From the sequence record PZ445534.1: DNA of 64,000 bases; one strand, 5' to 3'. Within the stretch, counting starts at the first letter, position 1, and each line of letters starts with the position of its first letter. Shown here piece by piece: positions 1 to 64,000 of the stretch. The notes below the pieces were generated by a model, which was not told the DNA's origin, did no database searches, and saw only the letters and a list, made by a program, of their open reading frames with translations. The translations under genes were made by a program, and so were the position numbers. The DNA comes from a phage.

Positions 1-4
1 TATT

Positions 5-571
5 GTGACGTGGTTTAACAGTAATGTTAACCCTAATACAGCACTGCCTGGTCTAACTTGGACGTATCTGAACAATGGTGTTGGTAGAACTATCAGAATT
101 GCAGCAGCAAACGGTTCAGATGTTGCTACAACTGGTGGTTCAGACTCTGTGACGTTAGCTGTTGGGAACTTGCCTTCACACACTCACAGTTTTTCTGCGA
201 CTACCTCATCGTTTGACTACGGAACAAAAAACACTAACACGACTGGTGCTCACACACACTCTGTAAGTGGCTCTACTTCATCTGCTGGTAACCACAACCA
301 TTCCATTTCGTGGATTGGTCAGAACTCTACACACTACTCTGGTGGTGGTGGTGGTAAAATCGGTACAGGTCCGGGTTACACTGATGCTGCTGGTGCGCAC
401 ACCCACTCTGTAAGTGGTACTGCTGGTTCTGCTGGTAACCACGCTCACAGTGTTGGTATTGGTGCTCACAGTCATACAGTTAGTGGTAACACTGGTGGTA
501 CAGGTTCTGGTTCCGCATTTAGTGTTACTAACCAGTTCTATAAGTTAATGGCTTGGGTAAGAACTGCTTAA
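5..571 (+). CDS. tail fibre-like protein, C-terminal fragment (5' end probably outside window)
   Basis: Gly/Ser/Thr-rich ORF with repeated G-x-H-x-H-S motifs ([30 protein letters not shown]) like His-rich distal tail fibre tips; ORF runs to window edge. Confidence 0.4.
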
Positions 572-650
572 TCCCTTGTTGACTGATTGTTAAGATGGTG
601 TTAATATTCTTTATGGGTATTCTCACCATCTTGGCTGATGAGGTGATTAA

Positions 651-848
651 ATGCCTACAATCCTAGCAATTCTTCTAAAAAATCTAGGTAGCTTCTTCTG
701 GAAACTCATTTTATCCCTTCTAAGTGAATACATGATTGAGAAAGTGTTCTTTAAGCTTGCAAGATACCTTGCGAGTAAAACAGACACACCTATTGATGAT
801 GAGTTCGTAGATAACTTAGAAAAAGCTTTTAAGGGGGAGAATAAATGA
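651..848 (+). CDS. hypothetical small hydrophobic protein
   Basis: 65-aa ORF with hydrophobic N-terminus; no recognisable motif. Confidence 0.3.
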   Translation: MPTILAILLKNLGSFFWKLILSLLSEYMIEKVFFKLARYLASKTDTPIDDEFVDNLEKAFKGENK

Positions 849-1216
849 AGTGGCTAGAGGAAGCTTTTAAAAACAATATTGGTGCAATTGTTGTTGGTAT
901 TTTTAGTGTTATTGGGATGTATACCACTATGCAAGTTTCAAGTGGTAAGCAAGAAGTGTCTGTCACAACAAAGTTACAGCAGCTAGATAATTATTCCAAA
1001 AGTAACTATTCAGCTATTCGTGATTTACAGTCTGACATGAGACTGATTCAGCTAGGGATGGAGAACCAGAAAGTTCAGTTAGAGAATGTTAAGGGTGAAA
1101 ACGCAAAACTCACCAAAACTCTTGATAAATTCTCTGACAGTGTGAACAATCTGGCTCAATCAGTATCAGCCCTCCAAGCTATTACTGAAAAGAACACAAA
1201 GAATACTGAAAAATAA
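845..1216 (+). CDS. hypothetical membrane-anchored coiled-coil protein
   Basis: N-terminal TM-like segment IGAIVVGIFSVIGMY followed by heptad-like region; start overlaps previous stop. Confidence 0.3.
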   Translation: MKWLEEAFKNNIGAIVVGIFSVIGMYTTMQVSSGKQEVSVTTKLQQLDNYSKSNYSAIRDLQSDMRLIQLGMENQKVQLENVKGENAKLTKTLDKFSDSVNNLAQSVSALQAITEKNTKNTEK

Positions 1217-1222
1217 AGTTTA

Positions 1223-1248
1223 AGGCTCCTTTTTACGGGAGCCTTTTT
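1223..1248 (+). terminator. rho-independent terminator (hairpin GGCTCC/GGAGCC plus T-run), between convergent genes
   Basis: GC stem followed by TTTTTT at 1243-1248. Confidence 0.6.
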
Positions 1249-1252
1249 TGTT

Positions 1253-2152
1253 TTACTTACCTACTGACAAAGGTGCTTCAATCTTTCCTGCATGTTGGTA
1301 GTTGCTAATACCACCAATAAAATCACTTGCGGTAAGGTGTTTTAGGTCACTTAGTGTGTTAAGCTGCACACCAATCTCAAAAGTAGGTGCATGGAACTCT
1401 TTATTGTTCATCAGTTCATAAACCTGCTTCATATGGTTCTGATAAATCTGAGTATCTCCAAAGACACCTATCAAGTATCGTGGAGTATACCCAGTCATCT
1501 TGCAAAGAACTTCCAGAATAAAGCCATAGGATGCAATGTTAAACGGAAGTCCTAAAAAGGTGTCTACAGAACGTTGATACCATTGTAAATCAACTTCACC
1601 CTCATTAGTAATGTAAATCTGAAACAGAACATGACAAGGTGCTAAAGCCATCGAGTTGGCTGCAATATCTGCTGCATTCCAAGCATTAACAAGCATGTAA
1701 CGGTCTGTGATATCACCTTTCATCTTCGTTACTAAGGTCTCTAACTGGTCTACAACACAACCATTATGACCTTCAAAGTTTCTCCACTGAACCCCGTAGA
1801 TTCTTCCACCTGCATCTTCTAACCAGTCTTGCTCAGAGGAATAGCTAGAGCTTAACCAGCGTTTAAAATCATCTGACCAGATAGTCCAACGTTCCCCATC
1901 ATTTTCACCCCAAGTACGGTAACGGAGTTCACCAAGTTTATTCTCACCGTTCAGGAACCATAAAGCTTCCCCAATAACTTGCCGTGTAAACACCTGTTTA
2001 GATGTTAAGAGTGGGAAACCAGTACGCATATCAAAACGAAATTTTGGTGGAGCAAAAGCAGAGATAACATCTCCAGTTCGTGTAGTACGCAGTTCACCAA
2101 CTGATAAAACATGGTTCAGGATATTTTTGTAGCTTGTATCTGCTTGTGACAT
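1253..2152 (-). CDS. thyA: thymidylate synthase
   Basis: ThyA-like sequence including active-site Cys motif APCHVLFQ and overall length about 300 aa. Confidence 0.9.
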   Translation of the reverse strand: MSQADTSYKNILNHVLSVGELRTTRTGDVISAFAPPKFRFDMRTGFPLLTSKQVFTRQVIGEALWFLNGENKLGELRYRTWGENDGERWTIWSDDFKRWLSSSYSSEQDWLEDAGGRIYGVQWRNFEGHNGCVVDQLETLVTKMKGDITDRYMLVNAWNAADIAANSMALAPCHVLFQIYITNEGEVDLQWYQRSVDTFLGLPFNIASYGFILEVLCKMTGYTPRYLIGVFGDTQIYQNHMKQVYELMNNKEFHAPTFEIGVQLNTLSDLKHLTASDFIGGISNYQHAGKIEAPLSVGK

Positions 2153-2153
2153 A

Positions 2154-2699
2154 TTAAAAGTGCCCTTTTACTTGTGGAACATAAATTTCAAAGGTTGCTT
2201 TACCATCCTCTGATGGTTTTGACTGTACCTTTGTAAATACACGGTTATCATACAGCTTCTCAAAGAAGTTTTCAAAAGGTAAATGCACAGTGGCCTCTTC
2301 AGTAACTTTATGGAAAACAGTATGGAACACCACACTAGCATATGGTAAAGCGTTGACAAGGATACCTGCACCACCAATTACAAAGATATCTTCATCAATA
2401 GAGCTATCAAGATACTTCAAAAATGCTCCAAATGACTCTTTACTGGCTTTAGCATACATTACATCATCTTTGCCAAAGTCTATGCCTAAGTATGGTACAG
2501 AATTTGTTAAGATGAGGTTTGCACGTTCTGGTAAAGGTTTACTACCCAGAGTCTTAAAAGTCTCATTACCCATGACTACTAAGTTATTTTTAGTGAGTCT
2601 CTTAAACTCTTGCATGTCCTGTTTATGTCGAGGCCACGGCATACCAGTCGGTGTACCAAATTCACCGTTTTCACCACTTGCAAATATTAGTTTAATCAT
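2154..2699 (-). CDS. folA: dihydrofolate reductase
   Basis: DHFR-like N-terminus MIKLIFA...GMPWPRHKQDMQEFKRLT...NLVVMGNETFKTLG; adjacent to thyA. Confidence 0.85.
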   Translation of the reverse strand: MIKLIFASGENGEFGTPTGMPWPRHKQDMQEFKRLTKNNLVVMGNETFKTLGSKPLPERANLILTNSVPYLGIDFGKDDVMYAKASKESFGAFLKYLDSSIDEDIFVIGGAGILVNALPYASVVFHTVFHKVTEEATVHLPFENFFEKLYDNRVFTKVQSKPSEDGKATFEIYVPQVKGHF

Positions 2700-2956
2700 T
2701 TTGTAAACCCTTTCTTAATGAACCAGTTGATGACACTCTTCACAAATTTACTACGATGGTAGATAAAATGTGGAGAGGGTTGGTATGAACCATAAGCCCA
2801 GAAAGCGATAATTTCATTACACCCTGTGCATCGGGTACTTTCTTCAGCAATATGACCGTTGACTATTTCATTTACCTCACCTTGTAAGTCTGTACACCCA
2901 CAATGTGGACAACGGATAGGTGTTCCATCAGACTCATAGCAGTGTTCAATTTTCAT
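2696..2956 (-). CDS. small zinc-ribbon protein
   Basis: CPHCGC ... CTGCN paired CxxC motifs in 86-aa ORF. Confidence 0.4.
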   Translation of the reverse strand: MKIEHCYESDGTPIRCPHCGCTDLQGEVNEIVNGHIAEESTRCTGCNEIIAFWAYGSYQPSPHFIYHRSKFVKSVINWFIKKGFTK

Positions 2957-3472
2957 CTATTTAACCTCAAAAACTGGCTCAAGAACCAATATAAAGTCTA
3001 CACAGTCATCTTCTTCATCCAGAACACCATCAAAGTTCTTAGGAACGAAGTCGAAGAGGCTCATAACAAAACAGTCAGAAGTGACCCTGATAGTTCCTCC
3101 CATGTTCTCTACAGTTAACACTGTACGACTTTCTTTTACCTCCCTCAGAAGATTACCCACAAAGTCATCCAAGAAGTGCTTCATCAGTGACTTAAAACCT
3201 TTAGGGTAATCTGTACCAGAGTATGTTTCAATCTGGGGAACAAGCTTAACATTTATACTAGTCTTTGTTAAGAATGTATTAGAGAACATACTATCAGGTA
3301 ACTTACAAACAGTCTTTCCAGTACCTTCATGTTCAATCTCAACAAAACCAGCTTCATCGCCACATGTAACTATTTTAAAAGATGCTTCATTCTCATACTG
3401 TGAAGCCATAAACTTTTTAAGCATCACTTTAAGGAAGTCTGCATGAGCATCTTGTAAGAAGATATCAATCAT
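2957..3472 (-). CDS. hypothetical protein
   Basis: 171-aa ORF in operon-like arrangement, no motif recognised. Confidence 0.35.
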   Translation of the reverse strand: MIDIFLQDAHADFLKVMLKKFMASQYENEASFKIVTCGDEAGFVEIEHEGTGKTVCKLPDSMFSNTFLTKTSINVKLVPQIETYSGTDYPKGFKSLMKHFLDDFVGNLLREVKESRTVLTVENMGGTIRVTSDCFVMSLFDFVPKNFDGVLDEEDDCVDFILVLEPVFEVK

Positions 3473-3485
3473 AGTTAATCACCTA

Positions 3486-3845
3486 TTATGGGAACAAGCA
3501 CTTAATGTCATCGTTTTTGAAAACAAAACTTGTGTAGTTATGACCATCAACATCCAGCCAAACAGCCTGAACATCTACACCATCAAGATTCTGGTAAAGT
3601 TCTTTGATGAAGTGGTCTTTCACAATCTGACTGCTAGTTGTTTCCAGCTTAATGTTCGAGATTGCTGAACCTACAGCCATATAGCCCATGACACGTTTCT
3701 TCTCAGTATGCTTAATCTTACCATCTTTGTAAGCCATAATGAGATTGGAAAGAATCTTTACACCATAATACTTTTCAAGGTGAGTAGGTACACCATAAAA
3801 GCCTAATGCGAAGTTTTCAGAGTGGATAATGTTTTCACGTTTCAT
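3486..3845 (-). CDS. hypothetical protein
   Basis: 119-aa ORF, no motif recognised. Confidence 0.35.
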   Translation of the reverse strand: MKRENIIHSENFALGFYGVPTHLEKYYGVKILSNLIMAYKDGKIKHTEKKRVMGYMAVGSAISNIKLETTSSQIVKDHFIKELYQNLDGVDVQAVWLDVDGHNYTSFVFKNDDIKCLFP

Positions 3846-3846
3846 A

Positions 3847-4176
3847 TTAATCTGCCAGCCTTAAATTAAAATTAACACCAAATTTTTCGCATACTTCCAA
3901 CATATACTCAAGCGAGACATTACCAGTGAGGTGGACTATGTTGGATACACGAGCTTGAGAGATACCACAAATTTTAGCAACTTGCTCTTGAGAAAGACCT
4001 CTGGATTTAATCTCTCTCTTAAAACGATGTGCAACGAAATCTCTCATTTCGTCTACATCCATTGGACAAATATAACTCTCCATTTCAGCCTCTCTGTCAG
4101 CCTCCCAATCATCTTGTGGAGCATAAGGGTCAAAAACCTCATTCATCTTTCTTCTTCCGTTTGCGTGAAGTGTCAA
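3847..4176 (-). CDS. helix-turn-helix DNA-binding protein (XRE-like)
   Basis: C-terminal segment LSQEQVAKICGISQARVSNIV resembles XRE-family HTH. Confidence 0.5.
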   Translation of the reverse strand: MTLHANGRRKMNEVFDPYAPQDDWEADREAEMESYICPMDVDEMRDFVAHRFKREIKSRGLSQEQVAKICGISQARVSNIVHLTGNVSLEYMLEVCEKFGVNFNLRLAD

Positions 4177-4352
4177 TCAATGAATCTATGTTTGTAGCCC
4201 TAACCTTTTCACGTTCATCATTAAGATAATCGTCAAGAGCCTTTTCAATCTGTGAATCATCTTGACAGATAACTGTAAAGACTGTAAAGCCATCTGTATC
4301 GTCAATTATCTTGCCATAACCACTTCTGGGATGTAACTTTTTAAGAGCCATA

Positions 4353-4736
4353 TCAAATACCTGTGCAGCTTCTGTTTTCTAAGAAATACTCAACACCATA
4401 CATAGCTTTTTGCATCAAATCCTCTTTAAACTGGATACGATGATTTAGCATAGCCTGTACATCAATATTATCAGGGTGCTTCTCTTTAATGTTTGCAGAT
4501 TGCAAGAAATACTCTGCAAGAACACGATACTGATAGTCAGTTACTTTATCAGTCATCTCTGTTAAAGACTCTTCAGAGATTGGTTTAAGTAACTCACCAT
4601 TAGCCAGAGCAACACCTTTAACAATCTGACAAGTATCTTCTGGAACACCTGATAAGTCCACATTTGGGAGTTCTGTTGCATTGACTGGTAAATTCATTGC
4701 CATAACCATTGCAGCAGCTAATAAAATCTTTTTCAT
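4353..4736 (-). CDS. secreted/periplasmic hypothetical protein
   Basis: N-terminal signal peptide MKKILLAAAMVMAMNLPVNA. Confidence 0.4.
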   Translation of the reverse strand: MKKILLAAAMVMAMNLPVNATELPNVDLSGVPEDTCQIVKGVALANGELLKPISEESLTEMTDKVTDYQYRVLAEYFLQSANIKEKHPDNIDVQAMLNHRIQFKEDLMQKAMYGVEYFLENRSCTGI

Positions 4737-5169
4737 AATGACCTCAAAGTTATATTAAATTTTGTATTACATTGAGTATAAAAATAAGCTATAATACCTG
4801 ACTTGTCAACAGATTTTATAGCTTATTTGGCAGATTTTTTATAAGGCTACTGCCATCCTTCCATACCAGACCACACCATGCCAAACCAGACTTCACATCA
4901 CCTTACCGTGCAATACATTACTTAAAAACCCTCTTAAAAGGGTCTTAAGTGATGCTGGTGAGTACCCGTTGGTTTATGCTGCTCAGTATACTCACCAAAT
5001 TTTCTATGTCAACAACTTTTTATATAAAAGTCCTGATAGCTATATGTGTTACAAAACAGAAGATTGTGAACAAGACACCCATTGCAAAGGATGTGTTCAA
5101 AAGCTTACTTGTGATGTAAGACAACACAAAGATAACTAATGCAAATAGTATGATTATGCTTAGCATAGT

Positions 5170-6273
5170 TTACTCATAATCCCTAATAACTAGCCCGACA
5201 GGGAACTGTAAAGAACCCTTACGAGTCATCTTCTGGAACTGAACCGTTAGAGGCTTCCCGATAAACTCTTCAGGATGCTCAGCAAGATACTGTTTCTTCT
5301 CATGAGTAGTCTTCCATGAGACATCTACAAAGACGTTAGGAAGAGTCTCTACAACGAACTTACCATGACCACGTTTATCAGTCTTTACACCAGTAACTTT
5401 AAACTCTTCAGTGTGCATCTTCTTGTGCTTAATCAAGAAGTATGAACGGTGACCACACTCATAGAAAGATTCTTCAGAGATTGAACGGTACATTGCACCT
5501 TCAAACTTAGCTTCAACCCACTTATCATGAGCTTCATCAAATTCTTCCCAAGAATTTACACGACGAGACTTAACAGGAACAACTTTACAGCCATCTCTAA
5601 AGTCATTCAATGGTGAAGTCTCAATAATATCTCTACGCTCAGGCCACGTCTTAGTGCTGTCACAGATATCGTACCAGTAAAACTTGAGTAAATGTCGGTC
5701 AGGATTGTCTTCATTTTTAATCATGGAGACAATATCTTCTAAGTCCCACCCATGAGCATAAATCTCACCATCAAATTCATCAACATCTTTATGGAGCCTC
5801 AACATTGCCATAATGTCAGGTATTAGCTCAGTAGGAATTTTATAAATAGTGTTCTCACGAGAATATGCTGTAAATACACTGCCAATACTCAAGTGTCTTG
5901 AAATTCTACAACGGACACCATCAAGTTTTGGTTGAGCATCAGCAGGGAACTTCAGATACTTTGCATGGCTAACCTTTGCAGCATCATGAGCAAGCTGTAC
6001 ACCTACCTTCTCAGTATTCTGTGCAGACTCTTTTGTGTAAGCATAACCTTTGCGGTCTACTTGCTTTTTATACTTAGCAGCAACTTCAAAGAGAGCTTGC
6101 TGTTCAGCATTACGCTCATTCTTTTTACCGATGTTCTTAGGCTCTGCTGTGTACTCTTCAAACATCATCTTGCCATTTTCTTTACCATAGGTTGTAATAA
6201 CTTTGTTACCTATAGCACCGCATGACCAGATGTTGAAGGAACCGTCTTTATTTTGTTTGTATAGTGTTGTCAT
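5170..6273 (-). CDS. ATP-dependent DNA ligase (nucleotidyltransferase, T7 gp1.3-like size)
   Basis: Motif I lysine in PKLDGVRCRI (KxDGxR) within a 367-aa ORF; could alternatively be an RNA ligase. Confidence 0.6.
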   Translation of the reverse strand: MTTLYKQNKDGSFNIWSCGAIGNKVITTYGKENGKMMFEEYTAEPKNIGKKNERNAEQQALFEVAAKYKKQVDRKGYAYTKESAQNTEKVGVQLAHDAAKVSHAKYLKFPADAQPKLDGVRCRISRHLSIGSVFTAYSRENTIYKIPTELIPDIMAMLRLHKDVDEFDGEIYAHGWDLEDIVSMIKNEDNPDRHLLKFYWYDICDSTKTWPERRDIIETSPLNDFRDGCKVVPVKSRRVNSWEEFDEAHDKWVEAKFEGAMYRSISEESFYECGHRSYFLIKHKKMHTEEFKVTGVKTDKRGHGKFVVETLPNVFVDVSWKTTHEKKQYLAEHPEEFIGKPLTVQFQKMTRKGSLQFPVGLVIRDYE

Positions 6274-6575
6274 TTTCTCTTACCACCAATCTCTACGTCG
6301 ATAACCTGAACATCACCAGCAACATCAAACTTATGAATGATGCTTTCCACAGTGTAAGTCCAACCATCAATGCGAACCAACTCACCTTCTCGTGGGACGA
6401 TTGGATTACGTTGAGCTATGGTTGTAGTGGAGTGAACAACATCATAACGATAGATATAGTTTACTAATACTTCCATCGTGAAAACCTCACTCAATAACCG
6501 TAGTATGTGATTGACCATTTTTGCCATAGCTATAAGATGTTGTTGTTTGAGAGTTTGGGCATCTGACAACAACAA
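6270..6575 (-). CDS. hypothetical protein
   Basis: 101-aa ORF; 5' part overlaps the lipoprotein ORF so true start may be internal. Confidence 0.3.
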   Translation of the reverse strand: MLLSDAQTLKQQHLIAMAKMVNHILRLLSEVFTMEVLVNYIYRYDVVHSTTTIAQRNPIVPREGELVRIDGWTYTVESIIHKFDVAGDVQVIDVEIGGKRK

Positions 6576-6744
6576 TATCTCTGCTTATAGCATCACCATT
6601 GAGTTTGTAGATTTTGCAGTCTTGCATCTCTGGAGGGAGGCTGTAAGAAGCATCTTTGTTTTCATAAGATGGGTTGCAGCCAGCCAGAAAAATTACTCCA
6701 AGTGCAACCATTGCTTTCACACAACTCTTAACCTTATTGTTCAC
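6487..6744 (-). CDS. putative lipoprotein
   Basis: Signal peptide with lipobox FLAGC. Confidence 0.4.
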   Translation of the reverse strand: MNNKVKSCVKAMVALGVIFLAGCNPSYENKDASYSLPPEMQDCKIYKLNGDAISRDIVVVRCPNSQTTTSYSYGKNGQSHTTVIE

Positions 6745-6876
6745 GATAGTCTACCTCTCTGTATGTTTTTAAATAGTGAGTGATGAGTTCTGGTAATTCA
6801 CTACGTTTAACGTTTGAACGAAGAAGTGTCCAGTCAAAACCCTTACCAACCCTTCCCCAGAGACTGTACATTTTCT

Positions 6877-7110
6877 TCATAGCAACTCCAGAATATCAAT
6901 ACGTTCGCCTTTGAGTACTCCAGTACGGTCTTTTGCAATCTTACCGTCAACGATAAGGATGTGTGTAGACCTTAAAGCGTCGTTGTTAAAGGTTTTTACG
7001 AACTTGCTAGGCATGACTACAATGGACATCTCCTGAATTAACTCTGGAGTGTAGCAGTTATCATGAAGTTGCTGAATAACGTCTGCAAGTGTCATTTTTG
7101 ATGTCTCCAA
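6877..7110 (-). CDS. hypothetical protein
   Basis: 77-aa ORF. Confidence 0.3.
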   Translation of the reverse strand: METSKMTLADVIQQLHDNCYTPELIQEMSIVVMPSKFVKTFNNDALRSTHILIVDGKIAKDRTGVLKGERIDILELL

Positions 7111-7301
7111 TATTCAATATCTACAAGTTCTTGTGCAATGCTTTTCAGATTACCTTTCAAGAAAACCTTCTCAGAACCTGAAAGAGATGAATTGTCAATT
7201 AACCTGTTCATTCTCTCAAACAACTTCTGCTTACGATTTTTGATAGTCTCCTTTGAAGCACCTTTCATCATCGCTGCATGGGTTCTTCCACGATGGCTCA
7301 T
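7092..7301 (-). CDS. hypothetical protein
   Basis: 69-aa ORF. Confidence 0.3.
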   Translation of the reverse strand: MSHRGRTHAAMMKGASKETIKNRKQKLFERMNRLIDNSSLSGSEKVFLKGNLKSIAQELVDIEYWRHQK

Positions 7302-7352
7302 AAGCCCTCCTATATAAGATATAGTATAAGGTACTCTTCCATGAGCACCTTG

Positions 7353-7886
7353 TCAACTTAGTTTTGCAAACTCTCCGTGGAGTTTAATAGCAGCTTCACA
7401 GTAAGCTTTATGGGCTTCTTCAGGTGTGTCATGGTGACCTAAAAACATCTTCTTACCTTTATAACTTATCTGTGCGACCCACTTACCAGACTTCTTCTTA
7501 AGACTTACACCCTTGTACCCAGATTTATTGGTGACCGGTTTACCTTTATTCCAAGCACTTTGAAAATCATCTGCTTCCCTTAAGTTTACAATCCTGTTGT
7601 CAAGTGAGTCTCCGTTGATATGGTCAATGATACCTTTTGGCATCTTGCCATACACGTAAAGCCATGCGAGTCTGTGTGCTTTATGTGCTTTCTTGTCAAA
7701 ATAGATACTAACCTGTTTATGACCACTTGAATCAGTCTGGATATTACCTGCCACCTTTCCTGCATAATTACTGTTAAAAACACTAACAGCTCTTGATTTA
7801 CCTTCTCTACGAAGCCAAGTAAAGACCCCTGTTTCGGGGTCATAGTGCAGCAGCTCCTTTAAACGTTTTTGTAAAATTAAATCCAT
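7353..7886 (-). CDS. HNH homing endonuclease with AP2-like DNA-binding domain
   Basis: HNH_3-like core DHINGDSLDNRIVNLR and AP2-like SGYKGVS...GKWVAQI...EEAHKAY; N-terminus LHYDPETGVFTW shared with ORF 17725-18240. Confidence 0.7.
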   Translation of the reverse strand: MDLILQKRLKELLHYDPETGVFTWLRREGKSRAVSVFNSNYAGKVAGNIQTDSSGHKQVSIYFDKKAHKAHRLAWLYVYGKMPKGIIDHINGDSLDNRIVNLREADDFQSAWNKGKPVTNKSGYKGVSLKKKSGKWVAQISYKGKKMFLGHHDTPEEAHKAYCEAAIKLHGEFAKLS

Positions 7887-7889
7887 TAA

Positions 7890-8444
7890 TCAATGTACCT
7901 CATACCAGCTCTTACCAACCTTTGCTGTACCAGTTACAAGTGTTTCTTTCCTCAAACCTAAGTTTTTTGAAGCTTGTCCATACATCCAGTCAGCAATTGC
8001 TTTCATATCATGTGTCATACCCTCTGGACATTCCCAACTATTTTCATCGTGATATGCCAGAAGTAACCTTGCTCCGATAGCTGGTTTTCGAGCATTCAGT
8101 TTTGTCAGGCCATCTTCACAGGCTTTTCTTGCTGCTAGGTTGATGGCCTCATTCTGAATCTGTGCTTCCGAACTCATCAGGAGGTAGTTCAGTAGTTTAT
8201 GTGGAGATTTGCACCATATCCATGCTCCAGCGACCCTGATATAACCACCTTTAGCAATTGAAGAATTCTTCCCAAAAACCTCTTCCAGAGCCTTTTTAGA
8301 CGCCTTAAAATCGGCTTCTAAGCTATCAAGTAACTTCTTAATCTTTGGCAGACGCATATAGTAAGTTTGTTTAGTCAATGCACCTTCTTCCGTAGATGAT
8401 GCCTTGATAGTTTTTGCAAACTTCTCGTCTCCAGCCCCGAACAA
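7890..8444 (-). CDS. DNA polymerase (family A), downstream exon/fragment (motif B second half to motif C)
   Basis: FGAGDEK, KSPHKLLNYLL and AYHDENSWEC align with T7 gp5 YGAGDEK, RSPHAALNTLL, AWVHDEIQVGC; ORF track start is a TTG preceded by stop, no good RBS. Confidence 0.75.
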   Translation of the reverse strand: MFGAGDEKFAKTIKASSTEEGALTKQTYYMRLPKIKKLLDSLEADFKASKKALEEVFGKNSSIAKGGYIRVAGAWIWCKSPHKLLNYLLMSSEAQIQNEAINLAARKACEDGLTKLNARKPAIGARLLLAYHDENSWECPEGMTHDMKAIADWMYGQASKNLGLRKETLVTGTAKVGKSWYEVH

Positions 8445-8705
8445 TACATCTGGTCAATACACTCGCAAGGTGTACCAGTTCTCTTATGAACTTCTCCGCA
8501 TTTCTACGGAGTGTCGGACTATATCACGTAGCAGTGGTGCTACCGTTGCACTTGGGATGGTCATTAGCTTACCACCCTACTCTACTCAGTTCATACGTTA
8601 AGTATGCTTTTCGATAGTCTCTGAACGTTCCTCTTAAGAGGCTTCGCTGCTGATTACCATATCTTTACAGACTTAGGCTTCCAGCAATTCACAACGTTTT
8701 ACATG
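8445..8705 (-). ncRNA. putative ORF-less group I intron interrupting DNA polymerase motif B
   Basis: Intervening sequence with stop codons; coding strand has R-like GTTCAGAGACTA and S-like GATATAGTCC elements, ends in G; exact splice sites not resolved. Confidence 0.6.
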
Positions 8706-10886
8706 CGCCACTGACGCATAAATGCCATTTTTGGCTTTCTTACGACCTTTTGTAATCTCGTGGAGAAGTTCCTCATCCTGTGTCTCCCTACAACGAACAA
8801 TGTCTTCTTCCTTGTTCAGACCAAAGTAAATACTATTCAGTGTATGTGCATCAGTACCTGTGTAGACTTCATAGAGGTCATTCTCAGCATCATAACGCAG
8901 ATACTTGTCAGTTTCTGGGTTAAGATACTTGTCAAGATGCTTGCAGTAGTATCTACCATCATCTTGCTTAGTGAACTCAACTGACTCTTTACCCTCAGTT
9001 ACCGCTTTAGTGAAGTCTTCATCACCCATAAAGTTACAAAGAAGAACTAGCTGGGCTGAGTTTTGGTCTACAGAGACAACGTTAGTACCTTCTTCACAAA
9101 TCCACACCTCCCTCATAGGTGCTCCATAGACAGCAGCACCAGACGGTACGTTTACAATACCATATTGTGTCATACGTCCAGTTGAAGTACCAAACACCAT
9201 TGCACCAGCACTAAGGCGACCATCAGGACGAATCTGGTTCAACCAACCTTTTTCATCATCTTTTGAGTTCTCAATAGTTCTACGTCGGTGCATCAAAGTA
9301 TAGTACTTAGCAATCTTCTGTCCAAGCTCACCTTCAATCGTATCATAAGATGATTCAGTAAGTTTTGGTGAAGTACGGATTAAGCAAGGCTCAAGCAAAT
9401 CTGTGTATTTCTTCACAGACCAGTTATGCTCAATGTACTGGACACCTTCATGCTCAACATAGCTCAAACCACACCGCTCAACCATTTCCTGCCACTTAGG
9501 ATGCTTTGTAATCATCTTTTTATTGTCTTTGAAACGACAAACTTTGATAGGGCGACCATCTGAGTCTTTCTTGTAATTCCAGTCATCTGGAATCCAACCA
9601 ACTGATTTCAAGTAGTCTTTAACAACTGCTACCTGAGTCATACGAGAAACTTCAAACTCAATTGGTGTATATGGTGCATCAATCAAACCTGTGTAGCGAC
9701 TTGACTCAAGTTCAAAGTGGTTAACAACGTGGCTGTTATAGTACTTCACAGTTTTGACTGTTTTTACTGGCTTCCAGTCTTTGCATTTCTTACCAATCTT
9801 TGCGTTCAACTCATTGCAAATTGCACGAGCATCCTTCATTGCTACAAAACCTTCCTTGTACTCTTCACCAGTTACAGAGTTGGTTGGTGTATAGCAATTC
9901 CTTTTTTCAATGTTAAAAATCTTTGTAGTTGGCTTACCAAATGGTTTGATTTCGTATGTCTGCATCTCACCATTACGTACCTGCTGACGATACTTTGTCT
10001 TAGGGTACTTGGTAATTCTTTTCAGTCCATCTGCATGACCAAATGTTTCAACATACTCATTCCAAGCTTTTGCAAACTCTTCTCCAGTGACTTTACCTTT
10101 GGTCTTAATAGTTGGAGGAAGATGTGGTTCAACCTCTGAAGCAAGCTCATTAGTCAACTTGTCAAGTTCCTTTACATGGAACTCCATAAGCTCTTTATCA
10201 GCTTTCCAACCATTAATAGCTTGTTGACTCATCCAGAAAGATGTTTCTTTAGCTCGCATGTAGGTTTCATAAGTGTCTATGCCACACTTCTTAAGCTTGA
10301 GATACTCATTATCAAGTGCCCGTTTAGTTTTGGCGTTAATACGGATATCTTCTACAACACGAGTGAAGATTTCTGCATTCCACACACCCCAATGTTCAAT
10401 CTCTGGTTTACGAACACCAACACGAGCACCCCATGCAGCCAAGCCATGAGCACCTTTATAACCCTTTGGAGTTGGTCTATCCATCCACTGAACACGAGAC
10501 TGGATAAGAGAATCCTGAAAGAAATTACTCCACGGCTTACACTTTGGATTATCAAAGTTCCATAAATCCGGTGCAATGTGATTGAAAACCCACCAGTCAT
10601 AACCTAGACCATTATGAATGCAAAGACGTTTTGCCTTTAACGCAAACTCAACACCTTCACGTAAGCCACCCTTAATGTACTTGGTATACTTGTGACCGAG
10701 GATAGGCTCATCTGTAAAGACCCATACAGGCGGCTCTTTATCGTCAGATTTATAGTCTGCGAAAGCCATTACGTGCACTTTAGTGAACTCAAGGAGTAAA
10801 CCATCAGTTTCTGTATCACCAACTAAATGTAAGTTTTTAAAATCTACGTTTTCCATTTTTACTCCCTCTAAAATCATTAACCTCAT
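8673..10886 (-). CDS. DNA polymerase (family A, T7 gp5-like) upstream exon/fragment with 3'-5' exonuclease domain
   Basis: Exo motif VGDTETDG near N-terminus; ORF ends inside motif B (RKKAKNGIY...) shortly before an in-frame stop. Confidence 0.85.
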   Translation of the reverse strand: MRLMILEGVKMENVDFKNLHLVGDTETDGLLLEFTKVHVMAFADYKSDDKEPPVWVFTDEPILGHKYTKYIKGGLREGVEFALKAKRLCIHNGLGYDWWVFNHIAPDLWNFDNPKCKPWSNFFQDSLIQSRVQWMDRPTPKGYKGAHGLAAWGARVGVRKPEIEHWGVWNAEIFTRVVEDIRINAKTKRALDNEYLKLKKCGIDTYETYMRAKETSFWMSQQAINGWKADKELMEFHVKELDKLTNELASEVEPHLPPTIKTKGKVTGEEFAKAWNEYVETFGHADGLKRITKYPKTKYRQQVRNGEMQTYEIKPFGKPTTKIFNIEKRNCYTPTNSVTGEEYKEGFVAMKDARAICNELNAKIGKKCKDWKPVKTVKTVKYYNSHVVNHFELESSRYTGLIDAPYTPIEFEVSRMTQVAVVKDYLKSVGWIPDDWNYKKDSDGRPIKVCRFKDNKKMITKHPKWQEMVERCGLSYVEHEGVQYIEHNWSVKKYTDLLEPCLIRTSPKLTESSYDTIEGELGQKIAKYYTLMHRRRTIENSKDDEKGWLNQIRPDGRLSAGAMVFGTSTGRMTQYGIVNVPSGAAVYGAPMREVWICEEGTNVVSVDQNSAQLVLLCNFMGDEDFTKAVTEGKESVEFTKQDDGRYYCKHLDKYLNPETDKYLRYDAENDLYEVYTGTDAHTLNSIYFGLNKEEDIVRCRETQDEELLHEITKGRKKAKNGIYASVAHVKRCELLEA

Positions 10887-11113
10887 ACATTACTGCAAAA
10901 AATTATAAAAAGCAAGTTGACAATGCACTTGACAAGGTGTTAATCTTTGCGAAGTGGGTTTTTACTTAAAAGGTTACTTAACAGTTTAACTATACAGATA
11001 CTTTAAAACTCTTAAAAGATTATTTAATAGCTTTTAAAAAGCTTTAAAATATAACGTATAGAATACGTTAAGATAAAAGATTAAAACTTAATAGTTACTT
11101 AAAAGAGGCTTAC

Positions 11114-11536
11114 ATGCAGAAAATGTTTGTTCACCCAGACATAGCTGACTTTGTTAGAGCTTTGCAGAAGTTGGAAGAACTTGACATTGCTGCTCAACGG
11201 GAATATGCTCACCATCACAGGAGAATGGTTGATATACAACATGAAATAGAGTTGTCTGAAAACTATGAAGATGACTTAAAATGCTCTGTATTTGAGCATA
11301 TGAAAGATGTTGCTACAGCTAGACGTAAAGCTAAAGACACAGTTGCTTTACTAGATTCTCTTAAAAAGAGGTTGCAAAGTGGTACAGACCTGTGTAATCT
11401 AGCGTCACTGATTAACGATGTTGAAACTTCTTGGGATAGGCACTATTATCCACGTTCTGAAAAGACACTTGACTTTTCTTCATCAGAAAACTTAAAATGT
11501 TCTAGAAAGAAACTTAACCAACTGAGAGAGAAATAA
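11114..11536 (+). CDS. hypothetical protein
   Basis: 140-aa ORF, first gene of plus-strand block. Confidence 0.35.
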   Translation: MQKMFVHPDIADFVRALQKLEELDIAAQREYAHHHRRMVDIQHEIELSENYEDDLKCSVFEHMKDVATARRKAKDTVALLDSLKKRLQSGTDLCNLASLINDVETSWDRHYYPRSEKTLDFSSSENLKCSRKKLNQLREK

Positions 11537-11537
11537 T

Positions 11538-12338
11538 ATGAATATCGATGTAGAAAAGATGCTTGAAGAGAAAGGTATTGATGAAGCATTTTTAATCAAT
11601 GCCGTAGAAAGCATGGCTATGATTCTTCGTGGCAACAACTACACAGAAAAGTTTATGCCTGCAAGCTATAACTTGCCTGAAGACAAGTCTGATAACGGTG
11701 CTTTTGCAGAACAGGTTAATATGATGTTGACAGACACTACACTTGCTCTGGCATCTATTGCGGTTGGTGTTGATGCACTTGCTGAGTTCATTTTTTATGA
11801 AATGCAAAAGAATGACTATATCAGGATGTCAGACGAAGATAAGGAACTGTTGCTGACTAAGGACACTGATTTCATTATTGATACGCTTATCTCATCAACG
11901 AGTGCTGTTATGGCTGTTCTTGAGAAGCGTATGGAAGAGAAACTTTCACGATATGAAAAACTTGATTGGGGCGTAGAAGAATTAAACCCACGAATCAAAG
12001 AGATTATCCAGCAAACTAAAGAGTCTTTGGAAGAAGCTGTTGAAAATGACTCTGTAGCTGACATTGAACCACTTCAGGTGAAAGTTGCACTGATGATTCC
12101 AGCTATATCTACGATGATGAATATCGTTGCACTAATCCAACTGTCACAGATGATGGGTGTGAGTATTGAGTTCATTGAGGAAATGACTGGTGGCGTTAGT
12201 ATGCAAGCAATCAATGATGTTTTGGTGAACATTGGTGCTTCAATCATTGAAGAGAAACTACGCATTAACTTCGGTGATGATTTTGTGAAGCAAATCTCAG
12301 CTATGGCTGAAAAAGAGTCTGCTGAGCAACTGCACTAA
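11538..12338 (+). CDS. hypothetical acidic protein
   Basis: 266-aa ORF, tightly coupled to upstream gene. Confidence 0.4.
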   Translation: MNIDVEKMLEEKGIDEAFLINAVESMAMILRGNNYTEKFMPASYNLPEDKSDNGAFAEQVNMMLTDTTLALASIAVGVDALAEFIFYEMQKNDYIRMSDEDKELLLTKDTDFIIDTLISSTSAVMAVLEKRMEEKLSRYEKLDWGVEELNPRIKEIIQQTKESLEEAVENDSVADIEPLQVKVALMIPAISTMMNIVALIQLSQMMGVSIEFIEEMTGGVSMQAINDVLVNIGASIIEEKLRINFGDDFVKQISAMAEKESAEQLH

Positions 12339-12356
12339 GTCTTTATAAATCTTACA

Positions 12357-12381
12357 AGCCTCCTTAGTTGGGGGCTTTTTA
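12357..12381 (+). terminator. rho-independent terminator
   Basis: AGCCTCC/GGGGGCT stem followed by TTTTT. Confidence 0.55.
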
Positions 12382-12399
12382 GTAATTAAGGGAGATAAA

Positions 12400-13143
12400 A
12401 TGAGTAATATTATCGCATTTACTGGAAAGGCACGTTCTGGAAAAGACACCTCATGTTCTATTGTGAAGAACATCTTAGAGGATGAGTATGGCTACAATGT
12501 TGCTGTAATGGCCTTTGCAGACAACCTTAAACTATCTGCATCAAAGATATTTGACTTGACTTGGAATGACCTGTACGGTGAAACTAAAGAGACTCCGCAG
12601 GTATTTGACTTATCATATCATGAACTGATGTTTAAAGTTACGGAAGCTATGGAGTTCACCTTCAGGGATGAACGTTACCATATGGACTTCAAGCTTATGT
12701 CAGAGTTAACCGGACGATTAATCATGGAGCTTAAGAAGGTTGCTAAACCGACTCTATTGACACGTCTGGGGTTTAGTAAAAAGTATAAATTCTCATCAAG
12801 ACAAATTCAACAGATTTGGGGTACTGAAGTTGTCCGTAAAGTAATGGGCGACAAGTTCTGGTCTAAAGACCTTGAAAAAAGAATGGTTAGATTCCATGAA
12901 ATGTGCTCACTTAGAAACCAATATGGTTTTGTCTTAATCAGTGATTTAAGATTTGACTCTGAAGCTGAATGGCTGAGTAGATTTGCACACCAAACTATTG
13001 AAGTAAAAAGAGACAATGTGGACAAAGTTTCATCACATGTTTCAGAAAATGGGATTTCTACAAAATATGAGCGTGACATTATTCATAATAATGGTACTCT
13101 TGCAGACCTTGAGAACAAGCTAAGAGCCATCATTAAAGTTTAA
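12400..13143 (+). CDS. deoxynucleoside monophosphate kinase (T4 gp1-like)
   Basis: P-loop FTGKARSGKDT near N-terminus, length 247 aa. Confidence 0.6.
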   Translation: MSNIIAFTGKARSGKDTSCSIVKNILEDEYGYNVAVMAFADNLKLSASKIFDLTWNDLYGETKETPQVFDLSYHELMFKVTEAMEFTFRDERYHMDFKLMSELTGRLIMELKKVAKPTLLTRLGFSKKYKFSSRQIQQIWGTEVVRKVMGDKFWSKDLEKRMVRFHEMCSLRNQYGFVLISDLRFDSEAEWLSRFAHQTIEVKRDNVDKVSSHVSENGISTKYERDIIHNNGTLADLENKLRAIIKV

Positions 13144-13151
13144 AAGAGAGA

Positions 13152-13352
13152 ATGAAGATGAGAGTAAAAGACAATTTTAAAGTTATTGACCACCGTTTAG
13201 TGGAACTCTCATCTCTTTCCAATGAGGTAATGATTGAACGTCTTAAGAGAGTTGAATCACGAAGGAAAGAGATTGCAGATGAAATTCATGAACTGGACAA
13301 GATTGAAAATGGATTGAAGGCAGAACTACAACGAAGAGGTGCTAATGTCTAA
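13152..13352 (+). CDS. hypothetical small protein
   Basis: 66-aa ORF. Confidence 0.3.
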   Translation: MKMRVKDNFKVIDHRLVELSSLSNEVMIERLKRVESRRKEIADEIHELDKIENGLKAELQRRGANV

Positions 13353-15330
13353 AGGTCGTAAATTGAAAGAGGCTGGTCAGTTTGTTGGTCATTGCGCATG
13401 TCCACGTTGTGGTTCATCAGATGCTGGTTCAATCTATCATCATGACGATGATTCTTATTCAATGACTTGCTTTAGTTGTAACAAAGGTTTCCCAGAGTGG
13501 GATTTTGATAAAGGACAAATCGTGAGCACTTATTCTACTGGTTCAGACAATAAAAACCGTACTTTCCGTGGAATGGATTTAGACGATGTAAAAGAAAACC
13601 TTGAAGCAATGGACTTAAAGGATAGGAAGATTCCTGCAAAAGTCCTTGAACGCTTAGGTATCAAGGTTGACATTGACAGTGACGGTGAAATTGATGCGCA
13701 CTTCTATCCAACTTACAAACGTAATGAAGATGGTAAGCTAGAACATGTTGGCTACCGTGTTCGTCACCGTTACCCAGAAGACCATCCAAAAGAGCACCTA
13801 CGTGGTAAGCTAAAAGACTTTTCTGGTGGTGTTGGAGACATTAAAGGTGAACTAGCAATGTTCGGTTCATGGATTGCTCCAGAAGGTGGTAACCGTCTAT
13901 TCATCTGGGAAGGTGAGATGGAATGTGCGACAGCAATCTATATGACTTCTCTTGCGATTAAGGACAAGTCTCGTCGTAAGAATTACTGTCACGTATCTGT
14001 TCCATCAGGTGCAAACATTAAGTCTATCAAAGACAACTATCAGTACATCACATCATTTGATGAGATTTACTTGTGCTTTGATAACGATGAAGCAGGTGCT
14101 AAAGCTACCAAAGAGGCTGCTGGTATCCTACCTATTGAGAAGGTTCGCTTATTCCAGTATCCAGAAGGCGTAAAAGACCTTAACGAGTGGTGGACAAAGT
14201 TCTATAAAGAGAAAGATACAGTTCTGGAAGGATTTAAGCAGCGTATCTACAATGCACCTCGTTACTGTCCTGCTGGTATCAAGAACTTTGCAGATGGTTT
14301 TGAGGCAATGAAGAATCGTGGTCAGATTCCATTGATTCCTTTCCCAGAATCTTTCGGAGATTTGAACAGGCTGACTTATGGTGGTTATGGTCTAGGTGAG
14401 ATTACAACTATTGCAGCCCCATCTTCAGTAGGTAAGTCAGCTTACACTCGTGAGATGATTTACTCAGCTTGGAAAGAAACTGATTATAATATCGGTGTAA
14501 TTCCTGTAGAAGATACCTATGAAGAGTTGATGGAGATGCTCTGTGCAATCCACTTAAGCAAGCAGATTTCTGAGATTCCTTATGATGAACGAGATTGGGA
14601 TGAATTAAAGGGAGCACACGCCGAGCTTTCAAAAGGTCGTCGCATCAATATCGTTGACCATCAAGGGGCAATTGACCAAGATAACCTGCTGGAGTTTGTT
14701 GACTATCTTGTTAATAGCTTAGACTGTAAGATTATCATTCTTGACCCTATTACGTTGGCTCTGTCACGTTCAGATACGGATGAAGAGGAAGTTTTATCTG
14801 AGCTATTGCGTCGTTGCAAACGCTACCAGTATGCACAGGTAAACGTCTGTCACGTTCGTAAGAGTGCAGGTGGTCAGAAAGCTAACTCTGAAGGTGGAGA
14901 TATCTCTGAAGAGGACATTAAAGGTTCTGGTGCGTATTTCCAGATTTCCATGAACAACATTCTGTTAATGCGTAACAAGGTTGACCCAGACCCTGTTAAG
15001 AAAAACTTGACAAAAATTAAGTTAACTAAGTGTCGTCGTCATGGCAAGTCAACAGGTATTGCTGGTCATACTTGGTACAATCCAGACACAGGACGTCTTA
15101 TCAAAGCTTCTGGATGTGGTGTTGACATTGATGGTGCAGCAGAAAATATTCGTCAACAGTTTGGTATTGGTGAAGCCGAAGACCATTATGACGACTCTTT
15201 GCCTCATTATGAGGATGAAGTGTTTGACCGTGAGACTGGTGAAGTCTATACTGAAGAACAGCGTCAAAGCTCAACGATTCCACCTGTATTAAGTGAGGAT
15301 GCAGATGACTGCCCGTTTGAAACTGAGTGA
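13339..15330 (+). CDS. DNA primase/helicase (T7 gp4-like)
   Basis: N-terminal zinc finger CPRCGS...CFSCNKG, TOPRIM-like FDNDEAGAKA, DnaB-like Walker A AAPSSVGKSAY. Confidence 0.9.
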   Translation: MLMSKGRKLKEAGQFVGHCACPRCGSSDAGSIYHHDDDSYSMTCFSCNKGFPEWDFDKGQIVSTYSTGSDNKNRTFRGMDLDDVKENLEAMDLKDRKIPAKVLERLGIKVDIDSDGEIDAHFYPTYKRNEDGKLEHVGYRVRHRYPEDHPKEHLRGKLKDFSGGVGDIKGELAMFGSWIAPEGGNRLFIWEGEMECATAIYMTSLAIKDKSRRKNYCHVSVPSGANIKSIKDNYQYITSFDEIYLCFDNDEAGAKATKEAAGILPIEKVRLFQYPEGVKDLNEWWTKFYKEKDTVLEGFKQRIYNAPRYCPAGIKNFADGFEAMKNRGQIPLIPFPESFGDLNRLTYGGYGLGEITTIAAPSSVGKSAYTREMIYSAWKETDYNIGVIPVEDTYEELMEMLCAIHLSKQISEIPYDERDWDELKGAHAELSKGRRINIVDHQGAIDQDNLLEFVDYLVNSLDCKIIILDPITLALSRSDTDEEEVLSELLRRCKRYQYAQVNVCHVRKSAGGQKANSEGGDISEEDIKGSGAYFQISMNNILLMRNKVDPDPVKKNLTKIKLTKCRRHGKSTGIAGHTWYNPDTGRLIKASGCGVDIDGAAENIRQQFGIGEAEDHYDDSLPHYEDEVFDRETGEVYTEEQRQSSTIPPVLSEDADDCPFETE

Positions 15331-15804
15331 TAGTTATAAAAGAGAGGGATTCATACCCTTCTTTCAAGAAAAAAGTTTAAATGAATTTCAGGAAGAGTGT
15401 TTGACAAAGATTGATAGGTTCTATAGAATGCTCTACATGAAATGTGATGGAGGTGTTGAGGTAGAAGAAAAGTTCCATCATAGTATTATCACAGTCACTA
15501 TTACTATACCTGAACATAATATTGGTTGGCTGTTTATAATGAAAGAAAATGTGTTTGAATATCAAGTATATCGGAGAATATCATGAAACACTCTAAAGCA
15601 TTTGAAAAAGTTTTTGGGGATTCCTTAAAAGCCACTGCTGGAAAACCAGCAAAATACTATGAAGAGAAGCGTGTAAGAACTGGAAAAACTGCACGTAAAG
15701 CAGCTTCTAAAGATAAGCACAACTTCCAGTAATTAGTATTTGACAATAGAGTATCAACAAATTAGAATTGGTACTCTTCATAAATTGAGATAGAGGTTTA
15801 AATA

Positions 15805-16662
15805 ATGTCTAAAGTTGTTAAAATGAAAGCTCCGGTAGAGAAGTACAACGGTACTGAACGTCAAACTCTGCGTTACCTGCTGAAAGATGTCTGGTTTTAT
15901 TACCTGAACACTTCACCACGTCCGGGAAAAGGTAAGTCTATTGATAAGAAATTCCCAGGAAAAGATTGTAACTACAGCGTATCAATTCTGGCAGAAGACG
16001 GTAACAAACTGTTTAAAGAGTTTACTAAGTCTAAGAAAAATCCAGAAGGCTGGGATAAAGTTACTACTGAAGCAGTTGATGCAGATGACTTCGAAGAGAA
16101 GTTTGGTTGTAAACCACCTTTTGAAGCAGACACTTACTACATCTTGAAAGTAAGTCGTGCAGCAGCTTATAAAGATGGTGCTGTATGGACAGCTAAACAG
16201 TCATTCCCTGTAATGCTGATTGAAGAAGTAAATGGTAAGCGTGTAGCTGTTAAGCAGCCGATGAAGAAAATCAAAGCTCAAGCATCTGATAAACATGAAG
16301 ATGACAAGAACTATGATGTAATTCATCCAGATATTGCAGTTGGCAACGGTTCTTTTGGTAGTGTGATTCTTTCTACTCACTTCTACACTTTTGAGAACAA
16401 TGTTCTGACAAAACCTATTCAGGAACAGTTTATCATTGACACTCTTGTACCTTACACTGGTGGTAACGGTGCTAATGGTGAGCCTGAACTGGATGAAGAT
16501 GAACTGGCTATGCTTGGTCTTGATGGTGTTGAAGATAACGGTGAAATCACTGAAGAAGACGCAACAGACCATAAACCTTCGAATGCTTCTGATGATGGTG
16601 ATGATGAAGATTTACCAGACCCAGATGACGAAGAAGATGAAGACTTCGATACAGAAGACTAA
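15805..16662 (+). CDS. putative ssDNA-binding protein (gp2.5-like, acidic C-terminal tail)
   Basis: Position between primase-helicase and exonuclease; C-terminus DDGDDEDLPDPDDEEDEDFDTED. Confidence 0.4.
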   Translation: MSKVVKMKAPVEKYNGTERQTLRYLLKDVWFYYLNTSPRPGKGKSIDKKFPGKDCNYSVSILAEDGNKLFKEFTKSKKNPEGWDKVTTEAVDADDFEEKFGCKPPFEADTYYILKVSRAAAYKDGAVWTAKQSFPVMLIEEVNGKRVAVKQPMKKIKAQASDKHEDDKNYDVIHPDIAVGNGSFGSVILSTHFYTFENNVLTKPIQEQFIIDTLVPYTGGNGANGEPELDEDELAMLGLDGVEDNGEITEEDATDHKPSNASDDGDDEDLPDPDDEEDEDFDTED

Positions 16663-16681
16663 TCTCTAAAAGTTACTTTAA

Positions 16682-16708
16682 AGCCCTGTACTTAGTATGG
16701 GGCTTTTT
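16682..16708 (+). terminator. rho-independent terminator
   Basis: AGCCC/GGGCT stem plus TTTTT. Confidence 0.5.
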
Positions 16709-16724
16709 CATATGGAGAGCCATA

Positions 16725-17771
16725 ATGGAGAAGTACACATTAACAAAACTTCCCGATTCAGTTACACATGTTTTTATTGACTCTGACAGTATTGCCTATA
16801 AAGGTGCTTGTGTAGTTGAGAAAGCAAAGTATAAATATGTCAATAAACTCACAGCAGAAGAATCTGAACCATTTGATAATGCGAAAGATGCTGCAAGATG
16901 GTTAGCAGACCAGAGAATCCTTGTGGAAGAACTTGGCCTGACATTTGATGAAGATGAATGGGAAAGACAGACTTGGAAAGAAGCTAAGAGTGAAAAAGAA
17001 GCTATCATGGCTACTCAACAGGTTCTTCAGGAATGGCTTAAGGTTGTTGGTAAAGAGAGAATTTGGGTAGGTTATCTAACAGAGAAAGGTGTGCATAAGC
17101 ATAAAGACATTAAAGGTCTTGAGCACCAATATCAAGGTAACCGTAAAGATGCTGTCACACCAACACACTTAGTTGCTTGTCGTGAGTATCTTCTGTCAAG
17201 ACCAGAGTTCAAACTAATTCTTGATGGATTTGAAGCCGATTCTATCGTTATTGCTAAAGCTGAAAAGATGGGTAAAAAGGCTGCCTTGATGAGTATTGAT
17301 AAAGACCTTCGTCAAGCTGAAGGGACTTACTGCATTGATATGACCTATGAAAAGTCACCTTTGATTTTCATTGCTGACAACAACGTAGGTGAAATTTGGG
17401 ATTGCCCAATAAAATCGACACCAAAAGCTAAGAAGACAGTTGGGGTAGGTTTTAAATTTCTTTGTTACCAAGCTGTGGCTGGTGATAATGCTGATAATTA
17501 TTTTGGTTTAAAGGGCGTTGGTAAGGCTACTGTAATGAAAGCACTTGAAGGTAAAACCACCTACAAAGAGTGTCTTGATGCAATTTATGAGCTTTATGCT
17601 AAGAAAGAGTCATACACTTATGTCTCGTGGGATGGTCAAACAATTACCAGAACACCTTTAGAGTTAATGCAGCAACACTTTTTCTTAGCTTATCAGGAAA
17701 GAAACAAGAAAGACGATTTTACTTTTGATAAGTATGGGTGGACACCAAATGTTAACTCAACAAACTCTTAA
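16725..17771 (+). CDS. 5'-3' exonuclease / flap endonuclease (FEN family, T7 gp6-like)
   Basis: Acidic cluster FIDSDSIAY near N-terminus, AGDNADNYFG and H3TH-like LKGVGKATVMKAL. Confidence 0.65.
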   Translation: MEKYTLTKLPDSVTHVFIDSDSIAYKGACVVEKAKYKYVNKLTAEESEPFDNAKDAARWLADQRILVEELGLTFDEDEWERQTWKEAKSEKEAIMATQQVLQEWLKVVGKERIWVGYLTEKGVHKHKDIKGLEHQYQGNRKDAVTPTHLVACREYLLSRPEFKLILDGFEADSIVIAKAEKMGKKAALMSIDKDLRQAEGTYCIDMTYEKSPLIFIADNNVGEIWDCPIKSTPKAKKTVGVGFKFLCYQAVAGDNADNYFGLKGVGKATVMKALEGKTTYKECLDAIYELYAKKESYTYVSWDGQTITRTPLELMQQHFFLAYQERNKKDDFTFDKYGWTPNVNSTNS

Positions 17772-18240
17772 AGAGTACCTACATTATGACCCCGAAACAG
17801 GGGTCTTTACTTGGATTAAGAAATCTGCTAGACACACAAAAATTGGCTCTGTTGCAGGTACAAACTTAAGAGGGTATACCAGAATTTATTTGTTTGGTAA
17901 GGGCTATTATGCACATACCCTAGCCGTTCTGTATATGGATGGATACCTACCTGAGTGTGTTGACCATAAAAATCATGTAACACTAGACAATCGCTGGGTA
18001 AATCTTAGGGCATGTACGTTATCAGAGAACCAATGTAATAGGTTGCTCAATAAGAACAATAAATCAGGTGTTAAAGGTGTGTACTACAAAAAACAGTATG
18101 GTAAGTGGTCTACACAGATAACTTTTAAGAAGAGGGTTTACTTCTTCGGCAACTATGACACTATTGATGAAGCAGCAGAGGTTGTAAATAGGGAACGTCA
18201 ACGTTTACACAAAGAGTTTGCTAATAAAGGTGATGAATGA
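17725..18240 (+). CDS. HNH homing endonuclease with AP2-like domain (paralog of 7353-7886)
   Basis: LHYDPETGVFTW N-terminus, VDHKNHVTLDNRWVNLR HNH core, SGVKGVYY...GKWSTQI AP2-like. Confidence 0.7.
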   Translation: MISMGGHQMLTQQTLKEYLHYDPETGVFTWIKKSARHTKIGSVAGTNLRGYTRIYLFGKGYYAHTLAVLYMDGYLPECVDHKNHVTLDNRWVNLRACTLSENQCNRLLNKNNKSGVKGVYYKKQYGKWSTQITFKKRVYFFGNYDTIDEAAEVVNRERQRLHKEFANKGDE

Positions 18241-18737
18241 GAAAAATAAAAGGTTTTGGCAATTGCCCTGAATATGGACATTGGGTTTCACTATGTGGTG
18301 AAGTTGACCCAGCAAAGCACTTTGGTTTTGTCTACCTAGTGTACTGCAAAAAGACTGGACAGTACTATTTGGGTAAAAAACAGCTTAACAGTGTGACCAA
18401 AAGAAAAGTTGCTGGGAAGACTCGGAAGAAGATAGTCACTAAGGAAAGTGATTGGATGACTTATGAGACTTCTTCTGAGTATATTAAAAAAGATATTGAA
18501 AGCTTTGGAAAAGAATTTTTTGACTTTTACATTATTCAGACCTACTACACAAAAGGTGGCCTAGTCTATGGTGAAGCAAACCTTCAACATAAATTCGATG
18601 TAATGACAAAAAGGATTGACTCGAAGCTCAGACTCTTCTACAATGCCAATATTGCAGCAATTAAGTTTATTACTAAAGAAACTTATGAAGATGCTGAAAA
18701 AAGAATCCATAAGGTAATGAAAGCAAACTGTGCTTGA
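18237..18737 (+). CDS. putative GIY-YIG homing endonuclease
   Basis: GFVYLVYCKKTGQYYLGKK matches GIY-(10 aa)-YIG spacing. Confidence 0.5.
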   Translation: MRKIKGFGNCPEYGHWVSLCGEVDPAKHFGFVYLVYCKKTGQYYLGKKQLNSVTKRKVAGKTRKKIVTKESDWMTYETSSEYIKKDIESFGKEFFDFYIIQTYYTKGGLVYGEANLQHKFDVMTKRIDSKLRLFYNANIAAIKFITKETYEDAEKRIHKVMKANCA

Positions 18738-18743
18738 TAACTA

Positions 18744-18989
18744 TTGAGAGAGAATAAAATGTTTAACAAAAGTAAAGCTGTGAGTCATGTAGCAAAGGTT
18801 GACAGCAAGATTGAAGAACTTGAGCGCATTCTTGCAAATGCCAGAGAGTCAATAATTAAAGAAGTTGAAGCTGTTGAATCTCAAATGCAACACCTAATGC
18901 TTAAACGTCAAGAGTTACGTGAGCATCTGGAATATATTGAAACACGAGAGCTAAAGGTTAACAGATTTTTAAGGAGTCCAAATGTTTAA
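18744..18989 (+). CDS. hypothetical coiled-coil protein
   Basis: 81-aa ORF. Confidence 0.3.
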   Translation: MRENKMFNKSKAVSHVAKVDSKIEELERILANARESIIKEVEAVESQMQHLMLKRQELREHLEYIETRELKVNRFLRSPNV

Positions 18990-19737
18990 CTCAAGAGAAG
19001 CAGTAAAAAACTGGAATCTTCGTTGTGGAAACACTCAAAAGCAACCTTACAGTGATGAGTATTGGGAATCTTTAAAATCCCAGTCTCTGTGTATGCTTGA
19101 AGAAGCAAAAGAGCTTGTAAAAGCAATTGAAGAGAAAGACCCCATTGAGACACTGGATGCTCAGGCAGATTTGCAATATGTTCTTGATGGTCTGATTTAT
19201 CTGTCACAACATGACCATAACGGTGCTATGAAAGCTGTTTGCCATAATAATGACCTGAAATACACAGATAACTATGAAGAAGCTTTAAAACGTCTTGCAG
19301 ATATTGAAAAGCGTACTGGTCAAGAGTGTATTATCAGAATGTCAGTAGTTGATGGTAAAGAGTGGTATGCAATTGTTCGTGCAGCAGATGGGAAGATTAT
19401 GAAGCAATCAAATCTCCCTAAAGTACAGCTTGGTGAATACATTGTAGAACTTGAAAGCCAAGAACTTTTTGTGGTAGTATCTGAGACATGCGTTATCTGC
19501 AAAGGTATTGTATGTAGCTTAAAGGATTTGGGTGTAGATGGTTTTGTAGAAGTTAATCCAATTACCTCTAAAGCAGATAAAGATTTCTGTAAAGAGAATG
19601 GACTATGGATTGCAGATATTGTCTACTATGATGGTGAGCAGTTCCATGTAACCTCATACCCGAAACTGAATTATGATGCTAATAACCTGAAGTGCTGGTT
19701 AAAAGGGGTTGGTTATAATGGATTCACAGAACATTAA
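18982..19737 (+). CDS. hypothetical protein
   Basis: 251-aa ORF. Confidence 0.4.
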   Translation: MFNSREAVKNWNLRCGNTQKQPYSDEYWESLKSQSLCMLEEAKELVKAIEEKDPIETLDAQADLQYVLDGLIYLSQHDHNGAMKAVCHNNDLKYTDNYEEALKRLADIEKRTGQECIIRMSVVDGKEWYAIVRAADGKIMKQSNLPKVQLGEYIVELESQELFVVVSETCVICKGIVCSLKDLGVDGFVEVNPITSKADKDFCKENGLWIADIVYYDGEQFHVTSYPKLNYDANNLKCWLKGVGYNGFTEH

Positions 19738-20041
19738 TAAAGAGGGTGTGGCTCAGAAGAGCCACTTCTCAAACTACAATATTTCTATGACGGTGTTTAT
19801 GAATGACCCGTTACTAGAAAAATATGGTGAGACTCCAGATACACTTCTGGACAATGAACAAGTTTTAAAAGCAGTCCTGTACAAATATGGGATTGATATT
19901 GAGAAAGAGTATTCTTTTGAAATCTGCCAACACAGAAATACTTTTGGGAAAGTTGTAATGGCTCCACTCTTCATGGGTGTAGAAAGGACTGACTATGGTT
20001 GGTTATATCTAAAAAGAAACTTGGAGAAATACCGTGTCTAA
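19709..20041 (+). CDS. hypothetical protein
   Basis: 110-aa ORF. Confidence 0.35.
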   Translation: MVIMDSQNINKEGVAQKSHFSNYNISMTVFMNDPLLEKYGETPDTLLDNEQVLKAVLYKYGIDIEKEYSFEICQHRNTFGKVVMAPLFMGVERTDYGWLYLKRNLEKYRV

Positions 20042-20369
20042 AACAAAAAAGCTATCTTATGATGACATTATCTCAGGTGCTAAGTTAGGTGTTGACAGTA
20101 TCGGACAAGATATCAAGCACGGAGACACAGTCATGTACTGTGATGACCGAAGAGGAAGAAGTGCAATCTTGTTTGGAAGGATTGTTTGCAAGATGCGAGG
20201 TAATTACGTTGTTGCAGACATGGATGTGAACGTTACACAAAAACTTGAAACAATTATGGATGATAATACACCATCATGGTTCCTAAATTGTATGCACACC
20301 TCGTCAGTCACAAAAGTAAGTGATAAGTTTTACGATATGTGGCAGAATGAGCAAATTTTCAAGATTTAA
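20034..20369 (+). CDS. hypothetical protein
   Basis: 111-aa ORF. Confidence 0.35.
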   Translation: MSKTKKLSYDDIISGAKLGVDSIGQDIKHGDTVMYCDDRRGRSAILFGRIVCKMRGNYVVADMDVNVTQKLETIMDDNTPSWFLNCMHTSSVTKVSDKFYDMWQNEQIFKI

Positions 20370-20374
20370 ACTAT

Positions 20375-20398
20375 GGAGCCTCTTCGGAGGCTCTTTTC
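20375..20398 (+). terminator. rho-independent terminator
   Basis: GGAGCCTC-TTCG-GAGGCTC stem-loop plus TTTT. Confidence 0.65.
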
Positions 20399-20415
20399 AT
20401 CTGTAGGATTCAAAA

Positions 20416-22650
20416 ATGATTAAGACAATTAAAAAATCAAACGGTACAGTAGTAAGCTTTGACCCAGAAAGACTGAATAAGTGGGCATCATGGGCAGATA
20501 AACGTGGGATTATCTGGTCAGAAGTCACTATGGAAGCCATGAAACGTGTCTATGAGGGTTGCACTACAAAAGAGATGCACCAAGCCATGATTGATGTTTG
20601 TGTTGATAAACAAACTCAAGAGTACTCAGATATGGCTGGACGACTGCTTTTGGGTATTATCTACAAAGAAGCCTTTGGAGGCTTTACTAAGGTTCCTACG
20701 CTGGTTACCTTCGTTAAAAATATGGAGAGAGCAGGACTTTGGGAGAAGATGGACTATTCACAGGAAGAGCTTGAATATCTGCAAGGTTACATCGTACACT
20801 CAAAAGATATCTCTTACGGCTATGCAGTCTTGAAACAGTTCAGAGACAAGTATGGTATCCGTGATATTAAAACTGGAAGACTTTTTGAGTCACCACAATT
20901 TATGTTTATGGGTATGGCTATGAAAGCCTTTGAGAAGCAACCAAAGCACCGTAGACTGCAAGATGTTATCAAGCTGTACACTTACCTATCCGACCTGAAG
21001 ATTAACGCTCCTACGCCTTATTTAAATGGTTTAAGAGCAACTAAATCAGGTTATGCGTCATGCTGTTTGATTAAGGCAAATGATACTGCTGAGTCTCTCG
21101 GTATTGCTGCAAAGGTTGCTTATGATATGACCACAAAGCAAGCTGGTATTGGTATGCTGATGGAGACACGTACTATTGGTGATGGTATCCGTCAAAACAC
21201 TATTGAGCACATGGGTAAACTACCTTATTACAAGCTTGTACGTTCATCTGTAGAGGCAAACAAACAGAAGAGCCGTGGTGGTTCAGCTAATAACTTCTAC
21301 ACCGCTCTAGACCCGCAGATTGAAGACTTACTGCGTTTGAAGCACCCTACAACGGTTCCTTCTAAACGTATTAATGAGATGGACTACTCATTCGGCACAA
21401 ACGATTATTTCTGGCAGTGTGTTCAGTATGATACAGATTGGTTGCTATTCTCGTACAAAGATGCACCAAAACTCTATGACATGTTCTACACAGCATCTGC
21501 TGATGAGTTTGCTATGGCAGTTGGTCACGCAGTACACTCAGGAGTTAAGCACAGACGAGTTAAGGCTCGTGAAATTGCTAAGCTGTTTATTCAACAGCGT
21601 TATGCTACAGGACGTGTGTATCCATTCTTCACTAACAATGCAAACACACATACACCATTTAAAGAGCCTTTGAAGATGTCAAATCTTTGTATGGAAATTG
21701 TGTTGCCAGTGTATGGTTTTGAGAAAGAGACAGACCTTTACAGAGACGATGCTGTGAAAGAGGATGGTGAGGTGGCTCTTTGCTTCCTAGCTAGTTTGGT
21801 TGCAGGGAGAATTTCAGAAGATGAATACGCTGACGTTGCTTATTATGCTCTTGCAATGGTTGACTCCGTTATTGACCTTATGGATTATCCGTATCCGTCG
21901 ATGCGTAACCATGTTCAGAAGCGTCGTTCTGTTGGGATTGGCCTTACAAATGTGGCTCATTACCTTGCGAAGAACTACGTGAACTACTCTTCACGAGCAG
22001 GTAAAACGAAACTTCATGAACTTGCAGAGATGCACTCTTACTATCTGCATGAAGCTTCTCTGAGACTTGCTAAAGAGCGTGGTGTTCCAGAGTACATGAA
22101 GTTCACTAAGTATCCTGAAGGCTGGGTTCCTCCAAAGACAGCTAACAAGAAGATTGATGAAAAGCATGATGCAAAACTACGATATGATTGGGATGACTTA
22201 GCACAACGTATCAAAGAAAATGGTGGAATCCGAAACTCTGTATTAGAAGCTTACATGCCTAATGAGAGTTCTTCACTAGCAACTAATACGACAAACGGCT
22301 TGTACCCAATTCGTGACTTTATTTTAACTAAAAAGTCTGCAACTGGTAACGTACTGTTTATTGTTCCAGATTATGAAGAGTTGAAGTATGTCTATGAAAT
22401 TGCTTGGAATATTGACACCTTTGATATGATTGATTGTTATGCAATTGTTCAAAAGTTCACTGGTCAAGCTATCTCTTCAGACTTCTATGTTGACTATGCA
22501 AAGTCTAAGAAGGTATCATTGGCTCAAGCTCTGAAGTACATGATTTATGCCAACTCGGTAGGTATGAAAACAATGTACTACCTTAACAGTCGCATTGGTG
22601 TAGGTAAATCTGCACTGCAAGATGCTTATTGCGAGGGTTGTGGTGTTTAG
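20416..22650 (+). CDS. nrdA: ribonucleoside-diphosphate reductase class Ia large subunit
   Basis: N-terminal ATP-cone-like segment, 744 aa, C-terminal CEGCGV cysteine pair. Confidence 0.85.
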   Translation: MIKTIKKSNGTVVSFDPERLNKWASWADKRGIIWSEVTMEAMKRVYEGCTTKEMHQAMIDVCVDKQTQEYSDMAGRLLLGIIYKEAFGGFTKVPTLVTFVKNMERAGLWEKMDYSQEELEYLQGYIVHSKDISYGYAVLKQFRDKYGIRDIKTGRLFESPQFMFMGMAMKAFEKQPKHRRLQDVIKLYTYLSDLKINAPTPYLNGLRATKSGYASCCLIKANDTAESLGIAAKVAYDMTTKQAGIGMLMETRTIGDGIRQNTIEHMGKLPYYKLVRSSVEANKQKSRGGSANNFYTALDPQIEDLLRLKHPTTVPSKRINEMDYSFGTNDYFWQCVQYDTDWLLFSYKDAPKLYDMFYTASADEFAMAVGHAVHSGVKHRRVKAREIAKLFIQQRYATGRVYPFFTNNANTHTPFKEPLKMSNLCMEIVLPVYGFEKETDLYRDDAVKEDGEVALCFLASLVAGRISEDEYADVAYYALAMVDSVIDLMDYPYPSMRNHVQKRRSVGIGLTNVAHYLAKNYVNYSSRAGKTKLHELAEMHSYYLHEASLRLAKERGVPEYMKFTKYPEGWVPPKTANKKIDEKHDAKLRYDWDDLAQRIKENGGIRNSVLEAYMPNESSSLATNTTNGLYPIRDFILTKKSATGNVLFIVPDYEELKYVYEIAWNIDTFDMIDCYAIVQKFTGQAISSDFYVDYAKSKKVSLAQALKYMIYANSVGMKTMYYLNSRIGVGKSALQDAYCEGCGV

Positions 22651-22705
22651 TTTTAACAACTATGAGGGTCGTAAAAGACCCTCTAAAAATAACTTTGGAG
22701 AGACC

Positions 22706-22963
22706 ATGAAAGATTTAATAGAAAAACATGAGCGACCTATATACTTGCTCCACAAGCCTCGGAAAACGATGTACTATGTGAGTAGCACAGACATGATGAT
22801 AAAACAAAATGATGACTCATGGGTTGCTGGTATCTCTTACATCTCTACAGCAGATGGTAAAATCTATGCAAGACCTTATGAGATGTTTAACAAAGAAAAT
22901 TGGGAAGTTTTAGACAGAAAACAAGCCTTAGAAATGATAAAGAAAGGAGAAATCACACTATGA
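22706..22963 (+). CDS. hypothetical protein between nrdA and nrdB
   Basis: ATG at 22706 with GGAGA RBS; ORF track gives longer version from 22622. Confidence 0.35.
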   Translation: MKDLIEKHERPIYLLHKPRKTMYYVSSTDMMIKQNDDSWVAGISYISTADGKIYARPYEMFNKENWEVLDRKQALEMIKKGEITL

Positions 22964-24033
22964 TTAACCAGCACCCAATCTTTTTAGGTGGTGAGAGAAA
23001 AACTTTTGACTCACTTAATAAACACTACCCAAAAATCTTTGAGCTTTATAAGCAACAAAAAGCACAAGACTGGTCAGAAGATGAGTTCCCTTTTGAACAA
23101 TCACGTCTTGATTTTGAGAGTGTCCCAGCATCAATGTCAGGTGTAATGCTTGAGATTCTTAAGTGGCAGTGGGAAGCAGATACCCAAGTTGCTAAGAGCT
23201 TGGCATTTGCCTTTGCACCATTTATCTCTGATGACATCTATGCAACTGCAATTATGAAGCAGTCTGAGATTGAAAACCTACATGCTCTTACTTACTCAGA
23301 GATTGTAAGGCAATGTATTAAAAACCCTGAAACAATCTTAGATGAGATTAACCAGAATGTTGCTGTGCAAGACCGATTAAAAACTGTGAATCGTGTTCTT
23401 GAAGAATTACTGGATGAAGGTATAAACTATCGTCTGAATTATGTTCGTGATTCACTTCTGGACAAAGACCCTTTACACTTCCATAAAGTGATTCTGAAAG
23501 GGCTGTTTGCAGTGACTGCACTTGAAGGTATATCTTTTATGGCATCATTTGCATGTACTTTTGCACTTGATGCTCAAGATAAATTTCAGGGTATTGCTCA
23601 AGCTGTCCAGAAAATTATGCTTGATGAAATCCTTCACACTAAAATTGATATTGAAGTTTTAAAAGAAACTTTAAGAGATGATGAGTGGCAGAAAGCTTTT
23701 CAACAGATTCTTCCAGAGATTAAAGTAATCTTAGATGAAGTAGTTGAAAGTGAAGAGAAATGGTCGTATTATATCTTCTCCGAAGGACGTGCTGTAGTTG
23801 GCTTAAATACAAAGCTTCTTCATGAGTGGGTTTACTATAATGCTGCCCCACTGTATGATATGTTTGGCATTCCCAGAGATTTTGTAGCTCCTAAAGAACC
23901 ACCTTTGAAGTACATGATTAAGAAGATGGAAATTGATAAAGAGCAGAATGCTAATCAGGAGCAACAGAACGGTGCGTACCTATTGAATACTGTTGTAGAT
24001 GATTTGAATAGTGGATTTTTAGAGGTTCCTTAA
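22960..24033 (+). CDS. nrdB: ribonucleoside-diphosphate reductase small subunit
   Basis: R2-like iron-ligand region ...ENLHALTYSEIV...; start at internal ATG 22960 with AAGGAGA RBS (ORF track start 22900). Confidence 0.8.
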   Translation: MINQHPIFLGGERKTFDSLNKHYPKIFELYKQQKAQDWSEDEFPFEQSRLDFESVPASMSGVMLEILKWQWEADTQVAKSLAFAFAPFISDDIYATAIMKQSEIENLHALTYSEIVRQCIKNPETILDEINQNVAVQDRLKTVNRVLEELLDEGINYRLNYVRDSLLDKDPLHFHKVILKGLFAVTALEGISFMASFACTFALDAQDKFQGIAQAVQKIMLDEILHTKIDIEVLKETLRDDEWQKAFQQILPEIKVILDEVVESEEKWSYYIFSEGRAVVGLNTKLLHEWVYYNAAPLYDMFGIPRDFVAPKEPPLKYMIKKMEIDKEQNANQEQQNGAYLLNTVVDDLNSGFLEVP

Positions 24034-24275
24034 TGACTTATGTAATTTACTCCAAAACTGGATGCCCTCAGTGTGAGACTGCAAAGAATTTTGCAAAAGC
24101 TCGTGGTATTGACCATGTTGTGAGAATGTTAGGGCAGGATTATGAACTGTCAGACCTGATGGATATTGCACAGATGCCAGTCCGTCAGATGCCATTCATC
24201 ATGAAAACCGATGGACAAAACCTAAAACCTGTTGGGACGCTACAGAATTTTATGGCAGAGGTGAATAATGCTTAA
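24033..24275 (+). CDS. glutaredoxin-like protein (NrdH/NrdC-like)
   Basis: CPQC redox motif near N-terminus of 80-aa ORF directly after nrdB. Confidence 0.7.
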   Translation: MTYVIYSKTGCPQCETAKNFAKARGIDHVVRMLGQDYELSDLMDIAQMPVRQMPFIMKTDGQNLKPVGTLQNFMAEVNNA

Positions 24276-24474
24276 ACGCATTTGGGAAGGTTTGGTTGTT
24301 GATGCACCAGCTATTGTGATTGGTATGCTTATTGTTAACCTATTTACTGACTTTGAACAAGGTTCATTGTTTGGAGCCATGTTACTATGGGTTATCTTCG
24401 AAATATTAGAGATACAGCTAGGCATCACTGAAAAACTAAGAGAAATCTTTGCGAAGTTTTCTAAAAAGATTTAA
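24268..24474 (+). CDS. hypothetical small membrane protein
   Basis: 68-aa hydrophobic ORF. Confidence 0.3.
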   Translation: MLKRIWEGLVVDAPAIVIGMLIVNLFTDFEQGSLFGAMLLWVIFEILEIQLGITEKLREIFAKFSKKI

Positions 24475-24481
24475 AATGAAA

Positions 24482-24504
24482 GGGTCTCTTCGGAGACCTT
24501 TTTA
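24482..24504 (+). terminator. rho-independent terminator
   Basis: GGGTCTC-TTCG-GAGACC plus TTTTT. Confidence 0.65.
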
Positions 24505-24522
24505 GCATGTAAAGGGGCAATA

Positions 24523-25722
24523 ATGAACAAAGTACAGATTATTAAAAAGAATGGCTCACTTGAAGAACCTGATATCAAAAAAGTTTTAGCAGCAGTCACA
24601 AAGTCAGCTAACAGAGTTGGTTATAAAGAGCTTCCACCAGATGTTACTCAAGCTCTTGAGTCAGCATTTATGAGGATTCTGGTAAAGTCCACTAAGCAGA
24701 ATAATTTGCTAATTTCGGTAAATGATATTCACAGTATTGTTGAGGGTGCTTTGGCAGAAGTCAATCACGAGATTTATGAGTCTTACTCAACATATAGAAA
24801 TTACCGTAAAGAGGTTGCTCAAAATTGGGATGAACTCTACCAGAAGACCAAAGATACACTCTTCTTAGGCGACCGAGAAAACGCTAATTTTGACAGCAGT
24901 TTAATTTCTACAAAAGGCTCAATTATTCGTGGTTACCTGACTAAAGAAATCTTTAAACAGTACCATTTAACACCAGAGGAACTTGAAGCCATTGAAAAAG
25001 GATTTATCTATATCCATGATTTAAGAGACCTAATTTTTGGTGGTATCAACTGTTGCCTGTTTGACATTGGTAAAGTCCTGAAAGGTGGCTTTGAAATGTC
25101 TGGCATTGAATATTGTGAACCGAAGTCTGTGCTGTCAGCCTTACAGGTTATTGGTGATGTAGTTCTTTCAGCAACTGCACAGCAATTTGGTGGCTTTACT
25201 TTAGCAGAGATTGATAAGGTACTTGTACCGTATGCTAAGAAGTCTCTACGTTACCATGCTGAAAAAGCAACAGCTTATGGTATTCCTAAAGAACATTACC
25301 ACAACTATGTCATGGAGCAGCTACAGATTGAATTAACTCAAGGTTTTCAGTCTCTTGAAATGAAGCTCAATACTGTGCCTTGTAGCCGTGGTGATTTTGC
25401 ATTCACAACTTTGACATTCGGGTTACTTGACTCAGATATGTCTAATGAAGATAACCGACTGCAATACATGATTGCGAGCACTCTCCTAGATGTTCGTATG
25501 AATGGACAAGGTAAGAGCAAGAAACCTGTTGTATTCCCTAAACTGGTTTATATTTATGACCAGAAGAGACACAATGAGAATATCTGTCAAGGCCACCTGT
25601 ACAGTAAAGCTATTGAGTGTTGCTCTAAAGCTATGTATCCAGATTTCTTAAGTGTATCTGGACATGGTGCTGTAGCAGAGGCTTTTGAGCGTTCTGGCAA
25701 GGTAATTTCCCCGATGGGTTAA
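24523..25722 (+). CDS. nrdD: anaerobic ribonucleoside-triphosphate reductase, exon 1
   Basis: ATP-cone-like N-terminus; ORF ends at TAA 25720-25722 which lies at start of intron-like sequence. Confidence 0.75.
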   Translation: MNKVQIIKKNGSLEEPDIKKVLAAVTKSANRVGYKELPPDVTQALESAFMRILVKSTKQNNLLISVNDIHSIVEGALAEVNHEIYESYSTYRNYRKEVAQNWDELYQKTKDTLFLGDRENANFDSSLISTKGSIIRGYLTKEIFKQYHLTPEELEAIEKGFIYIHDLRDLIFGGINCCLFDIGKVLKGGFEMSGIEYCEPKSVLSALQVIGDVVLSATAQQFGGFTLAEIDKVLVPYAKKSLRYHAEKATAYGIPKEHYHNYVMEQLQIELTQGFQSLEMKLNTVPCSRGDFAFTTLTFGLLDSDMSNEDNRLQYMIASTLLDVRMNGQGKSKKPVVFPKLVYIYDQKRHNENICQGHLYSKAIECCSKAMYPDFLSVSGHGAVAEAFERSGKVISPMG

Positions 25723-26023
25723 CAAGCTCTATAGCTCATCTAAAACGTGCCTAAACAGGGAAACTCTACAGATGTAGACAATCCTGTGCTAAATGATGTA
25801 CGATGTAAGAAACTATACAACATAGGAGTCTTACATGCCAAATAACTTCGAATATGAGTTTGAATACATCTAAATGCCGAACGACTAACCGTGATGAATG
25901 TAGCGGTGTAGGGTCAAGCGACTCGAAATGGTACGCTACTTAGAAATAAGTAGAAGATATAGTCTGGACTTACTGGCGACAGTAAGCAGCTTGAATAAAG
26001 CGGGGTAAGCTTAGCGAACTTAC
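25720..26023 (+). ncRNA. putative ORF-less group I intron in nrdD
   Basis: AAACAGGGAAACTCTACAGATGTAGACAATCCTGTGCTAAAT closely resembles the T4 td intron core as recalled; S-like AAGATATAGTC element present; 3' boundary uncertain (26014-26038). Confidence 0.7.
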
Positions 26024-26983
26024 TTGAACAACAAGTGTAGAGCATTTTTATCACCATACCATAACGAACATGGTGAAGAGTTTTATGTAGGTCGTGCTAA
26101 CATTGGTGCTGTATCTTTGAACTTACCAATGATTTATCAGTACACCAAAGAGAATGGCTTAGATTTCTGGAAAGAGCTTGATAAGTACCTAGAAATGATT
26201 CGCAGCTTCCACAAGAAACGTTACGAAATGATTGCTAATATGCCAGCAAGTTCTAACCCTCTTGCATTCACACAGGGTGGTCTGTACAAAGGGAATAAGA
26301 AACCTACTGACAAGGTTGGCTGGGATATCGTGAAGTCCTTCACAGCTTCTTTTGGGGTTACTGCGCTTGATGAGCTATCTGTTCTTGCTGAAGGTAAACG
26401 ACTCCATGAAGTTGGAAGCTGTAGTTTTGCATATGATGTTCTGGCATACATTAACATGAAAACTGAAGAGTTTAAGAACGAAGATGGCTTCTTGTATGCG
26501 GTATATGGCACTCCAGCAGAATCACTTTGTGGAACTCAGTTAAAACAGTTCAGAGATATGTTTGGCGTTATTAAAGGTGTCTCTGACAAGGAATACTTTA
26601 CAAACAGTTTCCATATGAATGTTGCAGCAGACATCTCACCATTTGAGAAGCAGGACTTAGAAGAGCCATTCTTCCATATCTGTAGAGGTGGTAGAATCCA
26701 GTATGTAAGGGTAGCTAACCCAGAAAACTTAACAGCACTTAAAAGTTGTATTACAAGAGGGATGTTGAAAGGTTTCTATCAGGGGCTTAACTTTGACTTA
26801 GCAATCTGTGAACATTGTGGTAACAGACCAAAGGCTGATGTTGAAGAATGTGAGGTTTGCCATTCACATGATATCTCTGTGATTAACAGGGTGTGCGGGT
26901 ACTTGTCATTCACAAAAATTAAAGGTCAGTCTCGAATGAATGACGCTAAGATGGCAGAAATTAAGGATAGGGTTTCTATGTAA
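26024..26983 (+). CDS. nrdD: anaerobic ribonucleoside-triphosphate reductase, exon 2
   Basis: C-terminal CEHCGN...CEVCH zinc site and glycyl-radical motif RVCGYL; true exon start probably slightly upstream of ORF-track start. Confidence 0.75.
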   Translation: MNNKCRAFLSPYHNEHGEEFYVGRANIGAVSLNLPMIYQYTKENGLDFWKELDKYLEMIRSFHKKRYEMIANMPASSNPLAFTQGGLYKGNKKPTDKVGWDIVKSFTASFGVTALDELSVLAEGKRLHEVGSCSFAYDVLAYINMKTEEFKNEDGFLYAVYGTPAESLCGTQLKQFRDMFGVIKGVSDKEYFTNSFHMNVAADISPFEKQDLEEPFFHICRGGRIQYVRVANPENLTALKSCITRGMLKGFYQGLNFDLAICEHCGNRPKADVEECEVCHSHDISVINRVCGYLSFTKIKGQSRMNDAKMAEIKDRVSM

Positions 26984-26994
26984 AACTTGACAAG

Positions 26995-27381
26995 GTGGTG
27001 TGGGTCTTGATAGGCTTACATCACCTTTTTATTTGGAGTTACATTATGGACTTGTGGCTTTATGTAGCAGTTTGTGGGATTGTATGTCTGATAATCTTAT
27101 TTATTCTTGGAATAATGCGATTTAGAGACATCATACAGTCAGATTTTTTGCCTGAGTTTACCATGATAGTTGGAGTTATTACACTTTGTGTCTTGGCTGT
27201 GTTCTATTCATACAAAACTGTGATATGGATGGAGGCAAACAATTGTGTAAAAACTCATCAGCATCGTGAGGTTACTCATTCTGTGAGTGTACTTAGTGGT
27301 AGCACCACTATACTTGTCCCACAAACTTCTGTAGAGTATCTTTACACATGTGATAATGGTAAAACTATATGGTGGAATTAA
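26995..27381 (+). CDS. hypothetical membrane protein
   Basis: TM-like segments. Confidence 0.35.
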   Translation: MVWVLIGLHHLFIWSYIMDLWLYVAVCGIVCLIILFILGIMRFRDIIQSDFLPEFTMIVGVITLCVLAVFYSYKTVIWMEANNCVKTHQHREVTHSVSVLSGSTTILVPQTSVEYLYTCDNGKTIWWN

Positions 27382-27584
27382 CAATGACAACACTCTTAAA
27401 AGTATTGATACCCATACTACATATAGCAGTCTTCTTTTTTGGTGTTAGTGTTATGGTATGGGGATTTTCAGACCCACAATGGAGTTTCTCATATCATGGT
27501 CAGATGGATTTATGGTCATGCTTCAAACCATTTTTAGGGTTAGCTATAGCATTCAGTGCATTACCAACTAAGGTGAAATTATGA
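27369..27584 (+). CDS. hypothetical membrane protein
   Basis: 71-aa hydrophobic ORF. Confidence 0.3.
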   Translation: MVELTMTTLLKVLIPILHIAVFFFGVSVMVWGFSDPQWSFSYHGQMDLWSCFKPFLGLAIAFSALPTKVKL

Positions 27585-27976
27585 TTAAGTTGAACCAAAA
27601 ACAGTTAGAGTGGCTTAAAGATTACGCCTCAGAGTGTGGCTCTTGCGAAAAGAATCACGTAAAATACTCAACATTCCATACAACCTTCACATTGTATATT
27701 GGCGACAACGTTCTAAGTGATTCCGTAGAAGATGGTGTACCGTTGCCTAATGAATTGCTTGACAAATTAGCTGTAGTCACTGGAACTTGGTCTGAAGAAG
27801 ACGGTCATGAATTATCTGACAATGTTGTCTTCTACAGTCTTGAAAATATTATGAATCCAGAGTACATTATGCTAATGACTTGTGCACAAGATTGTGTGCC
27901 ATTGCAAAACTTCATTAAAGAGCACTGTGAAGAATTTATTACTAAACAGGTTCCCTGTCAGGTAGTGTTTGAATGA
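27581..27976 (+). CDS. hypothetical protein
   Basis: 131-aa ORF. Confidence 0.35.
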   Translation: MIKLNQKQLEWLKDYASECGSCEKNHVKYSTFHTTFTLYIGDNVLSDSVEDGVPLPNELLDKLAVVTGTWSEEDGHELSDNVVFYSLENIMNPEYIMLMTCAQDCVPLQNFIKEHCEEFITKQVPCQVVFE

Positions 27977-28035
27977 GTAAAACAATTCGAAGAAAAGGTT
28001 TAAAGAGCGATTAAATAAATTGGTGAGGTAACTAG

Positions 28036-28521
28036 ATGAATTACATGGAGATTAGACCATTCGATACATCTAATGGTGAAGGGGTTCGTGTAAGCCTCTT
28101 CGTAGCTGGTTGTAAGCATCACTGTGAAGGCTGCTTTAACAGGGAGTCTTGGAAGTTTAATGCTGGTAAAGTATTTACTTATGCAAACTTCTACGGCATC
28201 ATTAAGTTAATGGATGATGATGCTGTCAGTGGGCTGTCAATACTTGGTGGAGAACCTCTGGATGATAGAAATATTCAAGAGGTTACCAACATATGCAAAC
28301 GTATTAAAACCGTTTACCCAGAAAAATCTATCTGGCTCTGGACAGGTTTTCAGTTACACGAAAAAATTCACCTAGATGTGATGAAATATGTTGACGTGGT
28401 GATTGATGGTAAGTATGATTCATCTAAACCAACAGTTAAACCATATCGTGGTTCTGATAACCAAAACCTCTGGAGAAAAGAGTATGGATGGCAAGGCGAT
28501 TGTCAATGGCGAGCAGAGTGA
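28036..28521 (+). CDS. nrdG: anaerobic ribonucleotide reductase activating protein (radical SAM)
   Basis: CxxxCxxC cluster GCKHHCEGCFN near N-terminus, about 160 aa. Confidence 0.8.
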   Translation: MNYMEIRPFDTSNGEGVRVSLFVAGCKHHCEGCFNRESWKFNAGKVFTYANFYGIIKLMDDDAVSGLSILGGEPLDDRNIQEVTNICKRIKTVYPEKSIWLWTGFQLHEKIHLDVMKYVDVVIDGKYDSSKPTVKPYRGSDNQNLWRKEYGWQGDCQWRAE

Positions 28522-28759
28522 TTATTCTGGCAAATGGACTTACGACATCAACAAGTTAGATGCTTGGATGATTTATACGAGAGAAAAATTTGGTGCAAGT
28601 TCATTATGTGCTCTTGCAACGATGGTGAAGAACGTTACCTTTGACATTCATGACTCAGATAAGTTTGGAGACTTCTACAGGATTCAAAACATCAGAGAAG
28701 GCATGACTCCAATTGGTATCACTGAAGAAGAACTTCATAAGTTCTGTATTAAACTTTAA
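28484..28759 (+). CDS. hypothetical protein
   Basis: ATG at 28484 with GGAGAAAAG RBS; overlaps nrdG 3' end in another frame. Confidence 0.3.
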   Translation: MDGKAIVNGEQSDYSGKWTYDINKLDAWMIYTREKFGASSLCALATMVKNVTFDIHDSDKFGDFYRIQNIREGMTPIGITEEELHKFCIKL

Positions 28760-29040
28760 TGAGAGAGACTAAAATGGGAATTTTAGGTAATATGAAAGCT
28801 GGCTTCTTGAAGGCACTGGCAAAAGCAGCAGCAATCATTTCTATGACTGGAAAGCAGGTTGGTGTAGATGCTTCAGCAGTTGCACAAGTTCTTACAAGCC
28901 AAATTGAACAGCAACCTTACATCTACGTAGGCCGTGGCAAAGGTGGTAAAAAACAAGCACATCGACCAACTGGTGCAGCAGCAATTAAACGTGCAGCTAA
29001 AAAAGCTCGTAACCGTAAACGTAATAAGAAGGCTAAATAA
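28759..29040 (+). CDS. hypothetical small basic protein
   Basis: Lys/Arg-rich C-terminus. Confidence 0.35.
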   Translation: MRETKMGILGNMKAGFLKALAKAAAIISMTGKQVGVDASAVAQVLTSQIEQQPYIYVGRGKGGKKQAHRPTGAAAIKRAAKKARNRKRNKKAK

Positions 29041-29042
29041 TC

Positions 29043-29363
29043 ATGAGCAAAGTTTATAACACTCGCAAATTACAGATTTTCGTACTGTGCCAGTTTATGG
29101 CTAAAGAATACAACTTCTACTATTGCGGCACAGGTTTTATTAGCGACGATGATGGTTCATACCTACCATTCAAAGAAGCTGTAAAACTCTTTAATGAAGA
29201 GAAAAGCTCTAAGAAAGATATTGAAAAGGTTAAGCTAACTTACAGTAAGAAAGATAAGAAGATTATCTGCCTAGATAACTTTGTAAAAGTTACTGGAGAA
29301 GCAAAAGAGTTTATGGATGAGAGTGAGATTTCATTCACAAGCATCTTGAAAGTAGCTCAGTAA
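29043..29363 (+). CDS. hypothetical protein
   Basis: 106-aa ORF. Confidence 0.35.
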   Translation: MSKVYNTRKLQIFVLCQFMAKEYNFYYCGTGFISDDDGSYLPFKEAVKLFNEEKSSKKDIEKVKLTYSKKDKKIICLDNFVKVTGEAKEFMDESEISFTSILKVAQ

Positions 29364-29376
29364 ACAGATACTATAA

Positions 29377-29405
29377 GGGAACTGTAAAGGTTCCCTTTTT
29401 ATTTT
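29377..29405 (+). terminator. rho-independent terminator
   Basis: GGGAAC/GTTCCC stem plus TTTTTATTTT. Confidence 0.65.
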
Positions 29406-29527
29406 GGAGATGATATGTATCTGTCAAACCTAAAACGTTCTGCTGCAATGTCAGTGTTAAGACTTAGCTTTGAGGAACGTCAAGAGTTCATTGACTCCAC
29501 CAATACGACCCCTCAAACTCCAATCAC

Positions 29528-29800
29528 ATGATTCTCTGGAATCGTGAAAGTACTCGTGAAAGAGTACTATTCCGTTATTACCCACACTACACTATAGATA
29601 ACCTGTATGAATGTTTTGTTGTGAAGAACACCATTGCAGTGCTCAATAAGCTTTGTAGATACACAGGTAGTCAATCCTTCACATTAGGCCACCACAAACC
29701 TGTTACAAAAGGTGGTGAACATCACTGTGCAAACTGGTTTATTCAGACTAAAGCTGATAACCAGAAGCAAGGAGATAACCTTTTAAGTGCCCTAAGATGA
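29528..29800 (+). CDS. putative small HNH endonuclease
   Basis: LGHHKPVTKGGEHHCANW...QTKADNQKQ resembles HNH His/Asn core. Confidence 0.35.
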   Translation: MILWNRESTRERVLFRYYPHYTIDNLYECFVVKNTIAVLNKLCRYTGSQSFTLGHHKPVTKGGEHHCANWFIQTKADNQKQGDNLLSALR

Positions 29801-29920
29801 CCTATGAAGAGCAAGAGAGATATATCAAAAATAATATGCCAGATGTGCTTGACAACAACTATACAGATTTGGCAATATCTCTCCTGTTGAAGTTCGAGAC
29901 AGTTTATAGGGCAACTTATA

Positions 29921-30199
29921 ATGGCTAAAGAAAAGTGGGAGATTTTACCATTAGTCAGTGAAGGAGGTAATGGTTGTGAAATGTACATGATACGTGGTCA
30001 TGTTCCAGAGCCAATTGCACTTGAGATGGTAAACAACTTTACAGATGGTTCTTACAAAGACTTAGGCGAACCAACTGTCAAGCAACAATGGGTTAAACCT
30101 GTACCAGACAGCACAGGTAACTGTAGTGTACTTTATCACGTTGTAGACCCTGCAAAATGCAAATCTGCAATGGCAGTAACAAACGTAACTTTTGATTGA
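29921..30199 (+). CDS. hypothetical protein
   Basis: 92-aa ORF. Confidence 0.3.
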   Translation: MAKEKWEILPLVSEGGNGCEMYMIRGHVPEPIALEMVNNFTDGSYKDLGEPTVKQQWVKPVPDSTGNCSVLYHVVDPAKCKSAMAVTNVTFD

Positions 30200-31092
30200 G
30201 AGAGAAAACTATGAAAACTGTTATTGAAGCCGTCATCACCGCTCAAGAGAAATTCTTCCACACAGAAAAATTTAATATCATTCAATTCCCATCTGGAGAA
30301 ATTGGTGGAAACTTCTCTGAAGATTTTGTTAAGTTTACTGAGCGTAATGCCGGTAAGATTGATAATGTTATAATTACTGTACAGGGATATGACAAAGATA
30401 CACTGTTTGCATTAGCTTTGGCTAAGGATGCCGTTGACAGTCTTGTTCCCCAGAAATCAGCGATGAAAACCGTTGTTTTCGGGTTCTTACCAAATGCTCG
30501 ATATGACCGCCACATGTTCAAAGGTGATGCAGCAGCACTGAAAGTCTTTGCCAACCTAGTTAATGCAATGGGTTTTGATGCAGTATGTGCTCTTGACCCT
30601 CATAGTAATGTTGCAGAAAACTTATTTAAGTGCTTTCAAAGCATGAAGCAAAAAGATGTGGCAGTACACTTTGCAAGTGACCCACGCATTGATTTCTTGG
30701 TAGCCCCAGATGCAGGTGCAGCTAAGAAGACTGAAGATACCGCTAAAGAGGTGGATAAACCGTATATCACAATGTCTAAGGTGCGCAATCTTAAGACTGG
30801 AGAAATCACTGGTATGCGAATCCTAGACGATGTTGATTTGACCGATAAAACTGTCATGATTCTTGATGATATCTGTGATGGTGGTCGAACCTTCGTAGAG
30901 GCAGCTAAACACCTACGTGAAGCAGGTGCAAAACGTGTGGAACTCTATGTAACTCATGGTATTTTCTCTAAAGGTGTTGAAAACTTACTTGACAACGGTA
31001 TTGACCATATCTACACTACAAACACCTTAGGTGAAGCTAAAGACCGTGGCTTAACACATTACGCCCAAGTTACTGTAGCAACCATTGATTGA
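30196..31092 (+). CDS. ribose-phosphate pyrophosphokinase (Prs)-family protein; candidate ADP-ribose pyrophosphate synthetase (Adps-like)
   Basis: PRTase-type motif VMILDDICDGGRT and NARYDR (cf. Prs GYARQDR); adjacent to NAMPT-like gene. Confidence 0.7.
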   Translation: MREKTMKTVIEAVITAQEKFFHTEKFNIIQFPSGEIGGNFSEDFVKFTERNAGKIDNVIITVQGYDKDTLFALALAKDAVDSLVPQKSAMKTVVFGFLPNARYDRHMFKGDAAALKVFANLVNAMGFDAVCALDPHSNVAENLFKCFQSMKQKDVAVHFASDPRIDFLVAPDAGAAKKTEDTAKEVDKPYITMSKVRNLKTGEITGMRILDDVDLTDKTVMILDDICDGGRTFVEAAKHLREAGAKRVELYVTHGIFSKGVENLLDNGIDHIYTTNTLGEAKDRGLTHYAQVTVATID

Positions 31093-31141
31093 AACTTTAT
31101 ATGGGCTTGAAAGCCCCACTTTGAGAGAGAGAGATTAAAAG

Positions 31142-32923
31142 ATGACTAAATCACTTTACGCAGTACCAGCAGGTCTTAATGCAGATGCTTACAAGGCATC
31201 ACATATATATCAGTATCCAGATGCTACGCAATATCTTATGTTGAACCTGACACCACGTAGTGATAAATGGTTTAACAGCCCTTTGGCAATTGACGGTGTA
31301 GTGGCTTTTGGTATTCAACGTTTCGTTAAAGATTACTTGATAGACCACTGGAACGCCACTTTCTTTGAACGTGATAAAAAAGAAGCCATTGATGAAATCT
31401 TAGAAGTCATGAATGGTGTTCTGGGTAAAGATGCTATCGGTCGAGAGCACTGGGAAGCACTTCACGACTTAGGTTATCTACCAGTTGAAGTATACGCTGT
31501 AGAAGAAGGTACAGTTGTCCCTATGCGCGTCCCAATGATTGTCTTCCAGAACACTGTTTCAGGCTTCCATTGGGTAGCGGGGTATCTGGAAGATGCTTTC
31601 TCTGCTGAGATTTGGAAGGCTTGTACCATTGCAACTATTGCATTGCACTACAAACGTATCTGTAAGAAGTGGGCTGACCTTACTTGTGACAACGACTTGC
31701 ATTTGCCTTATCAGTGCCATGACTTTGCTATGCGTGGTATGTCCGGCTTTACTGATGACGCATTTAACGCTGTAGGCCACTTAACCAGCTTTAAAGGAAC
31801 TGATAGCTTCCCTGCTGTGTATACGGCTAAACGAATCTATGGACAGTCCTACCCAATCTCTGATATTGGTAGCTCTGTACCAGCCACTGAGCACTCTGTA
31901 ATGTGTGCAAACATTGCTTGGGAAGGTGGTAATGAGTTGATTGAAGAAGAAAGACGCTTTAAAGGTGAGTTACAAACCTTCCGTCGTTTCTTAACAGAAA
32001 CTTACCCAACTGGTATTGCAAGTGTTGTTTCAGACACTTATAACTTCTGGAGAACTGTGTCAGAAATTTTACCAGCACTTCGTAAAGAAATTATGGAACG
32101 TGATGGCAAACTGGTAATTCGTCCTGACTCTGGAGACCCTGTACATATTGTCACAGGTTATAAAGCAATCCACTTAGAATGTGCTAAAAAGGCTTATTAC
32201 GAGCACCTAAGCAAGCTGGAAGCCAGTGACACAATGTTGAATGCTGTTCTGAACATGAAGCTTGAAAATATCAACTATGGTATTGCTGGATGGCTACTGT
32301 CAGAAGGCTACGAAATGGTTGTTGACAGAGAAGACTTTGAAGTTGCTGATACAGTGATGTTGAAAAATGCTTATATGGTTGGTTCTGCAAACGTTGTAAC
32401 ACGTCCTGTAGCTGAGATTGATGGAGCTATTAAGACACTGTACAACATCTTCGGAGGGACTATTAACTCTAAAGGGTTTAAGGTACTGGATGAGCACATC
32501 GGCCTTATCTATGGTGACTCTATCACGCTGGAACGTGCAAACGAAATCCTGAAGCGTCTGTATGAAATGGGTTTTGCAAGCTCTAACGTAGTGTTTGGTG
32601 TAGGCTCTTACACTTACCAGTACATGACTCGTGACACCTTTGCATTTGCTGTCAAAGCAACTCTTGCAAGCATTGGTGGTAAAGAGATTATGCTTGCAAA
32701 AGACCCTAAAACAGATAGTGGTGTTAAGAAATCTGCCTTTGGTGGTGTAGCACCTATGTGGGATGGTGATAAGCTGAAAGCTGTAGATGGCTATGGATTC
32801 CAGAGTTTTGCAGATGTACTTGACCACCAAGCTTGTGCTTTACGTTTAGTCTTTAGCGACTCTGAGCAGTTCGGTTATACAACTCTTGGAGATATTCGAA
32901 ATAATATTGACAAGCAGCTTTAA
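31142..32923 (+). CDS. nicotinamide phosphoribosyltransferase-family protein (NAMPT/NadV-like; candidate Namat)
   Basis: 593-aa ORF with NadV-like N-terminus ...NADAYKASHIYQYP... Confidence 0.75.
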   Translation: MTKSLYAVPAGLNADAYKASHIYQYPDATQYLMLNLTPRSDKWFNSPLAIDGVVAFGIQRFVKDYLIDHWNATFFERDKKEAIDEILEVMNGVLGKDAIGREHWEALHDLGYLPVEVYAVEEGTVVPMRVPMIVFQNTVSGFHWVAGYLEDAFSAEIWKACTIATIALHYKRICKKWADLTCDNDLHLPYQCHDFAMRGMSGFTDDAFNAVGHLTSFKGTDSFPAVYTAKRIYGQSYPISDIGSSVPATEHSVMCANIAWEGGNELIEEERRFKGELQTFRRFLTETYPTGIASVVSDTYNFWRTVSEILPALRKEIMERDGKLVIRPDSGDPVHIVTGYKAIHLECAKKAYYEHLSKLEASDTMLNAVLNMKLENINYGIAGWLLSEGYEMVVDREDFEVADTVMLKNAYMVGSANVVTRPVAEIDGAIKTLYNIFGGTINSKGFKVLDEHIGLIYGDSITLERANEILKRLYEMGFASSNVVFGVGSYTYQYMTRDTFAFAVKATLASIGGKEIMLAKDPKTDSGVKKSAFGGVAPMWDGDKLKAVDGYGFQSFADVLDHQACALRLVFSDSEQFGYTTLGDIRNNIDKQL

Positions 32924-32937
32924 AAGTATATGATAAG

Positions 32938-32959
32938 AGGCTCCTACGGGAGCCTTTTT
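32938..32959 (+). terminator. rho-independent terminator
   Basis: GGCTCC-TAC-GGGAGCC plus TTTTT. Confidence 0.65.
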
Positions 32960-32976
32960 AATTTCTGGAGAAGACT

Positions 32977-33312
32977 ATGAAAATCAAAGAAATGAACATC
33001 AACATTGTCTTAGAAGAACGTTGGGAGAACATCAAGAAGCCTGAAGATGGTAAAAAGTTCCTTAACAAAATTTTAGTAGCAGCTAAAGAAGAACTGACTG
33101 GCAAGATTGCAGCAGCAATCACAATAAAAATCTGTGTAAAAGGTCTTCCACAACATCACCAATTTGCACTTGACGAGTTTAAAGAAAGCTTCTACAATCC
33201 AAACAAACAGATGCTTGAAAGTAACTTTGCAGTGTCTACAAGTATCGTCCATGACAGAAGCTTTATCCTTTACAAGAATATGAGAGGTGAGTCATGCAAG
33301 CATATTGGATAG
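32977..33312 (+). CDS. hypothetical protein
   Basis: 111-aa ORF. Confidence 0.35.
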   Translation: MKIKEMNINIVLEERWENIKKPEDGKKFLNKILVAAKEELTGKIAAAITIKICVKGLPQHHQFALDEFKESFYNPNKQMLESNFAVSTSIVHDRSFILYKNMRGESCKHIG

Positions 33313-33498
33313 AAATTTTACTGTCACTTGGTAGTGTAGCAGTATTTGTTTACCTTCTTTGCAAGTACTATGCAGAGCACAAGAAGTGTGATTACTGCAA
33401 CGGGGAAGGGTACACAAGAGCAGGCTGTTGCCCTATGTGTGGTGGTTCTGGTAAAATGTTTAATAAGTAATTTAACAGTAAACTAAGAGGAAAGTATT

Positions 33499-35865
33499 AT
33501 GCGCATGGTAAATGACCACGCAGAAGTGATTAAGAGTTCAACTTCTTTAGAGACGTCTCAAGCACAGATTACAATGACACCTGAGATGTTCAGCCTTTTG
33601 AGTTCTGGTGTATACACCTTTAAAGAAAGGGCAGTGATTCGCGAACTGTCATGTAACGCAGTAGATGCTCAGAAAGAAGCTGGAAAAGAGAACATCCCAT
33701 TCCATGTGCATTTACCTACTCGTTTTGAGCCTTACTTCGAAGTTCGTGATTTTGGAACTGGATTGACTCATGATAAAGTTATGAGTTTGTACCTAAACTA
33801 TGGAGCTTCTACGAAGAATGACTCTAATGACTACATTGGTGCAATGGGTATCGGCTCAAAGTCACCATTTGCAATTGCTCAGTCATTCACAGTATCTAGC
33901 TATGTTGACGGTGTTGTTAATAAATACTCTGTTTATCTTGAGAATGGTATCCCTCAAGTAACTAAGCTGACAACTAACCCAACAAAAGAACCTAATGGTT
34001 TGGCTGTACGTGTGGCAGTTGCTGACCACCGTATCTCAAAGTTCTTTGAAGAAGCTGGAAATGTGTACTCATACTTCACTGTAAAACCAGAAAGTAATAT
34101 TGAGTACGACGATGTATTAGCAGATATGAACGTCATTGCCCGTGAAGAAGGTGTTTATGATGCCATGATTCATAAGCAAAGCTGGCGTTCTAGTGGTAAC
34201 AGGACAGAGTTTAATGTGGTGATGGGTAATATTGCCTATCCAGTGAACATGGAAGCATTACTTGGTGATGATTTCTTCAAAGTCTTGCCAGAGTTTTTCC
34301 GTAGGAGCGTAGACCTTGTAAACATCTACATGCCTATTGGTTCAGTTGCTATAGCAGCTTCTCGTGAAGCATTGCAGATGAATGATACGACAAAAAATGT
34401 TATCATCGAGGCTACCAAAAAGATAACTGAAGCAATTACAAAGGATGTTATCAAGAAAGTTAATAGTCAACCTACACTTATGGATGCTGCACAGGCTTAT
34501 GCTGAGTTACGTTTGAACTCACGAGAGATGTTTAATGCTGTGTGTCCAAAGCTAGAGTGGGGAGGCGTTAAGCTTGATTCTCTGGAAGAAGAATTACTAA
34601 ACATTCGTCGTGGAATTATCTACGCAGAAGACGGCTCAGTCATTTATGAACGTGACGGCAAAGGTAATATTAAGGTTGATAGGAATGGGAACAATATCCC
34701 TAAAGTAGATTATCTTTATGACCCAGTTGCTTATGTCAAGTTCAACTCTTTAGAGAGTAAGATTCGTGCAACATCACTTTCCTACACTCAAGAGGCAAGT
34801 ATGTTCAATATCTTTGGCGCAATGCGTAAAAGCCAAATTGAACAGTTTTTGTTTGTTATAAATGACCGTCGAAATAAAAACGGTACTGAGAAGACTGTAG
34901 GACGCAACCAAATCTTGCGTGGTGCATGTCGAGACTATGCCAGTGAATCAAGTCTGTTTCACAGATACAATGGTATTGTCTTTGTATTCTCTACAGAGAA
35001 AGAGCTAGACGACTTAATCAATCTGCACAAACTTGATAAAAGCTTGTTAAAGATTGTGAAGATGTCTGATAAGGAACATCATTATCAGCGTAAAGAAGCT
35101 GTAAGAGGCGTTGTAAAACTTTGGAAAGCTGTTCCAGCAGAAGGTGTAGCTTCCTATAAAGAGGTTTCAGAGGACTTTGATACAATTGAAGAACCTCAGC
35201 TTTACATTAAGGCAGTCGGTGACACAGTTGATGGTGAATGTTTTTGCTCATCTCCAGAAGATGTAGCTAAGTCAGTTGCTAATGTTACAGGTAAGACAGT
35301 CTATGTTTTCCGAAAAGCAAATTGGAAAAAGATACCAGAAGACTGGATTGAAGTAGATGAGAAACTCTTGAACGACAGCTTAACTGATGTTCATTGGATT
35401 AATCATAACAGGTATATGACACGTATCTATATGAATGGTGTCCTCGACCTTACAAGCAGTTGGATTATTGCCAGAAACTTTACGTTCAATAACAGGAAGA
35501 TTTCTCGTGGCTATTGTTATTCACGGGATACAAACAAAACTATCTTCTTAGAAGGTAATGAAGATGCTGTAGAGGCAATGTTTGGTAAAATCCAATACGT
35601 TGCTGCGCCTTTTGCATACACTTACACTATTAGTGTGTTGCAAGATTTAAAAAGCTGTCTTGATAATGATACAAAGCTGTACAAGAAAATTAAGAAAGCT
35701 GGTGACCGTATGGTCATCAAGGTGACAAACTACCTTTCAAAAAGAAAACAAGAAAACTTCTTGCTTTCTCATTTAGATTGGAATAAAGTGTCACCCATCG
35801 AAGTGAGTAAGTTCTTAGGCTTTGATGTGAAGTGTGTTCCAGAAGGGACTACAATTTACGATTAA
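33499..35865 (+). CDS. GHKL-type ATPase domain protein (rIIA-like)
   Basis: Bergerat-fold motifs: N-box ELSCNAVDA, G1 box VRDFGTGL, G2 box GAMGIGSKS; 788 aa. Confidence 0.45.
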   Translation: MRMVNDHAEVIKSSTSLETSQAQITMTPEMFSLLSSGVYTFKERAVIRELSCNAVDAQKEAGKENIPFHVHLPTRFEPYFEVRDFGTGLTHDKVMSLYLNYGASTKNDSNDYIGAMGIGSKSPFAIAQSFTVSSYVDGVVNKYSVYLENGIPQVTKLTTNPTKEPNGLAVRVAVADHRISKFFEEAGNVYSYFTVKPESNIEYDDVLADMNVIAREEGVYDAMIHKQSWRSSGNRTEFNVVMGNIAYPVNMEALLGDDFFKVLPEFFRRSVDLVNIYMPIGSVAIAASREALQMNDTTKNVIIEATKKITEAITKDVIKKVNSQPTLMDAAQAYAELRLNSREMFNAVCPKLEWGGVKLDSLEEELLNIRRGIIYAEDGSVIYERDGKGNIKVDRNGNNIPKVDYLYDPVAYVKFNSLESKIRATSLSYTQEASMFNIFGAMRKSQIEQFLFVINDRRNKNGTEKTVGRNQILRGACRDYASESSLFHRYNGIVFVFSTEKELDDLINLHKLDKSLLKIVKMSDKEHHYQRKEAVRGVVKLWKAVPAEGVASYKEVSEDFDTIEEPQLYIKAVGDTVDGECFCSSPEDVAKSVANVTGKTVYVFRKANWKKIPEDWIEVDEKLLNDSLTDVHWINHNRYMTRIYMNGVLDLTSSWIIARNFTFNNRKISRGYCYSRDTNKTIFLEGNEDAVEAMFGKIQYVAAPFAYTYTISVLQDLKSCLDNDTKLYKKIKKAGDRMVIKVTNYLSKRKQENFLLSHLDWNKVSPIEVSKFLGFDVKCVPEGTTIYD

Positions 35866-35944
35866 AGTGTTTGACAAGGGGCTTCAAAGCCCCTTAGAAT
35901 AGCCTTACAAAATGATTTATTAACTAACAAGAGAGAGTAATAAG

Positions 35945-37054
35945 ATGACTACTAAAACTAAAGCACAGATTGACGCAGAAATTTACGAACTGGTTAAAGA
36001 AGGTAAGCTGACTAAAACAGCTATTGCACAGAAGTTCAATACTTCAACCCGTTCAGTTGGTCGTGCTGTAGAGCGTCATGAAGCAACCTTAAAAGGTAAG
36101 AAGAAGGTGACTTCTACACCAGCTAAGAAGACCCTAAAGCAAGTTGCTAAGTCAGTTAAAAAGAAAGCTGGCAAACCAGTTGAAAAGGCCGTTAAAGATG
36201 CTGTACAGAAAGCCCCAGTAAATAAACTGCATGAAGCTATGCAGAAAGATGACAAGATTGAGTACATGATTACTGGTGACTCTGTAATTATGACTTACGG
36301 TTCAGAATCTGAAATTGTTGAGTCTACTCATCCGAACTATCAAGAAATTGTAGTCCATGTTGTGAAAGGTGAGTTCAAGAAAGCATTTGAACTAATGAAC
36401 ATTCGTAAGTCTATCGAAAACTTCACTCAGGGTGCTATCACAATCAAAGGCGATAAGCTCTTCTACGGTGCTGTTGAGATGCGTTCTACTCTGGTTGACC
36501 GTATTCTTCACATGATGAAGACTGGAGATAAGGGTTTTGAACGCCTTGTGATGTTCTTCGAAAAACTGATGGAAAACCCATCTAAAGATTCTGTAGAACA
36601 ACTTTGGGGATTCGTATCTCACCTTGATGTTGAAATTGATGAAGAAGGCTACATCATTGGTTGGAAGAAAGTCTCTACTCATGAAGGCAAGCTGGTTGAC
36701 TCCCACACCTACAGAGTACCTAATGATTTGGGTAACATTGTAGAAATGCCACGTTGGATGGTTGATAATAACCGTAACGTGACTTGCTCTCAGGGTCTTC
36801 ACGTTGGTGCTTGGGATTATGTTCGTTGCTTCTCAGGTGATACAATCCTGAAGGTTCGTGTCCATCCACGAGATGTTGTATCTGTTCCAACTGATTACAA
36901 CGATATGAAGATGCGTTCGTCTCGTTATGAAGTTGCAGCAATCGTTGATAATCAACGTAAAGTGCTGAAAGAATGGGATGGCAAGACTGAAGCTTTGCAT
37001 GTCATCGTTGGCACTGCTGGTGAACTAATCTCCCAACGTAAACGTGAAATCTAA
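35945..37054 (+). CDS. hypothetical protein (possible rIIB-like partner)
   Basis: Immediately downstream of GHKL ATPase gene; call by context only. Confidence 0.25.
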   Translation: MTTKTKAQIDAEIYELVKEGKLTKTAIAQKFNTSTRSVGRAVERHEATLKGKKKVTSTPAKKTLKQVAKSVKKKAGKPVEKAVKDAVQKAPVNKLHEAMQKDDKIEYMITGDSVIMTYGSESEIVESTHPNYQEIVVHVVKGEFKKAFELMNIRKSIENFTQGAITIKGDKLFYGAVEMRSTLVDRILHMMKTGDKGFERLVMFFEKLMENPSKDSVEQLWGFVSHLDVEIDEEGYIIGWKKVSTHEGKLVDSHTYRVPNDLGNIVEMPRWMVDNNRNVTCSQGLHVGAWDYVRCFSGDTILKVRVHPRDVVSVPTDYNDMKMRSSRYEVAAIVDNQRKVLKEWDGKTEALHVIVGTAGELISQRKREI

Positions 37055-37071
37055 TAAGTAATTTCTTAAAA

Positions 37072-37093
37072 GGCTGCTTCGGCGGCCTTTTTT
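37072..37093 (+). terminator. rho-independent terminator
   Basis: GGCTGC-TTCG-GCGGCC plus TTTTTT. Confidence 0.65.
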
Positions 37094-37154
37094 ATTTGTA
37101 TTTTGTGCAGAGTGCTGTATAATTGTTGTCACGATAAACTAAACAGGAGAACCA

Positions 37155-37703
37155 ATGAAGAAATTGATTCTAGGTTTGTGCTTAATGTTTACAGCACACT
37201 TATCTTATGCAGTTGACTGCCCAGAGCTATCAATTAGCCAAAAAGTAAACATGTTAAAAGCTTACCAGTATGGTGAGAATAACATGGGTAAAGGTTGGGG
37301 TATCACTCTAGCTGCTATAGCCTTACAAGAGTCAGAGTTAGGTCTGAAGGTAGAGAATAAAAAGACACATGACTATGGTATTTTCCAGAATCACTTGAAG
37401 ACTGTTGTAAAGCGTAACAAAATCAGTCCTAATGTGGCTAAAAAGAAACTCTTAAAAGATTTTGATTATGCTGCGAAGGAAACGCACAAAGAACTTGAGT
37501 TTTGGACAAAGGTGCATGGTCAGCCAAAGTCAAAGAAGGCTTTACAAAAAGTTTTAGCATCTTATAATGCTGGGTATTCGTACAGAATCCCTAAAGCTAA
37601 GAAATATTCTCAAGATGTCTATAACAATATGAAAGTAATTGCTCAATGTGAATTTGCAACAAACATTTCTAAGGTAAACCATGAAAAAATTAAGAAAGTC
37701 TGA
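37155..37703 (+). CDS. secreted lytic transglycosylase-like protein
   Basis: Signal peptide MKKLILGLCLMFTAHLSYA; ALQESELG ... DYGIFQ resembles SLT domain ES / GLMQ motifs. Confidence 0.35.
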   Translation: MKKLILGLCLMFTAHLSYAVDCPELSISQKVNMLKAYQYGENNMGKGWGITLAAIALQESELGLKVENKKTHDYGIFQNHLKTVVKRNKISPNVAKKKLLKDFDYAAKETHKELEFWTKVHGQPKSKKALQKVLASYNAGYSYRIPKAKKYSQDVYNNMKVIAQCEFATNISKVNHEKIKKV

Positions 37704-38376
37704 TGAAGTACTGTGTCATGCTTATGACTTACATCCTCATGAGTTGGGTCTTGATTCCTGTGTATGGACTCCAGAACAGTGTAGAGACTTTGAAGACACC
37801 GCAAGAGAAGTTGTATGTTCACTTGAAGAGTTCCACACATCAGAACCAATTGTGAACGTTGTGGACAAAGAGACTGGGCAATCCATAGGTGTAAAACGTG
37901 ATAGCTTAGTCATAGTCAACAAAGACCTTGTAGAGAAAGGTAATCTTATCTTAGCAGATATTGATGGAGTTCTTACAAATTTTAATCACGAAGATTGTTC
38001 AACGGAATTGACTGATGGTTCATTTTCACAGTACACTAATCTTCTTGATTCTGTAAGAGCAAAACCAACGTATGTTTTCAATATCATTGATGCAATTGCT
38101 AATCATGCTGCCGTTGGACTCTTGACAGCGAGAGGCGAATCTCAGAGAATACCCACTGAGATGTTTTTAAGGCATAACACAGAGCATAACTACATGCTTT
38201 TTATGCGTGGTTTTGGTACTAACTCTATAAGTGCAGAAAGTTTGAAAGTGAGGATGATTCAGTCTTGCATTCTGCCTTACTTTAATATAGTATGTTTTAT
38301 AGAAGATACAGAGAAGAATGTGCAGAAGGTGAACAGAATCCTTCCACACATCAAAACCATGTTAGTTAAACATTGA
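37681..38376 (+). CDS. hypothetical protein
   Basis: 231-aa ORF. Confidence 0.35.
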   Translation: MKKLRKSDEVLCHAYDLHPHELGLDSCVWTPEQCRDFEDTAREVVCSLEEFHTSEPIVNVVDKETGQSIGVKRDSLVIVNKDLVEKGNLILADIDGVLTNFNHEDCSTELTDGSFSQYTNLLDSVRAKPTYVFNIIDAIANHAAVGLLTARGESQRIPTEMFLRHNTEHNYMLFMRGFGTNSISAESLKVRMIQSCILPYFNIVCFIEDTEKNVQKVNRILPHIKTMLVKH

Positions 38377-38386
38377 GAGAAAACTT

Positions 38387-38851
38387 ATGAACAATATCAT
38401 TACGGTAGCACTGGACGTTACGGCAAACAAATCTGAAGTAGTTCGTAACATTATCAAGAGCAACTTTGAGGGTAAAATCTTCCGTGCTGTCAATGTAAAA
38501 GCAGACGGCAACATCCGAGAGTATCGTGCTCTTTTGAATGTTAAGAAACACGTAAAAGGTTCTGGTTCAACGACAGCACACAAAGAAAACCTGATGACCA
38601 TCTATGATATGGGGATGGCTTCAGAATTAGGTGCTGAAGGTATCGTTAAAGAAGGTGCTCCGTATCGCTCTTTCAATCTGGAAACTGCTCTCATGCTTTC
38701 CTTTACAAGTGGTTCTAAAACAACTACTTATCTCTTTACTGATGCTGCAACGGTATCTGCTATCAAGGATAGCACTGTCAAAGCTGGGGTAGCTGCTGCT
38801 GCAAAAGCTTCTTCGATGGCTGCAAATGTCCTTGCTAAAGTCCTCGGTTAA
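38387..38851 (+). CDS. hypothetical protein
   Basis: 154-aa ORF followed by terminator. Confidence 0.4.
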   Translation: MNNIITVALDVTANKSEVVRNIIKSNFEGKIFRAVNVKADGNIREYRALLNVKKHVKGSGSTTAHKENLMTIYDMGMASELGAEGIVKEGAPYRSFNLETALMLSFTSGSKTTTYLFTDAATVSAIKDSTVKAGVAAAAKASSMAANVLAKVLG

Positions 38852-38862
38852 GGTTAAGATAC

Positions 38863-38885
38863 AGGCTCCTTCGGGAGCCTTTTTC
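38863..38885 (+). terminator. rho-independent terminator
   Basis: GGCTCC-TTC-GGGAGCC plus TTTTT. Confidence 0.65.
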
Positions 38886-38903
38886 ATTTCAGGAGATTGT
38901 TAA

Positions 38904-39251
38904 ATGACATTTAAAGAGTTCTGTCAAGCTACTTTCATAATTGTTTTCTTAGTTGGGGCAGGTGTCTGGGGAGGATACTCTTACAGAGACTACCAAGTTG
39001 CTGAAGCTGAGTTAAGCAATGAGAAACTAATAAGTGTTGCTAAAGATGCTTATCAGGAAGGTTTAGCCACACTCAGCACCAATTACAAAAATGATTTGAA
39101 AGATGTGCTTGCTAAGAATAAGCATACAAAAGAGGTACTAACATATGAAAAAACTAAGCCAGAGTTTTATAATGTTTGTGTTACTGATAATTATGTCAGG
39201 GTGTTCAACCAACAAAGTGAACAGTACATTCAAAAACTCCCAAGTAAGTGA
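38904..39251 (+). CDS. membrane-anchored periplasmic protein (i-spanin-like architecture)
   Basis: N-terminal TM FIIVFLVGAGVWGGY then helical region; 3' end overlapped by lipoprotein ORF. Confidence 0.3.
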   Translation: MTFKEFCQATFIIVFLVGAGVWGGYSYRDYQVAEAELSNEKLISVAKDAYQEGLATLSTNYKNDLKDVLAKNKHTKEVLTYEKTKPEFYNVCVTDNYVRVFNQQSEQYIQKLPSK

Positions 39252-39414
39252 GAGTGACAAGTACACTCAAGATGAGTCAAGATTCACTGTCAAAGGTAAT
39301 ACCGGTAGTGATGTGGCAGCAGCCCTTGAGTTTTACCGTGATGGATTCTACCAGTGTACAATCAAAGCTAATAACCTTATTGATATGATTTTATTAGGAA
39401 ACAAACAGCAATGA
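39145..39414 (+). CDS. lipoprotein (o-spanin-like position, not proline-rich)
   Basis: Signal peptide with lipobox IMSGC; overlaps previous gene out of frame. Confidence 0.3.
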   Translation: MKKLSQSFIMFVLLIIMSGCSTNKVNSTFKNSQVSESDKYTQDESRFTVKGNTGSDVAAALEFYRDGFYQCTIKANNLIDMILLGNKQQ

Positions 39415-39680
39415 CAGAGAATGAAGATACTTTTTACGTAGAAGGTTACTTACTGTTACCACGACCAAAAGAAACTTATATGCGGGTTGATTTCTCACCA
39501 ACCATTATGGATAACGTGATGTGTCATATCTTTATGCAAGGTGTCACAGCACAGCTTAAGCACGTTGATAAAGAGTGCAAAATAAAGGTTGACACTCATC
39601 CAGAAATCAAAGAGAATCACTACACATGGTTCTTACCAGACTCTAAAGAAATCTTAGCAGTTCTTAAAACGAGGAAGTAA
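39411..39680 (+). CDS. hypothetical protein
   Basis: 89-aa ORF. Confidence 0.3.
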   Translation: MTENEDTFYVEGYLLLPRPKETYMRVDFSPTIMDNVMCHIFMQGVTAQLKHVDKECKIKVDTHPEIKENHYTWFLPDSKEILAVLKTRK

Positions 39681-39682
39681 CT

Positions 39683-40009
39683 ATGCAGATTAATGGAAGA
39701 GATTTTGTAGCCGTTTACTACGAGAAAGATAAAGAGGTTGGTGTAGCACAAGTAACTTACGGCAATGGTAAGTGGCTATATGGAACAATCGCAGTAGTAG
39801 GAACAAGAAGTGATACAAAAACTTTTAAAGATTGTGTTGACCTTCTTGAAGAATCCATCCACAATCATTGGTGTCTGATATGGATGACTGACAATGAAGT
39901 GATGGAACGTTTCAAAAAGATTGATATCAACATAGACAGCATTGAGCATGTTGACTTGTATGAACTGACTGAGAAGGTAAATTATGAAAGTAATTCTAGC
40001 CAGAGATAA
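39683..40009 (+). CDS. hypothetical protein
   Basis: 108-aa ORF. Confidence 0.3.
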   Translation: MQINGRDFVAVYYEKDKEVGVAQVTYGNGKWLYGTIAVVGTRSDTKTFKDCVDLLEESIHNHWCLIWMTDNEVMERFKKIDINIDSIEHVDLYELTEKVNYESNSSQR

Positions 40010-40211
40010 AAAGACACGGAAAATTATCCGGTCAGCAGTATTTATTGGAAGAAATGAAGTGATTCCTTTTACAGCAAATGATGTGATAGTCTACAGGAAA
40101 AAATTAGCATTCAGTTATTGCTTACGTGGCTTTATCTCCCAGCCATTAGAAGATTTTAAAAATCGTTGTGGTAAAGGCATCATCATTCAAGAGGCAATTA
40201 TTCATGGCTGA
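39984..40211 (+). CDS. hypothetical protein
   Basis: 75-aa ORF. Confidence 0.25.
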   Translation: MKVILARDKKTRKIIRSAVFIGRNEVIPFTANDVIVYRKKLAFSYCLRGFISQPLEDFKNRCGKGIIIQEAIIHG

Positions 40212-40404
40212 CTTCTGTAAAGATTGTTCTATCGAAATGTTCGGACGTGATACAGGTGACTTAAAAGGTCTTATCACTGAAGATGACTTTAAAGCTGGTT
40301 ATGCAATGCCAGTAATCTGTGAAGGTTGTGGGTGCATCTGGGTAGACCACGAAGGGCAGCGTGTAAAACCTTCAGAAGATAAAGAATCTTGGGAGAGATG
40401 TTAA
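40168..40404 (+). CDS. hypothetical Cys-rich small protein
   Basis: CxxC...CxxC pattern; start may be internal ATG at 40204. Confidence 0.3.
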   Translation: MVKASSFKRQLFMADFCKDCSIEMFGRDTGDLKGLITEDDFKAGYAMPVICEGCGCIWVDHEGQRVKPSEDKESWERC

Positions 40405-41190
40405 ATGGGTATTGTAAAAATCATCAATGGCGATATCTTTGCCGCATTTGATAAAGGTAAGTTTGACATTATTGGTCACGGTTGCAACTGTATGAATTTA
40501 ATGGGTGCAGGTATCGCTGACAAGATTTCTAAACTTTACCCAAAAGCATATGAGACAGATACAGAAGTCTATCTATATGCAGGTGGCATAGGTCACAAAC
40601 CCTGTGAAAATTTACTGGGTAATTTCTCTGTAGCACGTTTAAAACAAGGTCGTATAGCTAACCTTTACACTCAGCTTAAGACTGGTAAAGATGCCCGATA
40701 CAGTGCTTTAGAGTCATCTTTGAAGCAACTTAACAGATACTGTGAAGTTAATCAGTTGAAGAAAGTTGGTTTACCTATGATTGGTGCAGGTATCGGTGGA
40801 CTTGACCCTCAAGCCGTCACAGTTATCATCAATCAGGTGATGAAGAGCGTAGATGTTTATCTATATGTCTATGAAGGAGAGATGTACCATAAGTTACTCT
40901 CAGGTTGGAAGAACTACTGTGAACCAGAATACTTTGCAGGTGTAGCAGTGTTCACAGATAACGCAGTTACCCTCTTCAGACGAAGAAAAGGTAAGATACA
41001 TCAAAGTAACCCTCCGGTTGAAAAGATGTCTCTAAGTAACGCTCTAGTTACCCACCTGTCAAAGAGCAATCACAGAATTGCTGTAACATTTGGTAGTGAT
41101 GCAGAAGCTTATATCTATGCAAGAACTGATGAGGATATTGAGGCAATCTTCTCTTCACCAGAAGTTACCTTCTTAGACGCAAAGAACTAA
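40405..41190 (+). CDS. macrodomain protein (TARG1/OARD1-like ADP-ribose hydrolase fold) with C-terminal extension
   Basis: INGDIFAA...IIGHGCNCMNLMGAGIA and GLPMIGAGIGGLD match TARG1 motifs as recalled (GDLFAC...HCISEDCRMGAGIA and MPRIGCGLDRL). Confidence 0.6.
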   Translation: MGIVKIINGDIFAAFDKGKFDIIGHGCNCMNLMGAGIADKISKLYPKAYETDTEVYLYAGGIGHKPCENLLGNFSVARLKQGRIANLYTQLKTGKDARYSALESSLKQLNRYCEVNQLKKVGLPMIGAGIGGLDPQAVTVIINQVMKSVDVYLYVYEGEMYHKLLSGWKNYCEPEYFAGVAVFTDNAVTLFRRRKGKIHQSNPPVEKMSLSNALVTHLSKSNHRIAVTFGSDAEAYIYARTDEDIEAIFSSPEVTFLDAKN

Positions 41191-41254
41191 GAAACTCTGT
41201 AGGATATTCACAATAGACTAAGCCTTTCTTATCTGGTAAATTTTTCAGGTAAGG

Positions 41255-41500
41255 AGGGCTTTTTCATTTCAGATTTGTGCAGGTAGAGTTCTGTAGAGAA
41301 ATCTATAGAGAAAATTTTGAACTCCAAAGAGAAAATTCATTCTCAAACTGTGCAGGTAATCTCCAAAGAGCTTTTTCATTTTCAAAACGTGCAGACCCCG
41401 CTCAGGTCGGGCAAGAAAAATCATTTTAGAATTGTGCAGGTAGGTTTTTATAGACAGCCAGCCCAACCCCTCTCCCCCTCTTACTCCCCCTCTCCCCAAA
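41255..41500. repeat. four tandem imperfect direct repeats (TTCATTTTCA-N4-6-GTGCAGGTA core) followed by a C-rich tract
   Basis: Repeat copies near 41257, 41330, 41368, 41413; C-rich run CCCAACCCCTCTCCCCCTCTTACTCCCCCTCTCCCC at 41461-41497. Confidence 0.6.
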
Positions 41501-41618
41501 AGTCAAGAGAAAAATTTGTAGCGGATTGAAAAATAATTCTTGATTTGCGTTCTGTTTTGTGGTAGTCGTGCGCACCCGTTTCATTACAGTTTTGCCAAAA
41601 ATATTTTTAAAATTTTTA

Positions 41619-41647
41619 TTGACTCTTTGAACGTGGTTATCTAATAT
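41619..41647 (+). promoter_or_regulatory. sigma70-like promoter, type B cassette (TTGACT-17-TAATAT) followed by 5' leader hairpin
   Basis: -35 41619-41624, -10 41642-41647; hairpin GGAGAGGGAATAACCTTCCCC just downstream. Confidence 0.55.
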
Positions 41648-41713
41648 TTGCATCAACGGAGAGGGAATAACCTTCCCCACTAAATAACTAACCTTAAACT
41701 AGGAGACTCTAAA

Positions 41714-42094
41714 ATGGCATATCGTGCACCTAAATTCATCAATAAAGACAACTTTCGCAACGCACTGGAGAAGGCACTTGATGAGAATTTCAAAGGTAAC
41801 GTTATCGTTGTTCACTCGTTCAATTTCAAGTATGATATCAACGGGAACAAAATCAACCACTACACTGCAACCATGCTAGATGGTACACTATCAAGTGAAA
41901 AAGCCGTACTGAATGCACTAGCAGGACGCGGAAAAGTATTAGTAAGATGTGATAAGAGACGTTATCAAGGCGGCGCATATGGTTACGACGATGCTATTTA
42001 TCATCTTGAAAATATGGGCTATCAAGTAGAAAAAGCTGGGGTATCACAAATCATCGGTAGTGATGGCTACGTGACAATCTTCAAAATTAAATAA
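41714..42094 (+). CDS. early-array small protein 1, hypothetical
   Basis: 126-aa ORF with strong SD (AACTAGGAGACTCTAAAATG). Confidence 0.5.
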   Translation: MAYRAPKFINKDNFRNALEKALDENFKGNVIVVHSFNFKYDINGNKINHYTATMLDGTLSSEKAVLNALAGRGKVLVRCDKRRYQGGAYGYDDAIYHLENMGYQVEKAGVSQIIGSDGYVTIFKIK

Positions 42095-42101
42095 AAAGTA
42101 C

Positions 42102-42130
42102 TTTACAAGGGGCTTATAGTTCGATAAAGT
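42102..42130 (+). promoter_or_regulatory. sigma70-like promoter, type A cassette (TTTACA-17-TAAAGT) overlapping hairpin GGGGCTTA...TAAGCCCC
   Basis: -35 42102-42107, -10 42125-42130; hairpin 42109-42137. Confidence 0.5.
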
Positions 42131-42182
42131 AAGCCCCAGATAAAGAGCTTTACCACTAAATCCTAAATTGGAGAACTTAAAA

Positions 42183-42473
42183 ATGGCTACTATCAAAAAC
42201 GTTGTAATTCCTGCAAAAACTCGTGATGACGCTCGCATTATGGCTAAAAAGTTAGGCGGGAAAGTGGTTGACAACGGAAAACAATCTGCTGTAAGATGGG
42301 GCGTGAAGACTGATAGACAGTTGAAGTTAAAAAATTCACCAATAAACCTTTTTACATGTGTAAACACTATCGGGAAGACAAATGTATACACGAAAAAGGC
42401 ATATATTAGACGCGTAGCCTTAACATCCCCCATTCGTACAATGAGAGGTTATGCAAAACTGAAAATTAACTGA
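42183..42473 (+). CDS. early-array small protein 2, hypothetical basic protein
   Basis: ATG 42183 after GGAGA SD; ORF track starts at upstream TTG. Confidence 0.5.
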   Translation: MATIKNVVIPAKTRDDARIMAKKLGGKVVDNGKQSAVRWGVKTDRQLKLKNSPINLFTCVNTIGKTNVYTKKAYIRRVALTSPIRTMRGYAKLKIN

Positions 42474-42482
42474 TAAAGTACT

Positions 42483-42511
42483 TTACAGGGGGCTTAAAAG
42501 TTGGTATCTTA
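42483..42511 (+). promoter_or_regulatory. sigma70-like promoter, type A cassette (TTTACA-17-TATCTT) overlapping hairpin
   Basis: Hairpin GGGGCTTAA...TTAAGCCCC between -35 and -10. Confidence 0.5.
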
Positions 42512-42561
42512 AGCCCCAGATAAAGAGCTTTACCACTAAATCCTAAACTGGAGATTCAAAA

Positions 42562-43074
42562 ATGAAAACTGTAGACGCTACCTTTGAAGTTGTAAAAGAA
42601 AAATTCACCATTATCTATGAAGCGGTAAATTGCTACGAAGCAAGCCATAACCTTGATAATTGGAAGTTTACAGATGACCATCAAGGCGGCGTGACTGTTA
42701 AAAATCCTAACTATCAGCATAATGCATTTAAATATGCAATCCCTTTGCATTACAGCCTTAAACAGCTTTCAAGTGACTATGCAAAACAAGGCCGGGAAAA
42801 TCCATCGAAAGAGGCTTACACCAGCTTACAGAAAGAACTAGAAAGAGATTTAGAGGCTTCAGAATACAACCTTGCCGCGAAAGTTGTGGATGCAAACGGT
42901 AACACGGTTTTAGAAAGTTTTTATCTTGGTTATGCTTTCGATTGGTGCTATCGTGACGGCGATGATTTAGAGGATAGACTAAAAGAAGAGGTGAACAATT
43001 CAGACGCAGAAACTGAAGTATTAGAACGTTTGGAATCGTTGAAAGACTCAGTGATGAATATCTTTAAGAACTAA
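42562..43074 (+). CDS. early-array small protein 3, hypothetical
   Basis: 170-aa ORF with conserved leader and SD. Confidence 0.5.
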   Translation: MKTVDATFEVVKEKFTIIYEAVNCYEASHNLDNWKFTDDHQGGVTVKNPNYQHNAFKYAIPLHYSLKQLSSDYAKQGRENPSKEAYTSLQKELERDLEASEYNLAAKVVDANGNTVLESFYLGYAFDWCYRDGDDLEDRLKEEVNNSDAETEVLERLESLKDSVMNIFKN

Positions 43075-43084
43075 ATAGCTTTCT

Positions 43085-43113
43085 TTACACGGGGTTATCA
43101 AGCTGGTAGGATA
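43085..43113 (+). promoter_or_regulatory. sigma70-like promoter, type A cassette (TTTACA-17-TAGGAT) overlapping hairpin
   Basis: Hairpin GGGGTTATC...GATAGCCCC keeps pairing via U.G wobble. Confidence 0.45.
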
Positions 43114-43166
43114 GCCCCAGATAAAGAGATTTATCAAATAAAGCCCTTAAACTAGGAGATTCTAAA

Positions 43167-43463
43167 ATGAAATTATCAAATCAAGTGCGTGAAAATCTGA
43201 GCAAATTACTCAACAAAATTGATTTCATTGAAACATCAAGGAATAGTCATGATGTTATGGAATGGTTACACGGCAAAATAAAAGGCCGTCGTGTAGTGAT
43301 TTGCTTATGGAATAGTTGCAGGGAATATAAAAAACCTGTATTGCAAGTTAATATTTATGATGATACTTTTAAAAGTCCTGTAAAGTCTAAAAGCGATTTA
43401 TTAGAATCCTATGAGATAACTGTAAATGGCAAAGTATCACGTAAAGAGGAAACACCATGTTAA
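43167..43463 (+). CDS. early-array small protein 4, hypothetical
   Basis: 98-aa ORF. Confidence 0.5.
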   Translation: MKLSNQVRENLSKLLNKIDFIETSRNSHDVMEWLHGKIKGRRVVICLWNSCREYKKPVLQVNIYDDTFKSPVKSKSDLLESYEITVNGKVSRKEETPC

Positions 43464-43789
43464 TGACTGGTATCACTGCAATCATTGCCATTTTCGCGCT
43501 ATATAAGGCATATAAAGCCTATAATCTAGCAAATAAGGCAATCACACAGCAGGTCAGCAATAACCTTGTAGAGAGCTTTCTAGGGCGTCTCAGTGATGAG
43601 CAAATAAAGCGGCTAGAGATGAGCTTCAGATACAAAGCGAAAACCTATCAGATAAGTGACATCTTCAAAGATGATTTTCAGTTAATCGATGATTATAATT
43701 CACTAATAAATGCTTTAAATATCAGTGACTTAAAAGACTACTACGCTGTAATTGTTCAAGAATTGAGCAAACGAAAACAAAACTGTTGA
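43457..43789 (+). CDS. early-array small protein 5, membrane-anchored hypothetical
   Basis: N-terminal TM ITAIIAIFALY; start overlaps previous stop (ATGTTAATGA). Confidence 0.45.
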   Translation: MLMTGITAIIAIFALYKAYKAYNLANKAITQQVSNNLVESFLGRLSDEQIKRLEMSFRYKAKTYQISDIFKDDFQLIDDYNSLINALNISDLKDYYAVIVQELSKRKQNC

Positions 43790-43814
43790 CACTGGTTTTT
43801 AGATAGATTAAATT
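43786..43814 (+). promoter_or_regulatory. sigma70-like promoter, type B cassette (TTGACA-17-TAAATT)
   Basis: -35 43786-43791, -10 43809-43814, hairpin GGGGAGGGAATGACCTTCCCC at 43825-43845. Confidence 0.6.
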
Positions 43815-43879
43815 ACACATCAACGGGGAGGGAATGACCTTCCCCACTAAATAAAGTCCTTAAACTAGGAGATTCTAAA

Positions 43880-44152
43880 ATGTATACTACTAACAACGGT
43901 CGCACTTTAAATGTCACACTACGTCACTATGTAGATGGTGTCATGCACTTTGAAGACTTACAAGCTGAGCAACATATCTTAGATTGGCAAGTAGCAGGAC
44001 TCCAAAAAACTGCTACGGGATACGGTAAAAAGATTCCAACCAGTTGGAAAGTACACTACGAAGGACGTTTGCGCAGAATTTATCAGGATGTGCAAAGCAA
44101 TAGCGCATCGAGTTACATTATAGTAAAAGGCAAAAAACTGCATTTAATGTAA
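43880..44152 (+). CDS. early-array small protein 6, hypothetical
   Basis: 90-aa ORF. Confidence 0.5.
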   Translation: MYTTNNGRTLNVTLRHYVDGVMHFEDLQAEQHILDWQVAGLQKTATGYGKKIPTSWKVHYEGRLRRIYQDVQSNSASSYIIVKGKKLHLM

Positions 44153-44157
44153 AGTAC

Positions 44158-44186
44158 TTTACATGGGGCTTGGAAGTTGATATCTT
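44158..44186 (+). promoter_or_regulatory. sigma70-like promoter, type A cassette (TTTACA-17-TATCTT) overlapping hairpin
   Basis: Hairpin GGGGCTTGG...TTAAGCCCC with two G.U pairs. Confidence 0.45.
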
Positions 44187-44238
44187 AAGCCCCAGATAAA
44201 GAGCTTTACCACTCAATCCTAAATTGGAGAACTTAAAA

Positions 44239-44643
44239 ATGGCTATTAATAACCGTGAATTATCAATGTTAAAAGCACGTTTGACCGTTAATCGAATCAA
44301 CATTATGACATCATCAGCGCCTGATGAGACATTGCACAACATTATCGGAAAGATTCAAAGCGTTATTTTAGACGTTGAAAACGTAAAAAGTTCATTGGCT
44401 GACGTTGCAGCAGGTATCACGCTAGACGGTGCGCAATATGAAATGTCCGACATGTTAGGCAAATCAAAGGTAATGAATAAAGAGCTTGATTTAAAGATGT
44501 TCCGATTTGCTGTTAAAGTATGGCTATCCGTCGAGTATGACGCTAATTTTGCAATCGCTGATTTCTTTGCCACTTGGTTACAACGTAATTTGACAAATCA
44601 CGATTTTCGTGATGTCTGTGATGCAATTTATGCAGAACTCTAA
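44239..44643 (+). CDS. early-array small protein 7, hypothetical
   Basis: ATG 44239 after GGAGA SD. Confidence 0.5.
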   Translation: MAINNRELSMLKARLTVNRINIMTSSAPDETLHNIIGKIQSVILDVENVKSSLADVAAGITLDGAQYEMSDMLGKSKVMNKELDLKMFRFAVKVWLSVEYDANFAIADFFATWLQRNLTNHDFRDVCDAIYAEL

Positions 44644-44652
44644 AAAATTTTG

Positions 44653-44681
44653 TTGACACTGGTTTTTAGATAGATTAAATT
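44653..44681 (+). promoter_or_regulatory. sigma70-like promoter, type B cassette (TTGACA-17-TAAATT)
   Basis: Near-identical copy of 43786-43845 element. Confidence 0.6.
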
Positions 44682-44744
44682 ACACATCAACGGGGAGGGA
44701 ATGACCTTCCCCACTAAATAAAGTCCTAAACTGGAGATTCTAAA

Positions 44745-44948
44745 ATGGCTATTATTAACGGTTTAACCATTGAAACTACACACATCAAAGATATCAAAGT
44801 TGGCGATATAGTCCTTTCCCACGGCGTAGAAAAAACTGTCACTGCAAAGGATATCAAAGAGGATTCTTTCATGGGTAGGACTCTTTTCGGTGATTCTTAT
44901 TGCTTAGGTTACCTTGCAGTTTTAAAAGTTGTCAAAAATAACAAATAA
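44745..44948 (+). CDS. early-array small protein 8, hypothetical
   Basis: 67-aa ORF. Confidence 0.45.
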   Translation: MAIINGLTIETTHIKDIKVGDIVLSHGVEKTVTAKDIKEDSFMGRTLFGDSYCLGYLAVLKVVKNNK

Positions 44949-44953
44949 AGTAC

Positions 44954-44982
44954 TTTACATGGGGCTTATAGTTCGATAAAGT
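44954..44982 (+). promoter_or_regulatory. sigma70-like promoter, type A cassette (TTTACA-17-TAAAGT) overlapping hairpin
   Basis: Same element as 42102-42137. Confidence 0.5.
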
Positions 44983-45032
44983 AAGCCCCAGATAAAGAGC
45001 TTTACACAATCCTTAAACTAGGAGATTAAAAA

Positions 45033-45281
45033 ATGATGAATTATTTCAATATCCCTGATACCTGCCGACTGTTGACACGAGAAGAAAACTTGGGTAAACC
45101 TTTTCTTTACCACATGCCAGATAACACACCAAAAACTTATAGTTACAATGTCAACCGTTTTACCGCATACGCTGCAAAGAACGGTTATAAGTTGGTCACT
45201 CAAAAAGTAATGCTGGTTACAATCGCTGACGAGGTTCCTACGGTTGCAGTTAAACTAATTTTCTCAAAGAAAGTTAAATAA
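45033..45281 (+). CDS. early-array small protein 9, hypothetical
   Basis: 82-aa ORF. Confidence 0.45.
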   Translation: MMNYFNIPDTCRLLTREENLGKPFLYHMPDNTPKTYSYNVNRFTAYAAKNGYKLVTQKVMLVTIADEVPTVAVKLIFSKKVK

Positions 45282-45286
45282 AGTAC

Positions 45287-45315
45287 TTTACAAGGGGCTT
45301 ATAGTTCGATAAAGT
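45287..45315 (+). promoter_or_regulatory. sigma70-like promoter, type A cassette (TTTACA-17-TAAAGT) overlapping hairpin
   Basis: Same element as 42102-42137. Confidence 0.5.
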
Positions 45316-45365
45316 AAGCCCCAGATAAAGAGCTTTACACAATCCTTAAACTAGGAGATTCAAAA

Positions 45366-45908
45366 ATGAAATGCTATCACGGAACTACTCAAGAAAATTT
45401 CCTCAACCTGATTAATAACGGTGATAAACCATCAGGCGCATGGAATTGTTCGGATATGGACGGCAATTTTTACGTGTATCCAGAAAATAAAATCTATGGC
45501 GACGATGAGGAAGAAATAGCATCAGAGGGCATTCAGCAAGCTCTAGGCAATGCCACTATCACCGCAGCTTTTCAGATGAAGACTCAAAATATTGTTATCT
45601 TAGAACTCGATATTCCAGAGGATGAGCTAAATGATGATTATTCTTGTGATAATATGTCGAGTGTAGCAAGTTTTACAGAGTACTTTGATGTAAATTGGAT
45701 TAAAAAGGTCTATACAACAGAGTTTAACGCTATGTATTCACCTTTTTGTCTTCCTTCATTGGATAACCCAAATTTAAACTATCTTGATGAGCCTCTGGAG
45801 CTTCTTGCTAAAAGTGTCCAACAGTCGGACAGTATTCAGGTTTTTTGTGACATCATGGACACACTAACGGGAAACATCGCAGAAGAGGATTTAAAGAGCT
45901 TTTTCTAA
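45366..45908 (+). CDS. early-array protein 10; possible ADP-ribosyltransferase-like fold (tentative)
   Basis: N-terminal CYHGTT resembles the YHGT NAD-binding motif of H-Y-E class ADP-ribosyltransferases; otherwise unassigned. Confidence 0.25.
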   Translation: MKCYHGTTQENFLNLINNGDKPSGAWNCSDMDGNFYVYPENKIYGDDEEEIASEGIQQALGNATITAAFQMKTQNIVILELDIPEDELNDDYSCDNMSSVASFTEYFDVNWIKKVYTTEFNAMYSPFCLPSLDNPNLNYLDEPLELLAKSVQQSDSIQVFCDIMDTLTGNIAEEDLKSFF

Positions 45909-45940
45909 AAACCTATGCAATCGCCTTATAAACACTGATT

Positions 45941-45961
45941 AGCCCCTCACAGGGGCTTTTA
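45941..45961 (+). terminator. weak terminator-like hairpin
   Basis: AGCCCCT-CAC-AGGGGCT then TTTT. Confidence 0.4.
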
Positions 45962-45974
45962 AGAGGCTTAAATC

Positions 45975-46208
45975 ATGCTTACAACCGTTTATCTTATCCT
46001 TTCTATTTGTAATGGTCATTCATGTGATTTTAAAGGGCTTGATGAGTTTACAGGAAGTAAAGAAAATGCTGTTCAGGTCTGTCAGATAGCAAGGCAAGAC
46101 TACCCCGCCAGTGATGACATACAATGTTACTTTAAGACAGAAGATGAAGATGGTATCTATTTCGATAGTGTAGACGGTCAATATGAAATAATTATAGAAA
46201 AAGACTAG
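45975..46208 (+). CDS. early-array small protein 11, Cys-containing, signal-peptide-like N-terminus
   Basis: 77-aa ORF, N-terminal hydrophobic segment. Confidence 0.4.
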   Translation: MLTTVYLILSICNGHSCDFKGLDEFTGSKENAVQVCQIARQDYPASDDIQCYFKTEDEDGIYFDSVDGQYEIIIEKD

Positions 46209-46234
46209 ACAAGCCTGATAAAAATCTGTAAATT
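46206..46234 (+). promoter_or_regulatory. sigma70-like promoter, type B cassette (TAGACA-17-TAAATT)
   Basis: -10 TAAATT 46229-46234 followed by GGGGAGGGAATGACCTTCCCC hairpin. Confidence 0.5.
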
Positions 46235-46297
46235 ACTAATCAACGGGGAGGGAATGACCTTCCCCACTAAACAAAATCCTAAACTGGAGATTCAAAA

Positions 46298-46639
46298 ATG
46301 GCTTATGTAACCGTAATTACCGATAAAGCTGGCGCATCTTGGTCAACTCAGGTTAGTGATAAGATGTCGCCTATGCAGTGCCTAAAATACTTTGAACAGT
46401 GGAACAAAGGCGAGGACACAAGCCCCTTTCACGTAATGCAGATTATTCATGTAGACAATGAAGGGAAGAAAACAACCCTGAATAGTGAGTACTACGCAAG
46501 CCGTTTTGAAACGAGAAGTAAAGCAATGAAGCTCTTACGTGAGGCCGGATATGGTCACATTGCCGCGATAATCTGGGATGACCTTCTAAAAAGTCAACGT
46601 ATCAGCTATGTAAAGCCTGAAAAAATATTCATCAGTTAA
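46298..46639 (+). CDS. early-array small protein 12, hypothetical
   Basis: 113-aa ORF. Confidence 0.5.
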   Translation: MAYVTVITDKAGASWSTQVSDKMSPMQCLKYFEQWNKGEDTSPFHVMQIIHVDNEGKKTTLNSEYYASRFETRSKAMKLLREAGYGHIAAIIWDDLLKSQRISYVKPEKIFIS

Positions 46640-46768
46640 TCAATAACTTACAAAAAACTTTTAAAAAAGTGTTGACAATACCCCTTGACATTGGTAACTT
46701 TGTTCGAGGGGGTTTATCTAAAAGGGATTCACTTAAAAGATTCTTTATAGATAAGCTTAAAAAATTGC

Positions 46769-46797
46769 TTGCAATCAGCTATCAAAACAAGTAAATT
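46769..46797 (+). promoter_or_regulatory. sigma70-like promoter, type B cassette (TTGCAA-17-TAAATT)
   Basis: Followed by variant hairpin GGGAGGGATGACCTCCCC. Confidence 0.5.
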
Positions 46798-46858
46798 ACT
46801 AATCAACGGGAGGGATGACCTCCCCACTAAATAAAATCCTTAAACTAGGAGAGTCAAA

Positions 46859-47389
46859 ATGAACAAGTTTAAAGCTATCAACTTCATTCGTTCAAATGCT
46901 GTAATGTCAAAACCTGTAAAAGACACATACGAATTTCGCTGCAATGGGGTACACTTTGCAACCATCACTAAGTCAGAAAACGGGGCTTATTACGTACATC
47001 GTCGTAATGTTGCAACCGTTGTAGTCTCTCACTTTATGCAAGCTGTAGCGGAGTTATTACCGTTATTCTTAGAGATTTATCTAGGTGAGTGTAAAAACGT
47101 TCGTAACCACGTTAAAAACCTTTTAAACGGTTATAAAATGGCTTATGAACGTTCTATCAAGTCCTTGAACAAGTTCTATAAAGCCCCTGTAAATACTGTT
47201 TCAATGGCTTACAGTGTAAGCGGTGAGTTGGTTAGCCTCTTCGAAGTAGAAGAAATTGAACTATATGACTCACGTCCTAGCGGTTACTCTAAGACACTGG
47301 GAGAAGGATTATCTTTCAATATCAAGAACTTAGAAAAAACTTTAAAAGATATTGAAAAAGATATTGACGAAACAATAAAAAGTCTGTAA
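46859..47389 (+). CDS. early-array protein 13, hypothetical
   Basis: 176-aa ORF. Confidence 0.5.
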   Translation: MNKFKAINFIRSNAVMSKPVKDTYEFRCNGVHFATITKSENGAYYVHRRNVATVVVSHFMQAVAELLPLFLEIYLGECKNVRNHVKNLLNGYKMAYERSIKSLNKFYKAPVNTVSMAYSVSGELVSLFEVEEIELYDSRPSGYSKTLGEGLSFNIKNLEKTLKDIEKDIDETIKSL

Positions 47390-47392
47390 ATT
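47364..47392 (+). promoter_or_regulatory. sigma70-like promoter, type B cassette (TTGACG-17-TAAATT), overlapping 3' end of previous gene
   Basis: -35 47364-47369, -10 47387-47392. Confidence 0.5.
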
Positions 47393-47457
47393 ACTAATCA
47401 ACGGGGAGGGAATGACCTTCCCCACTAAATAAAACCCTTAAACTAGGAGATTCAAAA

Positions 47458-47706
47458 ATGGCAACTATCCGCGCTACTGTTAACGAGTTCGGTTTTTCCT
47501 CTCTGGATGTTAAATTTGACATTGTAGGCACTGATAACGCCTTTGAAATGGTGAAAGGTCTTATCAGTCAGACCATCAAAGGCTATAATCCTTCTAATGA
47601 GTTCTGGGAGGAAACAAAACAGGAAGTTCTTAAAGAGGGTTATTCTTTTCACTATTGGGGTGAAAAAATTGTCTCCCTGTACTACGACAAAGAAGGCACT
47701 AACTAA
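47458..47706 (+). CDS. early-array small protein 14, hypothetical
   Basis: 82-aa ORF, last gene before non-coding region. Confidence 0.5.
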   Translation: MATIRATVNEFGFSSLDVKFDIVGTDNAFEMVKGLISQTIKGYNPSNEFWEETKQEVLKEGYSFHYWGEKIVSLYYDKEGTN

Positions 47707-47744
47707 TCGACGCAGCGGGGCTAAATAGCCCCAGATACCTTTAC

Positions 47745-47770
47745 AGCCCCTTTCCCATAGGGGCTTTTTT
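47745..47770 (+). terminator. rho-independent terminator
   Basis: AGCCCC...GGGGCT stem plus TTTTTT. Confidence 0.6.
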
Positions 47771-49360
47771 ACGTCTATCCAATCCTCATACAACCCCTTT
47801 CCCTTTCCTTTCCAGAATCTTATCAGACCTTAAAAAGCAATAACTTTACAGCCTTTTACTAAGTCAATTAATTGGCCTTATTAATAAGCCCTTAAACATA
47901 AGCCAATAACCCCAGAAAGGGGGCAACCCATTTAAACGCCATATAAAGCCCTATAACGGCCTTTTTAACCTAACTTAAGGGATTGCATTACCTCACCCTT
48001 AAAAGCCCTTTATAAAGCTTCACAGAGCCTTAAAAGAATCTTATAAGGGTGTAAGCTTTATTATCTCGTTAGCTATCTTGTGAACTACTAAACAACCCCC
48101 TTGATAGTAACTGAAAAGTATGTTATAGGGGCTTTAAAGTTACTTTGAAGTAGCTTAAAAGTTACGTAAATGCTAGCCCCCTTAACATTTTCTTAACAAT
48201 TTCTTAACAATCCCTACATAGTTATGCTTTTAAGGCACTTGTTAGCAACTTGTTAGCCCCTTGTTAAATCTCTGTTAAGACCACGTAAAAGCCTTGTAAG
48301 AGTCTTTGACATAGCCTTAAAAGCTCCTGTAAAGCCCTATAAAGAGCTTTCTGTATAGTTGGGGTGTAACTACTAGGAAGAGACTTAAAAGAGCTTACAA
48401 GGAGCTATAGAGAGCTTTTAAGAGGTATGTTTAAAGAATCACTAGGGATTGGTAACAATACCAATTAAGAAGTAAAGGGAACGATAAGAAAAGAGTAGTG
48501 ACCATGTTAATAGCTTGTTAAAAAGATTAAACACTTGTTAGGAACTTGTTAATTATCTTAACAAAATAACTCTTTAAAATTAACTTCTTAGCTCTTGTTA
48601 GTCATCTGTTAAGATTCTGTAAAGCCTATTCAGCACTTGTTAATTGGTATTGTTACCAATCCCTAGAAAACTGTTAAGCCCTTGTTAGTTCTGTTAAGAA
48701 ACTGTTAAGACTTTTGAAGATTTGTTAAGAGCTTGAGAGAGTTGTTAAGAAATTGTTAAGGATATTTTAAAATTTTGCAAAGTACTTGTAAGGGAGCTGT
48801 TAAGGGCTACCAAGCAGATATACATCTTCTACAGATATTTTTCAGTTCCTTCAAAGACCCTAAAAAATGACTTGATAGTCCTATTTTATAAAAATTTTAA
48901 GATTCTGAATAATTACCTAGACAGTCTTTTAAAAATACAGGTAATAACAGGCTTATAAGATACCTTGTTAGTACCGTGTTAGACCTTGTGAGATAAGGTC
49001 TGTAAAGATATTCCTGTTAAGTTTGTTAAAACAGTCTATATAGAGGCTTAGTAATACCTAGTGAACACCTATAGAGGGTATCATAGCTAACCTAGAGATT
49101 AAGAGGTGTATAGGAGCTTCTAAGAGGGTATAGAGAGATGGTTAAGGTGATTGTATAGGTTGTTAAGAAGGCTTGTTAGAGGGCTTGTTAGAAGGGTTAT
49201 ACAGAGGGCTATTAAGACCACTAGATAGTTACTAAGATACTATATAGTACTATATAACTATATAGAGAGTAAGATTAAGAGGGTTGTTAAGAAGGATAGA
49301 TATTTTGTTCACATATGCTGGTGACCCAGAGGTTGGGACAACCGATGGAATTTTATAAAA
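47771..49360. repeat. 1.6 kb non-coding region dense in short (C/T)TGTTA(A/G)(G/C) repeats with a 24-bp perfect inverted repeat pair
   Basis: No ORF over 60 aa; more than 30 TTGTTAAG/CTGTTAAG/TTGTTAGC copies; GGGATTGGTAACAATACCAATTAA at 48445-48468 and its reverse complement at 48640-48663. Confidence 0.7.
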
Positions 49361-49398
49361 ATTAAAAAGCCCCCAATTAAGGAGGCTCTTAAGATATT

Positions 49399-50004
49399 TT
49401 AAATCAGACTTTCTAAAACTGTTTTTAGTGATGACTTGGTTGTCTGATAAAAATGAGTGAATCCGTTGTTGTTATCGAATATCTGCATCATAACAGCATC
49501 TCCCTTGATTGGGTACACTCGGATATCATAGTGAAACCCATTAAAGACAGCAGAACCATTACAGAATACACTAAAATCACTTGCTGAGATATACTCTTCA
49601 TGACCTGTGATTTTTATACAGACACCTTTACTCGGTCTCTTAGGGTTGATATCTTCCATAATAGACATACTCTGTCCACCAAGAGATACCATAGTGACCA
49701 CTTTACGGTTCTTCTGTCTGAAGTACATTTTAACCTTCTGCAAGGTGTCTTCATAGAACGGATAAGACTTCTCTACAAAGATTCCTTCAAGTGGCTCTTT
49801 ACCGTTTACAATACCTCTGGTATGGCGTACTGAGAAGATAAGTTGCTCTAGCAGGTCAAGGCTTTCTTCGGATAGTGCTTCCCGAATATCGCTCCAGTCA
49901 AGTACTAGGTAGTTACCTTCAACTTCTTTTAAGTTATCTTTTTCCATAGCTATCACACCATTATCGTAAAACTTGGTAGGCTGGTACTGCAAACTTGTTG
50001 CCAT
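49399..50004 (-). CDS. hypothetical protein
   Basis: 201-aa ORF. Confidence 0.4.
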   Translation of the reverse strand: MATSLQYQPTKFYDNGVIAMEKDNLKEVEGNYLVLDWSDIREALSEESLDLLEQLIFSVRHTRGIVNGKEPLEGIFVEKSYPFYEDTLQKVKMYFRQKNRKVVTMVSLGGQSMSIMEDINPKRPSKGVCIKITGHEEYISASDFSVFCNGSAVFNGFHYDIRVYPIKGDAVMMQIFDNNNGFTHFYQTTKSSLKTVLESLI

Positions 50005-50425
50005 TGTTCTTAATAAGGTCTTCTTCTGTTACTAAGAATGTAATCCCACATAAGTGCGTATAGTGGCTATCATACTCAAATATTTTAAGTAAGTATTTAC
50101 CATCATGATAAACAGATTCTACTACACCTTTTGCAACAATCTTTCCAGTCTTGAAATCTTTAAGAGGGTATGTATTACCGACTCTAGGGACTGTTTTCAT
50201 CTCAGGCTCTTTTAGCTTATCACCAGCTTCTACATCACCTAGCAAGTGAGAACTTTCAAAAGCTACATATTGCATATAAGCCTCTGAGCATTCCCAGATA
50301 AAACAATGTACAAGAGCCTTAGCAGCATGTCTTGAACAATTCAACTTATCACAAATCTCTTTGTACATTTCATCTTTAGTTGAGTTGTCAAGCATTGCTT
50401 TTTGAACGACTTCTTTAATTTTCAT
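49961..50425 (-). CDS. hypothetical protein
   Basis: 154-aa ORF. Confidence 0.4.
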   Translation of the reverse strand: MKIKEVVQKAMLDNSTKDEMYKEICDKLNCSRHAAKALVHCFIWECSEAYMQYVAFESSHLLGDVEAGDKLKEPEMKTVPRVGNTYPLKDFKTGKIVAKGVVESVYHDGKYLLKIFEYDSHYTHLCGITFLVTEEDLIKNNGNKFAVPAYQVLR

Positions 50426-50477
50426 TTCGCTACCTTCTAAGTTTCTACAAAGGGGCTATCAAGTAACCCCTAAGTTA

Positions 50478-50702
50478 TTACTCAGACTTTTCAGTCTTCT
50501 TGTCGGATTTCTTACTAGTCTTCTTCTCAGCTTTCTGTTCAGGCTCCTTCTCAGAAGTTGCCTTAATAACCATATCAAGAAGCTCTGATAAGTCACTCTT
50601 CAGCAAAGTAACAGGCTGCTCGTTGTAGAAGTTTTTGTCAAGATAAACTTTGAACTCTTCTATAGAAGGAAATCCAAAAATTGGTACAGGTGTCTTAATC
50701 AT
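50478..50702 (-). CDS. hypothetical protein with Lys/Glu-rich tail
   Basis: 74-aa ORF. Confidence 0.3.
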   Translation of the reverse strand: MIKTPVPIFGFPSIEEFKVYLDKNFYNEQPVTLLKSDLSELLDMVIKATSEKEPEQKAEKKTSKKSDKKTEKSE

Positions 50703-50778
50703 TGTTTAGTCTCTCCATAGGCATCTTTTAAGATTGCCTTGTTAATCATTTCAGCGATTGCAAAACGAACACATACAG

Positions 50779-51312
50779 CTATAATTGTAGGTTGCATTCT
50801 TTACTTACCTCTTCAAGTTTAACTTCAGAGTCCTTAAGTCGTTTCTTATGAACTCTGAATCTTAGTAGTGAGATTATGATACCAGCTAAAGGAACAGCAT
50901 ACAAGTACCAAACATCATATACCTTTGCAGTAATCTGTGTAATAGTCAAGTCTTGAGCTATGTAGCTGATTGCTGATACGGCTAGTAATGTTGCTAAGAA
51001 GAAAACCAGTATCATGGCAATATTCAGACAACCTCTGGCATGGTATTCATGCTTAATGCACTTATTCTTCTCTTCAACAACACTGTTGTAGTCATTTGTA
51101 AAGTCTCTGTAGAAAGCTTTCAAGTATTCTTGAGTGTAGCCTTCAAAGCAACCTGTACCGTACCAGTAATCACCACCAAAATGTGCTATGATACCGGTAT
51201 CTCCATTTGGTTTTGTTACTCTTAGGGAGACATGATGACCAGTCTTCTGGTAATCTATTTTGTATCTTTCTTCGTAAATCATTTCCCAACCCCTCTCAAT
51301 CGTTTGTTCCAT
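50779..51312 (-). CDS. hypothetical membrane protein
   Basis: Two C-terminal TM-like segments. Confidence 0.4.
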   Translation of the reverse strand: MEQTIERGWEMIYEERYKIDYQKTGHHVSLRVTKPNGDTGIIAHFGGDYWYGTGCFEGYTQEYLKAFYRDFTNDYNSVVEEKNKCIKHEYHARGCLNIAMILVFFLATLLAVSAISYIAQDLTITQITAKVYDVWYLYAVPLAGIIISLLRFRVHKKRLKDSEVKLEEVSKECNLQL

Positions 51313-51497
51313 TCAAGGTCAACAAATCTTTGCAGAACTTTCCCTCTAGGTGTTACGCCTTTTAAATCTGCATCATAGCAATGGTAAAAATCGCCTTCAG
51401 CGTACTTACCATAGCATTTTCTGATATTCTGGCTTCTGCGATACTGTTCTAACAGGGAAAGTTTGTAGTAATCTTCAACTGTAGTTAACTTTTTCAT
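51279..51497 (-). CDS. hypothetical protein
   Basis: 72-aa ORF. Confidence 0.3.
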   Translation of the reverse strand: MKKLTTVEDYYKLSLLEQYRRSQNIRKCYGKYAEGDFYHCYDADLKGVTPRGKVLQRFVDLEWNKRLRGVGK

Positions 51498-51580
51498 TCT
51501 TTTACCATGTCTCTTCTCTAGAAACTAAAAAGGGAACTACCTCTCGATAGCTCCCATCATAATCAGTTTTGTATACTCGG

Positions 51581-52162
51581 TCAAGAGTATTTTTTAGGCA
51601 GTAATGCACTGCGCTTGTTACTCTCTTCACTCAATAGTGCAATGAAATCATCACTTTTACCTTTCCACGGGCTGAATGAAGGGATGTGTTCACGGATAGC
51701 ATCAATCACTGTTTTAAGTGCTGTGTTCTTCATCCACCAATCAGAATCTGCTGATGCTACCACGTAGTATCCACCATCATCAGTTAAAATTGGCTCTGAA
51801 ATACATGGTGAAATCAAAGTGGTGATGATTGAACCATTGTTCATGTAATATGTGCGCTTAATAACCTTTTCAAGAAGCTTGTGAAGGTCACCAAACAGTG
51901 TTACAAGTTCTTTGTGGTCGATGTCTTTTTCTAGGCTTGCTCGGTACTTCAATAGTGCAGCATCAACCTCTCTGTCATTAAACTTGAAGTACTGGACTTC
52001 ATCAACAAGGCAGACACTAATGTTATTAACATTCATAGTCAACTTGCAAACTTTTGCAGGGGAATTGATACTCGGTTGAAAAAGTGCAACACACCCTTCA
52101 ATGTTTCCAAAATGTTGGACTAATGTTACTTGTGGAATGATATCCTGTTGCTCTTCGGACAT
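51581..52162 (-). CDS. hypothetical protein
   Basis: 193-aa ORF. Confidence 0.4.
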   Translation of the reverse strand: MSEEQQDIIPQVTLVQHFGNIEGCVALFQPSINSPAKVCKLTMNVNNISVCLVDEVQYFKFNDREVDAALLKYRASLEKDIDHKELVTLFGDLHKLLEKVIKRTYYMNNGSIITTLISPCISEPILTDDGGYYVVASADSDWWMKNTALKTVIDAIREHIPSFSPWKGKSDDFIALLSEESNKRSALLPKKYS

Positions 52163-52506
52163 TACAGTTTCCTCATTAAATACTTTTTAAGTTGTGTGTT
52201 AGGTTTCTCAAAAACTTCTATAGAAGATATCTTGACAGCTTCACCACGCATACCTGTATGTTTGAATATGTAATACTCTAACATCCCTATGTACTTTGCT
52301 GGTAAGTCATATTTGACATACACCGTCACAGAATCTTCAAACTCAACAACCTTTGTACCATCTTTGTAGTTGAACTCTTTAGGATGGTTGTAGTTGTCTA
52401 TATCGTACATTAAAAAGAGTCTTTTACGTTGTAAGTCAAGCTTATTTGTTAAAGACTCTTTGATATCTGAGAAGTTTTTGTACACTGTGACATGGAGCTT
52501 ACTCAT
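52162..52506 (-). CDS. hypothetical protein
   Basis: 114-aa ORF. Confidence 0.35.
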   Translation of the reverse strand: MSKLHVTVYKNFSDIKESLTNKLDLQRKRLFLMYDIDNYNHPKEFNYKDGTKVVEFEDSVTVYVKYDLPAKYIGMLEYYIFKHTGMRGEAVKISSIEVFEKPNTQLKKYLMRKL

Positions 52507-52792
52507 CGTTAAACTCTCTGACGAAGAAATAGTTGACTTTATTATTACCTACCATAAGGTCAAAGCAGGTATTTTCAAAAGGCTTGTTGTAGGCATCGTA
52601 TGCAGTGTACGTATCAGCTACTTGTTTAGTGTTGAGCTTTTTACTTGATGGGTTTAAGAGGCCACCATACAGCTTCTTGATAGCCTCTTCTACAACAGAC
52701 CAGATGATTTCGTCAGTAATTTCTTCGTACAGGTCAAGTTCACGCTCTAGTGAGAAGTCACAAATAGGGAAAACAACCTGTACTTTACTCAT
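52499..52792 (-). CDS. hypothetical protein
   Basis: 97-aa ORF. Confidence 0.35.
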   Translation of the reverse strand: MSKVQVVFPICDFSLERELDLYEEITDEIIWSVVEEAIKKLYGGLLNPSSKKLNTKQVADTYTAYDAYNKPFENTCFDLMVGNNKVNYFFVREFNDE

Positions 52793-53181
52793 TAACGAAT
52801 AACCTGTGAGACTTGAATTGCTTCAGTTACAGACAAATCACCAACTTTCTCTTCTTTGATAAAAGTGAAGGTGAGTTCAACAGGCTCTTGCTCTTCTTGC
52901 TCAACTGGAATACCGTTAAGCTCATCACGGATTGATTGAGTTGTCCAATCTTCCCCACCATCTGGATAATGGATTGCATAAAGTGGGAACTCCATGTCAT
53001 ACCAACCAAATACAGGGCAGCCATCTGCATCATCTCGCATCCTACGTAGTGTGCTACCTGAGCCTGTAAAACGAAGGCTGATATTACCATTACACTCAAA
53101 AATTACTGCATCAGCAAGACCAGCGTCTTCACGGCCATCATGGCCAAAAGTGTCAACTTTTACTTGAATCTCTTTATTCAT
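52792..53181 (-). CDS. hypothetical protein
   Basis: 129-aa ORF. Confidence 0.35.
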   Translation of the reverse strand: MNKEIQVKVDTFGHDGREDAGLADAVIFECNGNISLRFTGSGSTLRRMRDDADGCPVFGWYDMEFPLYAIHYPDGGEDWTTQSIRDELNGIPVEQEEQEPVELTFTFIKEEKVGDLSVTEAIQVSQVIR

Positions 53182-53572
53182 AGAAACCTCTCTCTGCTTG
53201 TTCGATTTTTGCTCTTAAAGCTTCGCAATGTTGTAAATGATAGTTAGCTTCTTGTTCATGTGTTGCTAACTGCCTTTCCAGAACAGTTTTATAATAACTT
53301 GCAAGTTGCTCTTTTGTCAATGGGTGCTCTGAAATAATATCAAGTCCACTTTCACCGAGAGGGTTGAATTGTCCATGTTCGTTGACATTGTAAGTCTCAA
53401 ACTTGAACAGGCCATTGTTCACAGACTCAATAGGTGACAGTTCAACAAGCTCTACAGTAAACCGTGTATATACCTTGTCACCTCTTGAAACCACATTGTT
53501 CCCGACAATGCGTACAAGCGAGCCATTACGAGTGTACTTAAAAGTCCCAAAGTCACTAGCCCAAAGTTTCAT
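53174..53572 (-). CDS. hypothetical protein
   Basis: 132-aa ORF. Confidence 0.35.
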   Translation of the reverse strand: MKLWASDFGTFKYTRNGSLVRIVGNNVVSRGDKVYTRFTVELVELSPIESVNNGLFKFETYNVNEHGQFNPLGESGLDIISEHPLTKEQLASYYKTVLERQLATHEQEANYHLQHCEALRAKIEQAERGFYE

Positions 53573-53589
53573 AGTTTTCTCCTTAGAAA

Positions 53590-53616
53590 ATAAAAAAGGC
53601 TCCAGAAGGAGCCTAT
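53590..53616 (-). terminator. rho-independent terminator (minus strand)
   Basis: AGGCTCC-AGAA-GGAGCCT hairpin with A-run on plus strand (T-run on minus). Confidence 0.55.
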
Positions 53617-53623
53617 GAAGATA

Positions 53624-54088
53624 TTACTTTGGGTATACACTGTCAAGATAAATGTCAGCTTCCATTCTACGTCTGTTTTTCAGTCCGTTTGAAGTGACCT
53701 TCTTACCTTTGACTGTAACCTTGTTCCACCACTGCATAGCTTCTGCACAACCCACCTTATTACCAGCATTGTGGCGCTTGATAAATGTGGAATCCTGCAT
53801 AGCTGTGATACCAATGTTGTATGTTTCACTTACAAGTGCGTCAAACTCATTCTGAGAAGTTGGAACATTGACGGCTTTGTTCACTGCTGCAACAAACTTT
53901 TCAACATCTGCGAGAAGATACTGTTCAGCTTGTTCAGCGGTAATCTTCATACCCATCTTAACAGGTTTTCCGTCAATACGGATTGTCCCATACCCGATTG
54001 TTGGGATTCCGGCAGAATCTTCGTAAGCCTCTAACTTCAGACCTTCAAAGAACTTAATAGCTTCTAAACCTTTTCTTGAGAGTTGCAT
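53624..54088 (-). CDS. endolysin (T4 lysozyme-like glycoside hydrolase)
   Basis: LEAIKFFEGLKLEAYEDSAGIPTIGYGT matches the phage lysozyme catalytic region (E...D...TIGYG). Confidence 0.85.
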   Translation of the reverse strand: MQLSRKGLEAIKFFEGLKLEAYEDSAGIPTIGYGTIRIDGKPVKMGMKITAEQAEQYLLADVEKFVAAVNKAVNVPTSQNEFDALVSETYNIGITAMQDSTFIKRHNAGNKVGCAEAMQWWNKVTVKGKKVTSNGLKNRRRMEADIYLDSVYPK

Positions 54089-54972
54089 TATGCCTCCCCT
54101 GCTGGATTAACTGTAACTGTTGCTGCATTAGATGTTACAGAGCCACCTGCGCCAGTAACTACACAGGTGTAGCTTCCTGAATCAGCAGCGGTTGCTCCTT
54201 CTTTGGTGTAGGTTGCAGTAGTTGCATCGAGGATGTCTTCCTCATCTTTCTTCCACTGATAACCTGTTGCACCTGTTGCCACAACATTCAACGTTAAGGT
54301 CTCACCTTCATTGATTTCTTGATTGGTTGGCTGTTGAGTGATGACAGGAAGTGCATTCACAGTCACTGTTGCTGCATCTGAGGTAACACTTGTTCCACCC
54401 TCTCCAGATACAACACAAGTGTATGAACCAGCATCAGAAGGTGCTACTGACTGTTTTGTGTAAGTTGCAGAATTGGCACTAGGGATGTCCTCACCATCCT
54501 TCTTCCACTGATATCCAGTGGCGTTAGTTGCTAGAATGCTTAGAGTAAGTGTGCCACCCTCATTGACTGTTTGACCTGTCGGTTGCTGAGTAATTGCTGG
54601 TGGCTTAATAGCATCCTTCAACTTAGCATTCAACATTGAGAACGGCTTAACTCTTGCCAACCATTCACAGTAAATTGTGTCAACATCTTTACCATTGATG
54701 ATTGCATACTGCAAATCCATGAAGAAATCAGCAGTTCTCATCTGTGCACCAACACTGTAAAGCAATTCATCACTAAATGGAACTTTGTAGTCTGGTTTGT
54801 AGTCAAACTTCTCAACTTCTGCAATATCAGCTTCAGGCCAATATGAACTATAGGTAAGTGGTAAAATAGCCTCTTGATATGTTCTAAAATCATACCTCTT
54901 ACCAGCCTTTACATTTGCAATGAAACCCTTCACAAACTCTTTGAAGTCTGGGTAAGTCTTTGCTTTAATCAT
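54088..54972 (-). CDS. protein with N-terminal domain paralogous to 54969-55340 and two Ig-like (Big-type) repeats
   Basis: Duplicated ITQQPT-N-QxxNEGxTLTLxxxATxATGYQWKKD...SYTCVV repeats. Confidence 0.5.
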   Translation of the reverse strand: MIKAKTYPDFKEFVKGFIANVKAGKRYDFRTYQEAILPLTYSSYWPEADIAEVEKFDYKPDYKVPFSDELLYSVGAQMRTADFFMDLQYAIINGKDVDTIYCEWLARVKPFSMLNAKLKDAIKPPAITQQPTGQTVNEGGTLTLSILATNATGYQWKKDGEDIPSANSATYTKQSVAPSDAGSYTCVVSGEGGTSVTSDAATVTVNALPVITQQPTNQEINEGETLTLNVVATGATGYQWKKDEEDILDATTATYTKEGATAADSGSYTCVVTGAGGSVTSNAATVTVNPAGEA

Positions 54973-55340
54973 TTCTTTTTAGCCTCTAAATGTGCGTTTA
55001 GTCTAAAATAACCTTTGTGATGCGGAGATACATCACCAACAACAATACCTTTAACCTTATAGCCTTTACCAATTACATACTGGATATCCATAAGGAATCT
55101 TCCAAGTCCAACAATATGGAACATTGGATATAATAGGTTCTCAGAATCTGGAATATTGATTTCAGGTTTGTAGGTGCATTGTTCGATTGTTGGTGTAATA
55201 TCTTCTTCAGGCCATTTGCTGAGTCTCCATGTCAAAGGTGTTGGGATAACATCATTAAGGTTGTACCTTTCACCATTTTGCACGGAATTGATATAGGATT
55301 GTAGGAAGCAATAAAAGTCTTTTGCACTCTTAGCTTTCAT
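54969..55340 (-). CDS. hypothetical protein, paralog of N-terminal domain of 54088-54972
   Basis: Shared pattern K-A-K...F...Y...GxRY...WPExDI...YKP...LLY...FxMDxQYxI. Confidence 0.45.
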   Translation of the reverse strand: MKAKSAKDFYCFLQSYINSVQNGERYNLNDVIPTPLTWRLSKWPEEDITPTIEQCTYKPEINIPDSENLLYPMFHIVGLGRFLMDIQYVIGKGYKVKGIVVGDVSPHHKGYFRLNAHLEAKKK

Positions 55341-55387
55341 TAAATATCCTTATAAATAGTTAAAGGGGCATCAGCCCCTATTCACAC

Positions 55388-55978
55388 TTAAGCTTTGGTC
55401 TTAAGTAGGTTCTTAAGTTTTTTAAGATTCATACTCTCATCAAACTTAAAACCAAATCCATTGACATAATCAATGAACTCGGATTTCTTACTAAGTGACA
55501 ATGCGTAACTCATATCAAAGTTCTTACTTGTTTCTGCGTCTGGACTAGAGTTCACATCAAATGAAATTTCTGTAGGCTCTTGCTTACTTTTTCTCATATT
55601 ATCAACCAACAAACATGTATAGTTTGCTGGATAGAAGTTTACACTACCATCAACGTAGCTGTACTTATTATTATGGATAAGGTTGGAAAATACCTTAAGG
55701 AATGTTTCTGAGTCGTGGCAAACAAGTTTGAATTGGCTGCTCTCTCCAAGCGCAACTAATGAGTACGGACTTTCACTATCAAAGTCATAATTTAGATTCG
55801 ATGCCGTCACTGTTACACGCATCAAGTTATTAGCAATAGTCTTCTGTTTAAAAGAATTTTGAACATAGTGAAGACCTCTATCACACTGATTGACTAGCTC
55901 TTTAAGCAGGTCATTTGCATATGGTGAATTAATTGATACAGAGCCATCACTATTGTAATTAAAACTTACTGTTAACAT
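55388..55978 (-). CDS. hypothetical protein
   Basis: 196-aa ORF. Confidence 0.4.
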   Translation of the reverse strand: MLTVSFNYNSDGSVSINSPYANDLLKELVNQCDRGLHYVQNSFKQKTIANNLMRVTVTASNLNYDFDSESPYSLVALGESSQFKLVCHDSETFLKVFSNLIHNNKYSYVDGSVNFYPANYTCLLVDNMRKSKQEPTEISFDVNSSPDAETSKNFDMSYALSLSKKSEFIDYVNGFGFKFDESMNLKKLKNLLKTKA

Positions 55979-56205
55979 TTTTCAGTTCTCCTGCGATTTA
56001 TAATTTTGCTGCAATAGAGAAACGAAGTAAACTCACTGGAAGAAACTACTAAGTGTTGTTCACTAGATTGAGCCATTGCCCTGAAATACATTCCAGTCAA
56101 AGCATCATAGTGACTATTCTTTCCAATTGAGGTTATATAGCCATGACTCTTTGCAGTTTGATATAAATCTATAATATCTGCGATTTCTAATTGGGAACTA
56201 CACAT
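55972..56205 (-). CDS. hypothetical protein
   Basis: 77-aa ORF. Confidence 0.3.
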   Translation of the reverse strand: MCSSQLEIADIIDLYQTAKSHGYITSIGKNSHYDALTGMYFRAMAQSSEQHLVVSSSEFTSFLYCSKIINRRRTEKC

Positions 56206-56597
56206 AGATAATCCTCTTGTCTTCTGTAATTTTGAAAGAACAGGTACAGACCAATTTCAGAGGATGAATAGTAGAGTAACTCTACCCTTTTTGATTCCTT
56301 ACAGTGATTGGTATTTTTACCTTTCTTCGGGTTGTTTGATTTTCTCATTAAGTCTCCTTTGTAGAACAAGGCAGACCTACAGCTTTAAGTAAGATGGTAC
56401 AGTAATCCATACAACAAGTCAAGAACTATTGCAAGTTAAAAAAGTTGTTGACAAAGTACTTGACAAGGTGTAGGCTTATAAATACTTAGAAGATAACTTA
56501 AAAGGTTCCTCTAAAAAGGCTATTTAAACAGATATCTTTCTGGATATCTATCTTTTATCTTAAAAGCCTTTTAAGAGGTCTTATAAGAGGCATACCA

Positions 56598-56969
56598 ATG
56601 AAAAACAGAACAAACAAAGGCCAGTTTAAAAAAGGCCAGTCTGGAAACCCATCTGGAAGACCAAAAGGCTCTCGTAACAAAAGTTCACTCGTAAAAGCTC
56701 AACTGACCATTGATAATTCTGCTGAGTTCGCTGCAAAGCTGTTTGAGGCGATTGTTACAAGGGACGCGGCTAAGCTTGCAGAGTTCGGGTTAAACACAGA
56801 TGACGTAACCATCAAGAGTATGATTGAGGTCGGTAAAACTATCTTTACTCACTCAGCAGGTGAGATGAAAGCACTTGCAGCAGACACTAAGAAGACTCCT
56901 GATAATGGTGGTCAACAACAGACAGATAACAAACCAACGTTCTCTGCTGTAGCGACTCTCAAAAAATAA
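56598..56969 (+). CDS. hypothetical protein with N-terminal GNPSGRPKG motif
   Basis: KKGQSGNPSGRPKGSRN motif at N-terminus; function unknown. Confidence 0.4.
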   Translation: MKNRTNKGQFKKGQSGNPSGRPKGSRNKSSLVKAQLTIDNSAEFAAKLFEAIVTRDAAKLAEFGLNTDDVTIKSMIEVGKTIFTHSAGEMKALAADTKKTPDNGGQQQTDNKPTFSAVATLKK

Positions 56970-56981
56970 TCTTAAAAGATG

Positions 56982-57011
56982 TTGACAGACTCTACAAAGT
57001 TGCTCTAAAGT
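56982..57011 (+). promoter_or_regulatory. sigma70-like promoter (TTGACA ... TAAAGT) embedded in inverted repeat GACAGACT/AGTCTGTC
   Basis: -35 56982-56987; -10 near 57006-57011. Confidence 0.4.
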
Positions 57012-57050
57012 CTGTCACATCAAACAACAAATGAGAGAAGAGAGTAAAAT

Positions 57051-58466
57051 ATGAGCGAGTTATTTAAACATGCGCACCTTCATGCAGGTCGAACTGAAAA
57101 TGGTGCTGTAAACCATACTTCATCAATGTCTGCTCTGGTAGACTTCTACAAAGCCGCTGGCTCAAGCCGTAGCAATGTAGAAGTCTTACCAGACCTGTTC
57201 TACAAAGCTTTGCGTGAGGATGTTGATGTTGCAGTTCGTATTTTACTGCATATGCGAGATGTACGAGAGGGTATGGGTGAGCGTAAAGCCTTCCGAACTG
57301 TTTTACTTCAAGCAATTGAAGATAAGGTTTTAGAACCTACACAGGTTCTTCGCATTATGGATAAGATTGCAGAACTTGGTCGTTTTGATGACTTCAAAAT
57401 CTTCGTAGGTACTCGTTTTGAGACAGATGCCTTCAAACATTTAGAAGCAGCATTACTAGACCCTGCAACAGCAGGTTTGGCAGCTAAGTGGTTACCACGA
57501 GTCAAACCACGTCATAAGCAGTTTGTAAAACGTTTCTGCAAGTTTGCCAACTTGAGTGAGAAAGAGTACCGCACACTGTTGTCTGCACTATCTGATACAG
57601 TTGAGCAAAAAATCTCTGCTAATGAGTTTGGTAAGATTGACTACAGTAAGATTCCTTCACTTGCTGCTGCACGTTACCAAAAACTGTTTAACCGTAAAGA
57701 TGGAGAGCGTTACAAAGCTTACATCGAGTCCTTATCAAAAGGTGAGACTAAGATTAACGCTGGTGCTGTTTACCCATACGATGTGATTAAATCTGTCAAG
57801 TATGGTAATGCAGATGTTGCTAATGAGCAGTGGAAAGCACTACCAAACTGGATGGCAGAAGGTGAAAACATCTTGTGTATGTCTGATGTATCAAGTTCAA
57901 TGTCTTGGGTGAATTTTGGCTCCATTACTGCTCTGGATATTGGTGTATCACTTGCCTTGTATGTAGCAGAACGCAATACAGGTTGCTTTAAGAATGAGTT
58001 AATGGTTTATTCAACAAACCCTCACTTCATCGAACTGAGTGGTGATTTACGAAACCGTCATCGTCAGGTGATGCGACACGTTGAATATGGCTCAACTAAC
58101 TTACAAGCAGCTTTTGACCGCATTCTTGAAACAGGTAAAAGAAACAACTTGACTCAGAAAGATATGCCAAGTAAGCTTATCATCTTCTCCGATATGGAGT
58201 TCAATCAGGTTGATGGAGCTAACGGTCGTACAAACTTTGAAGCAATTCAGAGTAAGTACAAAAAAGCTGGATATGAGATGCCACAACTGGTATTCTGGTA
58301 CTTAGCAAACCGTAATGGTACTTGCGAAGTATCTGTTAAGGATAACGGTGTAGCAATGTTATCAGGGTTCTCTCCAGCCACTTTAAAAGCTCTGCTTGGT
58401 GGTGAGAAGTTTGACCCAATCAGTGTAATGCTCAAAGCAGTAATGATTGACCGTTATATCTGGTAA
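57051..58466 (+). CDS. von Willebrand factor A domain protein (DUF2828/TROVE-like?)
   Basis: MIDAS-like CMSDVSSSMSW (DxSxS); N-terminal TENGAVNHTSS segment. Confidence 0.45.
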   Translation: MSELFKHAHLHAGRTENGAVNHTSSMSALVDFYKAAGSSRSNVEVLPDLFYKALREDVDVAVRILLHMRDVREGMGERKAFRTVLLQAIEDKVLEPTQVLRIMDKIAELGRFDDFKIFVGTRFETDAFKHLEAALLDPATAGLAAKWLPRVKPRHKQFVKRFCKFANLSEKEYRTLLSALSDTVEQKISANEFGKIDYSKIPSLAAARYQKLFNRKDGERYKAYIESLSKGETKINAGAVYPYDVIKSVKYGNADVANEQWKALPNWMAEGENILCMSDVSSSMSWVNFGSITALDIGVSLALYVAERNTGCFKNELMVYSTNPHFIELSGDLRNRHRQVMRHVEYGSTNLQAAFDRILETGKRNNLTQKDMPSKLIIFSDMEFNQVDGANGRTNFEAIQSKYKKAGYEMPQLVFWYLANRNGTCEVSVKDNGVAMLSGFSPATLKALLGGEKFDPISVMLKAVMIDRYIW

Positions 58467-58484
58467 AAAGTTTTAAAAAGGGTA

Positions 58485-58513
58485 TTGACAATGTGTTTAA
58501 TACCCTTTAATAT
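58485..58513 (+). promoter_or_regulatory. sigma70-like promoter (TTGACA-17-TAATAT) embedded in palindrome AAGGGTATT/AATACCCTT
   Basis: -35 58485-58490, -10 58508-58513. Confidence 0.5.
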
Positions 58514-58575
58514 GTTCTACATAGTAGCGAAATGAGAGCTTTTCTAAGATACTGAAAAATATTTTAAAAAAGTTC

Positions 58576-58605
58576 TTGACAATCACTAAAAAATAATGTT
58601 AAAGT
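58576..58605 (+). promoter_or_regulatory. sigma70-like promoter upstream of tRNA array (TTGACA-18-TAAAGT)
   Basis: -35 58576-58581, -10 58600-58605. Confidence 0.45.
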
Positions 58606-58622
58606 GGTTACATAGAGTTTGA

Positions 58623-58699
58623 AAAGTTTATCTCTGTTTAGCTCAGCTTGGTAGAGCGTTCCGTTTGGGGCGGTAAGGCCGGAGGTTCAAGTCCTCCAA
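58623..58699 (+). tRNA. tRNA-Pro (anticodon TGG)
   Basis: Acceptor CTCTGTT/AACAGAG, D-arm AGCTCAGCTTGGTAGAGC, T-arm GGAGGTTCAAGTCCTCC, encoded CCA; one anticodon-stem mismatch. Confidence 0.7.
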
Positions 58700-58706
58700 C
58701 AGAGAC

Positions 58707-58784
58707 CAAATTAATGTTCCAGTAGACAAAATGGTATAGTCACCACTCTTTCAAAGTGGATATCTGAGGGTTCAAATCCCTTCT
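58707..58784 (+). tRNA. tRNA-Glu (anticodon TTC)
   Basis: Acceptor GTTCCAG/CTGGAAC, anticodon arm CCACT-CTTTCAA-AGTGG, T-loop TTCAAAT, CCA. Confidence 0.7.
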
Positions 58785-58786
58785 GG

Positions 58787-58866
58787 AACGCCAGTTTTGA
58801 CAGAAGACCAATTACAGCAAACTTAATCTACTCATCTGAAAGTTAATCGGACAAAGAAGATATTTG
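58787..58866 (+). repeat. inter-tRNA repeat element copy 1 (ACAGAAGACC-N4-TACAGCAA ... GGTCTGG)
   Basis: Conserved 5' and 3' motifs shared with copies at 58953, 59347, 59437. Confidence 0.6.
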
Positions 58867-58875
58867 GTCTGGTCA

Positions 58876-58951
58876 TTAAGAATTGCGGGTATAGAGAAAG
58901 GGCGTCTCACATGTCTCATTAGCATGGTATCGGCAGGTTCGACTCCTGCAC
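58876..58951 (+). tRNA. tRNA with CAT anticodon (Met/fMet/Ile2), irregular acceptor pairing
   Basis: D-arm GAGA-AAGGGCG-TCTC, anticodon arm CATGT-CTCATTA-GCATG, T-arm GCAGGTTCGACTCCTGC; acceptor 6 of 7 pairs. Confidence 0.5.
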
Positions 58952-58952
58952 C

Positions 58953-59025
58953 CGCCTCCAAATTTACAGAAGACCGTTTACAGCAATATTTATTAAATTT
59001 TTAGCGGAAAAATTGAAAGATACGG
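58953..59025 (+). repeat. inter-tRNA repeat element copy 2
   Basis: ACAGAAGACCGTTTACAGCAA ... ACGGTCTGGT. Confidence 0.6.
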
Positions 59026-59034
59026 TCTGGTAAT

Positions 59035-59108
59035 ACTAAATATGGTTAGGAAGCACATAAGGTATGTGCGGTCGCCTGTTAAGCGAATGGCACAGGGTTC
59101 GAATCCCT
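59035..59108 (+). tRNA. tRNA-Asn (anticodon GTT)
   Basis: Acceptor GGTTAGG/ACTAACC, D-arm GCAC-ATAAGGTAT-GTGC, anticodon loop CTGTTAA, T-arm CAGGGTTCGAATCCCTG; no encoded CCA. Confidence 0.6.
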
Positions 59109-59119
59109 GACTAACCGCA

Positions 59120-59207
59120 AAATTAAATGTGTCGTTATCCCGTAGATGGTAGCGGTGGGGACTGTAAATCCCTTGTCATTGAGACTCGGTAGGTTCGACT
59201 CCTACAC
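59120..59207 (+). tRNA. tRNA-Tyr (anticodon GTA), long variable arm
   Basis: Acceptor GTGTCGT/ACGGCAC, anticodon arm GGGGA-CTGTAAA-TCCCT, T-arm GTAGGTTCGACTCCTAC, CCA. Confidence 0.65.
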
Positions 59208-59212
59208 GGCAC

Positions 59213-59289
59213 ACCAATAAAGGCTATGTAGTTTAACTGGAGAAAATACTCCCCTGTCACGGGAGATGATGTGAGTTCAAGTCTCATCG
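59213..59289 (+). tRNA. tRNA-Asp (anticodon GTC)
   Basis: Acceptor GGCTATG/CGTAGCC, anticodon arm CTCCC-CTGTCAC-GGGAG, T-loop TTCAAGT, CCA. Confidence 0.7.
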
Positions 59290-59346
59290 TAGCCGCCAAT
59301 TTTGAGAGGGCTATTTAGCCCCTCCCTTAAAGAGTTCTTACGAGTA

Positions 59347-59428
59347 TTCTTTAAAGGAGCAGAAGACCAAATACAGCAAGAATGTATGATATTTTCAAGC
59401 CAATTCAATTTTGAAAAATTTAAAACTT
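59347..59428 (+). repeat. inter-tRNA repeat element copy 3
   Basis: CAGAAGACCAAATACAGCAA ... CTTGGTCTGGC. Confidence 0.55.
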
Positions 59429-59436
59429 GGTCTGGC

Positions 59437-59572
59437 TCAACAAATTTACAGAAGACCGTTTACAGCAAAACTTAAACAATCTATTTCTCGGTAAAGAAAA
59501 GGCGAAGGTTCGATTCCTTCACTCGGCAGAGGTCGAGTTGGTGTAATGGTAGCACTTAAGATGATAAACAAC
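59437..59572 (+). repeat. inter-tRNA repeat element copy 4 enclosing tRNA halves in permuted order
   Basis: ACAGAAGACCGTTTACAGCAA ... [anticodon-arm-like + T-arm GAAGGTTCGATTCCTTC + 3' acceptor ACTCGGC] GAG [5' acceptor GTCGAGT + D-arm GTGTAATGGTAGCAC] ... ACGGTCTGGT. Confidence 0.5.
59474..59547 (+). other. tRNA-like segments in 3'-half then 5'-half order (permuted tRNA or recombinant tRNA fragments)
   Basis: 3' acceptor ACTCGGC (59512-59518) is complementary, with one G.U, to GTCGAGT (59523-59529) located 4 nt downstream. Confidence 0.4.
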
Positions 59573-59721
59573 GGTCTGGTAATTATCTTTGCAGTAGCTT
59601 ATGTGGCTAATTATGTCGTCCCATGAGTGCCGATGAATTTCCTTAGCATGATTCTAGATTAGCTTAATAGGAAATGACTCTACAGACCCTTTAGCAAGGT
59701 CTGCGTAGGTTACTGCAAAGA

Positions 59722-59797
59722 TGATTTAATGGAAGTGTAGCAGAATGGTGATGCGGCAGACTTTTAATCTGACAGGCGATGGGTTCGAATCCCTCCA
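59722..59797 (+). tRNA. tRNA-Lys (anticodon TTT)
   Basis: Acceptor GGAAGTG/CACTTCT, anticodon loop CTTTTAA, T-loop TTCGAAT with weak T-stem, CCA; homologous to tRNA at 60957. Confidence 0.55.
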
Positions 59798-59802
59798 CTT
59801 CT

Positions 59803-59879
59803 ACCAAAAATGGTTCAGTCGCAGATAAGGTAATGCAAGGGTTTCATAAGCCCTATGAATGTGGGTTCGATTCCCATCT
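59803..59879 (+). tRNA. tRNA with CAT anticodon (Met/fMet/Ile2)
   Basis: Acceptor GGTTCAG/CTGAACC, anticodon arm AGGGT-TTCATAA-GCCCT, T-loop TTCGATT, CCA. Confidence 0.65.
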
Positions 59880-59881
59880 GA

Positions 59882-59957
59882 ACCTCCAATGCTGTGAAAG
59901 CACATATGGATGTGCATTCGGCTGATAACCGAAAGGCAGAAGGTTCGAATCCTTCTC
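59882..59957 (+). tRNA. tRNA-Ile (anticodon GAT)
   Basis: Acceptor GCTGTGA/TCACAGT, D-arm GCAC-ATATGGAT-GTGC, anticodon arm TTCGG-CTGATAA-CCGAA, T-arm GAAGGTTCGAATCCTTC, CCA. Confidence 0.7.
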
Positions 59958-59972
59958 ACAGTACCAATTTCA

Positions 59973-60001
59973 ATAAAGTTGTTGACATTAAGATGTGACT
60001 A
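59973..60001 (+). promoter_or_regulatory. sigma70-like promoter inside tRNA array (TTGACA-17-TATAGT)
   Basis: -35 59973-59978, -10 59996-60001. Confidence 0.55.
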
Positions 60002-60205
60002 CTTTATAGTAACCTTAGTTTTCGTTGCGTAGCGTCTATTTTGCAAATTTAAAATAAATGCAAACGACAATGTTTTTCTGGCAGTAGCTTGATAGGCTAA
60101 ACACCAGTGAGGTCTTCCAATCCCTCATCAAAGAATTTGGCGTACTCGCCCACGGTATGATTAATAAGGTGGGCATCTTTAAGGGCTTTCTAATAGAGTC
60201 TTTAA

Positions 60206-60287
60206 AGATAATTACGGGGCGTATCTCAGCGGTCTTCTAAACCGCCGTTAACCGAGTAAGTGGAGTATGCGGGTTCGAGTCCTGCCG
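60206..60287 (+). tRNA. atypical tRNA-like gene, possible anticodon TCT (Arg)
   Basis: Acceptor CGGGGCG/CGCCTCG, T-arm GCGGGTTCGAGTCCTGC, CCA; hairpin GCGGT-CTTCTAA-ACCGC; D-arm region not canonical. Confidence 0.4.
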
Positions 60288-60430
60288 CCTCGACCAATTT
60301 AGTTAGCAGATTACTTAGACGACCTAAGCGGGTCTTCCTGTAGGGAGGTGGTCTGTATCTCATGTTTTCCAGAACATGTAAATAATCTGAGAAGGGGCTT
60401 TACAGTGTTGAGATAATACGGTAAGCTTCG

Positions 60431-60513
60431 AATTATAGTATGGGACGATGTTAAGACTCTAAGGCATGAGCAACGGCCTCCAAAACCGTTTCAAAGGGGT
60501 TCAACTCCTCCGT
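60431..60513 (+). tRNA. atypical tRNA-like gene, possible anticodon CCA (Trp)
   Basis: Perfect acceptor ATGGGAC/GTCCCAT, T-loop TTCAACT, CCA; enlarged D region. Confidence 0.4.
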
Positions 60514-60526
60514 CCCATGCCAAAGT

Positions 60527-60614
60527 CTTATTAGGGGTAGGTAGCGGCTAATGGCAGCCAAACAGTCTTGAAAACTGTTGCCACTGTAGAGATACGGTGA
60601 GGGTTCGACTCCTT
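60527..60614 (+). tRNA. tRNA-Ser (anticodon TGA), long variable arm
   Basis: Acceptor GGTAGGT/ACTTACC, anticodon arm ACAGT-CTTGAAA-ACTGT, 20-nt variable arm, T-loop TTCGACT. Confidence 0.6.
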
Positions 60615-60770
60615 TACTTACCGCCTAATAAGATTTTAAAGCCAAGCTTCATTCGGATGTCGCTTTGGTATCCCTCGTGTATTGTCGTACACACTGATAA
60701 AACACCTAGTAGGTGTCACGGAGAAGAGATAATATCAAGCTCTCCAAAGGTTCTAGTCACCGGATTAAAC

Positions 60771-60797
60771 AAGACTATGCAAAGACCTTTTTAGGTC
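60771..60797 (+). terminator. rho-independent terminator inside tRNA array
   Basis: AGACC-TTTTT-AGGTCT plus TTTTT. Confidence 0.5.
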
Positions 60798-60872
60798 TTT
60801 TTAGAGGGCTTCTAAGGTTATTACAGCTTGTTGTGGAACCTTGTTGCTTAGGTTCTTAGAAGTTCTCTAAAA

Positions 60873-60949
60873 AGATTTAATGCACCTATAGCCCAACTGG
60901 TAGAGGCAGCAGACTTAGAATCTGCTCAGTGTGAGTTCGAATCTCTCTA
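60873..60949 (+). tRNA. tRNA with anticodon TAG (Leu by anticodon) but short variable arm
   Basis: Acceptor GCACCTA/TAGGTGT, anticodon arm GCAGA-CTTAGAA-TCTGC, T-loop TTCGAAT, CCA. Confidence 0.55.
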
Positions 60950-60956
60950 GGTGTAC

Positions 60957-61032
60957 CAAATTAATGCAGGTGTAGCAAAATGGTTATGCGGCTGACCCTT
61001 AATCAGTAAGACGATGGGTTCAATTCCCTCCA
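60957..61032 (+). tRNA. tRNA-Lys (anticodon CTT)
   Basis: Acceptor GCAGGTG/CACCTGT, anticodon arm GCTGA-CCCTTAA-TCAGT, T-loop TTCAATT, CCA. Confidence 0.55.
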
Positions 61033-61038
61033 CCTGTA

Positions 61039-61114
61039 CCAAACAATGGGGTCATAGTTTATATGGTTAAAATTCGAGTTTTGCAAACTTGGGAACTGAG
61101 TTCAATTCTCAGTG
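61039..61114 (+). tRNA. tRNA-Ala (anticodon TGC)
   Basis: Acceptor GGGGTCA/TGACTCC, anticodon arm CGAGT-TTTGCAA-ACTTG, T-arm CTGAGTTCAATTCTCAG, CCA. Confidence 0.7.
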
Positions 61115-61120
61115 ACTCCA

Positions 61121-61195
61121 CCAATTAGTGCATCCATAGTTTAAACGGGAAAATTACAGTCTTCCAAACTGAGGTTGAGGGTTCGATTCCCTCTG
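61121..61195 (+). tRNA. tRNA-Gly (anticodon TCC)
   Basis: Acceptor GCATCCA/TGGATGC, anticodon loop CTTCCAA, T-arm GAGGGTTCGATTCCCTC, CCA. Confidence 0.7.
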
Positions 61196-61202
61196 GATGC
61201 TC

Positions 61203-61278
61203 CAAATTAATGCTCCTATCGTATAATTGGTTATTACGGTTGCCTTGTAAGCAACTTATCAGGGTTCGAGTCCTTGTG
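61203..61278 (+). tRNA. tRNA-Thr (anticodon TGT)
   Basis: Acceptor GCTCCTA/TGGGAGC, anticodon arm GTTGC-CTTGTAA-GCAAC, T-loop TTCGAGT, CCA. Confidence 0.7.
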
Positions 61279-61384
61279 GGAGCACCAATTCAGAGGTCAA
61301 GTGAAAGACCGCTTTGAGTCAACTGAAGACCGTAACAAATTCCACGAAGTTGAGTTAGCGGCACAACTTCAGACCTCTTTCATA

Positions 61385-61459
61385 CTCGCTTAGTTTATAT
61401 GGTAAAACATCACCCTTACAAGATGAAGAAAAAGGTTCAAGTCCTTTAGTGAGTACCAT
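61385..61459 (+). tRNA. tRNA-Val (anticodon TAC)
   Basis: Acceptor ACTCGCT/AGTGAGT, anticodon loop CTTACAA, T-arm AAAGGTTCAAGTCCTTT, CCA. Confidence 0.6.
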
Positions 61460-61460
61460 G

Positions 61461-61538
61461 TTCCAGTATCCCAATTGGCAGAGGATGCAAGCTCAAACCT
61501 TGTATTAGTGACGGTTCGAATCCGTCTTGGAACACCAA
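61461..61538 (+). tRNA. tRNA with anticodon CAA (Leu by anticodon) but short variable arm
   Basis: Acceptor GTTCCAG/TTGGAAC, anticodon arm GCAAG-CTCAAAC-CTTGT, T-arm GACGGTTCGAATCCGTC, CCA. Confidence 0.55.
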
Positions 61539-61543
61539 TTTTG

Positions 61544-61619
61544 CAGGATTAGTTCAAATGGATAGAGCAACAGTCTACGAAGCTGCTAATAGGGGTTCGA
61601 ATCCCTTATCCTGCGCCAA
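61544..61619 (+). tRNA. tRNA-Arg (anticodon ACG)
   Basis: Acceptor GCAGGAT/ATCCTGC, D-arm GTTC-AAATGGATA-GAGC, anticodon loop CTACGAA, T-loop TTCGAAT, CCA. Confidence 0.6.
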
Positions 61620-61637
61620 TTTAAAGAGGCTATTTAG

Positions 61638-62195
61638 ATGAGATATTTGAAGTATGCTTCATGGATTTTCTTAGCTTTGTTAGAGCCATTTGCAGCAATC
61701 TTAGCAGTTATCTTAGCACCTTTTGTAGTTCCATTCTACAGTGAGAAGAAAGGGCACTTACCTTTCGGGTTCAGATGGATGGAGACATATGACAACCCAA
61801 TTGATGGTGATGAAGGTCACGTTAAAAGATGGGCTAATATTAGATGGATTGGTAAACTAGGTGTCTACATGCAAAGAGTCGGATGGCTCTGGAGAAACAA
61901 AGCTTATAACTTCTCTTACCATGTATTAGGAAGAGATGTAAGAGATGTTACTAAGTGGAAAGGTAATATCAACGTAAGTTCTGACCCCGAAGATAATCAG
62001 ACAGGTTATCTCCTAATGTGGAACAGTAATGCTTGGGGATTATTCGCTTTTATCCCATCAATTAAAATCTTTGGTAAACAATTTTACTGGAGAATTTATA
62101 TTGGATGGAAACTAAAAAGTGTTGTCCCAGAAGAAAGAGCATTCTCAAGGGAAAGAGTTATGTTGGCATTCTTTATTCATCCACTGAGAAAGTAA
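61638..62195 (+). CDS. hypothetical membrane-anchored protein encoded within tRNA array
   Basis: 185-aa ORF with N-terminal hydrophobic segment WIFLALLEPFAAILAVILAPFVV. Confidence 0.45.
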   Translation: MRYLKYASWIFLALLEPFAAILAVILAPFVVPFYSEKKGHLPFGFRWMETYDNPIDGDEGHVKRWANIRWIGKLGVYMQRVGWLWRNKAYNFSYHVLGRDVRDVTKWKGNINVSSDPEDNQTGYLLMWNSNAWGLFAFIPSIKIFGKQFYWRIYIGWKLKSVVPEERAFSRERVMLAFFIHPLRK

Positions 62196-62203
62196 AGATT
62201 TAA

Positions 62204-62279
62204 AGGGGATTAGTTTACAAGGTTAAAACCTCGGTCTTTGAAATCGAAGAAGTTGGTTCAATTCCAACATCCCCCGCCA
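62204..62279 (+). tRNA. tRNA-Gln (anticodon TTG)
   Basis: Acceptor AGGGGAT/ATCCCCC (1-72 mismatch), D-arm GTTT...AAAC, anticodon arm TCGGT-CTTTGAA-ATCGA, T-arm GTTGGTTCAATTCCAAC, CCA. Confidence 0.6.
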
Positions 62280-62281
62280 AT

Positions 62282-62360
62282 GCTCCATTACTCCAATTGG
62301 CAGAGAGGCCAGACTTAAAATCTGTGTTATGTATCGGTTCGAATCCGATATGGAGTACCA
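62282..62360 (+). tRNA. tRNA with anticodon TAA (Leu by anticodon), 7-nt variable loop
   Basis: Acceptor GCTCCAT/ATGGAGT, anticodon loop CTTAAAA, T-arm ATCGGTTCGAATCCGAT, CCA. Confidence 0.5.
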
Positions 62361-62365
62361 AATTT

Positions 62366-62441
62366 AGCGGTATAGCATAACTGGCAATGCAGCAGCCTCT
62401 GAAGCTGTCCTATTAAGGTTCAAATCCTTATGCCGCTGCCA
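62366..62441 (+). tRNA. tRNA-Gln (anticodon CTG)
   Basis: Acceptor AGCGGTA/TGCCGCT, D-arm GCAT-AACTGGCA-ATGC, anticodon arm GCAGC-CTCTGAA-GCTGT, T-arm TAAGGTTCAAATCCTTA, CCA. Confidence 0.7.
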
Positions 62442-62472
62442 CTTCTAAGGATTCTTGCGAGAGTCCTTAAAT

Positions 62473-62548
62473 GTGGCCTTATCATAAACGGTAATGACCC
62501 ATGCTGTGAACATGGTCTATACGGGTTCAAATCCCGTAGGTCACCCCA
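62473..62548 (+). tRNA. tRNA-His (anticodon GTG)
   Basis: Acceptor GTGGCCT/AGGTCAC, anticodon arm CCATG-CTGTGAA-CATGG, T-arm ACGGGTTCAAATCCCGT, CCA. Confidence 0.7.
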
Positions 62549-62554
62549 ATTTAT

Positions 62555-62630
62555 AGTCCAAGTAGCTTATATGGTTAAAGCGCGTGTCTGAAAAACATGA
62601 GAAGAGAGTTCAAATCCCACTGGACTACCA
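62555..62630 (+). tRNA. tRNA-Phe (anticodon GAA), boundaries approximate
   Basis: Anticodon arm CGTGT-CTGAAAA-ACATG, D-arm GCTT...AAGC, T-loop TTCAAAT; acceptor pairing ambiguous between two registers. Confidence 0.5.
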
Positions 62631-62646
62631 ATTTCAAAGGTGCTTA

Positions 62647-63381
62647 ATGAAAGAGATGACAGAACAAGGTAAGGAGATTTTTAATCTCTTAAAAACTGGT
62701 AAAGGGTTCTCTAACCCGCTTATTACTGGTGCAGCAGTTCTCGGTGGAACCGTAGCTGCCTCTACATCACTTGTAAGCTCTATTAGTTCTGTAACAGACC
62801 CTACAATGAAGGAGAAGCTTGTTGCTGCTGGACTTACAACAGTCCTTCTAAACAGCTTTACAACAAGCCTGACAAGCACTACAGCAACCACTAAGACCCT
62901 AACAGACTATGGTCAAAAGTCTATTGATGAGTTTTCATCACGTATGCAGGTAGCAAAGGGATACTCCAATGTTATGGGTGCAGCAGGAGAACAAGTTGGT
63001 TGTACACCATTCAGTGGTATTATGGGTGTTGCTACAGAATATGGTCAAAAAGCTATTGATACGATTAACAGTACACTAGAGAGTGTTAATGGTGTGTTAA
63101 GTGACTTACAAGATGCTATTGATAAGGGTCTTGATACTGTTTCTGATTTAGCTAATCAGGCTGTTAGTAAGATTAATGAAGGTATTTCAAAGATTACAGC
63201 TTATGCAGATGAAGTTGTGCAGATGATTGAAGAAGAAGCTGCCCTTATTGCAGAGTACCTTAAAACGAATATCAATGGGTTCTTAGCAGGTATCTTACCA
63301 GACTGGTTTGATGATGCTTGTAAAACTGGTGTAATCGACACTATTGCAACACCAGAAATGAAGAACGCATTGCAGAAATAA
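62647..63381 (+). CDS. hypothetical Ser/Thr-rich protein
   Basis: ATG at 62647 with AAGGTG RBS (ORF track start 62584 would overlap tRNA-Phe). Confidence 0.45.
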   Translation: MKEMTEQGKEIFNLLKTGKGFSNPLITGAAVLGGTVAASTSLVSSISSVTDPTMKEKLVAAGLTTVLLNSFTTSLTSTTATTKTLTDYGQKSIDEFSSRMQVAKGYSNVMGAAGEQVGCTPFSGIMGVATEYGQKAIDTINSTLESVNGVLSDLQDAIDKGLDTVSDLANQAVSKINEGISKITAYADEVVQMIEEEAALIAEYLKTNINGFLAGILPDWFDDACKTGVIDTIATPEMKNALQK

Positions 63382-63382
63382 T

Positions 63383-63475
63383 GGAAGATTAACCCTAAAA
63401 GGTAAGGGAGCAGTTTGCTAAACTGCCAGTAGCTGAGAAATCGGTGTACCAGTTCAAGTCTGGTATCTTCCTCCA
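63383..63475 (+). tRNA. tRNA-Ser (anticodon GCT), long variable arm
   Basis: Acceptor GGAAGAT/ATCTTCC, anticodon arm GCAGT-TTGCTAA-ACTGC, T-arm ACCAGTTCAAGTCTGGT, CCA. Confidence 0.6.
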
Positions 63476-63480
63476 ATTTT

Positions 63481-63555
63481 GAATCCGTGACAGAAATGGA
63501 TATGTGCCTGTCTGCAAAACAGGTTTATAAGGGTTCAAGTCCCTTCGGATTCTCC
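63481..63555 (+). tRNA. tRNA-Cys (anticodon GCA)
   Basis: Acceptor GAATCCG/CGGATTC, anticodon arm CCTGT-CTGCAAA-ACAGG, T-arm AAGGGTTCAAGTCCCTT, CCA. Confidence 0.65.
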
Positions 63556-63778
63556 AAGTTATTTTACTCTCTCTCAATTAAAATAATAATAATGCCCTGC
63601 TATAAGTATTCTTCCTTTCGCTACCGAAGAGTATTTTTAGACAGGGCTTTTTTACAGAGTTATACTTTATAAGAAGGCTTATACAGTATGTCTCTGACGT
63701 ACATTGTGGTTTCTCCTTGACGGTCTCTGTGCCGTCTTTTTTAAGGAGAAACATGGTTAATTATTTGGAGAAAACATA

Positions 63779-63979
63779 ATGAGTGAGACCGTTTATAAAG
63801 AACTTTATGAAGCTAACAAAAAGCTAGAATTTATGCAGAACACTATCATGGCAATTGCAGATAGATTATCTGTAGCAACAGGTATTGATATCAAAGAAGC
63901 CTCTATAGATGCACTTCTTGATGCTGTTGATGCAAAGTTCGAAGTTAAGAAAGAAGAGACTGCTACAGACTCTGAATAA
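63779..63979 (+). CDS. hypothetical small protein
   Basis: 66-aa ORF with AGGAGA-like RBS (GGAGAAAACATAATG). Confidence 0.4.
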   Translation: MSETVYKELYEANKKLEFMQNTIMAIADRLSVATGIDIKEASIDALLDAVDAKFEVKKEETATDSE

Positions 63980-64000
63980 TTCTATTTGCGGAGGTGCTTA

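What the first reader, a model, noticed from the sequence alone, without database searches (positions are those of the whole stretch)
41255..41500. Tandem direct repeats and a C-rich tract immediately upstream of the early-gene array
Four imperfect direct repeats with core TTCATTTTCA-N4-6-GTGCAGGTA (about 41257, 41330, 41368, 41413) are followed by CCCAACCCCTCTCCCCCTCTTACTCCCCCTCTCCCC. The region lies between the end of the replication/metabolism block and the first early promoter. It could be an iteron-type origin, a binding array for a regulator, or sequence near a physical genome terminus. ORFs predicted here are likely spurious.
Basis: seen in the sequence. Interest (0 to 1): 0.55.

Follow-up and report, generated by a model that had tools for sequence, protein, structure and literature searches.

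The report
Conserved non-coding repeat array in Felix O1-like phages
Between a terminator and the first early promoter of a Felix O1-type phage lie four conserved copies of a two-part DNA motif and a unique C-rich tract; they look like binding sites for an unidentified factor, are not a genome end or a gene, and can be disrupted without harming lab growth.

Summary
Four same-strand copies of TCATTT-N7-GTGCAG (cores at 41264, 41337, 41376, 41421) are followed by a C-rich tract (41462-41497). The window is a Felixounavirus genome.

The motif occurs nowhere else in the 64 kb, or in the whole Felix O1 genome. The one exception is a single copy at 37092, just after the rIIB terminator and overlapping a promoter. 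Copy number and spacing (73-77/39-41/45 bp) are the same in Felixouna-, Susp- and Mooglevirus. Erwinia Kolesnikvirus has four copies at 37/37/39 bp. The cores are kept while the linkers diverge.

R1 overlaps the U-tract of a strong intrinsic terminator. The C tract is the genome's only canonical G-quadruplex motif and a near-perfect mirror repeat, but many Felixounaviruses carry an unrelated sequence in its place.

I found no coding signal, no RNA covariation, no Rfam match, no DnaA boxes and no bacterial or plasmid counterpart. The physical ends lie 7 kb downstream at about 48.2-48.8 kb. Published barcode insertions inside the array of phage Bas63 are neutral.

Best reading (confidence about 0.35): a non-essential binding-site array for an unidentified factor that marks a transcription boundary. 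A dispensable origin is the main rival. I found no description of it in the literature I searched.

The parts
41220..41271 (+). Intrinsic terminator of the upstream gene block: a 17-bp-stem hairpin (41220-41261) plus the U-tract TTTTTCATTT. The U-tract forms the left half of repeat R1.
   Evidence: The scan finds it. RNA fold gives -25.8 kcal/mol, z = -6.9, with 0 of 200 shuffles as stable. A hairpin followed by a T-run stands at this position in all eight genomes aligned, with different stem sequences in the different genera.
41264..41282 (+). Repeat R1 core, TCATTTCAGATTTGTGCAG (extended site 41258-41287).
   Evidence: Matrix score 41.8 bits.
41337..41355 (+). Repeat R2 core, TCATTCTCAAACTGTGCAG, preceded by CTCCAAAGAGAAAAT.
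   Evidence: Matrix score 32.9 bits.
41376..41394 (+). Repeat R3 core, TCATTTTCAAAACGTGCAG, preceded by CTCCAAAGAGCTTTT.
   Evidence: Matrix score 34.0 bits.
41421..41439 (+). Repeat R4 core, TCATTTTAGAATTGTGCAG.
   Evidence: Matrix score 37.7 bits.
41462..41497 (+). C-rich polypyrimidine tract ('allele A'). It reads as a G-quadruplex motif on the minus strand and an i-motif pattern on the plus strand. It is also a mirror repeat, CCCCTCTCCCCCTC-TTA-CTCCCCCTCTCCCC.
   Evidence: It is the only canonical G4 motif in the window and in Felix O1, with the highest C density. Mirror symmetry is 29 of 31 positions, and about 0.05 G4 motifs are expected by chance. Many Felixounaviruses have an unrelated 'allele B' here. 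Several assemblies break at this tract.
41497..41545 (+). Most conserved non-coding block, CAAAAGTCAAGAGAAAAATTTGTAGCGGATTGAAAAATAATTCTTGA. It includes a degenerate fifth left half-site, GAAAAATAATTCTTGATTTG.
   Evidence: The 41491-41540 bin is 86-90% identical to Susp-/Mooglevirus and phiWec174, against 54-70% for the neighbouring phosphatase gene. See also the alignment and repeat family D2.
41591..41618 (+). Conserved A+T-rich tract directly upstream of the first early promoter. It could be an UP element or a DNA-unwinding element.
   Evidence: The 40-nt windows here reach 85% A+T, which is in the top 0.075% of the window. The other early promoters lack such a tract. Several columns are invariant in the alignment.
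41619..41647 (+). First early promoter, TTGACT-17-TAATAT, driving the 126-aa gene at 41714-42094.
37092..37123 (+). Solitary fifth site, TTATTT-N7-GTGCAG, immediately after the rIIB terminator (37068-37091). A consensus -10 (TATAAT, 37118-37123) follows 7 nt later, so the site covers about -38 to -20 of the promoter of the SLT-like/PNK/spanin/phosphatase gene block.
   Evidence: In Mooglevirus Sf17 the two half-sites and TATAAT are kept while the N7 differs.

Best explanation
The four repeats are recognition sites for one sequence-specific factor, most likely a phage-encoded DNA-binding protein that I could not identify. Each site has two invariant 6-bp half-sites 13 bp apart centre to centre, all in the same orientation.

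The sites would assemble a fixed-geometry complex immediately downstream of the intrinsic terminator that closes the rIIB-proximal gene block, and upstream of the early-gene cluster. In this reading the complex acts as a modulatory transcription boundary or regulatory region. It could reinforce or gate termination and read-through into the early genes. It would also share its factor with the promoter at 37118, where a fifth site overlaps the -35/spacer region.

The C-rich tract is a lineage-variable, structure-prone spacer rather than an indispensable part.

What is shown: the sites, their uniqueness in the genome, their conservation, their position relative to the terminators, the absence of coding and of RNA structure signals, and dispensability in Bas63. 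What is inferred: that a protein binds, which protein it is, and that the effect is on transcription.
For: The motif is bipartite. TCATTT and GTGCAG are near-invariant across 63 distinct instances, while the 7-nt middle and the linkers vary.

Copy number is four in four genera. Spacing is 73-77/39-41/45 bp in three of them and 37/37/39 bp in phiEa21-4.

The intergenic DNA is about as conserved as the adjacent gene, with identity peaks on the repeats.

The motif is confined to this locus in the whole Felix O1 genome, apart from one solitary site. That site overlaps a promoter with a consensus -10 and a poor -35, and it is conserved in Mooglevirus with a diverged N7.

R1 and the solitary site both start inside the U-tract of a strong terminator.

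The region does not look coding: substitutions are spread evenly over codon positions and indels are not multiples of three. There is no covariation on either strand and no Rfam family.

Barcode insertions in bas63_0096, a spurious ORF spanning R1 to R4, have fitness of +0.24 to +0.98 in four hosts. DNA polymerase scores about -2.5 on MG1655. This fits a modulatory element rather than an essential one.
Against: No binding protein was identified. Pfam and PHROGs scans of 20 flanking proteins found no DNA-binding domain. The only recognisable regulator is an XRE-type helix-turn-helix protein at 3847-4176, and proteins of that type usually bind palindromes.

The array is 180-350 bp from the nearest promoter, and the other early promoters carry no sites.

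The overlap between R1 and a terminator U-tract is not kept in phiEa21-4. The tail CTTTTTCATTTCAG also follows a terminator that has no GTGCAG, so the left half-site may partly reflect descent from terminator tails.

Neutral insertions are also what a functionless relic would show.
Confidence: 0.35

Rival explanations
1. Iteron-type, or transcription-activated, origin of replication. In this model four iterons bind an initiator, the structure-prone tract and the A+T-rich segment melt, and the strong outward promoter activates the origin.
For: There are four same-orientation sites of about 19 bp with fixed spacing. One of the most A+T-rich 40-mers of the window (top 0.075%) lies 150 bp away, is conserved and is specific to this promoter. 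The locus is unique in the genome. After the terminal-repeat region, this is the largest conserved non-coding stretch found.
Against: No initiator was recognised in the Felix O1 annotation or among the 20 flanking proteins scanned. The replication genes are T7-like (gp4-type primase/helicase, Pol A, gp6-type exonuclease) and lie more than 20 kb away.

There are no DnaA boxes. GC skew shows no inflection at 41 kb, whereas the cumulative skew turns at about 10-12 kb and about 48-50 kb.

The 37-45 bp period is about twice that of typical iterons. This comparison rests on my own knowledge of lambda, P1 and F.

Insertions between R1 and R4 are neutral in Bas63. An origin here would therefore have to be dispensable or tolerant of insertions, as I recall is the case for the T7 primary origin.
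Confidence: 0.2
2. RNA-level element. Read-through or locally started transcripts would carry tandem units of about 37-45 nt that serve as a processed or decoy RNA. One example is a mimic of a type III antitoxin array, as with pseudo-ToxI of phage PhiTE. Another is a set of binding or cleavage sites for an RNA-binding protein.
For: The units repeat in tandem at 37/37/39 nt in the Erwinia phages. All five sites lie on the transcribed strand. An RT-PCR amplicon for 'ORF14', which lies in this region, peaks at 25 min after infection (PMC3185647). Being dispensable in lab strains yet conserved is typical of conditionally needed counter-defence functions. There is a precedent: PhiTE expands pseudo-ToxI repeats to escape ToxIN (PMC3475682).
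Against: No promoter is evident upstream, and a strong terminator precedes the array. There is no covariation and no Rfam hit.

No similar array turned up in 185,579 representative bacterial genomes: none of the 28 pattern hits was in an Enterobacterales genome, and I did not inspect them further. Nothing comparable turned up in 72,556 plasmids (two weak short hits only) or 5,426 E. coli genomes.

The units are heterogeneous, with T-run and A-run flanks alternating. Copy number and uneven spacing are fixed across genera, unlike arrays that expand by slippage. The RT-PCR was not strand-specific, which is my inference from the methods.
Confidence: 0.08
3. DNA-entry checkpoint like the T5 injection stop signal. 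The array would mark the inner edge of the first-entering genome segment, which would hold only early host-takeover genes.
For: The array lies about 7.3 kb from the right physical end, roughly 8-9% of an ~87-kb genome (my arithmetic). The T5 first-step-transfer segment is 7.9% of its genome. Everything between the array and that end is small early genes of unknown function, most preceded by their own promoter-like site. As in T5, the untranslated repeats are about as conserved as the neighbouring ORFs, or more so.
Against: The defining T5 features are absent: there are no paired DnaA boxes and no large inverted repeats. Two-step entry has never been reported for Felix O1-type phages in what I searched. 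Which end enters first is unknown. Insertions in the array are neutral.
Confidence: 0.05
4. Functionless relic. The repeats would be tandemly duplicated terminator tails that persist without any role.
For: The left half-site with its T-run matches the generic terminator tail CTTTTTCATTTCAG of this phage. Insertions are neutral.
Against: The cores are kept while linkers and N7 diverge across four genera, whose flanking gene is only 47-70% identical at the DNA level. The number and spacing of copies are fixed. GTGCAG is also kept at the solitary site in another genus.
Confidence: 0.07
5. Physical genome terminus or packaging recognition site.
For: Contigs and records of several relatives end at or next to the C tract.
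Against: Those ends carry Illumina/Nextera adapter, a fold-back or a chimeric junction. The terminal repeat annotated for Pr103Blw, and the restriction and Bal31 data for UAB_Phi87, place the ends at window 48.2-48.8 kb.
Confidence: 0.02

Closest known systems
Iteron arrays of lambdoid-phage and plasmid origins (lambda ori, P1 oriR, F ori2)
   Same: Several asymmetric direct repeats of about 19 bp in one orientation, an A+T-rich segment nearby, a single locus per genome, and cores more conserved than spacers.
   Different: The period here is 37-77 bp rather than about 21-24 bp. No Rep or O-type initiator was found and the replisome is T7-like. There are no DnaA boxes. The array is not inside or beside a replication gene. 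Insertions are tolerated. The iteron dimensions are from my own knowledge.
T5 injection stop signal region (Repeat Region 3 of the left terminal repeat; Davison, bioRxiv 10.1101/866236)
   Same: A conserved untranslated repeat region at the inner border of a terminal block of early genes covering about 8% of the genome, and as conserved as the surrounding ORFs or more so.
   Different: The T5 region is 1.2 kb with nested palindromes, a 131-bp inverted repeat and eight paired DnaA boxes. Here there are four simple direct repeats, no DnaA boxes and no evidence of two-step entry.
ToxI antitoxin RNA arrays and the phage PhiTE pseudo-ToxI locus (PMC3475682)
   Same: Non-coding tandem direct repeats of about 36-45 nt in a lytic phage of Enterobacterales, and dispensable unless a defence system is present.
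   Different: No cognate host array was found and no promoter precedes the repeats. Copy number and uneven spacing are fixed. The units are heterogeneous. There is no Rfam match.
Factor-dependent polar terminators with a T-rich release element followed by a bound protein site, such as the Sal-box/TTF-I arrays downstream of rRNA genes (from my own knowledge)
   Same: A T-rich tract immediately followed by an oriented protein-binding site, repeated in tandem at the end of a transcription unit.
   Different: That is a eukaryotic Pol I system. Nothing here shows that a roadblock protein exists or that termination depends on it.
Tandem 43-bp sopC centromere repeats of plasmid F (from my own knowledge)
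   Same: A period of about 40 bp, with a short conserved core inside each unit.
   Different: The sopC cores are inverted repeats bound by a ParB-type protein. This lytic phage has no recognised partition genes.

Membership tests
Iteron-type replication origin | Three or more direct repeats of about 17-22 bp in one orientation | tested here: met
   Four 19-bp cores, all on the plus strand.
Iteron-type replication origin | Adjacent A+T-rich DNA-unwinding element | tested here: inconclusive
   An 85% A+T tract at 41591-41630 is in the top 0.075% of the window and is conserved. It abuts the -35 of a promoter, so it could equally be an UP element.
Iteron-type replication origin | A cognate initiator protein encoded by the element | tested here: not met
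   No Rep, O or DnaA-like protein appears in the Felix O1 annotation or among 20 flanking proteins. Many ORFs remain unknown, so absence is not proven.
Iteron-type replication origin | Host DnaA boxes | tested here: not met
   TTWTNCACA gives no hit in 41191-41713, and only 4 hits in 64 kb against 11 expected.
Iteron-type replication origin | Required in cis for replication, or a copy-number peak early in infection | tested here: inconclusive
   Insertions inside the array of Bas63 are neutral. That speaks against an essential origin but not against a redundant one. Marker-frequency data are not available.
T5-type injection stop signal | Position at the inner edge of the first-entering ~8% of the genome | tested here: inconclusive
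   About 7.3 kb from the right physical end, roughly 8-9% of the genome (my arithmetic). Which end enters first is unknown.
T5-type injection stop signal | Paired DnaA boxes inside large inverted repeats | tested here: not met
   There are no DnaA boxes. The longest local inverted repeats are 10-20 nt chance-like pairs.
T5-type injection stop signal | Two-step DNA transfer that depends on pre-early proteins | not testable with these tools
   This needs shear or entry experiments.
Type III antitoxin RNA / phage pseudo-antitoxin array | Tandem direct repeats of about 34-45 nt | tested here: met
   Periods of 37/37/39 in phiEa21-4 and 39/45 (plus one gap of 73) in the window.
Type III antitoxin RNA / phage pseudo-antitoxin array | Sequence resemblance to an antitoxin array of the host or its plasmids | tested here: not met
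   None of the 28 pattern hits in representative bacterial genomes was in an Enterobacterales genome. The plasmid search gave only two weak short hits and complete E. coli genomes gave none. There is no Rfam hit.
Type III antitoxin RNA / phage pseudo-antitoxin array | Transcribed and processed into unit-length RNAs | tested here: inconclusive
   An RT-PCR signal for 'ORF14' peaks at 25 min. Neither the strand nor any processing is known.
Direct terminal repeat / physical terminus / pac site | Coincides with the mapped genome ends | tested here: not met
   The ends map to window 48.2-48.8 kb.
Intrinsic (Rho-independent) terminator (41220-41271 only) | A G+C-rich hairpin followed by a U-tract at the end of a gene | tested here: met
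   (-25.8 kcal/mol, z = -6.9), 30 nt after the phosphatase stop codon.
G-quadruplex / i-motif / H-DNA forming sequence (41462-41497) | Four or more runs of at least 3 G (or C) with loops of 1-7 nt; a homopyrimidine mirror repeat | tested here: met
   Whether the structure actually forms cannot be tested here.
Protein-coding gene (annotated as ORF14, bas63_0096/0097, Phi87_49/50) | Conserved reading frame with excess third-position substitutions | tested here: not met
   Differences at codon positions 1/2/3 against SUSP1 are 16/16/10. Gaps are not multiples of three, and the longest stop-free stretch falls in a different place, or is missing, from genome to genome.
Structured non-coding RNA | Conserved secondary structure with compensatory changes | tested here: not met
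   The covariation term is 0 to +0.45 kcal/mol on the two strands. The R3-R4 hairpin is not conserved and is no more stable than shuffles.

The most novel reading that the evidence does not exclude
The array is transcribed by read-through and works as RNA. Four tandem units would act as a decoy or antitoxin mimic against an RNA-targeting host defence whose cognate array is not in the collections searched. That would explain why the array is conserved across a whole phage subfamily yet freely disruptable in laboratory E. coli.
Probability: 0.07. Interest if true: 0.8.

Novelty: new member of a known kind. Interest (0 to 1): 0.42.

Why it matters
Felix O1-type phages are widely used for Salmonella and E. 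coli typing, biocontrol and therapy. Even so, their origin of replication, their temporal control of transcription and their cis-acting DNA signals are unknown. The 2010 genome paper says explicitly that read-through of the many terminators and temporal regulation are not understood.

This array is a clearly delimited non-coding element that is as conserved as its neighbouring gene. It stands next to a terminator, and a matching single site overlaps a promoter, so it offers a concrete handle for finding the missing regulator or initiator.

There are practical consequences too. Several GenBank records annotate spurious ORFs on the array. The C tract is also a recurrent break point in assemblies, so it can be mistaken for a genome end.

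Tried and rejected
- **Rfam:** a scan at E-value up to 10 gave only chance hits of 17 bits or less.
- **RNA structure:** RNAalifold on nine diverse sequences, both strands, showed no covariation.
- **Promoter class:** I tested whether GTGCAG-N6-10-TAnAnN occurs upstream of genes generally. It occurs only at the array and the solitary site, so it is not a general middle or late promoter motif.
- **DnaA boxes:** none. By eye I also compared the motif with IHF, marbox, OmpR, Fur, CRP, LexA, NtrC and sigma-54 consensus sequences and with the F iteron. None fitted beyond partial chance matches. This was from memory, not a tool test.
- **Duplicated terminal repeat:** the extra ~480 bp in ekra and KhF3 is an inserted early-gene cassette after 41719, not a duplication.
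- **Distant relatives:** two metagenomic contigs with a 41%-identical macro-domain gene carry no array.
- **Host mimicry:** searches of genomes, plasmids and E. coli were negative.
- **Candidate binding proteins:** Pfam and PHROGs scans of 20 neighbouring proteins found only a macro domain, a weak SLT match and a sub-threshold BRCT match.
- **Ends at the array in UAB_Phi87:** 11583 + 2819 lands at the phosphatase stop codon by coincidence. I rejected this because no second SpeI site exists within 8.6 kb.
- **Bas63 intergenic fitness data:** these are not in the supplement; intergenic rows exist only for T7. The gene-level rows for the spurious ORF served instead.
- **Literature:** searches found no description of this array.

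Full report
**Identity and context.** The window is part of a Felixounavirus (subfamily Ounavirinae) genome. The stretch 40900-42100 is 93-95% identical to phages ekra, UAB_Phi87, VpaE1 and many others. The finding lies in a 523-bp gap (41191-41713). Upstream is a macro-domain 'phosphatase' gene at 40405-41190 (PHROG 335, Pfam Macro). Downstream is the first of a series of small plus-strand genes of unknown function. An equivalent gap of 460-520 bp follows the same gene in Felix O1, Suspvirus, Mooglevirus and the Erwinia Kolesnikvirus phiEa21-4.

**The observation.** The real unit is bipartite: TCATTT, seven variable A/T-rich bases, then GTGCAG, usually followed by GT and preceded six bases upstream by G. 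The cores start at 41264, 41337, 41376 and 41421. The pattern is far beyond chance, with 0 of 100 shuffles reaching the observed count. A weight matrix scores the four sites at 33-42 bits, and nothing else in the window exceeds 17 bits. In the complete Felix O1 genome the motif occurs only in this array, apart from one solitary site. A 39-nt consensus finds full-length matches only in Felix O1-type (Ounavirinae) records, at 1-4 places per record; other phages give only short chance-level hits.

**Conservation.** Across 25 distinct sequences from GenBank and IMG/VR the four cores are kept. Their start-to-start spacing is 73-77, 39-41 and 45 bp in Felixouna-, Susp- and Mooglevirus. phiEa21-4 has four copies at 37, 37 and 39 bp, with GTGCAT in place of GTGCAG. 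The N7 and the linkers diverge. The gap as a whole is as conserved as the adjacent coding sequence: 66-69% against 67-70% for Susp- and Mooglevirus. Identity peaks at 86% over R1 and at 88-90% over 41491-41540.

**Not coding, and no sign of structured RNA.** Some records annotate ORFs here: Felix O1 'ORF14', Phi87_49/50 and bas63_0096/0097. Three things argue against them. The longest stop-free stretch falls in a different place, or is missing, from genome to genome. Indels are not multiples of three. Substitutions against eight relatives are spread evenly over codon positions, with the third position if anything the least variable. RNAalifold finds no covariation on either strand. The hairpin between R3 and R4 is neither conserved nor more stable than shuffled sequence. 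Rfam gives nothing.

**Terminators.** A strong intrinsic terminator at 41220-41261 (-25.8 kcal/mol, z = -6.9) closes the upstream block. Its U-tract, TTTTTCATTT, is the left half of R1. The one other motif copy in the genome, at 37092, has the same arrangement. It begins in the U-tract of the rIIB terminator and reads TTATTT-N7-GTGCAG, followed after 7 nt by a consensus TATAAT. It therefore covers about -38 to -20 of the promoter for the SLT-like/PNK/spanin/phosphatase block, a promoter with a good -10 and a poor -35. In Mooglevirus Sf17 both half-sites and the TATAAT are retained while the N7 differs. This promoter-overlapping site is the main reason I favour a transcription factor. There are two cautions. 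The tail CTTTTTCATTTCAG also follows the terminator at 38863 with no GTGCAG after it. In phiEa21-4, R1 does not overlap a terminator U-tract.

**The C tract.** The stretch 41462-41497 is the only canonical G-quadruplex motif in the window and in Felix O1, and it has the highest C density. About 0.05 such motifs are expected by chance. It is also a homopyrimidine mirror repeat with 14-nt arms, the kind of sequence that can form H-DNA. It is present in part of Felixounavirus and in Susp- and Mooglevirus, and in shorter form in phiEa21-4. Many Felixounaviruses, including VpaE1, EC6 and Bas63, instead carry an unrelated 'allele B' that starts with extra GTGCAGGT-like half-sites. So the tract is not indispensable to whatever the array does.

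The tract does explain a practical oddity. IMG/VR contigs of about 89 kb stop and start inside it with Illumina/Nextera adapter directly abutting. Another contig turns chimeric just before it, and the GenBank record of phage Andreotti ends in a fold-back right before it. These are artefacts of a coverage trough, not physical ends.

**Physical ends.** The record of Felixounavirus Pr103Blw annotates identical 581-bp terminal repeats at both ends, and its paper reports two 581-bp terminal repeats from PhageTerm. This repeat maps to window 48176-~48760, inside a 1.6-kb non-coding region packed with CTTGTTA-type repeats. For UAB_Phi87 the ends were mapped experimentally with Bal31 and run-off sequencing. 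The two Bal31-sensitive SpeI fragments, 2819 and 4322 bp, fit the 6568-bp SpeI interval around the equivalent region plus one repeat of about 570-610 bp. Ends at the array are impossible, because no SpeI site lies within 8.6 kb beyond it. The array is therefore about 7.3 kb from the right end.

**Downstream architecture.** After the C tract comes the most conserved block, 41497-41545. Then comes an 85% A+T tract that ranks in the top 0.075% of the window and is not found at the other early promoters. Then comes TTGACT-17-TAATAT at 41619. This layout resembles an origin: iterons, an easily melted segment and an activating promoter.

The evidence against an origin is as follows. No initiator is recognisable. 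The replisome genes are T7-like and distant. There are no DnaA boxes. GC skew does not turn here.

**Published experiments.** Two sets of published data bear on function.
- *Transcription.* In Felix O1, RT-PCR for 'ORF14', which lies in this gap, peaked at 25 min after infection, the same class as ORFs 3, 4, 6 and 10. ORFs 13, 16 and 20-22 peaked at 5 min. So the region is transcribed, although the strand is unknown.
- *Insertions.* In Bas63 (JohannRWettstein) the spurious ORF bas63_0096 spans from inside R1 to the start of R4. The PhageMaP study targeted each gene with 2-4 guides and inserted barcodes. 'Gene 96' scores +0.65 to +0.93 on MG1655, +0.24 to +0.65 on S17, +0.57 to +0.77 on TerY-P and +0.70 to +0.98 on AVAST type 4 hosts. 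That is like the non-essential phosphatase. On MG1655, DNA polymerase scores about -2.5 and the capsid protein -3.6 to -4.5. Gene 97, which covers R4, allele B and the conserved block, is missing from the tables I read.

Disrupting the array's spacing therefore does not reduce lytic growth in the laboratory. That argues against an essential origin, entry signal or packaging signal. It fits a modulatory or conditionally needed element.

**Other ideas tested.** The tandem period of about 37-45 nt suggested a type III antitoxin mimic like pseudo-ToxI of PhiTE. I found no related array in representative bacterial genomes, where none of the 28 pattern hits was in an Enterobacterales genome. The plasmid search gave only two weak short hits, and complete E. 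coli genomes gave none. A terminator rather than a promoter precedes the array, and the fixed number and uneven spacing are unlike arrays that grow by slippage. A T5-like injection stop signal fits the position, but its defining DnaA-box pairs and large inverted repeats are absent.

**Verdict.** The feature is real, conserved, non-coding and specific to Ounavirinae. Most likely it is an array of binding sites for one unidentified sequence-specific factor. It sits at the boundary between a terminator-closed gene block and the early cluster, and it shares its factor with one promoter 4 kb upstream.

I put about 0.35 on a transcription-boundary or regulatory role, 0.2 on a dispensable origin, and less than 0.1 each on an RNA decoy, an entry checkpoint or a relic. 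I put about 0.02 on a terminus.

It belongs to a familiar kind, a phage cis-acting repeat array. I found no description of it in the literature I searched.

Noticed in passing
window 47800-49400 (terminal-repeat equivalent about 48176-48760): A 1.6-kb non-coding region lies between the convergent early and minus-strand gene blocks. It contains the direct terminal repeat mapped in relatives and is densely packed with short CTTGTTA(A/G)/CTGTTAAGA repeats, often 11 bp apart. It is a likely terminase recognition or concatemer-junction region.
   Followed up: partly
window 41462-41497; loci L013, L014, L017, L035, L045, L047, L004: Independent assemblies of related phages break at or next to the C-rich tract. 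Two IMG/VR contigs end at ...CTCTTACTCC, one of them running straight into Nextera adapter. Two contigs start with adapter followed by CCCCAAAAG... or CTCTTACTCC.... One turns chimeric with unrelated GC-rich sequence after the R3-R4 hairpin. The GenBank record MN850610 (Andreotti) ends in a fold-back annotated as a repeat_region. The tract seems to be a coverage trough and a tagmentation hot spot that can pass for a genome end.
   Followed up: partly
window 37068-37123: A solitary copy of the array motif (TTATTT-N7-GTGCAG) sits in the U-tract of the rIIB terminator and overlaps a promoter with a consensus TATAAT. It is conserved in Mooglevirus Sf17.
   Followed up: yes
window 42102, 42482, 43084, 44158, 44954, 45287 (and 43786, 44653): The early promoters fall into two repeated cassettes. 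One has TTTACA followed by an inverted repeat (GGGGCTTA...TAAGCCCC) spanning the spacer and the -10. This resembles the promoter-stem-loop cassettes described in T4-type phages (from my own knowledge) and matches the 57-bp repeats noted in the Felix O1 paper. The other cassette is TTGACACTGGTTTTTAGATAGATTAAATT.
   Followed up: no
just after window 41719; L001 2319-2775, L002: Phages ekra, KhF3 and others carry an extra cassette of about 480 bp here, with a small early gene (62 aa in ekra) annotated inside it and the sequence just upstream of the next gene's start duplicated at its far end. The site directly downstream of the first early promoter is a hot spot for gene gain.
   Followed up: partly
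whole window: Consensus DnaA boxes (TTWTNCACA) are under-represented: 4 observed against 11.1 +/- 3.1 expected, and all 100 shuffles had at least 4.
   Followed up: no
window 20396-20425 (minus strand): A weak motif-like hit (11.9 bits; 6.2 bits in Felix O1) lies in the short gap before nrdA, right after terminator t111 and in the opposite orientation. It is probably chance.
   Followed up: no
GenBank GU169904 (Staphylococcus phage SA1), MG065664 (Campylobacter phage A132): Records labelled as Staphylococcus or Campylobacter phages contain 97%-identical Felix O1-type sequence. This suggests chimeric or contaminated records.
   Followed up: no
window 3847-4176 (minus strand): This is the only recognisable DNA-binding regulator, a 109-aa XRE-type helix-turn-helix protein. 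Its Bas63 counterpart by product name ('putative transcriptional regulator', gene 35) scores about -1.3 to -1.5 in PhageMaP, so it matters for growth. It is a candidate to test on the array.
   Followed up: partly

What the first reader, a model, noticed from the sequence alone, without database searches (positions are those of the whole stretch)
41590..47770. Array of 14 unrelated small genes, each behind one of two alternating promoter-hairpin-leader cassettes
Between 41714 and 47706 every gene (67-180 aa, no detectable similarity to one another) is preceded by a conserved 80-100 bp module. Type B (6 copies) is TTGACA-17-TAAATT, then hairpin GGGGAGGGAATGACCTTCCCC, then leader ACTAAATAAA...CCTAAACTGGAGATTCAAAAATG. 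Type A (6 copies) is TTTACA-17-TAAAGT/TATCTT/TAGGAT with hairpin GGGGCTTA...TAAGCCCC spanning the spacer and -10, then AGATAAAGAGCTTTAC and the same leader and SD. Highly expressed, individually promoted small diverse genes are typical of phage host-takeover and anti-defence loci, and the modular cassettes suggest gene shuffling by recombination between conserved leaders.
Basis: seen in the sequence. Interest (0 to 1): 0.8.

Follow-up and report, generated by a model that had tools for sequence, protein, structure and literature searches.

The report
Shuffling promoter-hairpin gene cassettes, Felix O1-like phage
This Felix O1-like phage carries 14 unrelated, dispensable small genes, most behind one of two repeated promoter-plus-hairpin modules that also serve as recombination joints for swapping genes between related phages; this design is already known from T4-like phages, so the array is a well-documented new example rather than a new kind of system.

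Summary
The window is a Felixounavirus. At 41619-47765 (+ strand) lie 14 mutually unrelated genes (67-180 aa). Twelve follow an 84-97 nt module, six type A and six type B. g5 and g11 have none, and the two types are interspersed, not alternating.

Across about 60 related loci, 323 of 344 distinct modules keep a 17-nt spacer between a -35 box and a TAnnnT -10 box, across about 45 unrelated spacer families. In type A the -10 T and A are invariant inside an otherwise variable hairpin loop. Hairpins are conserved by geometry and compensatory change. Type A wraps the -10 box. In the type B family the hairpin starts 10-11 nt after -10, about +4 of the predicted mRNA. None has a U-tract.

Homology breakpoints with relatives cluster in the modules (51 of 72, p=2e-17). 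Module type follows the upstream gene, which places crossovers in the shared leader.

The closest known system is the PeSL cassette of T4-type phages. The same design occurs in Erwinia and Pseudomonas relatives.

All 17 homologous array genes of phage SUSP1 were "Not Fit" in a published knockdown screen. g10 is predicted to have an ADP-ribosyltransferase fold.

No transcript map exists, so promoter activity and hairpin function remain inferred.

The parts
41220..41270 (+). Canonical intrinsic terminator upstream of the array (Felix O1 t13 homologue)
   Evidence: 17-bp stem followed by TTTCATTT. It matches t13 in Table 2 of PMC3185647.
41619..41713 (+). Module B, the first promoter of the array: TTGACT-17-TAATAT, hairpin 41658-41678, leader and SD
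41714..42094 (+). g1, 126 aa, phrog_4495, unknown function
42095..42182 (+). Module A: TTTACA (42102)-17-TAAAGT (ends 42130); composite stem-loop 42095-42152; predicted +1 about 42138; leader and SD
42183..42473 (+). g2, 96 aa, phrog_5089; sub-threshold BRCT hit
42474..42561 (+). Module A: TTTACA-17-TATCTT with TGn extended -10
42562..43074 (+). g3, 170 aa, phrog_4190 (Felix O1 ORF16, RT-PCR maximum at 5 min)
43075..43166 (+). Module A variant: TTTACA-17-TAGGAT; stems GGGGTTAT/ATAGCCCC and CTTTCTTTA/TAAAGAGAT carry compensatory changes
43167..43463 (+). g4, 98 aa, phrog_4401
43457..43789 (+). g5, 110 aa, phrog_4375; no module; overlaps the stop of g4 and always travels with g4
43786..43879 (+). 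Module B: TTGACA-17-TAAATT (the g5 stop TGA lies inside the -35 box), hairpin 43825-43845, leader and SD
43880..44152 (+). g6, 90 aa, phrog_3436
44153..44238 (+). Module A: TTTACA-17-TATCTT
44239..44643 (+). g7, 134 aa, phrog_4327 (Felix O1 ORF20, maximum at 5 min)
44653..44744 (+). Module B: TTGACA-17-TAAATT, hairpin 44692-44712; 94 of 97 nt identical to the module before g6
44745..44948 (+). g8, 67 aa, phrog_3623
44949..45032 (+). Module A: TTTACA-17-TAAAGT; left copy of the 84-nt direct repeat flanking g9
45033..45281 (+). g9, 82 aa, phrog_9030; present in only a minority of relatives
45282..45365 (+). Module A: right copy of the direct repeat flanking g9 (82 of 84 nt identical, 67-nt exact run)
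45366..45908 (+). g10, 180 aa, phrog_3303; predicted ADP-ribosyltransferase fold
45941..45960 (+). Hairpin AGCCCCT-CAC-AGGGGCT followed by TTT: a weak terminator-like element between g10 and g11, conserved in relatives
45975..46208 (+). g11, 77 aa, phrog_4640; no module; always follows g10
46206..46297 (+). Module B: TAGACA-17-TAAATT (the g11 stop TAG forms the first 3 nt of the -35 box), hairpin 46245-46265
46298..46639 (+). g12, 113 aa, phrog_4318 (Felix O1 ORF21, maximum at 5 min)
46769..46858 (+). Module B variant: TTGCAA-17-TAAATT, shortened hairpin GGGAGG-GATGA-CCTCCC at 46808-46824
46859..47389 (+). g13, 176 aa, phrog_4725 (Felix O1 ORF22, maximum at 5 min)
47364..47457 (+). Module B: TTGACG-17-TAAATT lying inside the 3' end of g13 (stop TAA forms the first 3 nt of the -10 box), hairpin 47403-47423
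47458..47706 (+). g14, 82 aa, phrog_4559; homologue of Felix O1 Gp23, which was detected in virions by mass spectrometry
47717..47746 (+). Type A remnant: GGGGCT-AAAT-AGCCCC followed by AGATACCTTTACAG, with no -35 box and no leader
47745..47772 (+). Canonical intrinsic terminator closing the array (Felix O1 t23 homologue)

Best explanation
The locus is a hyperplastic early-region array of accessory genes. It is organised by PeSL-like composite cassettes.

Each module contains four elements: (i) the stop codon of the upstream ORF; (ii) a host sigma-70 promoter with a 17-nt spacer; (iii) a conserved G/C-clamped stem-loop; (iv) a common A/U-rich leader with a GGAG Shine-Dalgarno sequence and the ATG.

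In type A the -35 box is TTTACA. The -10 box (TGnTAnnnT) sits in the loop and 3' arm of a 19-bp composite stem-loop. Transcription is predicted to start just after the stem, at AGAUAAAGAGCUUUAC. The hairpin would therefore exist only in RNA reading through from upstream, as a 3' structure of the preceding message acting as a stabiliser or attenuator.

In the type B family the -35 box is TTGnnn and the -10 box is TAAATT-like. The hairpin starts 10-11 nt after -10, about +4, so it would form a 5'-terminal stem-loop on the new mRNA. That arrangement is known from the ompA leader to protect against 5'-end-dependent decay.

The modules are 80-98% identical to one another, so they act as portable homology. 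Recombination in the shared leader deletes, inserts, duplicates or swaps units of the form [leader-ORF-stop-promoter-hairpin]. Every recombinant automatically keeps a promoter and a ribosome-binding site.

Shown here: the repeats, the promoter geometry and its conservation, the stem covariation, the fixed hairpin placement, the breakpoint clustering, and the linkage of module type to the upstream gene. Inferred: promoter activity, transcription start positions, what the hairpins do at the RNA level, and the biological roles of the proteins.
For: Repeat copies against chance.

Promoter geometry in 344 distinct modules from about 60 loci: the spacer is exactly 17 nt in 323, and at least 9 of 12 consensus matches occur in 73.5% against 13.9% of coding-sequence controls, across about 45 spacer families.

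Type A, 103 distinct cores: CTTTACA is invariant. The loop 'TA' is invariant, the next three positions carry only 0.14-0.45 bit, and T follows in 102 of 103. G at -14 occurs in 90 of 103.

Type A stem-loop: 97.6% of cells are paired, against 33-57% when partners are slid. Four pairs show compensatory changes, in 56 cells against 13.9 in shuffles (0 of 500 shuffles reach this).

B-family hairpin: it lies at offset 10-11 with MFE of -6 or lower in 92 of 112 distinct modules, against 1.2% of shuffles. There are 69 distinct hairpin sequences.

Breakpoints: 51 of 72 distinct homology ends fall in modules that cover 23.3% of positions, p=2e-17.

Linkage: H(type|upstream gene)=0.04 bit against H(type|downstream gene)=0.24 bit, out of 1.0 bit. 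The same gene family sits behind A or B in different phages. There is also an order swap of g8 and g9, a tandem duplication of g2 and a translocated x9. g9 is flanked by an 82/84 direct repeat.

The same design occurs in Erwinia phiEa21-4, with compensatory stem changes, and in Pseudomonas PaoP5.

The published PeSL description matches the anatomy. Felix O1 RT-PCR detects the homologous transcripts, many with a maximum at 5 min. SUSP1 homologues are all 'Not Fit'.
Against: No transcription start or transcript end mapping exists for any Felixounavirus, so no promoter here is experimentally shown. The generic promoter scan finds 29 sites in the region against 21 +/- 4 in shuffles; only positional consistency and conservation make the case.

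Type A -10 hexamers match the consensus at only 4 of 6 positions. CTTTA of the -35 region is also part of the lower stem, so its invariance has two possible causes.

Covariation comes from related sequences and perhaps only 2-3 lineages. The alignment used had its loops trimmed to a common length.

The hairpins lack U-tracts, so the terminator role claimed for PeSLs is doubtful here.

Some homology ends at gene edges could reflect fast divergence of orthologous ORFs rather than recombination.

Felix O1 RT-PCR places some array genes (ORF17, 19, 23) at 25 min, and timing does not track module type.
Confidence: 0.75

Rival explanations
1. The array is one long transcript that starts at the first promoter (41619). 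The repeated stem-loops are RNA processing or stabilising sites, RNase III- or RNase E-type like the R sites between T7 early genes. They would cut the polycistron into stable monocistronic mRNAs. The promoter-like hexamers would be incidental.
For: Type A folds into a 19-bp composite helix with a 3x3 internal loop (dG about -23 kcal/mol, z about -3.5). The helix has compensatory changes. The sequence GAGC|UUUAC resembles the RN|WUU RNase E preference; this last point is from my own knowledge and is untested.
Against: A processing structure does not explain the invariant T and A followed by three free positions and then T inside a variable loop, nor G at -14, nor the exact 17-nt spacing from TTTACA. 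It also does not explain why B-family modules with completely unrelated spacers keep the -35/17/-10 geometry. B hairpins have only 4-8 bp, too short for RNase III. Processing and promoter functions are not mutually exclusive.
Confidence: 0.1
2. The stem-loops are transcription terminators or attenuators that insulate each cassette from upstream read-through. This is the function claimed for PeSL stem-loops.
For: Arbiol et al. showed that one PeSL stem-loop reduced downstream lacZ about as strongly as rrnB T1. GenBank records for ASO1A and KhF1 annotate the B hairpins as rho-independent terminators.
Against: The 8 nt after the hairpins contain on average 1.0 T (type A) or 1.8 T (type B). The two canonical terminators that bracket the array have 5-6. 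The consensus scan reports no terminator inside the array. The KhF1 annotations are on the wrong strand. In type B the hairpin lies downstream of its own start site, so it would terminate its own transcript.
Confidence: 0.2
3. The palindromic words AAAGTACTTT and AAAGAGCTTT are operators for a phage or host DNA-binding protein that switches type A promoters off or on. The 'lower stem' would then be a by-product of two palindromic sites.
For: AGATAAAGAG is invariant in 103 cores and is kept in the Erwinia phage. That is more conserved than pairing alone requires. The two sites bracket the -35 box and about +5 to +14.
Against: The compensatory change at columns 5/54 (G-C to U-A in 14 sequences) keeps pairing between the two sites while breaking each site's own palindrome. 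Exact copies of the word are essentially confined to the modules, and there is no separate operator array. No regulator gene was identified.
Confidence: 0.1
4. The repeats are selfish mobile DNA, such as MITE- or REP-like elements or homing-endonuclease targets, that have spread through the intergenic gaps and have no regulatory role.
For: There are many near-identical copies in one region. Two group I introns elsewhere in the window show that mobile DNA is present in this genome.
Against: All copies have one orientation and an exact register: stop codon at the 5' edge and SD-ATG at the 3' edge. There are no terminal inverted repeats, target duplications or transposase. The design is conserved across genera while the sequence diverges.
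Confidence: 0.03

Closest known systems
PeSL (promoter-early stem-loop) cassettes of T4-type phages RB49/phi1, PST/T4 and nt-1/KVP40 (Arbiol et al. 2010, PMC2839356; Comeau et al. 2014, PMC4122927)
   Same: Repeated intergenic motifs of about 100 bp in a hyperplastic region of small ORFans. The element order is upstream stop codon, AT-rich stretch, sigma-70 -35/-10, a G/C-rich stem-loop between or over the boxes or just after -10, then SD and ATG. Indels and replacements between close relatives are bounded by the motifs.
   Different: The phage lineage is different (Ounavirinae) and there is no sequence similarity to the T4-type motifs. Only two sharply defined classes occur here, against five loosely defined positional subclasses. 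Copies are much more alike (up to 98%). [quoted passage not shown] The hairpins lack U-tracts. Promoter activity, terminator activity and mini-circles were shown for PeSLs and not here.
5'-terminal stem-loop mRNA stabilisers (ompA 5' UTR type; established E. coli RNA-decay biology, from my own knowledge)
   Same: The type B hairpin begins about 3 nt from the predicted 5' end. This is the geometry that blocks 5'-end-dependent RNase E/RppH attack.
   Different: The start site is only predicted here and no half-life data exist. The same hairpin is also present in read-through RNA.
RNase III processing sites between T7 early genes (from my own knowledge)
   Same: Repeated intergenic helices of about 20 bp with an internal loop lie between small early genes. 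After cleavage they would leave a 3' hairpin on the upstream message.
   Different: T7 sites carry no promoters, because early genes there share promoters A1-A3. The type A helix here contains a conserved promoter signature, and no cleavage data exist.
Integron gene cassettes (attC arrays)
   Same: A tandem array of unrelated small genes is separated by repeated, structured recombination sites. Content varies between close relatives.
   Different: Integrons use a site-specific integrase and a single common promoter. Here there is no integrase, each unit carries a promoter, and exchange is presumably by homologous recombination.

Membership tests
PeSL-type composite promoter/stem-loop cassette | The repeated motif contains a sigma-70-like -35/-10 pair | tested here: met
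   All 12 modules have a 17-nt spacer. 323 of 344 distinct relatives keep it. The -10 T, A and T positions are invariant in type A.
PeSL-type composite promoter/stem-loop cassette | A stable stem-loop lies between or over the boxes, or just downstream of -10 | tested here: met
   Type A spans the spacer and -10 box. Type B starts 10-11 nt after -10. Pairing and covariation are supported.
PeSL-type composite promoter/stem-loop cassette | Bounded by the upstream stop codon and the downstream SD/ATG, and located upstream of small ORFans in a variable region | tested here: met
   Stop codons lie inside TAAAGTAC, the -35 box or the -10 box. A GGAG leader is present. None of the 14 proteins passes a Pfam cut-off.
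PeSL-type composite promoter/stem-loop cassette | Indel and replacement boundaries between related genomes coincide with the motifs | tested here: met
   51 of 72 breakpoints fall in modules, p=2e-17. Gene content is polymorphic while gene order is conserved.
PeSL-type composite promoter/stem-loop cassette | Promoter activity demonstrated in vivo | not testable with these tools
   No TSS map or reporter data were found for Felixounavirus. Only RT-PCR timing and data from the relative PAK_P3 are available.
PeSL-type composite promoter/stem-loop cassette | The stem-loop acts as a terminator or attenuator | tested here: inconclusive
   The structure is present but there is no U-tract (1.0-1.8 T per 8 nt, against 5-6 in the flanking terminators).
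PeSL-type composite promoter/stem-loop cassette | Circular excision products (mini-circles) | not testable with these tools
   This needs outward-facing PCR or read data. The substrate exists: an 82/84 direct repeat flanks g9.
Intrinsic (rho-independent) terminator | A G/C-rich hairpin immediately followed by a U-tract | tested here: not met
   Module hairpins are followed by AGATAAAG or ACTAAATA. Only 41220-41270 and 47745-47772 qualify.
Any described RNA family (Rfam 15) | Covariance-model match | tested here: not met
   No match in the array at gathering score or at E up to 1.
ADP-ribosyltransferase fold (for g10 only) | Structural similarity to ART domains | tested here: met
   [not shown]
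ADP-ribosyltransferase fold (for g10 only) | Catalytic H-Y-E (or R-S-E) residues in the right places | tested here: inconclusive
   H5-G6-T7, Y36/Y38 and E80 are invariant or nearly so in the family. They were not superposed on a known active site. There is no Pfam or PDB sequence hit.

The most novel reading that the evidence does not exclude
The hairpin-wrapped -10 box could be a structural promoter class for host sigma-70 RNA polymerase. This arrangement is conserved from Felixounavirus to Erwinia Kolesnikvirus and Pseudomonas Pakpunavirus while the sequence changes. Extrusion of the hairpin or cruciform on supercoiled, just-injected DNA, or behind a polymerase reading through from the upstream cassette, would present -11A unpaired in the loop. 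That would make firing of each promoter depend on supercoiling or on transcription of its upstream neighbour, a relay along the array.

A related unexcluded reading concerns messages bounded by two type A modules. They would have complementary 5' (AGAUAAAGAGCUUUA) and 3' (UAAAGUACUUUA) ends and could form protective panhandles.
Probability: 0.1. Interest if true: 0.75.

Novelty: new member of a known kind. Interest (0 to 1): 0.42.

Why it matters
The PeSL concept is that regulatory cassettes double as recombination joints. This result extends it from T4-type phages to a second, therapeutically important myovirus lineage: Felix O1-like phages of Salmonella, E. coli and Shigella, with design-level conservation in Erwinia and Pseudomonas relatives.

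It refines the mechanism. The promoter half travels with the preceding gene and the joints lie in the shared leader.

It gives an interpretation to repeats that the 2010 Felix O1 genome paper only listed.

It also has practical uses. It marks a dispensable, naturally modular locus where payload genes could be inserted in engineered Felix O1-type phages. It supplies a set of compact promoter/5'UTR parts. It points to about 20 accessory gene families as candidates for host-range or counter-defence screens, including a predicted ADP-ribosyltransferase next to a Macro-domain gene.

Tried and rejected
- Rfam at gathering score and at E up to 1 gave nothing in the array.
- No array protein passes a Pfam cut-off. 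g2 has a sub-threshold BRCT hit, E 0.004.
- PHROGs assigns only 'unknown function' families.
- PDB sequence searches for g10, g13 and g3 gave nothing meaningful.
- The operator hypothesis for AAAGnnCTTT was rejected on motif distribution and on the nature of the compensatory change.
- A correlation between module type and Felix O1 RT-PCR timing was looked for and not found.
- One literature search was badly specified and returned irrelevant papers, and one errored. 'PeSL' plus 'Felix' returned only unrelated papers.
- My first module detector was too strict and left many modules unclassified. A promoter-geometry classifier replaced it.
- A plain MAFFT alignment of type A cores misaligned the 3' arm because loop lengths differ. 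An arm-anchored alignment with loops trimmed to 12 nt was used for pair counting instead.
- The PaoP5 locus L063 was not readable from Python, so only about 1.2 kb of it was read by eye.

Full report
**Identity of the window.** Megablast of 41500-47800 finds 257 phage records, nearly all Felixounavirus (Felix O1-like myoviruses of E. coli, Salmonella, Shigella and Citrobacter). The best hits are about 93% identical over 95-97% of the query. Many others cover only 40-80% in several pieces, which already points to variable content. The array begins after a Macro-domain gene (40405-41190, Pfam PF01661, E 1e-7) and a canonical terminator (41220-41270). It ends at a second canonical terminator (47745-47772). 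These two correspond to t13 and t23 of Felix O1.

**Check of the observation.** The sequence shows 14 + strand genes of 67-180 aa.
- Exact or near-exact copies of the three module elements occur only between 41.6 and 47.5 kb of the 64-kb window, all on the + strand. None is expected by chance.
- Twelve genes are preceded by a module. There are six type A modules (before g2, g3, g4, g7, g9, g10) and six type B modules (before g1, g6, g8, g12, g13, g14).
- g5 overlaps the end of g4. g11 follows a hairpin plus TTT and has its own SD. Neither has a module.
- The order is B A A A - B A B A A - B B B, so the types are interspersed rather than alternating.
- Only two B modules have exactly TTGACA-17-TAAATT. 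The others have TTGACT, TAGACA, TTGCAA or TTGACG as the -35 box, and one has TAATAT as the -10 box.
- Upstream stop codons are built into the modules. TAA is part of the conserved TAAAGTACTTTACA of type A. The g5, g11 and g13 stops lie inside the next -35 or -10 box.
- The 14 proteins are unrelated to one another (best pairwise E about 0.5). They fall into 14 different PHROG families of unknown function, and none passes a Pfam cut-off.

**Are these promoters?** The generic scan is not significant on its own, with 29 sites against 21 +/- 4 in shuffles. The argument therefore rests on comparison.
- I collected about 60 related loci from IMG/VR and GenBank. I annotated ORFs and clustered the proteins.
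- Among 344 distinct upstream regions the best -35/-10 pair has a spacer of exactly 17 nt in 323.
- The -35 hexamers are TTTACA, TTGACA, TTGCAA, TTGACT, TAGACA, TTGACG and TTGATT. The -10 hexamers are TAnnnT.
- At least 9 of 12 consensus matches occur in 73.5% of modules, against 13.9% of coding-sequence controls.
- The spacers fall into about 45 families with no resemblance to one another. Geometry, not sequence, is what is conserved.
- For type A, an unbiased column profile of 103 distinct cores shows CTTTACA invariant. Inside the otherwise variable hairpin loop, 'TA' is invariant, the next three positions carry 0.14-0.45 bit, and T follows in 102 of 103. G at -14 occurs in 90 of 103, which is an extended -10. 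A hairpin alone does not predict this pattern. A sigma-70 -10 element does.

**The hairpins.**
- Folding shows that type A is more than GGGGCTTA...TAAGCCCC. The flanks AAAGUACUUUA and UAAAGAGCUUU pair as well. The result is a 19-bp composite stem-loop with a 3x3 internal loop (dG about -23 kcal/mol, z about -3.5).
- On an arm-anchored alignment of 95 distinct sequences, 97.6% of cells are paired, against 33-57% with slid partners. Four pairs carry compensatory changes, in 56 cells against 13.9 in shuffles (0 of 500 shuffles reach this). The sequences are related and the changes probably represent few events, so this is supportive rather than decisive.
- In the B family the hairpin sequence varies widely, with 69 distinct hairpins. 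These include unrelated stems such as GGGC-AAGCAA-GCCC and GGGAGG-CAATAA-CCTCCC.
- Even so, the B-family hairpin starts 10-11 nt after the -10 box with MFE of -6 or lower in 92 of 112 distinct modules, against 1.2% of shuffles.
- With a start site about 7 nt after -10, this is a stem-loop at about +4 of the mRNA. That is the geometry of known 5' stabilisers. This step is inference.
- In type A the predicted start, near AGAUAAAG, lies just 3' of the upper stem. The structure can therefore form only in read-through RNA from the upstream cassette.
- Neither hairpin type has a U-tract. The 8 nt after the hairpin contain 1.0 and 1.8 T on average, against 5-6 at the two flanking terminators. They fail the definition of intrinsic terminators, although some GenBank records annotate them as such.
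- No Rfam family matches, even at E up to 1.

**Shuffling.**
- Arrays in relatives keep one backbone order but differ by presence or absence of single units: x9-x2, x16, g2, g3, x14, g8, g9, x15, x29, x34, x27 and x5.
- There are also occasional rearrangements. g8 and g9 are swapped in L016 and L047, g2 is tandemly duplicated in L044, and x9 is relocated in L044.
- Internal ends of BLASTN homology between this window and the relatives fall within the intergenic modules +/- 5 nt in 51 of 72 distinct cases (143 of 198 in total). Those positions make up 23.3% of the array (binomial p=2e-17). Many of the remaining ends lie within about 15 nt of a start or stop codon. Right-hand ends pile up at the ATG codons. 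Left-hand ends pile up in the leaders or at stop codons.
- Module type is almost fully predicted by the upstream gene (conditional entropy 0.04 bit) and less well by the downstream gene (0.24 bit), out of 1.0 bit.
- In every informative case but one the type follows the upstream neighbour:
  - g1 after the Macro gene is B in 11 of 11, and after x2 or x16 it is A in 14 of 14.
  - g10 after g8 or g9 is A in 25 of 25, and after g7 it is B in 4 of 4.
  - The same holds for g8, g9 and g12.
- Hence the promoter-hairpin half is linked to the preceding ORF, whose stop codon it contains.
- In this window g9 is flanked by 84-nt direct repeats with 82 identities and a 67-nt exact run. The modules before g6 and g8 are 94 of 97 nt identical. 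Both are ready substrates for deletion or excision.

**Depth of conservation.**
- Erwinia phage phiEa21-4 (Kolesnikvirus) has an equivalent array right after its Macro 'phosphatase' gene. Its type A homologue is CTTTACA-C-GGTGTTTA...TAGTAT-AAGCACC-AGATAAAGAGCTTT. The stem has changed from GGGG/CCCC to GGTG/CACC, which is compensatory.
- phiEa21-4 has two further module types in which the -10 box again sits inside a G/C-clamped hairpin.
- Pseudomonas phage PaoP5 shows both geometries with unrelated sequences.
- Distant blastn finds only module-sized matches in 29 Erwinia phages.

**Comparison with what is known.**
- The 2010 Felix O1 genome paper listed the 57-bp and 39-bp repeats between genes 15/16, 19/20, 18/19 and 20/21 without interpreting them. 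It stated that promoter usage and temporal control were unknown.
- The PeSL cassettes of T4-type phages match the anatomy point by point: upstream stop codon, AT-rich stretch, sigma-70 boxes, a stem-loop between or over the boxes or just after -10, then SD and ATG, located in hyperplastic regions of ORFans, with indels bounded by the motifs.
- I found no paper that applies the PeSL concept to Felix O1-like phages.
- The differences are the lineage, the lack of sequence similarity, two sharply defined classes, the leader-located joints and the missing U-tracts.

**What the genes are.**
- Felix O1 RT-PCR shows ORF16, 20, 21 and 22 (g3, g7, g12, g13) maximal at 5 min, and ORF17, 19 and 23 (g4, g6, g14) maximal at 25 min. 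Timing has no relation to module type.
- In the genome-wide CRISPRi-ART screen of SUSP1 (Suspvirus, Ounavirinae) the array is agp095-agp111. All 17 genes are 'Not Fit'. This fits accessory, conditionally useful genes. One caveat is that the guides target ribosome-binding-site regions that the modules share.
- The g14 homologue (Felix O1 Gp23) was detected in virions by mass spectrometry.

**Verdict.** The roles of the hairpins and of the proteins remain inferred. The array is a clear new member of a known kind of system, not a new kind.

Noticed in passing
[not shown]
   Followed up: partly
window 40405-41190: The 261-aa protein annotated as 'phosphatase' in relatives has a Macro domain (PF01661, E 1e-7). 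It sits immediately upstream of the array in Felixounavirus, Suspvirus (agp094) and Erwinia phiEa21-4 (gp14).
   Followed up: partly
window 47780-49350: This is a 1.6-kb non-coding stretch (35% GC) between the array terminator and the minus-strand gene at 49399-50004. It is packed with (C/T)TGTTA(A/G) words: TGTTAAGA occurs 11 times here out of 22 in the whole window. It also has six CTATATAG copies and CTTAAAAG words. It looks like an iteron or protein-binding array, perhaps an origin or a packaging or partition site.
   Followed up: no
window 41260-41500: Between the upstream terminator and the first array promoter lie 4-5 copies of TCATTT(C/T)A(G/A)A(T/A)(T/C)TGTGCAGGTA and a C/T-rich tract (CCCAACCCCTCTCCCCCTCTTACTCCCCCTCTCCCC, 41463-41498). 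Some records call small ORFs across these repeats, and those ORFs are probably spurious.
   Followed up: no
window 47458-47706 (g14): The last array gene is the homologue of Felix O1 Gp23. That protein was found in virions by mass spectrometry and its transcript peaks at 25 min. This is unexpected for a gene sitting in an early accessory array.
   Followed up: partly
window 8494-8776 (-) and 25605-25986 (+): Two group I introns were detected by Rfam (61.7 and 54.6 bits).
   Followed up: no
window 58632-63553: A cluster of 24 tRNA genes lies on the + strand.
   Followed up: no
L044 (IMGVR_UViG_2974556886), L016 and L047: L044 has a tandem duplication of g2 and a copy of x9 relocated to a position after g11. 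In L016 and L047 the order of g8 and g9 is inverted. These are direct examples of cassette rearrangement.
   Followed up: partly
L062 (Erwinia phage phiEa21-4, NC_011811 8262-18771): The homologous array gp15-gp31 uses three module types in which the -10 box lies inside a G/C-clamped hairpin. Its common leader uses AAGGA instead of GGAG as the SD.
   Followed up: partly
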